From positions 1 through 39,997 of the IMG/VR virus record IMGVR_UViG_3300049215_000227: a DNA stretch of 39,997 nt; one strand, written 5' to 3'. Source of the stretch: a virus (lineage: Duplodnaviria > Heunggongvirae > Uroviricota > Caudoviricetes). Each line of letters begins with the position of its first letter. Position 1 is the first letter of the stretch. Below, piece by piece: positions 1 to 39,997 of the stretch. The notes under the pieces are model-generated. The model was not told where the DNA came from. It worked only from the letters and a program-made list of their open reading frames with translations, and searched no databases. A program made the position numbers and the translations under genes.

Positions 1-3000
1 TTATGACCGTTAGTGGTTGCACTGGAGATAGCTCTAGCAGCAACATAATACGTACCAGCAACTGGCGTTAGCGTTTGACCAGTTGCCACAACGTAGGTAG
101 TACTGGTCGTACTTAAGATAGAAGTTCCAGTTACTCTGCTATTAGGAATAGATACAGCATGAGTATGGTCAGCCATAGCAAAGTTATTAGAAGTACCAAT
201 CGTATTAGTCGTTGCGGTAGAAATCGAAATAGCCGACGCGAAGACAACTTGATTGCTTAAGAACGTTCTGTGATCCGTTATTGATGTAATGGTAGAAGCA
301 CCAGTCGTGTATACAGCGATAGGTACAGAGTTTGCTGGAGCTTGAGCAATAGCTCCACCGTCAGTAACAACACCAGAAGTGTTAACGTATACTCTGCCGT
401 TAGTTACGTTGGCACCTAGCGTTATGTTGCCAGCAGTTATAGAATAGAACGTTCCATTGATACGAACGCGACCTGCCGTGTAGTTGAGAACTAAGCCACC
501 GCCATTTGTAGGAACAAGTTCGCTAGGTCCAAACGTAGTATCAACAGTAAACGTTCCAGAAACGTCACTAACCGTGACACCGGTACCGTTGGCAAACGTC
601 AAGTCACCAAATTCTTGAGATCCGGCGTTGGCCTTAACAGAGTGAACACCTTTATGGACGTGGTCAGCGCGCACGAAGCTGGTAGAAGTACCAGTTGCGT
701 TAGCAGCTCCAACGTCGGTAGGAGTTGCGACGCTGAACGTGTGAATGTGGTCAGCACGAGCAAACGTAGAGGCAGATCCATCGGCTGCAGCAGCTGCAAT
801 CGTCTGGTTAGCAGGTGCCGCAGTAGGCACGTTATGGATATGGTCTTGCTGAGCAAAGGCTGCAGCAGTTCCCTGAGTGTTGCCGGCATTAGGCGTCAAC
901 GCGCTAGGAGCACCAGTTGGAATATTATGAACGTGGTCAGCTCTTGCAAAGTTGGCAGAAGTGCCAGCCGCATTAGCTTGGTTAGGCGTTTGGTTAGTTG
1001 GTGCGCCGCTTGCAATCGCATGAGTATGATCCTGCTGAGCAAAAGCTGCAGCAGTCCCCTGAGTGTTCGTGCTATTTGCATTCAAGCCAGAAGCTATGCC
1101 AGTAGGGATATTGTGAACGTGGTCCGCTCTTGCAAAGCTGGTCGACGCACCCTGAGCATTAGATTGGTTAGGTGTTTGAGTCGTTGCTATCGTAGTAGGG
1201 ATATTGTGAACGTGGTCCGCTCTTGCAAAGTTAATTGACGTGCCAGTAGCATTAACTTGATCAGGATTCTGAGTTGACGCCGGTCCTGACGCAATTGCGT
1301 GCGTGTGGTCTTGCTGAGCGAAGGCTGACGCCGATCCCTGCGTGTTGGTGCTGCCAGCATTCAAGCCAGACGCAATACCTGTAGGAATGTTGTGAGCGTG
1401 GTCAGCTCTTGCAAAACTTACAGAAACACCGATAGCGTTAGGTTGGTTAGGTGTTTGAGTAGAAGCTGCAGCAGACGAGATCGAATGTGTGTGGTCAGCT
1501 CTTGCAAAACTAGTCGACGCACCCTGACCATTCGTGCTGTTAGCGTTTAAGCCTACAGCAGTTCCAGTTGGAATGTTGTGGATATGGTCTGCGCGAGCAA
1601 ATCCAGCAGCCGAACCAGGGGCGTTAAGTTGATCAGTATTCTGCGTTACAGGTGTTCCCACCGTAATTAGGTGAGTATGGTCCGCTCTTGCAAAGCTGGT
1701 CGACGCACCCTGAGTATTAGTTGAATTGCTGTCCAACGTTACTGCGGCCGCAGTTGGAATGTTGTGGACATGGTCAGCACGAGCTAAGTTTGCAGAGGTT
1801 CCGACAGCGTTAGACTGATCAGGATTTTGGGTGATAGGGGCCGCAGTTGGGATAGCGTCTGCTCCACCCGGCTGATGCCTAGAAGCGTGAGCTTCTACGT
1901 GAACACCGTTAGCGGTTCCAAGGTTCGTGATGTTGTGCGTTCCCAAGTTGAAGTCACCGGTCGCAACGTGCGTTCCGTCACCTCTCCAGTATTGAGGATG
2001 GTCGTCGCCGACTGTCAACCCCAGCAAGTTGGAGTGGAACGTTGTAGCAGCAACAGTAGAAACTCGCTTAGAAGAGATGATTGGTCGCTCATCTCTCACC
2101 TCAATGATATTCGTAGCTCCTTGCTGAACAATGATGGAAGCGATCAGCGTCACACCTTCAGACAAAAAGTTTGGGGGATTAGGCAGTGATCCTTGCTCAG
2201 CTAAAGTTAGAACACTATATTCTTGCTGAGAATAAACTAAGAAATACTTCTCGCTGTCAAAGTCTCCAGTGGAATCACCGATGATATATAAAGAGTGCTT
2301 AGCGTAATAACCAGCGGTGAGAGGAGCAAGAGTTCCAGTACCGTTATCATAGTTAGCATTATCTACCGTGTTTTGTCCAGGAACATTGGTGTACCCGCCT
2401 GAACCGTTTTGGTAAAACTCAGTGAACGTGATTGGAGTTCCACCGTTAGCTAGGTAGTTTCTCTCGCCGTAGTAGTATGATCCCGGTGTTACGCTCAGCT
2501 CGCGCGTGCCGGTTTCTGCGGCGACAGAACCGCTAACGTATACTGCGCCAAGACCACTTCTCAACGCGCGACCGATCTCACTTCCTGCATGCATGCTCAA
2601 GAAGCCAGATTCGTCAATAATCATGACGTCTGTAGTGTTAGATACTACTCGACCCACTACAATGTATTGGGTAGTGTCCGGCAGCGTCGTGTTTGCTTGC
2701 AGCGTAGCCGTCGCATCAAAATATAAGTAAACGGATGAGTTTGGAGAAGCTGTGTAAGGAGTATCTGGCCACGTCACCTTATGAAGCGATCCATCTGCGC
2801 TGTGCAGATAGCCGTAGCCAGCAGCAACATTAACAGTGAGACCGCTGACAGGAGGATTGATATCTCCTTCAGATAGCAAGCCAACTGCAGAGGAGTTAGT
2901 AGTTAAAGTGCTAACATCTGTAAAGCTACCGTCTGGTTGAAACTGCTTAACCTTGCCGCTGACAACAACATCACCGTCTTCAAGTCCCAAAATGACAAAG

Positions 3001-4499
3001 CCAAACTGCGTAGCTGCTGGATTGATGTAAACGTTAACGTCGTCATTAGCACCGCACGCAATGCCGCCTTGAGTACCAGGATGATTGACGCGCAGGTCGT
3101 GAGCATTGTCGGTAAACAGAACGATGCCAGCAAGAATAGTAGGTGCTGCACCCACGTTCTCAACTAACATACCCTCTGTAAAGCCAATGACGTCAGCAGA
3201 GGTCGCGCGAATCAAGCCGCCATTTCTAACTCTGAAACCGTTTCCTCCGCCGCCAACTACACCGGTGCGAGCAACTGAGCTCTTAACGCTCATCTCGCAT
3301 CCTGCGCCGTCGCAAACGAACATGTCGACAGGATAAGGAGATGTCATCTTTGTGGATGTAGAGTTTCTTAACACTACGCGTCCATAAGTAGATCCGGTCG
3401 TGCGGGCAACGAAACCAGTGTTGAACTGATAGCCATCGCCATAGCGAGCGCTATTAATGAAGATGTTGGAGTATGAGCTAGTACCGTCAGCAATAACTAG
3501 AGTATCAGCAGAACCAAATCTTACGTCTTCAACCCAAAAAGCACTTTGAGGAGTGCTAGAGGTGTTTGCAAGATAGATGAGTGCCTTGCCAGCAGTTACT
3601 AAGCCAGTGAGTACGCAACCAGAGATGCCAGAATTGTCGCATCCTACCACTAAATGGTTGGTGTTGTCGGCAGCTTGAATTATCGTTGAGTCTAAGCCGA
3701 AGCCAATCACGTACACGTATGGCTTCATAACGATCTGAGGCTCTACGAATACTCCTGGACCGACATAGATAGCAAACGGGTTAGAAGAAGAAGCAGTAGT
3801 AACGGCTGCGATAGCTGCCGCAACAGAAGAGTACTCTGCGGATCCTGGATTGAGCTTGACGCGAAGGACGTTTTGATCTGGGATCTTAACGCCGTCAATC
3901 TGCAGAACGTTCGTAAGTGAGTTTCCGCCGAGGCTCAAGTCACCCGTCATCGCGCGACGGCCGTCGATGTGCACGTACTGCGTGTGATCGTCAGCAGGAG
4001 CAACTAGGTGAGACAAGGTGCGGTGGTCAAGACCAACGATGTCAGGTGCAGTTATGCTCTTCCATTCAGCGTTAGCTAGGTCGTTTCGAGCGCAAACCCA
4101 AACTTCGTTACTAGACGAGTTTGTCCAGATGGAGCCAACGGAGTATCCCTGAGAGATGTCGTCAGCGATCGTAGGATCAGATCCGGTGAAGTTGTTCTTG
4201 ATGAGAACGCGCCACTGAGCTACGCCAGTACCAGCGTCAACGCAAGTAAACTCAGTGCGAGTCGCAGTGTTAACCCAACGCGAACCGGGAACATAGCCGA
4301 GCGTGTTGTCGTCAGAAGGCAGCGGATCTCTGGTTGCAGTGAAGTTGTTAGTTTCACCTAAGCTATCAAGATCGCGCCACACGAGTTGACCAGCCGTACT
4401 CTTCGTCAAGGCCGTATGGTTAGAGGCCTCAGTAAAGCCCTTAGGTACGTGAATCTCTGCCTGATCTGTTAGCTGTGAGTGGATATTGTTGCCAGCCAT
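1..4499 (-). CDS. Very large fibre/spike protein (>1499 aa, 3' end outside window): N-terminal duplicated domain, pectin-lyase-like beta-helix region, His-x-His repeat shaft
   Basis: Absent from the ORF track, probably because its stop lies outside the window. Manual translation from ATG 4499 gives MAGNNIHSQLTDQAEIHVPKGF..., YSSVAAAIAAVTTASSSNPFAIYVGPGVFVE (beta-helix/pectinesterase-like start), then FARADHxH repeats. The frame is the same at position 3 (...TLTPVAGTYYVAARAISSATTNGH). Not every internal codon was checked. Confidence 0.85.
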   Translation of the reverse strand, partial: MAGNNIHSQLTDQAEIHVPKGFTEASNHTALTKSTAGQLVWRDLDSLGETNNFTATRDPLPSDDNTLGYVPGSRWVNTATRTEFTCVDAGTGVAQWRVLIKNNFTGSDPTIADDISQGYSVGSIWTNSSSNEVWVCARNDLANAEWKSITAPDIVGLDHRTLSHLVAPADDHTQYVHIDGRRAMTGDLSLGGNSLTNVLQIDGVKIPDQNVLRVKLNPGSAEYSSVAAAIAAVTTASSSNPFAIYVGPGVFVEPQIVMKPYVYVIGFGLDSTIIQAADNTNHLVVGCDNSGISGCVLTGLVTAGKALIYLANTSSTPQSAFWVEDVRFGSADTLVIADGTSSYSNIFINSARYGDGYQFNTGFVARTTGSTYGRVVLRNSTSTKMTSPYPVDMFVCDGAGCEMSVKSSVARTGVVGGGGNGFRVRNGGLIRATSADVIGFTEGMLVENVGAAPTILAGIVLFTDNAHDLRVNHPGTQGGIACGANDDVNVYINPAATQFGFVILGLEDGDVVVSGKVKQFQPDGSFTDVSTLTTNSSAVGLLSEGDINPPVSGLTVNVAAGYGYLHSADGSLHKVTWPDTPYTASPNSSVYLYFDATATLQANTTLPDTTQYIVVGRVVSNTTDVMIIDESGFLSMHAGSEIGRALRSGLGAVYVSGSVAAETGTRELSVTPGSYYYGERNYLANGGTPITFTEFYQNGSGGYTNVPGQNTVDNANYDNGTGTLAPLTAGYYAKHSLYIIGDSTGDFDSEKYFLVYSQQEYSVLTLAEQGSLPNPPNFLSEGVTLIASIIVQQGATNIIEVRDERPIISSKRVSTVAATTFHSNLLGLTVGDDHPQYWRGDGTHVATGDFNLGTHNITNLGTANGVHVEAHASRHQPGGADAIPTAAPITQNPDQSNAVGTSANLARADHVHNIPTAAAVTLDSNSTNTQGASTSFARADHTHLITVGTPVTQNTDQLNAPGSAAGFARADHIHNIPTGTAVGLNANSTNGQGASTSFARADHTHSISSAAASTQTPNQPNAIGVSVSFARADHAHNIPTGIASGLNAGSTNTQGSASAFAQQDHTHAIASGPASTQNPDQVNATGTSINFARADHVHNIPTTIATTQTPNQSNAQGASTSFARADHVHNIPTGIASGLNANSTNTQGTAAAFAQQDHTHAIASGAPTNQTPNQANAAGTSANFARADHVHNIPTGAPSALTPNAGNTQGTAAAFAQQDHIHNVPTAAPANQTIAAAAADGSASTFARADHIHTFSVATPTDVGAANATGTSTSFVRADHVHKGVHSVKANAGSQEFGDLTFANGTGVTVSDVSGTFTVDTTFGPSELVPTNGGGLVLNYTAGRVRINGTFYSITAGNITLGANVTNGRVYVNTSGVVTDGGAIAQAPANSVPIAVYTTGASTITSITDHRTFLSNQVVFASAISISTATTNTIGTSNNFAMADHTHAVSIPNSRVTGTSILSTTSTTYVVATGQTLTPVAGTYYVAARAISSATTNGH
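650..1860 (-). repeat. 13 tandem ~31-aa repeats (F-A-R/Q-A/Q-D-H-x-H) in the fibre gene
   Basis: Asp-His codons (gtggtc/atggtc/atgatc on + strand) at 660, 747, 840, 933, 1026, 1119, 1212, 1305, 1398, 1491, 1584, 1677 and 1770: a 93-nt period except one 87-nt step. An isolated extra copy lies near 165. Confidence 0.95.
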
Positions 4500-4500
4500 G

Positions 4501-5061
4501 TTATTGCGCCTTTATTAGGTTACCTTCATTGTCGAAGACGAAGAATCCTTCGTTGTTAATTAAGTAGTCCTGCGGATTGATGACAGTTGATCCCTGCACG
4601 AGCATCGCAAGCAAGTTGTTGGTCGATGCGATCGATGGCCCCTCGGGGTCAACAGGAAGCAGGTTTGTGCGGTCGTACTTGTTGCCAAGCTTGTCAACCA
4701 GGATAGATCTGCGAGCTAGGGTAGGCTCTTCCTCATAGGTGGCTCTCTCTACGCTCTCGTTAGGGATGGAGGGTCTTGGCTGCTCGTTTGCGGCGATGCC
4801 AGCACCTAGGATAGTTGTGTAGAGGGAGATGTCAACGCGCGCATCGATGCTGCCACCCTTCGGGCCGACATACATGTGGTTTGCGTCTACTACTCTTTTG
4901 ACTTCTATCTGGTCGACATCTGGAAGGTGGTTGCCAATGATGTATACGACCTGCTTCACCTTGAATAACGAGGTGTCAGCGATGGATACAAGTCCTTCAT
5001 TGGTTCCATCTGCAGTAAAGTACTGCGTGGGAACCGCTATTAAGCGCTTCTCTAGTGCCAT
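4501..5061 (-). CDS. Hypothetical protein, probably virion-associated
   Basis: ORF 4501..5079; ATG 5061 (MALEKRL) preferred. Abuts the fibre gene and has a TGCTATAAT box upstream. Confidence 0.7.
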   Translation of the reverse strand: MALEKRLIAVPTQYFTADGTNEGLVSIADTSLFKVKQVVYIIGNHLPDVDQIEVKRVVDANHMYVGPKGGSIDARVDISLYTTILGAGIAANEQPRPSIPNESVERATYEEEPTLARRSILVDKLGNKYDRTNLLPVDPEGPSIASTNNLLAMLVQGSTVINPQDYLINNEGFFVFDNEGNLIKAQ

Positions 5062-5107
5062 TCCAATTGTCCCAAGCACCCGTGACCGTTCACAGGCTCT
5101 TAAGTCA

Positions 5108-5116
5108 ATTATAGCA
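5108..5116 (-). promoter_or_regulatory. Extended -10 promoter element TGCTATAAT
   Basis: Perfect TGnTATAAT in the intergenic gap upstream of the 5061 gene and the fibre gene. Confidence 0.6.
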
Positions 5117-5126
5117 CGAGTAGGCT

Positions 5127-6101
5127 TTAGAAGCCGTAGTCGTCGCGCTTGGAATCGTTAACCTTGATTGAGGCCCAATAGGCTTGCTCTTCCTCTTCGG
5201 AGGCGAACCTTGCGCTGATCGGCTTTTGAGCTTCAATGAGCCAGTTGTTGATGGCGCCGCCCCACTGCTGATCTTGCTTTTCAAGAGCTTGCTCGTTAAC
5301 TCCGAACATGCGCTCACCGGCCTTAATCATCTCTTCAGAGCTAGGCGTCCTAGCATGCATCATGTTCTTACTAGCCATTAAGTTAGTGAGTTGAGCTAAA
5401 GCGGCATCCTCACCTGGAACTGCTGGGTTAGTGACTTGAAGTTTCTGCACTTCTTGGTCAGCGTTAGGAACGCTTCCGTGAGTAACCCATGGAGTGCCTT
5501 CAGCCGTCTTCTTGAGCTTTCTAGCCTCATTGATAGCAGCAATCTGCTCTGGCGTGTACTGCTTGACTGGACCCGCCGCGCCCTTAGGCGTTTTTTGAGC
5601 GAAGGCCTTACCGTGAGTGTAAGACTTAACACTCTGGTTGCCAAATCTCTCAGTCCCAACATTAGTTGCCTTTCGACGAGCATTAGCTGCTGGATCGTAC
5701 TGACCGCCGCCTTTAGGACCATAGCCCGACTTATCCATGTCCTCATTCTTACCGACAGACATAGGATCAAGGTTGTGCATGCCGACGTCGCCTGGTTGAA
5801 GCGTACCGATGTAGTTTTTGATCTTGATGCCTGCTGCGCCAGCAGAATCAGCTCTGCCGACTGAGCGACCACCGTGAGTGATCTGGTAATAGCCGTCAGG
5901 ATGCTTCGTTGTGCTGATGACGCCGTGCGTGCTGTGATGGAACGCCCCAGTGCTTGGATCCTGCGACCAGCCAGCACCGAGCGCGTTCACTGGCCTTCTG
6001 GTCGACGCGACGTTCGTCGCCGTCAAGGCCTTCTTCAGCTGTGTGAGCCTATCAATAAGTTCATCACACTTCTGTAACGTCTTGTCCGTCTTCTTGCTCA
6101 T
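5127..6101 (-). CDS. Hypothetical protein, putative internal head protein
   Basis: 324-aa ORF in the head cluster with LKKA, MDKS and MIKA motifs and Gly/His-rich low complexity. Confidence 0.7.
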   Translation of the reverse strand: MSKKTDKTLQKCDELIDRLTQLKKALTATNVASTRRPVNALGAGWSQDPSTGAFHHSTHGVISTTKHPDGYYQITHGGRSVGRADSAGAAGIKIKNYIGTLQPGDVGMHNLDPMSVGKNEDMDKSGYGPKGGGQYDPAANARRKATNVGTERFGNQSVKSYTHGKAFAQKTPKGAAGPVKQYTPEQIAAINEARKLKKTAEGTPWVTHGSVPNADQEVQKLQVTNPAVPGEDAALAQLTNLMASKNMMHARTPSSEEMIKAGERMFGVNEQALEKQDQQWGGAINNWLIEAQKPISARFASEEEEQAYWASIKVNDSKRDDYGF

Positions 6102-7278
6102 ACTCTTCGTCCTCTGACTTCTTAAGTGGCTTCTTGGCAGGCGGTTTCTTAGCTTCCGCTAGCTTATGCTTGTGCTTCTCTTGGGAGAGTTGATCTTTTT
6201 GCTTAGCTTGCTGCTTGATCTGAGCTTCCATAAGCTTCAAGCGAAGCTCGTGCTCCCTCTCCTTGAACTCAAGCTCAAGATCGATCTCGCGCTTGCGAGC
6301 TTGGATTTCAGCTCTCTTCGCTTCAAGTTCTAACTTAGCAATCTCAGCTTGCACCTTCTTGTCGGCCTCTGGATCGCCAGATTGTCCCTTCTTCTGAGCA
6401 CCTTCGTACTCCAAATCCATCATGCGCTTGCGATGATTCTTCTCGTAGTCCGTATCTGGAGCAGCCTTCTTAGCGTTCTCATACTCAAGATCGAGCATGC
6501 GCTGACGATGGTTCTTGTCTAGCTCAGGATCGGGAGCAGAGATCTTGGCGTTCTGATACTCCAACTCCTGCATGCGCTTCTTATGCTCAAGTTCCAATTG
6601 CTGAGCTCTATCCTTAGATTGACGCTCATGCTCTGACTTCTTCTGAGCGAGTTGATGCTCAAGATCAAACTTCTTCTTAGCATTTTCAACTTCAACCTCG
6701 GACATAGCCTTGGTTGCGTCAGCCTTGGCTGCCTTAGTCTCATCAATCTCTGGAGCGTGATGTCCATGAACGATGTAAGCAATCTCTTGAGGAGAGTAGC
6801 CCGCTTCTTCTAAGGCCGCTTTGAGTTCTTCTGGATCAGCTCCGCCTTGTTCGTCGCCTTCTTGTGCGCCTTCCGATTCGTCAGGAAGTTGAGATCCATC
6901 GTCCTCTCCGACTCCTGATTGATCATCCATTGGCGCTTCTTCACTAGCTTCTTCATCGCCTTCCTCTTGGTCCGGTTGATCCATTTCATCCGCCGGGCCC
7001 GTAGAATTTTCAACCTCTGAGTCGTCCCCAGGGATTTCCGCAGCGACAGGTTCGCCTTCAGGAGATTGCTCCTCCTGCATGTCCTGTTCATCCTCGTCAG
7101 GTTCCTGCTCTTCCTGGAGATCAAGGATAGCCTTCTCGTGATCGAGAGCCTTCTTGAGATCCTTCCAGCGATCCTTCAACTTCTTCTTGGGATCCTTCTT
7201 GAGCGGTTCTCTGCCTGGCACAATCTCTTCCTTGCCGTCTGCAGTAACCTCTCTAATAGCTTTATCAACCTTAGCCAT
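6064..7278 (-). CDS. Acidic, coiled-coil hypothetical protein (putative head protein)
   Basis: 404 aa: long Asp/Glu-rich N-half, three 25-aa H..RM.(D/E)LEY repeats, C-terminal coiled coil, LKKA/LKKS motifs. Confidence 0.75.
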   Translation of the reverse strand: MAKVDKAIREVTADGKEEIVPGREPLKKDPKKKLKDRWKDLKKALDHEKAILDLQEEQEPDEDEQDMQEEQSPEGEPVAAEIPGDDSEVENSTGPADEMDQPDQEEGDEEASEEAPMDDQSGVGEDDGSQLPDESEGAQEGDEQGGADPEELKAALEEAGYSPQEIAYIVHGHHAPEIDETKAAKADATKAMSEVEVENAKKKFDLEHQLAQKKSEHERQSKDRAQQLELEHKKRMQELEYQNAKISAPDPELDKNHRQRMLDLEYENAKKAAPDTDYEKNHRKRMMDLEYEGAQKKGQSGDPEADKKVQAEIAKLELEAKRAEIQARKREIDLELEFKEREHELRLKLMEAQIKQQAKQKDQLSQEKHKHKLAEAKKPPAKKPLKKSEDEEYEQEDGQDVTEV

Positions 7279-7287
7279 CTTAACCTC

Positions 7288-8235
7288 TTAGTAGCCGATC
7301 GAGTCGACCAAGAATCTCTTCTGATAGTGACCCTTAGCAGCTTCCATTTCACTTTGAATAAGCTTCTCTAAGTCAGCCAACCTGTTCTGCAGGAATAGCG
7401 GACCAGGTGTGCTCACGCTCTGGCTAGTTCCGTCAATGCCGATGCTGGTGGAATTATACGGAAACAACACTGGACCAAGAGTCGAAAGAAACTTATAAGC
7501 TGCTAAGTTTTCAATGAGCGCAACTAACAACGCTGGAACTCTGTGCTTCTCAAAGCCGGCTCTATACTTGACGAACACAGCGCCAGGCCAGTAGGAGATA
7601 GCTTGCGAGTTGAACGCGTGGTATCCCAAGCCAGAGTAAATGCTGATGATGAAGCCAGAGATAGTTACACCTTGAGCTGGAACGATTTGAACTGTGCCGT
7701 CCTGAGGCTGCACGTGGATGAACTCGAGCGGGATGTCGACGAGCGGTAACGATCCAGGAATACCGATTCCGTTGTTGAACGTAAGCTGATAACGCTCAAC
7801 GTTCAAGATCGGCGAGTGGTGTACCTTAAGGTAACCGAAAGCCCAGAACTGCATCTCGCGAGAGTAGTCGTGTCTCTCCTCGAACGTCACCGGAGTGATG
7901 TACAAATCGAGAGTGTGCTCAATCTCAGATATAGCTTCCGTGATGTAACGCTCGAGCGTATCATCTGTAACTTCTTGCCCAGTGAGATACGACTTCAACG
8001 GAAGACCAAACAGAGGTCCCGTCTTCATTGTTGCTGGCGTTGGGACAGGAAGGTAGCGCTTGAAGCCTTCTTCTTGCTTAGTACTCCAAGAGGGAAAAGG
8101 CTGAACGGTAGGCGTCCTGACGATGCCAGTGCCCTGCACGTTGCCAGTGATGAACTGGTCAGCAGCTAAATCTTCAAATAGTCCGTCTGGCGTTTGACCG
8201 CCATTATCGTTTGGGTTATTTCCGTCGTTACTCAT
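7288..8235 (-). CDS. Head-tail adaptor / neck (head completion) protein
   Basis: Motifs TDDTLERYITEAISEIEHTL, YRAGF..VPALL and SIGIDGTSQS resemble adaptor proteins downstream of SPO1/Twort-type capsid genes. Start reassigned to ATG 8235 behind an AGGAGG Shine-Dalgarno. Confidence 0.65.
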   Translation of the reverse strand: MSNDGNNPNDNGGQTPDGLFEDLAADQFITGNVQGTGIVRTPTVQPFPSWSTKQEEGFKRYLPVPTPATMKTGPLFGLPLKSYLTGQEVTDDTLERYITEAISEIEHTLDLYITPVTFEERHDYSREMQFWAFGYLKVHHSPILNVERYQLTFNNGIGIPGSLPLVDIPLEFIHVQPQDGTVQIVPAQGVTISGFIISIYSGLGYHAFNSQAISYWPGAVFVKYRAGFEKHRVPALLVALIENLAAYKFLSTLGPVLFPYNSTSIGIDGTSQSVSTPGPLFLQNRLADLEKLIQSEMEAAKGHYQKRFLVDSIGY

Positions 8236-9880
8236 TACTACCTCCTTCAGGCTTAGGTACCTTAGGCGCATGTACTTGCTTGAAGGTGTCTATTCTCTTC
8301 ATTCTATCAGCTACTTCCGGTGGGTGCTTAGCCACTAGGGAATGTATATCTGGCTTGGATATCGGTGCCGCTTTCTGCTGCTGAAACTTCTTAGCTCCAA
8401 CTCTGAGCTCGTGCGGGATCTGATCCTGCGCTCTCATCGCTGTCTGCTGCAATCCGCGAATCTTGTTCCCAGCGTGCGTGGCGAACGACGCCTGACTTGG
8501 ATGATCGTGATTGTAGTCATTGATAGCCTGCATAAGTCCATGCATCCCTGCTTCATGAAGCATCCCAAGGTCAACATCGCCCTTCTTGTGGTCAAGGCCA
8601 AGCTTGTTGAGAACCTTGTGAGCACTCATAGCGATCAGCGGGTGATATTTCTGGAAGAAGGCATCAACTTTAGCTTTCTTAGCAGGATCCTTAAGTGAAG
8701 GATGCTCACCAAGCACGCGCTGAACATCTGCTTTCGAACCTTCATCATAGTTTGCCATCTCCTCGAGATTCGCTGGCTTCTTAGCCTTCTTCTCGTAGTC
8801 CTTACCGTATTGCTCAAGGAATGCCTTGTTGCCTGCGGCAAAAGATGACGATGGGTCTTGGGTCATAGAACCAACAGTTCCCTCTTCACCTTTAGTTCCG
8901 CCAGCGTGCTGCAGAGCTTCCTCAGTAGACATAGGAGTCTCAGCTTGCGCTCCGCCAGTGAGAACGTGTCTGATCGCCTCGTCTTTAGCAGCTGCATGAA
9001 CATCCTTAGCGCCGAGTCCCTTCTTATGGGCCTCGCTATGGATCTTTGCTGCGTTTGCTAAGTAGTCAGGATTCTGCTTGTGCCAGTCGCTCTCGAACTT
9101 ACTGTCCATCTCCATCTGAGTGATTGGATCAGCACCTTGATACTCTGGAGAAGCTTGCATAGCAGCATAAGCATCTTGATGAGCTTTGTGCGCAGTATTG
9201 CGAGCTTCAACTAGCTTACCTTCATGGTGCAGAACTGGGTTCTTGTGAGCTTCAGCCTCAAGACGCGTCTTCTCGCGAGCTCTCTGCTCCCAAGGACGAG
9301 TGTACTGGCGCATCTCCGCAATGTCTTCCCTTGACGGCTGCGGAAATCTGCCCTCGCTTACTGGGGCTTCTTTGGCTGGCGCTTGCGGCGCGACTTCAAC
9401 TGGACTACCTTCTGCTCCACCTTCTGGACTTCCTTCTTCTCCCACAGGTTCAGCTTCTGCAGCAGGCTCTTCATCCAGTTCAGGCTCTTGCTGATGAGAC
9501 TCTTCATCTTCATCAGGACCATATTCTTCATAGTATTTAGGTTCATCTTCGTCTTCCTCCGTTGACCTCTGTGGGTCGTGTTCCTGCAGCCACTTGTCTG
9601 CATCGTCGCCCTCTTCAGGGTCGAACTCTCTAAAACCTTGTTCTTCTAGATTTTCCCCCTCGTCATCTGGATCGGAAGGTTCATCGGATAGACGTCTGCG
9701 AGCCTTTAACAAAACGGCTTCAAGTGCTTCAAAATCTTCGGACTTAGTCATCTTCTGGTAGATGCTGTTGACAAGAGCCCAGTAGCGATCGCCATCAGAC
9801 TCGGAAAGAGTCTTGTTCGCTGCCTTCTTGGCCTTTGACCAACGAGCTTCATCTGCTGGAGTTTTAATGAACGCTGGCAT
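8228..9880 (-). CDS. Low-complexity protein with a C-terminal sigma-70 region-2-like domain (no region 4)
   Basis: FQKYHPLIAMSAHKVL...DLGMLHEAGMHGLMQAINDYN...ASFATHAGNKIRGLQQTAMR matches the FliA/sigma-28-type region-2 pattern (PLV..IA...DDLIQAG.IGL..A...YD......F.TYA..RIRG). Confidence 0.7.
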   Translation of the reverse strand: MPAFIKTPADEARWSKAKKAANKTLSESDGDRYWALVNSIYQKMTKSEDFEALEAVLLKARRRLSDEPSDPDDEGENLEEQGFREFDPEEGDDADKWLQEHDPQRSTEEDEDEPKYYEEYGPDEDEESHQQEPELDEEPAAEAEPVGEEGSPEGGAEGSPVEVAPQAPAKEAPVSEGRFPQPSREDIAEMRQYTRPWEQRAREKTRLEAEAHKNPVLHHEGKLVEARNTAHKAHQDAYAAMQASPEYQGADPITQMEMDSKFESDWHKQNPDYLANAAKIHSEAHKKGLGAKDVHAAAKDEAIRHVLTGGAQAETPMSTEEALQHAGGTKGEEGTVGSMTQDPSSSFAAGNKAFLEQYGKDYEKKAKKPANLEEMANYDEGSKADVQRVLGEHPSLKDPAKKAKVDAFFQKYHPLIAMSAHKVLNKLGLDHKKGDVDLGMLHEAGMHGLMQAINDYNHDHPSQASFATHAGNKIRGLQQTAMRAQDQIPHELRVGAKKFQQQKAAPISKPDIHSLVAKHPPEVADRMKRIDTFKQVHAPKVPKPEGGSNE

Positions 9881-11073
9881 TACTTCTTCTTGCCTTTCGC
9901 TGCGTGCTCATGAATTGCAGCCTTCAAGTCGTCTGGGATTTGACTCCAGATCTTGTCGTCCATAGGAGAACCTTCTGGCGGCTTGCTCAAGTCCATAGTA
10001 GGCTTAGATGCCTGCGCTTTTGGAGCTGGAGCAGCAACTTCCGCTTGCTTAGGTGCTTCTGCCTTTGGAGCAGGAGCTTCGGCGGGCGCAGCCGCAGGAA
10101 CGGCTTTGTGGTGAGGCATCTCTGTAAGAGGAATTCCCTCGTACACGTGACCAGGCTTCTTAGTTCCGCGAGCCTTATAAGCTTCTGGATCAGCTGCGTG
10201 CTTTGCCTTCTGATCAGCCAGCCACTTCTTGTGATGCTCAGAATCCGCCCAACCAGAGAGACCAGCGTTAATCGCTTCATGATGCTCTGGTCCAAGCTCG
10301 TGCTGAGGCACGTCAGCGTGCTGATGAACGGGGTGAGCGTCAAACGGATGCGGCACATACTCTTTCACTTCGCCAACATCTTCAATAGGCAAGTATGCTT
10401 GACCAGCATCGCGCTTCATTGGAGATCCAAGTTGAACCTCCTCGAAGGGATATCCGCCTTTGTGAGGCATCTTTTCAACAGCAGTATGACCAGGATGTGG
10501 TGGCATCTCAAGGTAGCGATAGTCAGGAACAGCTCTTGGATTTCTCTCGCGGTTAGCGTTTGGAGCTGGACGACGACCGAGATCCTTGGTGCCTTCCTTG
10601 AGCTTGCCATTGTGAGCGTGACGCTCTGTTCCAGTGTAGTTTGTTTCCCACGGAGTCATGCTTGGATAATCAAGCGTAAGATTGCCACCAGAGTGCTTGC
10701 TAGCTCTTCCAGCTAGATGCATCAGGGGAACGATCTTGTTGAGATGCTGATCTGCGATGCCGCGAAGCTTTGCCTTCTCCTTGGGATCAGTAGCAGCATG
10801 ATGTGCCTTTAGCGCACCTTGATAGTGAGAGATGTGGTGACCAAGTGCATCACGAAGTTGTTCAACGTGAACAGGCTTCATACCTGCCGCATATGACGTG
10901 ATGGCGTGGTTTGCGCCACGACCCATCGCCGCAGAAGGTTCAGCCATCTTTAGCAACGCCTCGACAACCTCCTCAGCAATGAGGTCATCTTTAGCGTACT
11001 TGATCAATGTCTGTAAGTAGGGATTGCCATCCGCCTTTTTAAGAAGGATTTCCCTGAAACTCTTGAGTTCCAT
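9880..11073 (-). CDS. Hypothetical protein, putative internal head protein
   Basis: 397 aa, His/Pro/Ala-rich, with N-terminal ELKS/LLKKA motifs; translationally coupled to the sigma-R2 gene. Confidence 0.7.
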   Translation of the reverse strand: MELKSFREILLKKADGNPYLQTLIKYAKDDLIAEEVVEALLKMAEPSAAMGRGANHAITSYAAGMKPVHVEQLRDALGHHISHYQGALKAHHAATDPKEKAKLRGIADQHLNKIVPLMHLAGRASKHSGGNLTLDYPSMTPWETNYTGTERHAHNGKLKEGTKDLGRRPAPNANRERNPRAVPDYRYLEMPPHPGHTAVEKMPHKGGYPFEEVQLGSPMKRDAGQAYLPIEDVGEVKEYVPHPFDAHPVHQHADVPQHELGPEHHEAINAGLSGWADSEHHKKWLADQKAKHAADPEAYKARGTKKPGHVYEGIPLTEMPHHKAVPAAAPAEAPAPKAEAPKQAEVAAPAPKAQASKPTMDLSKPPEGSPMDDKIWSQIPDDLKAAIHEHAAKGKKK

Positions 11074-11085
11074 GAGAGACTCCTA

Positions 11086-11454
11086 TTAAGGCGATTCACC
11101 AGTTCCAACAGGCTCATTAAGGAGGTTGAAAGGATTAGGTTGTAGTCTTGGGCGGTCTACGTCTCTTGCAACCTGAACAAACGCGGACGCGGCGCCGATC
11201 ACAACAGTAATCGTGTTGAGACCAGTATCCTTCGTGCTGCCCGTTCCGGTGTTGAAGAGCATTATCTCGCCAGAACTCATCGTCGCAGCAAGAACGCCGT
11301 CAATGGTGACAGTAGTAGCGCCGGTAGCCCTTACCCTGAACGTAGTCCATTTAGGAAGAACTAGGGTACCAGTATTATTGGTGATTTGCTCTTCCCACAG
11401 TAGAGCTGTCTCTGCAACTCTTAAATTTTCGCTTACGACGTTGGATGTTTTCAT
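11086..11454 (-). CDS. Small beta-rich hypothetical protein, possible capsid decoration protein
   Basis: 122 aa, Thr/Val-rich, AGGAG Shine-Dalgarno, own GGTATAAT box at 11483-11490. Confidence 0.65.
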   Translation of the reverse strand: MKTSNVVSENLRVAETALLWEEQITNNTGTLVLPKWTTFRVRATGATTVTIDGVLAATMSSGEIMLFNTGTGSTKDTGLNTITVVIGAASAFVQVARDVDRPRLQPNPFNLLNEPVGTGESP

Positions 11455-11482
11455 CGTTTCTCCTAATAGTTAACCTAGAACC

Positions 11483-11490
11483 ATTATACC
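11483..11490 (-). promoter_or_regulatory. -10 element GGTATAAT
   Basis: attatacc on + strand in the intergenic gap upstream of the 11454 gene. Confidence 0.6.
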
Positions 11491-11516
11491 GGAAAGACGA
11501 CTTAAAAACCCGACTT

Positions 11517-11738
11517 TTAGACCTTCAGGAAGAGAGGTCCGGCGTGCACTATTTGACCTTGAGTTAAGGTTGTTTGCAGAGTTATAGAACCATAAGTAAC
11601 TTGAACATAGCCACCAGCTCCGCCACCACCACCGCCGACTAAAGTAACGTGGCAAAGTTGACCGTTGATGTATACAACAGGTCCCCTAGCCGACTTAATA
11701 CCTAAGTTAACTAGAAGGTTGCGTAGACTGGCTCGCAC
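11517..11738 (-). CDS. Possible small glycine-rich protein (73 aa)
   Basis: GTG 11738 gives MRASLRNLLVNLGIKSARGPVVYINGQLCHVTLVGGGGGGAGGYVQV...; it fills an otherwise empty gap. Weak Shine-Dalgarno. Confidence 0.4.
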   Translation of the reverse strand: MRASLRNLLVNLGIKSARGPVVYINGQLCHVTLVGGGGGGAGGYVQVTYGSITLQTTLTQGQIVHAGPLFLKV

Positions 11739-12294
11739 TTCGTCTGAAGATCTCAAAGAGCGACTTGCGTAGACGATTTTTTGGGGTGATGCCGAGTGGC
11801 TCGAAGAGCTTTTCGTACTTAGCGATCTCGTCCCACGCTTCCTGCTCTGTCGCCCACTGAAGATCTTCGTCAGCTTCGATTTCGATGAAGCGACGGAGTT
11901 CCTTAAGTTCTTTGTCATAAACGACATAGTAGACCACCACCACCTTATCAACCCAATAGATCTTACAGGTCTTATAGATGCCAAAGTTGTGCTTGTAGCT
12001 TAGGAGATCAACAAACGCGGTTACTGTCTTAAGATTATCCCCAGCCGTAGGAACGTTAACTTCAATGCGCTCGTTGTTATTCTTGTCGTTGACTTTCCTC
12101 TTGATCGTCAACTCACCGCGACCATCATGGTATCTGTACCTGATGAAGTTACCTTCGGCGTTCGTGAAGTAGTCGTCGTACGAACTCACCATCATCTTCT
12201 TACGGATGTTGGGGAGAGCTTCTACAAGCTCCTCAAACTTGGCCATCTCGATACCGGCCGCGTCGTACTTAAACTCGATCTCCTTAAAATGCAT
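11707..12294 (-). CDS. CYTH-domain protein (class IV adenylate cyclase / triphosphate tunnel metalloenzyme)
   Basis: N-terminal ExExK (EIEFKY), D.YF, IRYR, LTIK, R.E and FIEIE motifs. Confidence 0.85.
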   Translation of the reverse strand: MHFKEIEFKYDAAGIEMAKFEELVEALPNIRKKMMVSSYDDYFTNAEGNFIRYRYHDGRGELTIKRKVNDKNNNERIEVNVPTAGDNLKTVTAFVDLLSYKHNFGIYKTCKIYWVDKVVVVYYVVYDKELKELRRFIEIEADEDLQWATEQEAWDEIAKYEKLFEPLGITPKNRLRKSLFEIFRRSASQSTQPSS

Positions 12295-12296
12295 AA

Positions 12297-13100
12297 CTAC
12301 TCGTTTTTAATGAGTGGTCCTTTGTGCCAGGAACCACATTTCGTACATTGCAATCGTACATACTTGCGTCCTTCCGTGAATCTAGTACCTTGCCTAATGA
12401 AATGCGTACTTCCGCAGGAGCAAACAATGTCGTAATTTGGTTTCGAAAAAACTGCCGACGGCTTGAACCACGGACGCAACTTTAAGTACGCTTCTTCTGT
12501 AGAGAGAACGTCATACTTATTGTAAAGTTCCATCTCATCCCAAGCTTCATCGCTATTATTCAGCATGATCTCGCGATGCTTCTCGAAGCCTGGAAACTTA
12601 ACGTTCTTAACGAGCTTCTTGTACTTTTCGTTGATGGTGGAAGAGATGTATTCCAGCTTAGTACTGGTCATCTTCATGCGATAACGAGTAACGTCAAGGA
12701 GGTCGAAGTGAGCTACCTCTTTCGGTATCACGATTTTGCTGCCTACCTGCATCAAGCGTCCGTTGATGGTAGGAATGTCAAATCGCTTGCCGTTTTGAGT
12801 AACAACGGCATCAGCCTCTATGATCAACTTTGCTAGCTTCTCAACGATCTCTTTGTCGTTTGTGCTGACAGCGGCATACTGTCCTTTAACCTTCTTAACC
12901 TTCTGTTGCCCAGCAAACATGATCTTATCTTCGCCCAGCCATTTAGCTGCCCAGCACAAGATGAAACCATCTTCTACGATCTGATTTAAACCGTGATTTT
13001 GATCGAACAATCCAAAGCCGTATACCAAGATCGGAGCCGTCTCGATATCCAACACTAATATCTTTTCTTTTTTGTTAGAGATCTGCTTCTTTTTTGCCAT
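12297..13100 (-). CDS. DnaQ/RNase H-like 3'-5' exonuclease with C-terminal Zn ribbon
   Basis: ExoI LDIET, ExoII QNGKRFD, ExoIII YNKYDV; C-terminal CSC...CTKC. Confidence 0.85.
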   Translation of the reverse strand: MAKKKQISNKKEKILVLDIETAPILVYGFGLFDQNHGLNQIVEDGFILCWAAKWLGEDKIMFAGQQKVKKVKGQYAAVSTNDKEIVEKLAKLIIEADAVVTQNGKRFDIPTINGRLMQVGSKIVIPKEVAHFDLLDVTRYRMKMTSTKLEYISSTINEKYKKLVKNVKFPGFEKHREIMLNNSDEAWDEMELYNKYDVLSTEEAYLKLRPWFKPSAVFSKPNYDIVCSCGSTHFIRQGTRFTEGRKYVRLQCTKCGSWHKGPLIKNE

Positions 13101-13103
13101 TAC

Positions 13104-13763
13104 TTATTCCTCGATATCCAGCGAGTGCAATATCTCTCGGAACACCTGGTCGATGTCCTTACCGTCAACAGAGATGGTGTGGGTATTGAACGCTTGAGAC
13201 ATCTCGTCCATATAGGTCGAGACAGTTTGCATGAAGGAGTTTCCTCTTGCTTCCATTGCGTCGCCAGCGGCGAATTCTTGCTTTGCTTGCTGCGCTTTCT
13301 TAAGGCCAGAAGAGGTATCTCCCTTAAGATAGATTATACTGTCATATACGCCATCAACAAGGGCATCTTCACCTGGAGAGGTGACATATCTCGCGAGGAT
13401 GGCAAGCATCTCTGTGTCGTTACCGCACGCCGTTCCGTAAGCCAAACCAGACAGAATGCCGCGATCCTGGACGATGAAGTCATACTCATTGAGAGCTGGA
13501 AGGATTACCTTCTCGAGGTGAATGGATCTGATTGCTTGGCTGATTAACTCTCTAGCAGGAGCAGTGAGTTGCTCGTCGTACTGCTTGTCGAGCATGATTC
13601 CTCGCAGCTGCATAGTGAGCGGCGCGTGAGGTGTGCCAGGCTCCTTCGTCTGCAAGACTTTATAGCCTTTAGCTCGTAGATGATCAACCAACTTTTGAGT
13701 CTGAGTAGTCTTGCCGACGCCCTCAGTCCCCTCGAAACACACGTATCTTGCCTTCTTCGTCAT
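13104..13763 (-). CDS. tmk: Thymidylate kinase
   Basis: P-loop FEGTEGVGKTTQ, TKEPG and DR motifs typical of dTMP kinases. Confidence 0.9.
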   Translation of the reverse strand: MTKKARYVCFEGTEGVGKTTQTQKLVDHLRAKGYKVLQTKEPGTPHAPLTMQLRGIMLDKQYDEQLTAPARELISQAIRSIHLEKVILPALNEYDFIVQDRGILSGLAYGTACGNDTEMLAILARYVTSPGEDALVDGVYDSIIYLKGDTSSGLKKAQQAKQEFAAGDAMEARGNSFMQTVSTYMDEMSQAFNTHTISVDGKDIDQVFREILHSLDIEE

Positions 13764-13769
13764 GAAGGA

Positions 13770-13776
13770 ATTATAC
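13770..13776 (-). promoter_or_regulatory. -10 element GTATAAT 6 nt before the tmk ATG (leaderless)
   Basis: GTATAAT-TCCTTC-ATG; no Shine-Dalgarno. Confidence 0.65.
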
Positions 13777-13781
13777 GTACG

Positions 13782-14249
13782 TTATCTCTTTGCTACGTTA
13801 GATAGGGTGAGGACGTTGGTGTTTTGAGCGGCATTCGTCCAGTCAGTTTGCTGGGTACTGCCTTGGCCTACAGCTGGAGCGATGTAACCAGAAGTAGCGA
13901 CGCCAGAAGTTCCACCTGCACCGGCCACAGCCTGAGAGCCAGAAATAGAGATCCATCCAGAACCATTAGAGTACGGCACTTGACCGCACTTGGTGCAAGC
14001 AGGATGGCTAGTGCCGCCCCAATTTTGGGGATAGTTGTGTCCAAGCCCGTCAGTACACGGATATTGAACTTGAAGAGATCCACCACCTATGAAAGGCTGA
14101 TATGGAACATTAACGATTCCTGGGTACACAAGTCGTTCGGCTTCCAACCTAGATACCTTACTTTCAAGCTCCTGGATGACAGCACCCTTCAACTGAAGGA
14201 GCTTCTCAAGAGCTTCGACTTGCTGCTCTAGAATCTCTTCCTTGGTCAT
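13782..14249 (-). CDS. Hypothetical protein (N-terminal coiled coil, Cys/His motif, Gly-rich tail)
   Basis: ORF 13782..14291; ATG 14249 preferred because it directly follows the stop of the upstream small ORF. Confidence 0.6.
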   Translation of the reverse strand: MTKEEILEQQVEALEKLLQLKGAVIQELESKVSRLEAERLVYPGIVNVPYQPFIGGGSLQVQYPCTDGLGHNYPQNWGGTSHPACTKCGQVPYSNGSGWISISGSQAVAGAGGTSGVATSGYIAPAVGQGSTQQTDWTNAAQNTNVLTLSNVAKR

Positions 14250-14250
14250 G

Positions 14251-14418
14251 TTATCCCAAGATGTTGCGAACGACGTTTCCCACGAGATCAAGACCTAACT
14301 TGATAACGCCATGACCGAAGTATCCAACAAGGATACCAGCCAGAAGCGGGGAGAATCCGTACAGTTTTTGAGCCAAAGACTTCAATGTTGCCAAAGCGGC
14401 GAGTAGTTTTGCTTTCAT
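14251..14418 (-). CDS. Small membrane protein (55 aa)
   Basis: Manual translation MKAKLLAALATLKSLAQKLYGFSPLLAGILVGYFGHGVIKLGLDLVGNVVRNILG*; TATAAT 6 nt upstream; below the ORF-track length cutoff. Confidence 0.7.
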   Translation of the reverse strand: MKAKLLAALATLKSLAQKLYGFSPLLAGILVGYFGHGVIKLGLDLVGNVVRNILG

Positions 14419-14424
14419 ACAACC

Positions 14425-14432
14425 ATTATACC
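14425..14432 (-). promoter_or_regulatory. -10 element GGTATAAT 6 nt before ATG 14418 (leaderless)
   Basis: GGTATAAT-GGTTGT-ATG immediately after the capsid terminator. Confidence 0.65.
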
Positions 14433-14435
14433 CGG

Positions 14436-14474
14436 AAAAGTGAAAGGGCCAGCATCTTGCGATGCCAGCCCTTT
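14436..14474 (-). terminator. Rho-independent terminator after the major capsid gene
   Basis: AAAGGGC-TG-GCATC-GCAA-GATGC-TG-GCCCTTT stem with a GCAA tetraloop, followed by CACTTTT. Confidence 0.8.
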
Positions 14475-14504
14475 AAACTACGCTTTTATTGCGTTGGATG
14501 GAGC

Positions 14505-15950
14505 TTATTTACCGATGTTACGGAACAAGCAGTTGAAGCGTGGGGTGTACACGAACAACGCACCGTACATAACGATCGCGAACTCAAGAGCGGTCGTCAC
14601 AATCGCGAAGTTGATCTTCGAGAGAGGAGCGAGCTGCTTGAAGCGCATGCACTCAGCGCTCATATCGAGCAAGAATGCTTCGCCAAGTCCTGGGAGTTGA
14701 GCATTAGCACTGATGTAGTTACCTGCACCAGCGTTTGCCCAGTTACCAGCAAACTTCTCAGTTCCAGCAGCGCCGCCAGCAGCGGAGATGTAGAACTTCC
14801 AGTACTTAACGCCAGCAGGCACGGAACCGATTGCAACAGTGATGTTGCTTGCGGAAGCGAGCACGCAGTCAGCGGAAGATACTGGCGAAGATTCACCAGA
14901 GTCATTCACAGCCGTAACCTTCACCTTATAGGTACCAGCTGCGAAGCCAGATCCTGAACCAGCGGAGGTTGCAGTTGCCGTGAAGGTAGCTGCAGGGCTT
15001 TGCGCATTAACAGCAAGCGAGCGAACGCCGCTGCGAGGACGCAAGAAGAGGTTTGGCTTGAGGTCGATCGCGCCAGCGGTGGTTTGCACCTTGGACACGT
15101 CGTAGCCAACCGTTTGGTTAGCAAGACCAGGAGCCGAACGGAACTGAGGATAGAACTGCTTCACGAAGGCCGAGAGAGCGGCTGGTTCGATGTGCAACTG
15201 ATCCGGAGCGCCGAAGTTTTCAAGAGCGATAACAGCAAGACGTTCGATGTCGTCTTGAGCCATCACTTGACCAGCGAGGTCAGCCTGGATAGAGCTGGAG
15301 TCGCCATATCCAAGGAAGTCACCGGCTTGCATTTGAGCATCGGTGTCGCCCTTTTGGAGCTGCTTCAACAGACCGCTCATCGCGATGCTGTTCACTGGAA
15401 GGTCGGCATCAGAACCGGTTTCAGCGCCAGTGGACTGATTCATGAAGTGAGCATGACCCCAATAGAGCTCGCGCTCGATATTCTTGAGGAGATGCATCGT
15501 GCCTTCTTTTGCCTGTTGAGCAACGATGTCGCCAACAGTGACACGGACGAGAGTCATCTGGTGAGAGACCCTACGGCGAGTGCCGAAGAACACGATCTTC
15601 TGACCGTCACGTACGTAGGTCGAATCTTCCTCTTGAGGAGCTCCGCCTTCGCCGATGTACGGAACAGAATCAGAACCGTAGCTGATCAAACGGTTGTACT
15701 GTTCGAATAGGTTGTATGCTTTGTCAACCGAGATGGCTGGCCAGAACTTGAGGTTCTTCATGTCGAAGGTGATGCTCTTGAGGGTAGCCTCGAGAGATTC
15801 AGCCTGCAACACACCACCATAAGTGAGGTCAGTTGGCTTACCAGCACCACCGTAACCGGCGGTGATAGCCTTATTCAGTGACTCGATGTCCGATGCGGAA
15901 ACGAGACCCTGATCGAGGCCTTGCAAAACTTGATTAATTGCGTCGTTCAT
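14505..15950 (-). CDS. Major capsid protein (SPO1/Twort-like HK97 fold) with Ig/FN3-like insertion
   Basis: N-terminal NKAITAGYG...LQAESLEATLKSITF, EQYNR and EGGAP motifs of Herelleviridae-type capsids; TYKVKVTAVNDSGES; position after protease and scaffold; terminator downstream. Confidence 0.92.
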   Translation of the reverse strand: MNDAINQVLQGLDQGLVSASDIESLNKAITAGYGGAGKPTDLTYGGVLQAESLEATLKSITFDMKNLKFWPAISVDKAYNLFEQYNRLISYGSDSVPYIGEGGAPQEEDSTYVRDGQKIVFFGTRRRVSHQMTLVRVTVGDIVAQQAKEGTMHLLKNIERELYWGHAHFMNQSTGAETGSDADLPVNSIAMSGLLKQLQKGDTDAQMQAGDFLGYGDSSSIQADLAGQVMAQDDIERLAVIALENFGAPDQLHIEPAALSAFVKQFYPQFRSAPGLANQTVGYDVSKVQTTAGAIDLKPNLFLRPRSGVRSLAVNAQSPAATFTATATSAGSGSGFAAGTYKVKVTAVNDSGESSPVSSADCVLASASNITVAIGSVPAGVKYWKFYISAAGGAAGTEKFAGNWANAGAGNYISANAQLPGLGEAFLLDMSAECMRFKQLAPLSKINFAIVTTALEFAIVMYGALFVYTPRFNCLFRNIGK

Positions 15951-15968
15951 TTTCGTTCTCTCCTTTGA

Positions 15969-16865
15969 TTACGAAATCTTGTATTTGGCTGCGATCTTTG
16001 CGAGATCTTGTCCCATTTCAGCTCTGGTGATATCCAGAGAGTCAACCTTGGTTCCAGACTTCTTCAGCTCAAAGAGCTTGGAAGCAACATCTGCTTTGGA
16101 AAGAGGTTCGCCACCGTCTTCATCGCTCTTGCGAAGAGGAACAGCATTAGCGGTCACGCCCTTAGCAGGAACAGGTTGATCTGCAATCTTGTTAACGAGA
16201 TTGAGAATCGTGGACAGCTTGTCTTCGAGAGGCTTTACTCTCTCTTCAACAAAGCTCTTCATCAATGCTTCAGTCTCTTCTTGGGACTTCTTCAGTCCAT
16301 GCATAACAAGCTTTTGAACGTCAGCGTCGACTTCTTCAGGACTTTTGTTCTCGCCCTTTTTCATTCCAGCGAGATCTGCGAGCTTACCAATAGCCTTCTT
16401 TTCTTCGGCTTCATGGCGCTCTCCGCCCTTAGCGTCCTTGTTCTTTTTCTTCTTGTCGTCTTCGTCTTCGTCGTCGGCCTTAGCAACCTTATGCTGGGTT
16501 TCACCAGGATCAGATTCGCTGTTCTTGCCGCTCATGTCACGCTTCTTACCTTCGTGAGAACCGTGCTCAGGACCTTGTCCGTGTTCCATGCCTTCACCAG
16601 CAACTGGCTTGTGCTTGCCACCATCTGGATCAGACTGACGATTGTGGCCTTCTGCCTTTTCAGCATCTTCGCCTTCGTCTTCGTCCTTGTCTTTGTCTTC
16701 CTTCTTAGCGTGCAAGTCGCCATTAGAAGGCTTGCCGGCGATTCCTTCGCCCGGACCTTTAACTTCGATCTCAGCAGCACTGAAGCGAGACTTCTTAAGC
16801 TCTTCAAGCTCGAGAAGCGTCTCGTCGATCAGGTCTGTGAGGCTCTTTCTTAGTTCCTCTTTCAT
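15969..16865 (-). CDS. Capsid scaffolding protein
   Basis: Highly charged 298-aa protein directly upstream of the capsid gene with about ten K-[S/A/G] sites. Confidence 0.7.
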   Translation of the reverse strand: MKEELRKSLTDLIDETLLELEELKKSRFSAAEIEVKGPGEGIAGKPSNGDLHAKKEDKDKDEDEGEDAEKAEGHNRQSDPDGGKHKPVAGEGMEHGQGPEHGSHEGKKRDMSGKNSESDPGETQHKVAKADDEDEDDKKKKNKDAKGGERHEAEEKKAIGKLADLAGMKKGENKSPEEVDADVQKLVMHGLKKSQEETEALMKSFVEERVKPLEDKLSTILNLVNKIADQPVPAKGVTANAVPLRKSDEDGGEPLSKADVASKLFELKKSGTKVDSLDITRAEMGQDLAKIAAKYKIS

Positions 16866-16894
16866 GTTAACTCCTCGTTAAATGATAGACCCGA

Positions 16895-17290
16895 TTACTG
16901 TCCCATTCCAAGCAAATCAGCGTCGCCGCGTAGACGAGCAATCTGAGGATGCGTAGAATCTGCGATGATAATGTCGTTGGCCATGCCAGACATCATCTGA
17001 AGCACTTGTGCAGCAACAGCGCTATCAATAACGCCGCCGACCGTGCCAGCAGTACCAGCGCCAGTCAGAACGAGTTGTCCTGGGTTAGCGATGCCGATGC
17101 CAAGGTATGGAGAAACAGTAGGATCTACACCACCTTGAGGGGACTGAATCGATGCCAACTGATAGCTGATCGTGAGATCGTTCGAGCCGTTTTCAATAAC
17201 GACGGACGAAGCAGTCTGCGAGTTAACAGTAAGCCCAAGCACCTGCGCGTTGCGAGCGAGCTTGTTCATAATTGCAGTTACGTTTGCCAT
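16895..17290 (-). CDS. Hypothetical head-associated protein
   Basis: 131 aa between protease and scaffold; AAGGAG Shine-Dalgarno. Confidence 0.7.
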   Translation of the reverse strand: MANVTAIMNKLARNAQVLGLTVNSQTASSVVIENGSNDLTISYQLASIQSPQGGVDPTVSPYLGIGIANPGQLVLTGAGTAGTVGGVIDSAVAAQVLQMMSGMANDIIIADSTHPQIARLRGDADLLGMGQ

Positions 17291-17300
17291 TTAGTTCTCC

Positions 17301-17318
17301 TTAACTTTCGAAAGTTAA
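17301..17318. promoter_or_regulatory. Perfect 18-bp palindrome TTAACTTTCGAAAGTTAA in the capsid-operon leader
   Basis: Self-complementary sequence between the TGGTATACT box (17334-17342) and the Shine-Dalgarno of the 17290 gene. Confidence 0.6.
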
Positions 17319-17333
17319 AACTTGATAGTACCT

Positions 17334-17342
17334 AGTATACCA
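17334..17342 (-). promoter_or_regulatory. Extended -10 element TGGTATACT for the capsid operon
   Basis: agtatacca on + strand in the intergenic gap. Confidence 0.55.
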
Positions 17343-17384
17343 TGGCCTGTTACTTAAACACGCCCCAGATACCTACCTGTTACC

Positions 17385-19067
17385 CTATGTTGCTATTGCT
17401 CCTAAGAACAACTTATGTAGCTTCTCCATAGGAAAAGATTTGCCACAATCTCTACACTTGACTTGGTATTTAGAGTAAATCTGCTCCTTACCACAGTCAT
17501 CGCAAGTTACGTATTTAAAGCTGCCTCTACCGTCATCCAGCGACTCAGCTTGCAGAACGCCGCCCCCGGTATTAGCGGTTGGGACGCCAGCCCCGCCGTA
17601 TCCAGCTGATAATGCTTTCTTAAGATGCTTCTTTGCGTGCACCTTAGCTTTAGCCGGTGGAAGTAGCTTCTTATAAGCTTCAACGACCTTCTTGACATAA
17701 TCAGAGTCATTAATGCCGCTAGGGCCACCCTCTTTGTATTTTTCCCAAGCACCTTTAAGTCCATGATTCCACGAATGAATAAGCATGTCTAAGTTCTTAG
17801 TCTTGTGCTTATTTCTGCTTAGCAAGGCATCCGCAAAGTCATATGCGGCTTGAGGATTGGAGTTGAAGAGGTCGGTGAACATCTTGTGGTTAGCCTTCAT
17901 ATCCTTAGCTGCTTCTGCAAACTTAGGATATTTGGCGGAGAGCTTTGGATCGTTCCTCAAGATGTAACCTGCTGCGTTAGGCATCATGCCGAACATGCCG
18001 CCAGCTACTTGGCCTGCATGCATGCTGCTCGGATCTCTGATCGCCTTATGAGCATAATTGAGACCGCCGCTAGACTCGATCTGACCGATAGCGCCGAGAA
18101 GAGGGTTTCTCTTAGCGAACTGCTTGTACATCTCTTGATGGTTGGCAGGCATCCTGGTGAGATCCATGGGATGCGCTTCCTTGAATTGAGTTTGCTGCTG
18201 AACTGTGGGAGCGGGAGCATGCGCAGTTTGAGGCGCTAACGCTGCAGCACCGGTCATCATGGCGCCAAGAGCAGCTTGCTTCAAGCCCTTCTCCATCTCC
18301 TCGTTCTTTATCTCCTCGACCAGCTCGTGGATCTTCGAGACGTTGCTCTGAATCTTAGCTTCCAAAGCGTACTGCAGGATCTCTTGCTTAGTTGGGATGT
18401 CGATGGCTGAATTGTCGCCCTTCATGAGCTCAACGATCTTCTCGATGTTGCTTCTCACCTTAGAGGCTGACGCGTCGCGAGCGATGTGACGGAACGAGGG
18501 GATGTTCGTTTCCGCAAGATGTATAACAGATTTGATCAATTCCATATCCGCTGCGTCATCGGACTGAGACTTATCAAGGTTCAGCGGTTCAACGAGCGTA
18601 GCGACGTTCGCAGGAGTAAAAGTAAGTGCGACGCTATGGATTTTTGTTCGAGCAAGAAGAGATGGATCGGAGATCCCTCTTGAAATTACTCCGCCTTCTA
18701 CGGAAGCTTTCAGTTTCAGCGGGCAATCCGTCTTATGAACATTTCTCAAAATGGCAGCGGCGGCTTTTGCATTTGGATGATCTTCATCGTCATATAAGAA
18801 GCCGCGGACATATAAGTACGGCGCCTTAACCTTGTTCCAGTAGTAGCGCTGACGGTCGTCGTCGCAATCTTCTTCCTTAAAGATTTTCTTGGCGGTAGAG
18901 ACCCTACCAATAGAGTTGAAGAAGCCCTTACCGTGGTTATCGTTTAGACGACCCTTTCCGGCAAGAAGATCTGCTATATCAGCTCCCTCAACGGAGAGCA
19001 TCTCACCCTGGGTATCCCTGAGTTGGGACCCGGCGCACATATCAATCTCAAGTGGTTTCTTAGACAT
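17385..19067 (-). CDS. Prohead protease fused to a lytic transglycosylase (SLT)-like domain, a capsid N-terminal motif copy and a Zn ribbon
   Basis: Protease motifs RDTQGE, NDNH, ASVEG, ALTFTPAN. SLT motifs AIGQIESSG, GMFGMMP, SWNHG, YVKKV. C-terminal KALSAGYGGAG..GGVLQAESL and CDDC..CRDC. Confidence 0.8.
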   Translation of the reverse strand: MSKKPLEIDMCAGSQLRDTQGEMLSVEGADIADLLAGKGRLNDNHGKGFFNSIGRVSTAKKIFKEEDCDDDRQRYYWNKVKAPYLYVRGFLYDDEDHPNAKAAAAILRNVHKTDCPLKLKASVEGGVISRGISDPSLLARTKIHSVALTFTPANVATLVEPLNLDKSQSDDAADMELIKSVIHLAETNIPSFRHIARDASASKVRSNIEKIVELMKGDNSAIDIPTKQEILQYALEAKIQSNVSKIHELVEEIKNEEMEKGLKQAALGAMMTGAAALAPQTAHAPAPTVQQQTQFKEAHPMDLTRMPANHQEMYKQFAKRNPLLGAIGQIESSGGLNYAHKAIRDPSSMHAGQVAGGMFGMMPNAAGYILRNDPKLSAKYPKFAEAAKDMKANHKMFTDLFNSNPQAAYDFADALLSRNKHKTKNLDMLIHSWNHGLKGAWEKYKEGGPSGINDSDYVKKVVEAYKKLLPPAKAKVHAKKHLKKALSAGYGGAGVPTANTGGGVLQAESLDDGRGSFKYVTCDDCGKEQIYSKYQVKCRDCGKSFPMEKLHKLFLGAIAT

Positions 19068-19077
19068 ACCACTTAAG

Positions 19078-19086
19078 ATTATACCA
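19078..19086 (-). promoter_or_regulatory. Extended -10 TGGTATAAT 10 nt before the protease ATG
   Basis: attatacca on + strand. Confidence 0.65.
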
Positions 19087-19095
19087 GGGCTCTAA

Positions 19096-19290
19096 CTATG
19101 ATTGTTTGCGTTCTACCCGCATTTGCCAGTCTGGGCTGTGCGGCAATTCGCCGCCTACGCCACCATTGGCACTAGGATCCCACTGATAGGGAGCTATGTC
19201 GATAAAAGTTATAAAGAAGTTATTAAGGATACCAAGTTCGCTGAGCATCCTAATAAGGTTGCCTAGAACTCTAACCTTTTGCTCGGTCAT
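19096..19290 (-). CDS. Small hypothetical protein
   Basis: 64-aa ORF, ATGA-coupled to the upstream gene. Confidence 0.55.
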   Translation of the reverse strand: MTEQKVRVLGNLIRMLSELGILNNFFITFIDIAPYQWDPSANGGVGGELPHSPDWQMRVERKQS

Positions 19291-19697
19291 CGGTATATTT
19301 TGTAGTCGTCGTCAGAGAGAGATTCGCCGACAACGCTTTCGCCTTCCATGTCCTCTTTTAGGGTACGGAACTCATCCGTCTCGCGAATCTTAGCGAGAGC
19401 TATCTTCTCGGTCTTCTTGACGGCGTCCACTGACATGCAGTTTAAGGATGCGACTTCTACGTCGGAAGGAGGCTTATCGCCTGCATAGTCTTGGATGTAC
19501 TTAAAGAAGCAGTAGTTGGCCAGCTGATGGTTAACAGCCCACGGACAGCCAGGAAGCTTTGATTCTTCCTCCTCCGTGAGCTCTCTACCTGCAGTCCTTA
19601 TAGCTCTTAGCCTCATGACAGCAAGTGGACACCATTCGTTCGGTAGACACTCGAGACCCCGAGGGCATCTCTTGTCCATCTTGTTGTCATCAGACAT
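19287..19697 (-). CDS. Cys-rich protein with sigma-70 region-4-like HTH
   Basis: PSDVEVASLNCMSVDAVKKTEKIALAKIR resembles the region 4.2 pattern T..EI......S.E.VRQIE..AL.KLR; N-half has five Cys. Confidence 0.6.
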   Translation of the reverse strand: MSDDNKMDKRCPRGLECLPNEWCPLAVMRLRAIRTAGRELTEEEESKLPGCPWAVNHQLANYCFFKYIQDYAGDKPPSDVEVASLNCMSVDAVKKTEKIALAKIRETDEFRTLKEDMEGESVVGESLSDDDYKIYR

Positions 19698-20326
19698 TAA
19701 GCGTTCCCAGCTACCTCAGCAACTTGAATAGTAGGACTGTCAGGAGATAGCGTGACCGTAGTTGGCTGTCCGTCTCCTGCGGCCTGCGCCACAACAGGCG
19801 GTTGCCTAATTGCAAGCAATTCAACTTCATGATCTACTCCATTTAGCTTCACAAGAGCCTTTGCACCTGCTTCACGACCCATAAAGGCCTTGATAAGATC
19901 AGGCACGCCGCACTCGGAAAGCTTCAGACGCGAGCGGAAGATTCCCTTGTCAGGATCTTCGGTCTTGGAGGTCAAGATAACTGTACTGCGCTCGTCAACA
20001 ACCGTGCCGACAGTATACTTGCCTTCTGCGTCTTCCTTGTCAGAGGCCTCATTGAAGTCCTTAAGACGAAGCTCGTTCGCAACGTCGGCGAGAGCCTGAA
20101 GGTCAAGGCTAGAGACTCTTTGAACCGCCAAGATCTTGTACTGAAGCTCGTTGATGAGGCCCAGGGAATTGCCGAGGTCTTCCTTCATTCCCTTGAGGTT
20201 TTGAAGAATTTGCTGCGTCATCATCTGATTGATGCGCACAGCCATGGAGAGGTTTTCGACTTCCTTCTCCAGAGCTCGAAGTCTTTCTTTACGGCCAGCT
20301 TCAGGCTGCTGTCTAAAACCCTTCAT
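19697..20326 (-). CDS. Coiled-coil protein with GreA/GreB C-terminal-like (FKBP-like) domain
   Basis: N-terminal helices, then STVIL...PDLIKAFMGREAGAKALVKLNGVDHEVELLAI resembling the Gre CTD pattern SP...AL.G...G........G.....I..I. Confidence 0.45.
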   Translation of the reverse strand: MKGFRQQPEAGRKERLRALEKEVENLSMAVRINQMMTQQILQNLKGMKEDLGNSLGLINELQYKILAVQRVSSLDLQALADVANELRLKDFNEASDKEDAEGKYTVGTVVDERSTVILTSKTEDPDKGIFRSRLKLSECGVPDLIKAFMGREAGAKALVKLNGVDHEVELLAIRQPPVVAQAAGDGQPTTVTLSPDSPTIQVAEVAGNA

Positions 20327-20484
20327 TTCGTTAACTCCTTTTGCTTCAAAGCAGTGTCAGCTTTTACAGCTTCAATTTCTGCTTTAACCTTTTCTAGCTC
20401 CAACTTTGCTCTTTCAACTTGAAGTTTACCCAACTCAATTTGAGTATCCATCATTGATGCTTCGTATTCTTGCTGTGTAGCCAT
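20323..20484 (-). CDS. Small coiled-coil protein (53 aa)
   Basis: Manual translation MATQQEYEASMMDTQIELGKLQVERAKLELEKVKAEIEAVKADTALKQKELTK*; overlaps both neighbours (TAATG and ATGA). Confidence 0.75.
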   Translation of the reverse strand: MATQQEYEASMMDTQIELGKLQVERAKLELEKVKAEIEAVKADTALKQKELTK

Positions 20485-21311
20485 TAGGTCTCCTTATCTT
20501 TCAATCTCTTGCAGAAAAACTTTAGCAACTCAATCTCTTCATTGGTGAGTCCAGGAGTTGCAGTTTGTGAACCCAGTATCTTGCCGAGCTCCAAATTCAA
20601 GAAGTGTCTCACACTTCTTTCTACCTCATCGTACGCAGCGCCCTTGCCTTTTATGATCCGTTTGGAGAGGACCTCGTTGATGATGTTGGCGCGCTCGAGT
20701 TTAAGTTGTTCCTTAGTCTTTGGCGCTCCACTTCCGTTATCAGAACTGGACCTATCACTTGCAGCCTGATCAGAAGCACTAGCAGTCTCCGCGTCTCCGG
20801 ATTCCTTAGCCACGTTCCCCTTTTTACTCTCGGTCGGTAACGGCTGGACTGCATCTGGAAAATCCTTTAACGTCTTGCGCTCAAAACCGTACTTATCGGC
20901 CATAGCTGAATAAAGCGATCTAGCTTTGACGAACTGAATCTTGGTTAACGGCTCGTTGTTCTCAACGCAGCGTTGCCAGTGAGCCTCGCTGTTAGGATCG
21001 TGCATGAGGATGCGCATCACCTCCATGTTGTTCTCGATCTCTCGTAGAACCTCCATGGCCTCATCGTCGATGAGAGGGGCGCGATTGTACACCTGTGGCC
21101 AGACCATCTCGCCGTAATGGGAGCGATCTAGAACAACGTCTCGGCCCTGGATGCTAGTGAGTAAGTCGACCATCTCGCCGACATATTGATCGGGTGATGT
21201 GCCCTTGGGAGGAGCCGACATGTGGATGATTTCAAACCCCTGACTCTCAAATAGTTGAGCGACAGAAGATTTACCGGTCCTATCAAGACCTTCAAGAATT
21301 ATTAGCGCCAT
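20484..21311 (-). CDS. P-loop nucleoside monophosphate kinase-like protein with C-terminal extension
   Basis: IILEGLDRTGKSS Walker A and LDRSHYGE motif of the thymidylate/dNMP kinase family. Confidence 0.75.
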   Translation of the reverse strand: MALIILEGLDRTGKSSVAQLFESQGFEIIHMSAPPKGTSPDQYVGEMVDLLTSIQGRDVVLDRSHYGEMVWPQVYNRAPLIDDEAMEVLREIENNMEVMRILMHDPNSEAHWQRCVENNEPLTKIQFVKARSLYSAMADKYGFERKTLKDFPDAVQPLPTESKKGNVAKESGDAETASASDQAASDRSSSDNGSGAPKTKEQLKLERANIINEVLSKRIIKGKGAAYDEVERSVRHFLNLELGKILGSQTATPGLTNEEIELLKFFCKRLKDKET

Positions 21312-21321
21312 AATCGATGTG

Positions 21322-21329
21322 ATTATACA
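21322..21329 (-). promoter_or_regulatory. -10 element TGTATAAT 10 nt before ATG 21311
   Basis: attataca on + strand, overlapping the stop codon of the upstream small ORF. Confidence 0.55.
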
Positions 21330-21475
21330 ACCAGGATATGAAACTGGGTGGCGATATTAAGGGCTTGCTCCTCGTCTATGATGCTTAGACGATATAGAAC
21401 CTTAGTGAGCATCATAACGGACTCTCTACGTTCCTTAGTCAAGACCTCTCCTGTGTCCTGCCTAACGTAGATCAT
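21323..21475 (-). CDS. Small hypothetical protein (50 aa)
   Basis: Manual translation MIYVRQDTGEVLTKERRESVMMLTKVLYRLSIIDEEQALNIATQFHILVV*; ATGA-coupled to the portal stop. Confidence 0.6.
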   Translation of the reverse strand: MIYVRQDTGEVLTKERRESVMMLTKVLYRLSIIDEEQALNIATQFHILVV

Positions 21476-23445
21476 TCGTTGTCGAGCTTATTGATGGGAT
21501 TAGGCATTACCTTGCCGCCAATGTTGGCAGCCTTAGTGGCACCAAATTCCTTAGCAGCACTTTTAAGTCCATGCTGGACCGCGTCGCTGGCAGCCTTAGA
21601 CTTAATCTGCTCCATCTCAAGGTCATGCTTCTCTTTGTCACGCTCGTGCTTAGCTTCAGCGTGCTCATGCTTCTGCTGCTCTTGAGCCATCTTCATTTGC
21701 GCTTCTTGAGATGCAGCATCTTGCTGAGCGGCCATCTGCGCTTCCTGCTTCTTCACGTTATCGATGGTGAGAAGTAGTTGCTGCCAAGCCAAGAAAGCTT
21801 GATCGCCAGGAATGTATTGCAACTCTCTGCGTGAGGATGCGCCCTTATCGCCGAAGAAGAGTTCACGAATCTCGCCTCTCGTGTAGTTCTTCTCTACGAG
21901 TGCCCAGAACGCTTGGTTAAGCGGAAGGTCAGCAGCTGCCTCACCGATCTTCTCCTTCTGCGCCTGCTTGAGGAGGTCGTTCATCGTCTTCCAGACAGTC
22001 ATCTCCGCCTGCATCTGAGCAATCTCAGTTTGAGGCGTTTCCTCTGTCATTCCGGTGAAGACAAACTTGTACTTAGACGCTAGACTCTTATCGAGGGCAG
22101 GAAGAATGTCACAGTTAATGACATCCTCGATGAACATGAGAAGCGGAACGAGTCCACGCTCACGAGAGTAGGTAATCTTGTACTCGTTGGAAGCCTGCTG
22201 CATTGGAGCGCGTCCGTTGGACGAGATCAAGTAGTCAAGGCCAAGTTCAACCGGATCGATTTGGAACTGAGCGCAAAGGATACGCATCAGGTGGTTGTTG
22301 TAGTTGAGGTATTCCATCTCGCGAGCGTTCGCGGACATTGGAACCCATTGAACCTCATCGAGACCCGCAACGATTGGCGTTCTCCAAGCATTCTGGTGGC
22401 CAGTGATGCTGTTATAGAAGGTTCTACGGAAATTAGTTAGCTGTTGCTGAGTAACAGTACCTTTAAGGTGAAGAACACCGCGAGCAGCATAGCCATGCGT
22501 AAAAAAATTAGCGTTGTAATTTTCGACATTCAGGTGGTTCGTAATGTTGATAATTGCAAGCTCAAGAGGCGAATAGCAGTAGCCCATTGAGTCTGCAAAG
22601 TTTTGTGGGTTAAAAAGCTTAAAGATCATGTCCTCGTCGCCGAACGTGGCTAGGGGACGGTTGTCGTACGAAATCTGAACGTACTTGATAAAGTCGTTTT
22701 CAACCTCATTAACAACTTGATCTGCCTTAGGATCGTTATCGCTCTTAGGACGCGTGAGTTGATAATTCTTCATCGCGTTGGAGCTAACTTGCTCCTTCGA
22801 CAAAGCCTTATTGATGAGATAAATAGACTCAGCGGGAAGCGGACGAAATCTGTGCAGACCGCCGGCTCTAGTCTTAACCTTCTCAATAGCAACATGTCCG
22901 AACGTGAGAGCATCACGACCGATCACCTTCAAGAACTCTCCGAAGAGTTTCTTGTCGTCAGCTGGAGTACCTTCCTTGCGACCACAGTGGTAGAGAAAGT
23001 CCTCGATCTGTGCTATTTCCTGCTTCTCTTCGTCAGTGTAATGAGACTCAGAATCTTTCTTAACGATTCTATATCCCATCTCAAAGCGACGATGCTCAGG
23101 ACGCGAGAAGCGAACTAAGGTATCAACGCGGCACTGGATGATCGCGGAGATGAGCCAGTCACGAACAGAGACCTCTTTAAGAGTCTTGTTAGAGATGCGG
23201 GTAAGTTTAAATTTATAGTTGACCTGACTACCAATTAAGTCAAAGTACGGGTCGTCAACATATGCCTTGCGACCAATCTGCTTGCTAGCGTCATGATCTG
23301 TCTCCGGCACATCTGGAAGCTTATCTCCATCAGCTACTTCTGGAGTGCTAGGCGCAGCCGTAGGCGAAGAGATGCCATCAGCCTTAAGAAGCTCGTCAAT
23401 CTGCCCCTTAACCCTATTTTTAAGCCAATCGTCGTACCAAGCCAT
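21472..23445 (-). CDS. Portal protein
   Basis: GYCYSPLELA, NANFFTHG..ARGVL, GHQNAWRTPI and MEYLNY...I.CAQFQIDPVELG motifs of HK97/Herelleviridae-type portals; follows the terminase. Confidence 0.92.
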   Translation of the reverse strand: MAWYDDWLKNRVKGQIDELLKADGISSPTAAPSTPEVADGDKLPDVPETDHDASKQIGRKAYVDDPYFDLIGSQVNYKFKLTRISNKTLKEVSVRDWLISAIIQCRVDTLVRFSRPEHRRFEMGYRIVKKDSESHYTDEEKQEIAQIEDFLYHCGRKEGTPADDKKLFGEFLKVIGRDALTFGHVAIEKVKTRAGGLHRFRPLPAESIYLINKALSKEQVSSNAMKNYQLTRPKSDNDPKADQVVNEVENDFIKYVQISYDNRPLATFGDEDMIFKLFNPQNFADSMGYCYSPLELAIINITNHLNVENYNANFFTHGYAARGVLHLKGTVTQQQLTNFRRTFYNSITGHQNAWRTPIVAGLDEVQWVPMSANAREMEYLNYNNHLMRILCAQFQIDPVELGLDYLISSNGRAPMQQASNEYKITYSRERGLVPLLMFIEDVINCDILPALDKSLASKYKFVFTGMTEETPQTEIAQMQAEMTVWKTMNDLLKQAQKEKIGEAAADLPLNQAFWALVEKNYTRGEIRELFFGDKGASSRRELQYIPGDQAFLAWQQLLLTIDNVKKQEAQMAAQQDAASQEAQMKMAQEQQKHEHAEAKHERDKEKHDLEMEQIKSKAASDAVQHGLKSAAKEFGATKAANIGGKVMPNPINKLDNE

Positions 23446-23451
23446 GCGATA

Positions 23452-23459
23452 ATTATACC
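23452..23459 (-). promoter_or_regulatory. -10 element GGTATAAT 6 nt before the portal ATG (leaderless)
   Basis: GGTATAAT-TATCGC-ATG; no Shine-Dalgarno. Confidence 0.65.
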
Positions 23460-23479
23460 TTCTAGCGACTTAAAGTGTC

Positions 23480-25429
23480 CTATAGACTCCAAATGAAGCC
23501 ACCGGCCCCACCATTAGAGTCATCATCGTCGCCGCCACCATCTTCAAGCTCACTAGCCTTTCCTATCTTACCTAACTTAGAACGATCAGGTTCCTGAGTA
23601 TTCATCTGGATACCCTGCGTCATAGCATACTCGACAGGGGTAGGCATTCTATGAAAGTTTCCTTGAGCATCTTGCAGTCCAGCAGCCGTATCATTCAGGC
23701 CACCACCCAAGATAATAGTAGTTTTACCAAAGAGCAATGTCATTGGGTATCTTAAGGCGTCAATCCAGTGATCGTGCTCAGTATCAGGATCGTCAGTTAT
23801 GTTGCCTGCTGCGTCCGCTTTATAGTGATAAAGACTGAACTCCTTAACGAGCGGTAAACACATATCCTTCGCAAGGAATAGCTTAGCTTCAGTAGAACCT
23901 GGAATCTTTAAGAACTTCTTGATGACCTGAATACCGGCCATGATCTCACCCTTGTCCTGGTTGGCAACAGGGAGACCTGCCTTCTGCATCTCAAGGATAG
24001 CACCTTGGTCGGCGGCGTCAGGAACGTAGAGTTGGCAGCGATACATGGTGTGATACTTAGTTTTTATGTGATGAATCCATGTAGGCGTGCTGATTTGGGT
24101 CATGCCGTCAGTCTTAACCACGTATATGTTTTCTCTGGCGTCTACAAAGAAGAACACAACTGTGTTAGGTGAAGAGAAACCCCAGTCGATGCCGGCGTAG
24201 CAAGGAAGTCTAAGTTCGTGGCACTTCTTGACGAATATGTCGTGCGTGCATTCGCCTGGAAATTCTTTGCCTACGAGAAGTTGCCACATCTCATTCCAAG
24301 TCTTAACGTGGATCCTCTCCTCAAACTCGCGGAAGATGATGCCTTCGACAGAGGGCTTCAGATTCATGAGCTGAGCCAAAGCCCAATCCGCACCTTCGGC
24401 GCGAACCTTTTGGATCATCTCGTTGAGAGTCTTAAGCATCGGTGAGGTAGAGGTTTGCTTCTTAGCATCTGTTAAGCAGATAGAGAAGAGTGGGCATTTA
24501 GCGCACCCATCAAACCCCTTATGATGAACGTACTCCTTCTGCTTATTCTTCTCTTTCTTAAGAAACTGTTCCTCAGTAAGAACTTCAAGCTTTTCCTGAT
24601 TGACATACAGATCGATCTCTTTGGTACCAGACCTGCTGTCAGGGCAGCGCTCAGTAAACTCGAACGCGGTCCAGCGACGAGCGACGCGCGTCTTGTCTGC
24701 AGTTCCCTCAATCTCCTCGAGCTTCTGGTTCATGAGACCGTAACGAGACTTACGCGTAGAGATACCTACACGAAGAGCCTTCTTACCACTCTTAGAGTCG
24801 AGCATGCCTGAGATTTCTTTGAACGCCTTGACGCCTTCACCAGAAACCGTATCAATCTCGTCGACCACGACTAGGGGAACGTGAGGTCCGTTACATGCCT
24901 TAAGAGTACACGGAAGAACTTCAAGAGTGACCTTATCGTGTCCGACATTGAAGATAGACTTGGACATGTTAGCCTTCTCCAGGATACGAAGATCTTCTGG
25001 AATATCAGGAGGAAGGACTATGGGTTTCAGCTTGCGGTTATAAAGGAAGTTCTTCTGGTACGCATAGCAGCGCTCAGCTTGGTTCTGGATGGCGCCGACG
25101 TGAACGACGTCACGCTTGTCGTGGAGAAGGATCATCAGCTCAGCGATAGCCATGCCGAGAGTCTTACCAGATCCTCGTCCTGCAACGAAGAGAAGCTCTT
25201 GAATATTGTCTGGGTTCTGACCCAAGACGCAGATGCGATACACTTCCCAGATAACGTCTAGGGGATTGGTGTCTGAGTAGCGGGAAACAGTAACGTCTGG
25301 GAGCTCCGTAATGCCGCTCGGCCCCAGATGGTACTTGATCCAGTTCTTTAATTCTTGTCTAGTTTTGCAAGGTGTTAAGAGCAGCTTCTTCTGCTGCTCA
25401 AAAGTCAACTTACTGGTCGCTTTGCTCAT
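23480..25429 (-). CDS. terL: Terminase large subunit
   Basis: Walker A AGRGSGKT, Walker B VVVDEID, nuclease motifs GIDWGFSSP and DHWIDALRY. Confidence 0.92.
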   Translation of the reverse strand: MSKATSKLTFEQQKKLLLTPCKTRQELKNWIKYHLGPSGITELPDVTVSRYSDTNPLDVIWEVYRICVLGQNPDNIQELLFVAGRGSGKTLGMAIAELMILLHDKRDVVHVGAIQNQAERCYAYQKNFLYNRKLKPIVLPPDIPEDLRILEKANMSKSIFNVGHDKVTLEVLPCTLKACNGPHVPLVVVDEIDTVSGEGVKAFKEISGMLDSKSGKKALRVGISTRKSRYGLMNQKLEEIEGTADKTRVARRWTAFEFTERCPDSRSGTKEIDLYVNQEKLEVLTEEQFLKKEKNKQKEYVHHKGFDGCAKCPLFSICLTDAKKQTSTSPMLKTLNEMIQKVRAEGADWALAQLMNLKPSVEGIIFREFEERIHVKTWNEMWQLLVGKEFPGECTHDIFVKKCHELRLPCYAGIDWGFSSPNTVVFFFVDARENIYVVKTDGMTQISTPTWIHHIKTKYHTMYRCQLYVPDAADQGAILEMQKAGLPVANQDKGEIMAGIQVIKKFLKIPGSTEAKLFLAKDMCLPLVKEFSLYHYKADAAGNITDDPDTEHDHWIDALRYPMTLLFGKTTIILGGGLNDTAAGLQDAQGNFHRMPTPVEYAMTQGIQMNTQEPDRSKLGKIGKASELEDGGGDDDDSNGGAGGFIWSL

Positions 25430-26036
25430 TGCCGCCTACAACCTGAGCCAACAGAGTTCCTGCGTCTGTCTCTTCAGGCTTTTCCTCTTCTTTTTTGGGC
25501 TGCGGCGGGGAGAGAGCTTCGAACATCGGAGATCTCTTATCTTTAGCTGCAGGCGTAGCTCCCGAGACAATCTTATACAGGGTCTCTGCTACGTCCTTAT
25601 ATTCTTTCACACTCTCGATGCGCAACGTTGGTTTTGGGTTGTTCACCGGGTCTTGACAATATTTTATCATAGTCTCAAGATGTTCGGCATTAGTTACCGA
25701 CATCATGGCCGTAAGGAAGTCAACTTGCTCAAGAACTGACTTAACAACCTTAGCGCGAACCCTGTCTTGCAGGGTGTGCATCATCTTGTCACGGTCGTAG
25801 GCCCAACGACGAAGGGACGCAGTAAGGGCAATTTGACCTAGTTCGTATTGAGGAAACTGTTGGGCGATTTTAGGTAGTGATTCGCCGAGTAGATACAGTT
25901 CGAAGAGTTTAGCTGCTTCAAGTTCTTTAAGTGCACCTGCAGTTTTATGCTTTCTTAGGTATTTTTCAGCTAGCTTAATTTCCTCTTCGCTTAACCCGTA
26001 TCTCTCTTCATCCGTGAGTCTTTTCTTTAACGCCAT
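25410..26036 (-). CDS. Probable terminase small subunit
   Basis: HTH-like segment LFELYLLGESLPKIAQQF, helical, directly upstream of and overlapping terL; ATG 26036 preferred. The call is positional. Confidence 0.5.
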   Translation of the reverse strand: MALKKRLTDEERYGLSEEEIKLAEKYLRKHKTAGALKELEAAKLFELYLLGESLPKIAQQFPQYELGQIALTASLRRWAYDRDKMMHTLQDRVRAKVVKSVLEQVDFLTAMMSVTNAEHLETMIKYCQDPVNNPKPTLRIESVKEYKDVAETLYKIVSGATPAAKDKRSPMFEALSPPQPKKEEEKPEETDAGTLLAQVVGGNEQSDQ

Positions 26037-26448
26037 ATAATTCTTCCCAGCAATCATTCTCTCTCACTATGGAGATGACCTGCTTTATCCTTATCTCGCT
26101 GATACCTTTATACCCGCTCACTTCGGTCACCGATAGACCTAGGGCTAACAAGCATATCACGGACTGCTCTATGTCGCTAAAGTTACTTAGCAACCTTTGA
26201 AACTTTTCTGAAGGTGGGTTATTAAATACGTGCCAGAGGAGGTGCGCGATCTCGCGATCGGCTGCGTACGCTTTATTTGACTTGTTTAAGTAAGCGACGA
26301 ATGAGGACGGAGGGTTTCCACTTAGATAGTGCACCCAGAGATCTTGTCTTTGATCTTCGTTATCAGTCAGACTGTTGATTAGGCTGCTGATCAGCTTCGC
26401 CGGATCCACCTTCGACTCCAATACTATCTGTATATGCGTCGAAGTCAA
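26008..26448 (-). CDS. Minimal ECF sigma-like / HTH transcription factor
   Basis: EDQRQDLWVHYL (region-2-like) and FSDIEQSVICLLALGLSVTEVSGYKGISEIRIKQ (region-4 HTH). The true start may be GTG 26409. Confidence 0.55.
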   Translation of the reverse strand: MTSTHIQIVLESKVDPAKLISSLINSLTDNEDQRQDLWVHYLSGNPPSSFVAYLNKSNKAYAADREIAHLLWHVFNNPPSEKFQRLLSNFSDIEQSVICLLALGLSVTEVSGYKGISEIRIKQVISIVRENDCWEELYGVKEKTHG

Positions 26449-26821
26449 CCAGCGTCATCTTTGCTATCCAATTTGGACCGCAAAAACCTTTGACAAAAGA
26501 ATCAAGCATCTGAAGGAAGTCTAAACTTCCTTCTTTCTTCAAGAAGCGCTTGAATCTCCACAGGCCGAACAGCGACTTAGCAGTGGAGAGCTTCTTGTAA
26601 GTATCGACCTTCTTGAGGAGGTCCTTATTGATGTAAATAACATAATCAACAACCTTATCCTCAGGACGGATCTTAACTTCTACGGCTTGTACGTCCGTAT
26701 GAACAATTGAACCATAGAAGAACAACTGGTTCTTGACAGAATCCGGCACGAGACCGTTGTTTAACAACCATCTCTGCGTATCTACCATATCTGTAAGAGA
26801 AAGTCTCTCTTGCTGATCCAT
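26363..26821 (-). CDS. Hypothetical protein
   Basis: 152-aa ORF with AAGGAG Shine-Dalgarno. Confidence 0.7.
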   Translation of the reverse strand: MDQQERLSLTDMVDTQRWLLNNGLVPDSVKNQLFFYGSIVHTDVQAVEVKIRPEDKVVDYVIYINKDLLKKVDTYKKLSTAKSLFGLWRFKRFLKKEGSLDFLQMLDSFVKGFCGPNWIAKMTLVDFDAYTDSIGVEGGSGEADQQPNQQSD

Positions 26822-26854
26822 TGTTACTCCTTGGTGCTATCCACCATTAAAACT

Positions 26855-26863
26855 ATTATACCA
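26855..26863 (-). promoter_or_regulatory. Extended -10 TGGTATAAT heading the packaging operon
   Basis: attatacca on + strand in the intergenic gap. Confidence 0.65.
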
Positions 26864-26875
26864 GGTGGATAACTC

Positions 26876-27904
26876 TTAATTTGCAAGTCTAGACTCGCTT
26901 AAAATAGCTTTCGCTTGCTTTAATAACTCATCTTTATCAAGTGAACCAGAGTAAACTTTAACCACGTACTCTGATAGAATATGTTCCATCGACTTCGCCT
27001 CAATGGAGACCTTTTTCTTCTCCTTATCGACGAACTTCGTCTTCACCTTCACATCAACATCGGCAACAGCATTAAGATACCTAGCAGATCCAAGGTAACC
27101 AACTACTTCTGCTTGAGGACCTTCGATTTCTATTACCCAATGATCCTTGCTACCCTTAACTTCTTGTTCTACTAAGGATTGTGCTTCTTCGATAGTTGAA
27201 TGCTCTGATACCACGAGTACCAATCTGCGCCACGTTGGCAGCGGAGTTGGATGAAAGGTCTCTGCGTACGTAGCCATATCAAAGATGGAGATTCCTTTGA
27301 CTTGGTCAACGTCTGAAGCAGACTGACTAAATGGAGAGCCGACATATATGATGTCACATCGTCCCTCCCCGACCAACCGCTGTCGCTTATGGATGTGCCC
27401 TGAGATGACAAGTTGACAAGAACCAAGGCGTCCTGGATCGACGCCCGTTGTGTCCCGGATAGGGCCATAATCTGCTCCTAAAAAGGTTTGATGAGCTACT
27501 ACAACAGGAAGAGTGTTGTTTGGAAACTTGGCGCCGTCGTGCTGATAGGGAACGAAGGTCATGTCAAAGAGATTAGTAACCTCGTCGATCACATAAAAGT
27601 TTTTGATCTTGCCCTTAAAGGGAAGCATCGCATGATAGCGACTATCGTTGGGCTTATACATGTCGTGATTGCCAACGAGATAGACATAGGGAATATTGAG
27701 ACTGAGCACGTGATAGACGTGCTTCATGAACTCAACTAGAACCTCAGAACGCAGCACTGCATGAGTATCAAACGTATCGCCAAGATTGACGACAAGATCC
27801 GGCTTCTCCCTCTCGATGAGCTGGTTGAGCCAGGTCAGGAAGCGAGTAGCTAGGTCAAAGCGATTGATCTTAAGGTGAGGATCACCGATGAAAAGTACCT
27901 TCAT
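26876..27904 (-). CDS. Mre11/SbcD/T4 gp47-like recombination nuclease
   Basis: Phosphoesterase motifs GDPH, GDTFD, GNHD, AHQ, GHIH and YVGSP. Confidence 0.85.
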   Translation of the reverse strand: MKVLFIGDPHLKINRFDLATRFLTWLNQLIEREKPDLVVNLGDTFDTHAVLRSEVLVEFMKHVYHVLSLNIPYVYLVGNHDMYKPNDSRYHAMLPFKGKIKNFYVIDEVTNLFDMTFVPYQHDGAKFPNNTLPVVVAHQTFLGADYGPIRDTTGVDPGRLGSCQLVISGHIHKRQRLVGEGRCDIIYVGSPFSQSASDVDQVKGISIFDMATYAETFHPTPLPTWRRLVLVVSEHSTIEEAQSLVEQEVKGSKDHWVIEIEGPQAEVVGYLGSARYLNAVADVDVKVKTKFVDKEKKKVSIEAKSMEHILSEYVVKVYSGSLDKDELLKQAKAILSESRLAN

Positions 27905-28326
27905 TCCTTCTCACAATCCTTCAAGACAACTTCCTCGAAGATCTTATCTACGTCATAGCGCTCAAAATCTTCTTCATCGCCAATCATGAATAGCTTAGCA
28001 TCAGATGCCCAAGGCATGATCTGTATGCCCAGAGGACCTACAGCTGTCCAAATCTGCAAGATATTTGTGCCAGGAACAACTTGAGGAGGACCGTATATAT
28101 TTAACGACGCGACCCACATATGGTAGATGCGTACGTTGATGAAGACATATTTAGGTAGAACTTTTGGCTTCTTTTGAGCGACCAATAAAGCTAGTTGACT
28201 AACTTCTTCAAATGTCGGAATGTCAGAAACGGTCTGAAAGTTTATCTCTTCGCCGTTTGCTAGGTAATACTGGATGTGCATATGATCTTCTCTATCTCCG
28301 TGATAGGTACCGGAGTGAAGTTCCAC
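27901..28326 (-). CDS. Hypothetical protein
   Basis: ORF of up to 141 aa filling the gap and coupled to the nuclease gene; start uncertain. Confidence 0.55.
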   Translation of the reverse strand: MELHSGTYHGDREDHMHIQYYLANGEEINFQTVSDIPTFEEVSQLALLVAQKKPKVLPKYVFINVRIYHMWVASLNIYGPPQVVPGTNILQIWTAVGPLGIQIMPWASDAKLFMIGDEEDFERYDVDKIFEEVVLKDCEKE

Positions 28327-28847
28327 TGATCCACGCCGACGTTGATCATTTTACCCACGACCTTCCATTTCTCGTGAACATGGCCGCAGATGAGCCATCT
28401 ACCGTCATCTTTAGGTCGCCACTTCTCATACTTATCGTCACCAGGATGCATGAAGACATAGGGATGATGGCAGAGATTTACGGTTGCTACGCCGGGAATA
28501 TCTAGCGTCGTTTGCTCCGGTAAGACCGTCCAGCCGTGCTGCTCGTAGTAGGCTTTCCACTTGGCGCGGTTCTCTTCACTTCGCCCCTTCTTGTGATATG
28601 AGTGGCAGAAGTCATGGTTTCCAGGCACCAGTAGCTTAGTGCCGTTGAGTCGCGGAGTGTAAACTTCAACGGCTCTGGCAGCAAGGCTAAAGTCGCCCAA
28701 ACAGTAGACGGTATCATCTGGGGTTACTACCTTGTTCCAATTACTGATCATCGCCTCGTTCATCTCTTCCACTGAGGCGAACGGGCGATTACAGTAATTT
28801 ATGACATTTGCATGCCAATAGTGAGGATCAGATGTGAAATAGATCAC
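28260..28847 (-). CDS. Calcineurin-like metallophosphoesterase
   Basis: FTSDPHYWH, LGDF, GNHD, CHHP, GHVH and NVGVD motifs. Confidence 0.9.
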   Translation of the reverse strand: MIYFTSDPHYWHANVINYCNRPFASVEEMNEAMISNWNKVVTPDDTVYCLGDFSLAARAVEVYTPRLNGTKLLVPGNHDFCHSYHKKGRSEENRAKWKAYYEQHGWTVLPEQTTLDIPGVATVNLCHHPYVFMHPGDDKYEKWRPKDDGRWLICGHVHEKWKVVGKMINVGVDQWNFTPVPITEIEKIICTSSIT

Positions 28848-29960
28848 TTAGTCTCCGAGATCGATGTTGATGACATCAGCAGTATCATCAGCAACAATCC
28901 CGTTTGCATCAACGGAAACATCAGCGTCTTTATAGGCATAGCAAGCTTCCAGAATTTCCTCTTGAATCTTCTTGGAAGAAGCCACGAACGCTTTCATGTT
29001 GTCTTCGCCCTTGATCGGATCGTAGTTGCCGAATTGCCACATCATCGTGTTTTCTTTACCAGTATTTGTACTGATCGGATGGAAAACGATGTTCAAGGAC
29101 TTGGCAAGCTCAAAGATCTCGTTAGACGTATCTACAACGCCATGATCATAATCGAACGTGAACTGAGCCACACGAGCAGGAACACCCATGCGGTTCTTCT
29201 TAACCTTGATACGAACCTTGTGACCGCGTTGCTGAGCGCTGCCAGTGATGGTTTCGCCCTTCTCGATGACTCCAGCCTTCGTATCTAGCTTGATGATCTC
29301 AAGCATCAGGTCACCAGCGTGCTTCAACGCCTGACCGTCAGGGAGGACGTATGGATTTCTCAACGCCTTCATTGGGTCAATCTGAATAGAGACTTGCTGA
29401 ATGAAGAAGGTGAGCAGGTGATGCTCAGCAATGACAGGAAGAATGAGCTTGAATGCGCTGGGCAAATAGTTTGCGCCGGTACCACCCATGATCATGTCTG
29501 TGGTTTGCTTCTTGATGTCCTTAGGAAACCTAATTGCACGAACAGAATCGACAACGACAGCTTTGACAGGAGCACCCTCTTGAAGGGCTTCGAGAAGCTC
29601 TCCGCCGATGTAGTCAAAGATCTTAAGTGGATCATTTGACTTGCGAACGATGAGCCTGTTAGGATCACCACCAAGCTTGACAAAGAAGTCAACGTTAAAC
29701 GAGAACTCAGCATCAAACCAGATAGCGATAGCTTCACTATCTCTTCGCTGTAATTCAACAATAGCCATCATTGCTAACATGGACTTGCCGCAGGATTCAG
29801 GTCCGTATAGAACATTGATCTTACCTGGCATGAAGCCACGCTTTGCAGTAGCCCAATTAAGAGACGGAGACCACGCTGGGATTGGAGTTGGTTCGGCACT
29901 CTTTAAGCTAGCCGCGGCCACGCCAAAATCATTGGTCAACTTACTCATCCACTTACTCAT
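28848..29960 (-). CDS. recA: RecA/UvsX-like recombinase
   Basis: Walker A GPESCGKS, FDAE, Walker B VVVDSV, G.ALKH, KVKKNR. Confidence 0.9.
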   Translation of the reverse strand: MSKWMSKLTNDFGVAAASLKSAEPTPIPAWSPSLNWATAKRGFMPGKINVLYGPESCGKSMLAMMAIVELQRRDSEAIAIWFDAEFSFNVDFFVKLGGDPNRLIVRKSNDPLKIFDYIGGELLEALQEGAPVKAVVVDSVRAIRFPKDIKKQTTDMIMGGTGANYLPSAFKLILPVIAEHHLLTFFIQQVSIQIDPMKALRNPYVLPDGQALKHAGDLMLEIIKLDTKAGVIEKGETITGSAQQRGHKVRIKVKKNRMGVPARVAQFTFDYDHGVVDTSNEIFELAKSLNIVFHPISTNTGKENTMMWQFGNYDPIKGEDNMKAFVASSKKIQEEILEACYAYKDADVSVDANGIVADDTADVINIDLGD

Positions 29961-29961
29961 A

Positions 29962-30408
29962 TTACATACCCTCGTACGGAGTCAAATTCTGGTCACCATA
30001 AGCGATCTTCTTGAGATCGTCATGCGCCTGTCTCAGCTGGGAAAGCTTGCTCTTCATCAAGGCAACTAGGGCCTCCGTTTGTGCCCTACGTTCCTTGGCA
30101 GAAAGAACATCTTTGTCTACGCAGACATATTGCTTTCTAGCTTCACTGGTATCTTTGATGCCTCTAGATTCTAGATACTCCTTGGCTCTATCCAAGTAGG
30201 CAATGGCTTCGGCCTCTTCGACCTTAGCCTTTGCCCTAGAATCTTCCTGCATCGCTTTTGCAAGTAGATGAGCAGCTACGTCTTGACCCATGATGTAATC
30301 TTGCAAGTAAACAGGAGCCATCATCTTGTTGATAGATGACAGCTCCTTTATCTTGTTTACATATTGGGCGAGACGAGTGATATCTACCTTTTCGGTTAGA
30401 TCACTCAT
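29962..30408 (-). CDS. Helical protein, possible UvsY-like recombination mediator
   Basis: 148-aa all-helical protein between SSB and RecA; function inferred from position and size only. Confidence 0.45.
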   Translation of the reverse strand: MSDLTEKVDITRLAQYVNKIKELSSINKMMAPVYLQDYIMGQDVAAHLLAKAMQEDSRAKAKVEEAEAIAYLDRAKEYLESRGIKDTSEARKQYVCVDKDVLSAKERRAQTEALVALMKSKLSQLRQAHDDLKKIAYGDQNLTPYEGM

Positions 30409-30416
30409 GGTGTTCC

Positions 30417-31508
30417 TTAGGAGTTAAGGATTCTGTCTGCGGCCGTCATGAAGTCATCGTCCGCCGCAGCCGGTGCACTTCCAGCTTTATTAGCAGCAGA
30501 AAAAGAGCTGCCATTGCCCGCTCTTGTTGCAGCCGCCGCAGATGCTCGAGAATTACCGGATCCACCTTCGGAATCTTCTCCATCGTCGTCTCCGTCGTTA
30601 AGATTCAGCGTCACGCCGCGACCTTGAGTCACACCCGCTGGGCGAGTATTCGTCCTAGCAGTTGCTGCCGCCTTCGCGGTTGGTGCCGTCAACGATGGCT
30701 CAACGTCAAGATCAGCGTCTGGGCAGATCGCGATGATGCCTGGCATGTTAGCTTCAAGAATCTCTTGTAGATCCTCAAACGTCTTGGTTTGATAGATTGC
30801 AGAGAGATCGTACGCCATGTTGTCGTAGTTCTCAACAACGGCCTCAGGGAGAGGAGAGCGATCGTCGACGAACGAAACGCCTCCGTTTGCACCCTTTACC
30901 TTTGTAGAGACCTTCTTGACGTCGTACTCGGTATCGCGGAACTTACCGGTAGCGTTCGAACGAATCACGTCGAACCATACGCCGGAATCATCGTCTGCGC
31001 TATTGAGAGACGTAGGATCTTGGTTGTAGTCTTGGATGTACTGGTTCATCTCAGCCTTCATCTTCTTGTGAGCTGTAGATTTCAGCTCTAGAAGACCGAC
31101 TTCACCGCTCTTGTCAGCAGCGTTGTAGACGTACACGGTCTTAGGAATGAGGTTGCCGATGAGCTCTTGCAAGCCCTTAACACGCTCCTTGATGTCATCT
31201 TCAGATGCGCCAGAAGCCTTCAACTGAGACGTTAAGTCCTCAGCACGCTTCTTAAGCTTGTTGACATAATCAGTAACAGGGCAACGCTTCTCAGAGGTCA
31301 TCGAGGAAGCAAATGGACGAGCGCGACCACTCTCTGGATCAGTAAGACCCCAGATGATCTGCCACTTGCGATAAGGATAGCCGTTTGAGTTTTCGCCGAA
31401 CGGAGGAAGGATGCGATAGACGTTGTGTCCGTCTTTCACCTTGTGTCTTTTCCATTCTTTGCGGGATTTGAGAGAATCGAGATTGAGTTTAATTTTGGAA
31501 TTAGTCAT
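30417..31508 (-). CDS. Single-stranded DNA-binding protein (T4 gp32-like)
   Basis: N-terminal RILPP, CP, TEYDV, low-complexity linker and acidic tail; sits in the RecA operon. Confidence 0.7.
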   Translation of the reverse strand: MTNSKIKLNLDSLKSRKEWKRHKVKDGHNVYRILPPFGENSNGYPYRKWQIIWGLTDPESGRARPFASSMTSEKRCPVTDYVNKLKKRAEDLTSQLKASGASEDDIKERVKGLQELIGNLIPKTVYVYNAADKSGEVGLLELKSTAHKKMKAEMNQYIQDYNQDPTSLNSADDDSGVWFDVIRSNATGKFRDTEYDVKKVSTKVKGANGGVSFVDDRSPLPEAVVENYDNMAYDLSAIYQTKTFEDLQEILEANMPGIIAICPDADLDVEPSLTAPTAKAAATARTNTRPAGVTQGRGVTLNLNDGDDDGEDSEGGSGNSRASAAAATRAGNGSSFSAANKAGSAPAAADDDFMTAADRILNS

Positions 31509-31554
31509 ATTTACTCCAGAGGTTATTGTTCAAGGCCATTATTGGCGTACTTCT

Positions 31555-31563
31555 ATTATACCA
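31555..31563 (-). promoter_or_regulatory. Extended -10 TGGTATAAT upstream of the SSB-RecA operon
   Basis: attatacca on + strand. Confidence 0.65.
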
Positions 31564-31567
31564 CGTT

Positions 31568-31705
31568 TTACCACTCGTCGCCACCCGAGCCGTGATATTC
31601 TTCCATGTGATCGTCTAGACAGTACCCACAAACAGGATCGCTGCAGACGTCACAAACTTCGTTGTCGCCAATAGGCTCGTCGCAGCCAGAACAATTCTCA
31701 TCCAC
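31568..31705 (-). CDS. Small acidic zinc-finger protein (45 aa)
   Basis: Manual translation MDENCSGCDEPIGDNEVCDVCSDPVCGYCLDDHMEEYHGSGGDEW*; GTG start behind GAGGAGG. Confidence 0.75.
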   Translation of the reverse strand: MDENCSGCDEPIGDNEVCDVCSDPVCGYCLDDHMEEYHGSGGDEW

Positions 31706-32207
31706 GATTCTTCGCCTCCTCATTGGTGACAGCAGGCTTGCCAACAGTTTTCTTTGGCTTGCCAGTCATGTAGGACTCGATGTCCTTCTCATCAAGGAGA
31801 TCGAGTCCAGCTTGGTAGAAAGGACCCGTCGAATTAAAGTCACCTACATAGTAGATCAACTTAGTATTGATAGGTCGATTCCTAAGTTCATAATCCAGCA
31901 CCTTATCGAACACGGCTGGATACTCAGTCTTTAAAATTCGAACGATGATGGCTGAAAGGTCGTTGTCGTTCTCGTACGCCAAACCCTCATAGTTGACCAA
32001 ACGGAACTTGAACACGTTCAGCTCCGGATCATACTTCTGACCGATTGCGTTTAGAACCTCGCGAAGATGGTTGATGCCAGTTTGCTTCTTCTTTGGTGCC
32101 TTAGATGCTTGCGATCTGATCTGCTCCAGGAAGGTAGGTTGAGTGATTACGATTTCACCCTTCTCTAACGTTACTGGTGCTTCTTTAACTACGACGAATT
32201 TTGCCAT
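31698..32207 (-). CDS. Hypothetical protein
   Basis: 169-aa ORF with AGGAG Shine-Dalgarno. Confidence 0.7.
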   Translation of the reverse strand: MAKFVVVKEAPVTLEKGEIVITQPTFLEQIRSQASKAPKKKQTGINHLREVLNAIGQKYDPELNVFKFRLVNYEGLAYENDNDLSAIIVRILKTEYPAVFDKVLDYELRNRPINTKLIYYVGDFNSTGPFYQAGLDLLDEKDIESYMTGKPKKTVGKPAVTNEEAKNRG

Positions 32208-32249
32208 CTTGTTCTCCTGTCGGTATGGTACCTACGATTGTTTTTGAGG

Positions 32250-35200
32250 CTATTCAACTCTTTCGATTTCGTCAATCTGTAAGCTTACCGGAGTCTTCCA
32301 ACCCGGCTTTAGCTTGCCTCGAACATAAACGATAGTGTTCTTTTCCCATCCAAGGGCAGCAGTGCGATTCCAATCGGTGCACTCAAGCGTGGCGTATCCG
32401 TCAGAAAGATAAACTGCAACCTTAGACCAAGGTCTGCCGCTCTTCTTAGAGACTCCCTTGGAGAAAGAGGAAGATTCAAACAGAAGGATCATCCCGACTT
32501 CCTTGTCGAAGTTCTTCTTGATCAAGCCCTCTGCAACCTTAATGTTCGATAGGATAGGGGTATCGCCCATCATAAGCGGAACGCCCGATCTTCCCGTGTC
32601 GTTAAGTGCTGGCCACTTACTCTTGATAACGTTGACGATACCTGAGTCAGACAACAGGTTCTTATTGAACGCCTGGTTGTGCTCCTTCTCCATCAAGAAG
32701 ACAGATAGAGGATCAACGTTGAACACATCTGGCTGCAACTTGATCTCCTTGCCTCTCAACTTCTTATATTCCTCGATGAAGGCAAGACGTCGCTGACTGT
32801 AGTCTTGGATGCTCAAATCCATCATGTCGTCAGCAGCTCTTCCCTTGATGAGGTACGAGATACCGCCAGAGTTCACCTTAGCGTGGTCAATTCTCTTTAC
32901 AAAGTCCTCTAAGGTTGGGAATGGTCCCTTCGAGCACAACTCCCTAACGACCGCGGGACCAACACCCTTGATAGCCGAAAGCGGCGTGACGATGAATCTC
33001 TCCCCGTTGATCTCGCGAACAGCGAACTTGTCCGTCGGATACTTGAGAGATGGTGGTCTTACCAAACTGCCAAGCTTCGCCATGTAGTGGCGAGTCTTAG
33101 CCTCATCGTCGATGTGCACGTTGAGAACGGATGCCCACCACTCTAGCGGATGGTGATGCTTCAAGTACATCGTGATATAACCCAACTCGCTGTACGCGTA
33201 GGAGTGAGACTTGTTGAACGAGTAGCGAGAGAAGGCCTGAATCTGCTTACAGATAGTCTCGATCGCGTCGTTATCCCAGCCTCTCTCACGGCAAGACTTA
33301 CGAATCTTGTCGTAGGTCGCCATAATTACGTCCTGCTTCTTCTTAGCGATAGCACCACGAATAAGGTCAGATTGCTCCCAGCTGTAACCCGCAACTTCCA
33401 CCAGGAATCGCATGACTTCTTCCTGATAGACGAAGACCCCGTAGCTATCCTTCAAGATTGGCTCTAGATCAGGGTGTAAGTATTCCTGCGTTCTGACGCC
33501 ATTCTTGACGTCCATGTAGTATTGGGCGGCCGTCGTGTCGTACAGCGGAGCGTCAAGAGCACCTGGACGAGCCACAGCGGTGAAGTCCATCAGATCCTTG
33601 CGTCGCGTAGGGCAGAACTCTTGGACCATCCCTTTGATGAGTTCAGTGTTGTACTGAAACGACGAGTCCGTATCCTTGTTGTAGAAGTCAGCGTAGATGG
33701 ACTCATCTTCTGGCAGACGGTAGATGAGCGGAACACCGTTGAGCTCTTCCAGGTAGTCAATCTTGCCTTTCAAGAGTTGAACGCAGTCAGAGACGGCCGT
33801 CAGCGTCTTGATTCCGAGGATGTCAGCTTTAACAAGACCGCACTTCTCAACCATCGCCGCGTCATACTGCGTGCAGATGATGTCTCCGAGCGCCTTATCT
33901 TTCATCACCATAGTTGGAACGCGATCTGCCGCTAGATCCAAAGTGGAGATAACGAACGCTGACGCATGTCGAGACCAGCCGCGAATCGTTCCGATGAGCT
34001 TCTTCACCATCTTCTCGACGTCTGGATACGCCGCAAAGAAGTTGGCTAGATTCTTGTTCAACTCTACCTGGCCAGGGTTATAGTTGCCTTCCTGGTCTGT
34101 AAAGCCATACAAGAAGTCATGCTCGTCGTGAATCTCTTGCGGCGAGTCGGGAATAGAGTCGCAGATGGCCTTAACTTCTGGATCGTTACGATTCCTGCCG
34201 TACAAGGCGAACATCGCGTCCTTGATGGCGTTCTTCGTCTTCATCCGTTGAAAAGTAGCGATCTGAGCGAATCCAGCCTTATACTTGTTGCGCAAGTAAT
34301 CCATGATGAGCGCTCTTGCGCGGTCACCGATGTCGGCGTCAATGTCTGGAAAAGATCCAGCTCTAATACGAGCATGAGACAAGAAGCGTTCGAAAGGCAG
34401 GTTGGCCTTGATAGGATCAACATGAATGATCTTTAGGTAATAGCTGATTAGAGACCCGCCAGCAGAACCGCGGGCGATATTCTGAAGAATGCCCTGTGAG
34501 CGAGCAAACCTGCCGATATCCTCATACACCAAGAAGTACGGAATGAAGTTCAGCTTCTCATTCTTCATGATGACGTCAAGTTCTTGCTTGAACCTGGCGA
34601 CATAGACCGGGTCGTCATTCCAGCGGCCATGCTGCTGGATCAACTCCATCATGTAATAATAAGTTTGTCGATCATAATCAGGAGTCTTAGCTTGGATGTG
34701 CTCTGGGATGTCGATTCGTGGCAGGTGGTAGTCAAACGAAACCCTGATATCTTTCGCGCTATTTGCCACTTCAAAAGTGTTCTCGATCCATTGGCTAAAT
34801 CGTTCCTCGCTAAGCCATTCGCCAAGATGCGCTCTGAGTTTGTCATACATCTGCTCCGCTCTAAGTTGGTGATAGGACTCATAGAAGTACCAGCCGTTTG
34901 AGTTACCGTTCTTCAAGAGACAATCTTGGATGATCTTGTCTTCTGGCATGATGAAGTGGGCATCCGTAACCGGAATGCACTTTCCACCGTGCTTATCAAT
35001 CATGTCCTTCAGGAACAGATTGTAGTGCTTCTGCTTATTACCGTCGCAAGAGCACTCGTCACCTGGGATTGGGTCAAAACCCCCAGTTTGCTTATTAAAG
35101 TTATGAGTGACATCGTTGCAGTGAAACTCGACGTACAGCTCATCTCCAAAGAGCTCTCTGTACATGAGGAATCGCTCTTCGGCGAGAGCACGATCGTTAT

Positions 35201-35810
35201 TCCAAAACGCTTGGCCAATAGGTCCTGCGATGCATCCTGTGCCAAACTTAATCCCCTTCTTATATTGCTTAATCTGGTCGAACGTGACGCGGGCCTTAAC
35301 AGAGCCGAAGTACGAGACTGTATCGCCGTAAGCCAATGACGACAGCTTCATGAGGTTATGGTATCCCTCTGTGCTCGCGGCCCAAGCAGTGATGTGATAA
35401 TGGCTCTTATCTTCTGCGTTTAGCTTAACGTACAGCTCAACTGCGGGAATGAGAGTTACGGCATCTGTTTTGTACGGCGTATACGAGGCGTTAACATACG
35501 CGTCAATGGCAGCCTTATTATCTTTCTGCCACTTCTTCTTGAACTCTAGCGTTGGCTCCAACGTGTTGATATTTTCTTCAGTGTACTTCTCAACAAGTTC
35601 CTCGGTCTTATTCTTGTTGTAGTTCTCGATGAACGTCTTGCACTTAAGTGCGTCAAACATCGAGATGGCCGTACCGTGATCGGTGATTGCAAGAGCCGGA
35701 GTACCAGACTCTAAGCACCATCCAACCCACTCTTCAGGTGAAGGGACTGCGTCTAGCAGAGAATACTTTGAATGATTATGAAGCTGTGCTGGTTCCTTGA
35801 AACGAGGCAT
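32250..35810 (-). CDS. dnaE: DNA polymerase III alpha subunit (family C, DnaE-type)
   Basis: PHP motifs HNHSKYS, TDHG, TDAH; RGSAGGS, FERFL, PDIDAD, KADILG, YQEEVM, YSFNKSH; C-terminal OB fold. Start moved to ATG 35810 because the ORF-track TTG start overlaps the -10 box. Confidence 0.95.
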   Translation of the reverse strand: MPRFKEPAQLHNHSKYSLLDAVPSPEEWVGWCLESGTPALAITDHGTAISMFDALKCKTFIENYNKNKTEELVEKYTEENINTLEPTLEFKKKWQKDNKAAIDAYVNASYTPYKTDAVTLIPAVELYVKLNAEDKSHYHITAWAASTEGYHNLMKLSSLAYGDTVSYFGSVKARVTFDQIKQYKKGIKFGTGCIAGPIGQAFWNNDRALAEERFLMYRELFGDELYVEFHCNDVTHNFNKQTGGFDPIPGDECSCDGNKQKHYNLFLKDMIDKHGGKCIPVTDAHFIMPEDKIIQDCLLKNGNSNGWYFYESYHQLRAEQMYDKLRAHLGEWLSEERFSQWIENTFEVANSAKDIRVSFDYHLPRIDIPEHIQAKTPDYDRQTYYYMMELIQQHGRWNDDPVYVARFKQELDVIMKNEKLNFIPYFLVYEDIGRFARSQGILQNIARGSAGGSLISYYLKIIHVDPIKANLPFERFLSHARIRAGSFPDIDADIGDRARALIMDYLRNKYKAGFAQIATFQRMKTKNAIKDAMFALYGRNRNDPEVKAICDSIPDSPQEIHDEHDFLYGFTDQEGNYNPGQVELNKNLANFFAAYPDVEKMVKKLIGTIRGWSRHASAFVISTLDLAADRVPTMVMKDKALGDIICTQYDAAMVEKCGLVKADILGIKTLTAVSDCVQLLKGKIDYLEELNGVPLIYRLPEDESIYADFYNKDTDSSFQYNTELIKGMVQEFCPTRRKDLMDFTAVARPGALDAPLYDTTAAQYYMDVKNGVRTQEYLHPDLEPILKDSYGVFVYQEEVMRFLVEVAGYSWEQSDLIRGAIAKKKQDVIMATYDKIRKSCRERGWDNDAIETICKQIQAFSRYSFNKSHSYAYSELGYITMYLKHHHPLEWWASVLNVHIDDEAKTRHYMAKLGSLVRPPSLKYPTDKFAVREINGERFIVTPLSAIKGVGPAVVRELCSKGPFPTLEDFVKRIDHAKVNSGGISYLIKGRAADDMMDLSIQDYSQRRLAFIEEYKKLRGKEIKLQPDVFNVDPLSVFLMEKEHNQAFNKNLLSDSGIVNVIKSKWPALNDTGRSGVPLMMGDTPILSNIKVAEGLIKKNFDKEVGMILLFESSSFSKGVSKKSGRPWSKVAVYLSDGYATLECTDWNRTAALGWEKNTIVYVRGKLKPGWKTPVSLQIDEIERVE

Positions 35811-35816
35811 GTCAGC

Positions 35817-35824
35817 ATTATACA
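35817..35824 (-). promoter_or_regulatory. -10 element TGTATAAT 6 nt before the dnaE ATG (leaderless)
   Basis: TGTATAAT-GCTGAC-ATG directly after a terminator. Confidence 0.65.
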
Positions 35825-35857
35825 AAAGAAAAGGGACGCAGTTTTTACGTGCGTCCC
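35824..35857 (-). terminator. Rho-independent terminator
   Basis: GGGACGCA-loop-TGCGTCCC followed by TTTTCTTTT on the minus strand. Confidence 0.8.
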
Positions 35858-35887
35858 CGTTCAGTAATACAGTTTTATTGAGTTAGA

Positions 35888-36709
35888 TCAATAAGGATTA
35901 GAGCTGCAAGTTCCCTTGAGAGGTTCTAGTCTAACTGCTGGCTTATTGTGATGGTTGTTACCAAAGTTAAATCTGAAGATGACGTTAACAGAAGACATCA
36001 TGCTGATATCAAGTTCAAGACTCACTTGGTAGTCATAGATTTCTTGGTCGGCCATTGCCTGCAAGATGCCTGCAAAGAAGCTTCTCAAGTACAGGTTGTT
36101 TCCGTTAGAGCCTCTGAGATACTGCGCGTTAGCCGTTCCAGTTCCTTGGATAAGGACTCTGAAGTCGAGCTGACCAGCAGCCGCGGCTTGAGCGAGAGCA
36201 TTTTGAAGCGTAGCGTAGTTACCAGTAGGAGCAACACCAGCCTGAACCTGATTCACTGCTGCAGTTCCACCTAACGTTCCAATGTTGACAGGAATAACAA
36301 CTGCGCCAGCAAGCACGTTCTGCATCGTAACCACATCTGCACTTGAAGTGACAGAAAATGGCTCTCCAGAGATGGCATTCATGGCGGCCGCGATCTTAGC
36401 AGCAACCTGTGTTGCTGTATCTGAAGAAAGCAGCGTTACCTGAACCAGAGTGGCATTTGGAATCGTTGGAGCAATCTCGCCGTTGACATACATCCACATG
36501 GCATACGTGGCTGTTGGCGAGGAGTACTTAAAGTACAAGCCTGGACTACCGATACCTGCACCTAAATTTGAACCGTTACGATCATTTAGGTCAAGCGTGG
36601 AAAGGTCATTTGCTCCGGCACCTACGTAGGCTACCCCGGCCTGGAACGCAGCGTCCATCTGCTGCTGTAGGCCATTGGGCCCGTTAAAATAGGAATCTCT
36701 CAAACTCAT
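35888..36709 (-). CDS. Hypothetical, probably virion structural protein
   Basis: 273 aa, Ala/Gly/Thr/Val-rich, with a DTATQVAAKIAAAMN motif typical of phage structural proteins. Confidence 0.6.
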   Translation of the reverse strand: MSLRDSYFNGPNGLQQQMDAAFQAGVAYVGAGANDLSTLDLNDRNGSNLGAGIGSPGLYFKYSSPTATYAMWMYVNGEIAPTIPNATLVQVTLLSSDTATQVAAKIAAAMNAISGEPFSVTSSADVVTMQNVLAGAVVIPVNIGTLGGTAAVNQVQAGVAPTGNYATLQNALAQAAAAGQLDFRVLIQGTGTANAQYLRGSNGNNLYLRSFFAGILQAMADQEIYDYQVSLELDISMMSSVNVIFRFNFGNNHHNKPAVRLEPLKGTCSSNPY

Positions 36710-36741
36710 AGGATCTCCTTAGCTAAGTAGACCCTATTCTA

Positions 36742-37032
36742 TCAGGCGTTTGCGCCTGAGCTGGGGTTAACAGCGCCAGATTGGATCTCGTCGATCTTCT
36801 CAAGAAGGAAGTCAATCTTGGCCTGCTCATACTTGATCGCGCTGGTGTATGCAGAGTTAAGGTCCTTAACGATCTCTTTAGCCTGGGCCAGCTTGGCGTC
36901 GGCGGCACGCTCTTCCTTAATGTCGCGGATCTTTTGGGTTGCCTTAACAACTAGATCTGCGGCAACATCTTCAGTGACGTTCTCGTGGTTATCAACGAAA
37001 GATTTGCTCAAAACTTTACGGGTATCAGACAT
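36742..37032 (-). CDS. Small helical hypothetical protein
   Basis: 96 aa, AGGAG Shine-Dalgarno. Confidence 0.7.
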   Translation of the reverse strand: MSDTRKVLSKSFVDNHENVTEDVAADLVVKATQKIRDIKEERAADAKLAQAKEIVKDLNSAYTSAIKYEQAKIDFLLEKIDEIQSGAVNPSSGANA

Positions 37033-37040
37033 GAATTCTC

Positions 37041-37583
37041 CTAGAGTAATTTTTCTTTTAGCTTCTTGGCTCTTTCTACAATCTCTTCCAGTCCCTTGGT
37101 CTTCTTCTTGGCGATATATTTTGCCAGCTGCTTCTTCAACAGTTTGAGGTCAGAAGGAGGTGAGAGCTCTAACTGATTAAGTTCTTCCGTGTATTGCTTT
37201 AATAAGCGCGCAATGCGTTCAGCGTAGGTTTTCTTGTCGTGGCAGTCGTCGCAGATGCGCTGGAGGTTGGACTTATCGCACCATAGACGCTTTAAGAAGA
37301 GTGTTATTCTATCCCAGATGTCAAAGTGAGGAGGAAAACCTTCCGGCGGAACAACAGGATCGATATGGTCGATAGCTATCTTGGTGCTGCTAACCCAGCT
37401 GCTGCACACCTCGCACTGACGCTTTACCCACGGACGCTTAGCAAGCGTGCCATCCTTTTTATATCTGGGAAACTCCTGGCGAGACTCATTGAGTTTCTCA
37501 ATGACCAATGGACTTCTAGCAAAAAGACGCCTGTTGGCACCTCTGATAGCCATCTCTTGATTGAATGGAGGTTTCTTCTTCAC
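37041..37583 (-). CDS. HNH endonuclease
   Basis: CEVC...IDHIDP...NLQRICDDCHDKKT. Confidence 0.85.
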   Translation of the reverse strand: MKKKPPFNQEMAIRGANRRLFARSPLVIEKLNESRQEFPRYKKDGTLAKRPWVKRQCEVCSSWVSSTKIAIDHIDPVVPPEGFPPHFDIWDRITLFLKRLWCDKSNLQRICDDCHDKKTYAERIARLLKQYTEELNQLELSPPSDLKLLKKQLAKYIAKKKTKGLEEIVERAKKLKEKLL

Positions 37584-37590
37584 TAAGAAG

Positions 37591-38151
37591 TTATACCGAA
37601 TTGTTTTCGCCGAACTTCTCTACAGATTCACACTTGTGAACGTGAATGCTACCAGTAGTTAACTTATTATAGCAATGCGGACACACTGCGACATGTTCAG
37701 CCGGTTTAATGTGTTTGACCGGAGCAGCCTCATTGGCCACTCTTTGACGTTCCATTTCAGCGTTATGACGTCCTGTCTCCATTATGTCTCTAAAGACATG
37801 CCTAGATTGCTGCTGGCCTTCCTTGCCACGACTACCTCTAGTTTGTCCGCCACCTTTTTCAACTTCTTCTAAAGACCACTGACCGTTATGATCGGTCTTG
37901 AGCACCTCAACCTTTGGCTTTTTAGGCTTAGGATTCTTGAGTTGCTCTGCCATCTTCTTTGGATCCTTGTTGGAAGCAGGAGCAACACCTGGCAACTTGG
38001 CCGGACGTCCTCCGCTAGGAGCCGAGATAGATAGGGGCTTTACAGTTGGAGCTTTTAAGGCAGGCACGAGGGAGTTCATGGCTTCACCTTTGGGCTTCAT
38101 AGCCGCCAGGCTCTTCCTTAACTCGTTGATCTTGTCGATTAGGTCCTGCAT
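37591..38151 (-). CDS. Basic low-complexity protein, putative head cargo
   Basis: ELRKS, VLKTDHNGQWSLEEVEKG motifs; C-terminal CPHC..H..C; TGGTAAAAT box 6 nt upstream. Confidence 0.65.
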   Translation of the reverse strand: MQDLIDKINELRKSLAAMKPKGEAMNSLVPALKAPTVKPLSISAPSGGRPAKLPGVAPASNKDPKKMAEQLKNPKPKKPKVEVLKTDHNGQWSLEEVEKGGGQTRGSRGKEGQQQSRHVFRDIMETGRHNAEMERQRVANEAAPVKHIKPAEHVAVCPHCYNKLTTGSIHVHKCESVEKFGENNSV

Positions 38152-38157
38152 AACCTA

Positions 38158-38166
38158 ATTTTACCA
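38158..38166 (-). promoter_or_regulatory. Extended -10 variant TGGTAAAAT 6 nt before ATG 38151 (leaderless)
   Basis: TGGTAAAAT-TAGGTT-ATG in a 17-nt intergenic gap. Confidence 0.55.
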
Positions 38167-38168
38167 GG

Positions 38169-39899
38169 TTACTGGGTAACAACCTCAGAGATGCCGTTAC
38201 GCTTCTCAATAGTGATTACCTTAGAGAACATAGACTTAACTTCACCCGCGTGATCAACAACTACAATCTGTCGATCGTCAGAGAGCTTACCTAGAAGCTC
38301 AACGATCAGTTCTCGTCCCACGCTATCCAAACCGTCAAACGGCTCGTCTAGGATGATCGGGGACATCGGGATGCCAAACTGGCGCTCCATCACGTCAACG
38401 AGAGAGAAGTCAACACATAGGGATAAAGCTCTAAATTCGCCTCCAGACAGGCTGCCGATTGAGATGGGCTTGCCATCCATGATGAGATGCTCGGAGAACT
38501 TCGCCGTAACATCTCCCTTGACGTTTTCCTTGTAAGACTTTAATTCGTACGTTAAGTTTGACCATAAAAGATTTACGTATTCCGTCACTCGCTCGTTAAA
38601 CGATTCGATAACAGAATCAAGGATATAAGCTTGAGCACCAGTAGGCGAGTACATGGCAGAGATGGTCTTATAAAGCTCTATTTCCCGTAATATGTTGGCC
38701 CTATTACTTGCCAAATCGGCACGCTTGTCACCTAAGTCTTTAATCTTACTCTGTAAATCCGAGTTATTTTGAAGTTTTAAATCTAGTTGTTTTATGTCTC
38801 GTTGCTTCAACAGGATTGAGTTCTGAAGGTTGGCTATCGTTGCTCTAGCACCTTCATAATCCGCTGACTCCGCTCGCTTTTTATCTTTAATCTTTGTAGC
38901 CAGCTCATTAATTGCTGCCTCACGTCCCAAGGCAACCTCACAGGCATCGATCTCCCCTTTGATTTGAGCCATCTCAGCGCTTCGTTCTGCCAGTTCTCTT
39001 TGCTGTGCAGATCTAGCAGCAGTAACATCAAGCTTAGTGCCGCACGCTCTGCAGGAGTCGGAGATTTCATGTATAGCAGCGTTCTTAGCTGCGAGCTTCT
39101 TGTATGCTTCATGAAGCATCTCCCTCTTAGTTCTAATTCTAGCAAACTCTAGTTTCTTGGCTGAAACGTCATCCTCTAGCTTCTGATACTTGCTGAGGTC
39201 TGGCTTCTGAACCTGCTGAGCATTCAAGATGTCGACAGTGATGTCGTGGATTGCACCCTCTGCTAGAGCTATATGATGTCTGATAACGTTCTCGTCGACC
39301 AGCGACTCGCTGTAAGCGTCAATCTTTGAGTCTATGGTATCCATCCGGGATTTCAAAGAAGCAACCTCGTCCTCTAAGGTCTTTACCTTCCTGTCAGCTA
39401 TAAGCTTGCAAGAGGAGAACTCCTCAAGATTCAAGAGTTGCAACAGAAACTGCTTCTTATCAGAGTCATTGATCGACAAGAACCTGGTAGATGTACCTTG
39501 GGCAGCGTACATCGAGATGATGAACTGGTTGTAGTTAAGACCTAAAATCCGTTCGAAGCCCTCTTGAGTAACTGTGAGAACTTCTGTCCCCTTAAAGAAA
39601 GTGACGCCCTTAGGACGGGATCGTCGAACCATGTATTTATCGCCGTTAACCTCGACATGCACCTCAACGCTTCCGCTTTTAGATCCCCTTCGAAGAATTT
39701 CCGTTGCAGTAACTTTTCGAGGCAATTTATCAAACAAAGCGAATGTAAGCGCGTTAAATATCGCTGTCTTTCCTGCTCCGTTTGCTCGTCCAACGTCATG
39801 GTTCCACCCTTCAACAAGCATGAGTCCAGAGTTTCCAAACTCAACGTATGCGTCTTCGATGCTTAAAATGTTGTTGATTTTTACTGAAAGTATTCTCAT
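38169..39899 (-). CDS. Rad50/SbcC/T4 gp46-like ATPase
   Basis: Walker A NGAGKT, Q-loop, coiled coil with CRAC zinc hook, signature LSGGE, Walker B IILDEPFDGLD, H-loop. Confidence 0.92.
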   Translation of the reverse strand: MRILSVKINNILSIEDAYVEFGNSGLMLVEGWNHDVGRANGAGKTAIFNALTFALFDKLPRKVTATEILRRGSKSGSVEVHVEVNGDKYMVRRSRPKGVTFFKGTEVLTVTQEGFERILGLNYNQFIISMYAAQGTSTRFLSINDSDKKQFLLQLLNLEEFSSCKLIADRKVKTLEDEVASLKSRMDTIDSKIDAYSESLVDENVIRHHIALAEGAIHDITVDILNAQQVQKPDLSKYQKLEDDVSAKKLEFARIRTKREMLHEAYKKLAAKNAAIHEISDSCRACGTKLDVTAARSAQQRELAERSAEMAQIKGEIDACEVALGREAAINELATKIKDKKRAESADYEGARATIANLQNSILLKQRDIKQLDLKLQNNSDLQSKIKDLGDKRADLASNRANILREIELYKTISAMYSPTGAQAYILDSVIESFNERVTEYVNLLWSNLTYELKSYKENVKGDVTAKFSEHLIMDGKPISIGSLSGGEFRALSLCVDFSLVDVMERQFGIPMSPIILDEPFDGLDSVGRELIVELLGKLSDDRQIVVVDHAGEVKSMFSKVITIEKRNGISEVVTQ

Positions 39900-39997
39900 A
39901 CGAGTTCTTGCGCAGTTTTTCTCTTATGGTCTTCTACCCAAAGTGGCTGCATATTCGTGTAATGGCAAGCTATTTTGAGTTGTTCAGGATCAGTGAG
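39896..39997 (-). CDS. 3' end of an HNH/endonuclease VII-like protein (partial)
   Basis: LTDPEQLKIACHYTNMQPLWVEDHKRKTAQELV*; HYTN.QPLW..D is typical of viral HNH endonucleases. ATGA overlap with the Rad50 gene. Confidence 0.65.
   Translation of the reverse strand, partial: LTDPEQLKIACHYTNMQPLWVEDHKRKTAQELV

Follow-up and report, generated by a model that had tools for sequence, protein, structure and literature searches.

A FliA-type sigma domain inside a head-module protein of an uncultured phage, with predicted virion delivery and predicted early promoters

Introduction

Why should a gene lying among the head genes of a tailed phage encode part of a bacterial sigma factor, and which promoters might such a domain read? 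The question is raised by a 550-residue product, hereafter P0001, encoded within the window, by which is meant the whole stretch of 39,997 nucleotides analysed (positions 1 to 39,997 of IMG/VR record IMGVR_UViG_3300049215_000227). The phage record itself (G000) is uncultured and complete, with 176,504 bases and direct terminal repeats. To our knowledge, phages without a polymerase of their own are generally taken to begin from host-sigma promoters. A literature search, most subscription journals excepted, gave no account of a packaged sigma.

Results

Sigma domain and domain organization of P0001

A first-pass annotation had placed a FliA-type sigma region 2 at about 8415-8675, and the three motifs quoted for it are all present in the open reading frame. 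The NCBIfam model FliA_WhiG (TIGR02479) matched aa 409-502 (8375-8656) over profile positions 2-88 of 224 with an E-value of 1.6e-9, the score of 37.8 bits being far below the cut-off of 189.6. Upon phmmer search of aa 371-500 against PDB, five chains were obtained, every one a sigma factor, with FliA first (P. aeruginosa FliA, E 3.2e-5; E. coli FliA, E 5.8e-4). The closest fold match was SigB (Z 8.2, rmsd 2.5 A, 91 residues), and the T4 gp55 structure 7d7d was aligned to the domain at Z 6.8. The Pfam check for Sigma70_r2 gave no hit, either for P0001 or for its parts, including the domain on its own with E allowed up to 10; the best PHROGs match of the domain was at E 0.13, and Foldseek against PDB gave nothing at E 0.001, the top rows nonetheless being sigma factors. 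Full-length structural alignments of P0001 to sigma-70 were disregarded (rmsd > 20 A). The domain call holds, aa about 400-503 comprising a FliA/WhiG-type region 2 and the beginning of region 3.

The description of the domain as region 2 only stands with respect to region 4, which was detected in P0001 neither by the NCBIfam profile nor in the structure model, but has to be widened at the other boundary, the match continuing into the first helix of region 3 (low confidence in the model, pLDDT 52). No region 4 match was obtained by PF04545 search across the G000 genome. Against this result, a weak HTH/Sigma70_r4 lead (0.90-0.91) was noted at window 26008-26448.

In the AlphaFold2 model of P0001 (108 sequences, mean pLDDT 77.6, pTM 0.57), aa 8-64 are confidently helical, aa 181-300 are helical with pLDDT of 89-98, and the chain ends in two short terminal helices. 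The view that about 400 residues of acidic, disordered sequence precede the sigma domain had to be abandoned, because only aa 65-177 (40% D+E) are acidic and of low confidence, while aa 178-365 form a carrier domain strongly conserved among the homologues. The carrier helix from near residue 180 aligns with the pre-region-2 helix in most sigma fold rows. In the homologue alignment the sigma domain is as conserved as the carrier. Some distant homologues (P0175 and P0166) have no detectable FliA match. The features are listed in Table 1.

Table 1. Positions of P0001, its parts, neighbouring genes and the second candidate sigma gene (window coordinates unless indicated)
Feature	Position	Strand	Basis or remark
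P0001 gene, head-module protein with FliA-derived sigma domain	8228..9880	-	ORF, 256 homologues, conserved position
Helical leader, aa 1-64	9689..9880	-	predicted to be removed in the head; partly optional among homologues
MTKS, aa 44-47, second predicted head-protease site	9740..9751	-	in homologues with long leader
LLKA, aa 57-60, predicted head-protease site	9701..9712	-	K59 invariant
Acidic low-confidence linker, aa 65-177	9350..9688	-	net charge -40
Conserved helical carrier domain, aa 178-365	8786..9349	-	separate head-module protein in split relatives
Sigma region 2 and first helix of region 3, aa about 400-503	8372..8683	-	profile, PDB, fold
C-terminal helices, aa 512-537	8270..8347	-	part of carrier; sigma domain inserted ahead of them
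Downstream neck/adaptor-type gene	7288..8271	-	phrog_772 E 8.5e-29 (label tail fiber); phrog_442 head-tail adaptor E 9.7e-5
g397, constant upstream neighbour	9880..11073	-	fused to P0001 homologue in P0172
g122, first gene of operon	11086..11454	-	constant P0001 neighbour
Class I promoter box GTATAAT (predicted), heading the g122-g397-P0001 operon	11483..11489	-	6/6 genomes examined
Major capsid protein, SPO1/Mx1-like	14505..15950	-	LxK-A site at K27
Probable scaffold	15969..16865	-	7 LxK-S/A sites; label inferred from position and composition
Head maturation protease, putative cutter of LxK-S/A sites	17385..19067	-	phrog_1028 E 6.4e-11
Second candidate region-2-only gene, 128 aa	G000 168124-168510		outside the window; language-model neighbours, fold matches

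Position in the head module

The location among head genes was confirmed, P0001 being encoded between the capsid and head-tail adaptor genes. Its homologues, 256 among 4223 candidates, include none from the 50,697 cultured phage records. The gene order is constant: g122 and g397 lie upstream in 23/23 loci (some of them duplicates) and the adaptor gene lies downstream in 20/20 loci that extend far enough. Among cultured phages the head module is nearest to those of the SPO1/Mx1 type, with identities of about 31% (31% for the portal, up to 32% for the capsid). Two matches in Saprospiraceae / Cytophagales bin contigs, one of them equal in length to phage record G003, were not accepted as evidence for the host.

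Predicted head-protease sites

Sites of the LxK-S/A type are cut after Lys in SPO1-like phages; no literature passage for Lys-Ser cleavage in SPO1-like heads was found. Both N-terminal motifs noted earlier as resembling capsid and scaffold sites, MTKS and LLKA, were found in P0001, K59 of the latter being invariant in 108 aligned homologues. Using the pattern [LM]-x-K-[SA], a site was identified within the first 110 residues of 116 among the 119 homologues of at least 480 aa (from 121), compared with a mean of 13.4 and a maximum of 23 after shuffling, these counts coming from related, non-independent sequences. Beyond residue 110 only 4 sites were present against 63.9 expected. The scaffold of this genome carries 7 such sites (0.71 expected), scaffolds across genomes 60 (5.4 expected), and the capsid has a site at K27-29 in 10/10 genomes. 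Across genomes, the sheath, the tube and three baseplate proteins have no site in the first 100 aa. The motif alone is no proof of packaging, because it is enriched outside head proteins as well, as in terminase (25 against 6.9 expected) and thymidylate kinase (7 against 1.7).

Split and fused forms of the sigma domain

Relatives hold standalone FliA-like proteins of 100-134 aa. In four genomes (G006, G007, G010 and G011) the two parts are split: the carrier is still encoded among the head genes, and the sigma domain has a gene of its own, tens of kilobases from it. The relocated standalone sigma genes keep GGTATAAT in 5 distinct cases, with GTGATAAT in one. By eye, the standalone mini-sigmas of G006, G007, G009, G010 and G011 have neither the leader nor an LxK site, and would therefore need another route into the head.

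In a tree of 52 rows, the phage domains formed one group against full-length FliA (support 100/99). In G008 the sigma domain is fused at the C terminus of the carrier; this form is nested among the standalone forms (support 97/95), apart from the clade with internal insertion. That the domain is found fused to this one head protein in two ways suggests that its association with the carrier matters.

Two classes of predicted promoter

Two motif classes, both of which probably act as promoters, were recognized. Class I is GTATAAT without a -35 signal. At 87/444 sites in 11 genomes, ATG stands exactly 12 nt after the first T of GTATAAT, other offsets giving 2-26; the box is therefore fixed as a -10 element with leaderless starts. 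It is partly like an extended -10 box (T at -15 in 50%, G at -14 in 42%). GTATAAT heads virion and replication operons, that of P0001 among them, and 112/287 class I genes in the 11 genomes (median 179 aa) lie on the non-virion strand. Few -35/-10 pairs of host type are present, 0-5 per genome.

Class II, C-Y-G-A-W-N-C-K-A, is FliA-like, has no -35 box, and is located upstream of small genes in the other arm. A matrix trained on five other genomes was applied to G000 at a threshold of at least 11 bits and gave 27 hits, for a pattern originally chosen with G000 in view; 22 fall within 98,180-170,932 on the plus strand, 17 in non-coding DNA, which makes up 15% of the genome, and the other five are intragenic. 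G004 and G005 give a weak signal. In 11 genomes, 106/110 of the genes behind class II are on the non-virion strand (median 114 aa), and judging from size, arm and content these genes are probably early.

Counted from the first G of class II, start codons peaked at 16 nt, with 10 ORFs there and 0-4 at each of the other offsets between 8 and 25, which places the second half, C-K-A, near -12 to -10, in the register of the FliA C-G-A. A register taking the first C-Y-G-A as the FliA core was rejected: besides the start-codon spacing, which favours the second half, G009 keeps D87 (FliA numbering) yet mixes C and T there. The region upstream of class II is flat, with no -35 or GC extended signal, and GCCGA, as in host FliA promoters, is not enriched upstream of genes (5/111; shuffles 5.1). 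A 16-mer is shared by G012, G014 and G015, in which no match to the P0001 protein was found (G012 is rated complete).

Assignment of the two boxes

P. aeruginosa FliA recognizes the box GCCGATAA, in which -11A stacks on Y76 and -12G is contacted by R80; for D87, biochemistry gives a contact with -12G and the structure one with -13C; R97 reads the extended GC, both the -35 and the GC extended element being contacted (PMC12784957). From phmmer alignments, the equivalents in P0001 of FliA residues that contact DNA are H469 (Y76), K473 (R80), R475 (R82), D486 (D93) and K497 (R104); among 108 aligned rows H469 and K473 are invariant and R475 and K497 at least 90% conserved. D87 corresponds to T480, and R97 is replaced by H490. 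Some distant forms have Ser at the D87 position.

The base before the final A of class II was G in 52/58 sites of the five genomes with Asp at D87, and T in 46/77 and G in 12/77 sites of the six genomes with Thr, this residue-base link being essentially one contrast between two clades. A prediction made in advance for two held-out genomes was borne out only in part: G013 (Thr) had A5 G3 T3 C1, mostly not G, yet not mostly T, and G011 (Asp) had just 4 sites, 2 with G.

A second gene of G000, with a product of 128 aa, looks like another region-2-only sigma, although without sequence-profile support. Its language-model neighbours are sigma factors (0.97) and PF04542 (0.96), and its 11 best fold rows are all sigma domain 2, at Z 6.4-7.8, under the caution line of 8 of the tool; by sequence it matched nothing in NCBIfam or PHROGs and nothing meaningful in PDB. 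Of the 10 relatives searched, 9 encode the protein, and the tenth is a 33% fragment. A class II site before its operon is clear in G000, G004, G006 and G008, weak in G005 and G002, and not established in G001 (where a class I box lies 137 nt upstream) or G003.

The FliA-type domain varies between clades and class II varies likewise; the last (recognition) helix of the 128-aa protein is nearly constant over both clades, as is GTATAAT. The distribution suggests that class II is read by the P0001 domain and that the 128-aa protein is the likely reader of GTATAAT. The first-pass annotation had proposed GTATAAT templates for a transcription test of P0001; this is probably the wrong target, the box being better assigned to this second protein encoded outside the window. 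Three relatives (G006, G007 and G011) also encode an RpoD-like sigma of 228-229 aa and G000 has none, so that not all members of the family may follow one and the same cascade.

Discussion

Proposed mechanism

We consider it probable, if only modestly so, that P0001 is a FliA-derived sigma that is made late, packaged, trimmed by the head protease and injected, and that opens the predicted early class II promoters. The evidence consists of the conserved protease-type site, the late-type promoter of its own operon, the fusion of the domain to one head protein in two ways, and the FliA-like promoters before early-type genes. Since its own gene belongs to the virion-operon class and the promoters that match it best precede early-type genes, delivery by the particle would be the simplest way to close the circuit.

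The cycle that we infer for packaging, cleavage, injection, core binding and timing is as follows. P0001 would be synthesized late from the GTATAAT operon, enter the prohead by means of its leader, and be cut by the head protease at LxK-A, after K59. The trimmed protein would be ejected with the DNA into the cell, where its domain would bind the beta-prime clamp helices of the host core RNA polymerase, as do sigma domain 2 and gp55, and the polymerase so equipped would open the class II early promoters. One early operon would yield the 128-aa second sigma, which would then read GTATAAT of the replication and virion genes, including the P0001 operon, thereby closing the loop.

A wider proposal, which we regard as tentative and hold with less than even confidence, is that this family starts infection by injecting a captured FliA domain 2 on a protease-matured carrier with a region-1.2-like helix, that private early promoters are aided by a helically phased upstream 16-mer, and that a two-step cascade of region-2-only sigmas operates with no need for host sigma.

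Alternative explanations

It is rather unlikely, but deserves most weight among the alternatives, that the class II sigma is not delivered by the virion at all: the host primary sigma would read GTATAAT first, P0001 would be made in the cell, and its fusion to a head protein would be incidental. All of the promoter-sigma evidence fits here too; class I is in part TGnTATAAT-like, and the 112/287 class I genes on the non-virion strand and the standalone forms without packaging leader point the same way. Under such a scheme, however, capsid genes would be on from the first minute, the conserved second sigma would be left without a target, and neither the two fusions to one head protein nor the retention of the N-terminal site and avoidance of internal sites would be explained; moreover, extended -10 boxes without -35 mark late genes in a Herelleviridae phage (PMC12282133). 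If P0001 is instead taken as the late, gp55-like sigma for GTATAAT, with class II left to the 128-aa protein or to a host sigma, its place in a late operon and the reality of a -10-only class, as judged from the ATG spacing, are accommodated, but the protein would have to precede itself, its own operon lying behind GTATAAT, and its recognition helix varies between clades where GTATAAT is constant, the reverse of the 128-aa protein; we regard this as highly improbable.

The core-binding decoy raised by the first-pass annotation, namely a packaged protein that blocks the beta-prime clamp helices or absorbs an anti-sigma, halting host transcription and reading no promoter, has become the less likely of its two proposals and is improbable in our estimate. 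The missing region 4 and sigma finger, the replacement of R97 (H490) and D87 (Thr), and an acidic stretch that could mimic DNA would all suit a decoy; the DNA-facing positions are nevertheless conserved, and there is a FliA-like motif class, one base of which shifts with D87/Thr. Least probable of all is a degenerate remnant within a structural head protein, class II being read by the host FliA: the loss of a detectable FliA match in P0175 and P0166 and the silence of Pfam agree with decay, but the domain is conserved as much as the carrier, and class II has neither the -35 nor the GC extended signal, both of which FliA contacts.

Significance

If virion delivery of P0001 is true, an injected sigma would free early transcription from the state of the host sigma and from sigma-directed defences. 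A sigma of roughly 100 residues with a shifted -10 box would be a compact tool for orthogonal transcription, and the P0001 domain together with class II would offer a natural test of the residues that read the -10 element. Now that the two candidate sigmas and the consensus of each promoter class have been named, the scheme is directly testable without an isolate.

Comparison with known systems

In Bacillus subtilis, SigO-RsoA is a split sigma, in which a region-2-only polypeptide works as part of the sigma. The present case differs in that neither phage promoter class has a -35 box; no region 4 partner was found by PF04545, the weak lead at window 26008-26448 aside. Mx1, a Myxococcus phage, also has head proteins rich in LxK-S/A, with a separate annotated sigma adjoining its helicase. 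In the Herelleviridae phage studied, early genes are transcribed from host SigA promoters with a -35 box (PMC12282133).

FliA/WhiG (sigma-28, group 3 of sigma-70) is homologous to P0001 in domain 2 and the first helix of domain 3, and the positions for -11A stacking, for -12 and for the template strand are kept or conservatively changed (PMC12784957); the class II core C-G/T-A likewise resembles the FliA C-G-A-T. In contrast, P0001 has neither the remainder of domain 3, nor the sigma finger, nor domain 4, and its domain is situated inside a head-module protein; class II carries an extra upstream C-Y-G-A and lacks the FliA combination of a -35 box and GCCGATAA.

T4 gp55, acting with gp33 and gp45, is also a region-2 homology domain that directs the host core to -10-only promoters, but its targets are late genes and its synthesis takes place in the cell (PMC7892883), unlike P0001 with its FliA origin, predicted early targets and predicted virion delivery. 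Two traits of the gp55 system are found here, a region 2 without region 4 and a genome with -10-only promoters (in two classes); the better counterpart of gp55 is the 128-aa protein. T4 Alt and other head cargo are packaged and injected and turn the host polymerase to phage DNA, some cargo being fused to head proteins (PMC5512222); P0001 shares with such cargo the head-module location, the late-type control and the N-terminal capsid/scaffold cleavage motif. Alt modifies the polymerase enzymatically, whereas P0001 is predicted to act as a sigma, a word absent from the main text of that head-cargo survey (PMC5512222). The virion RNA polymerases of N4 and phiKZ provide a precedent for early transcription machinery arriving with the DNA (PMC12282133, PMC7824862), a whole polymerase being brought in these phages and, by prediction, only the specificity subunit here. 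Altogether, P0001 is gp55-like in its predicted use of region 2 for -10-only promoters and similar to Alt and the virion polymerases in its predicted delivery, yet belongs to none of these groups, and it departs from FliA in both domain composition and promoter structure.

Predicted promoter elements and leaderless mRNAs

An invariant 16-base element, CTGACACTGCTACGCC, was present in 101 viral stretches (loci L143-L243). The core of the predicted class II promoter motif (C-Y-G-A-W-N-C-K-A) was located within 80 nt downstream of the element for 65 of 103 copies and upstream for seven of 105, and the distances from element to core peaked at 14 and at 24-27 nt, suggesting that the element would serve as a helically phased activator site for class II promoters. 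Leaderless mRNAs are predicted to be common in the phage family, because an ATG lies exactly 12 nt after many of the class I (GTATAAT) boxes, both in the window and genome-wide; this mRNA type is possibly a clue to the phage host.

Positions of the features in the window and in the related phage genomes (G000, complete record containing the window)
Feature	Position	Strand
16-base element (outside the window)	G000 98883, 99579, 100425, 104908, 108779	+
Class I boxes (further ones genome-wide)	window 13775, 23457, 35822, 38163	-
Long gene, apparently crossing the record start (by eye only)	window about 40-4460	-
Cys-rich protein, conserved, HTH-like C terminus, ahead of protease gene	window 19287-19697	-
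Protease	window 17385-19067	-
Probable head cargo, N-terminal LxK-S/A sites	window 5127-6101, 6064-7278, 37591-38151; G000 118431-119153, 90961-92520	-
Small protein, conserved, C-terminal HTH, precedes terminase genes	window 26008-26448	-
Second region-2-only sigma-like protein, 128 aa	G000 168124-168510 (L025:4124-4510)	+
RpoD-like sigma, 228-229 aa	G006 74437-75123; G007 34734-35420; G011 98315-99004	

Head protease, probable head cargo and other genes

The C-terminal part of the protease includes a copy of the capsid N-terminal arm directly after an LxK-A site (LKKALSAGYGG versus LNKAITAGYGG), and this capsid-like arm may anchor the protease in the shell. Five further proteins are judged probable head cargo from their N-terminal sites; the product of G000 90961-92520 seems NUDIX-like by eye. 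The long gene, with numerous short ARADH-type repeats, probably encodes a fibre, both by eye. The whole G000 record carries 34 called tRNA genes, and GroEL-like, ThyX-like and subtilase-like genes were recognized by eye.

Sigma-like and other possible transcription proteins

In P0172 (789 aa), a homologue of the head-module protein P0001, the homologue of the upstream neighbor g397, the carrier and the sigma domain are joined in one protein. The 128-aa sigma-like protein, 57-81% identical across the phage family, is a candidate reader of GTATAAT. The RpoD-like sigma, absent from G000, stops short of the region 4.2 helix, and its gene is close to a helicase gene in G006 and G007. No family match was found for the Cys-rich protein. 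The small HTH protein, which occurs in seven loci and gave a weak Sigma70_r4/HTH lead (score 0.90-0.91), is possibly a co-activator like gp33 of T4.
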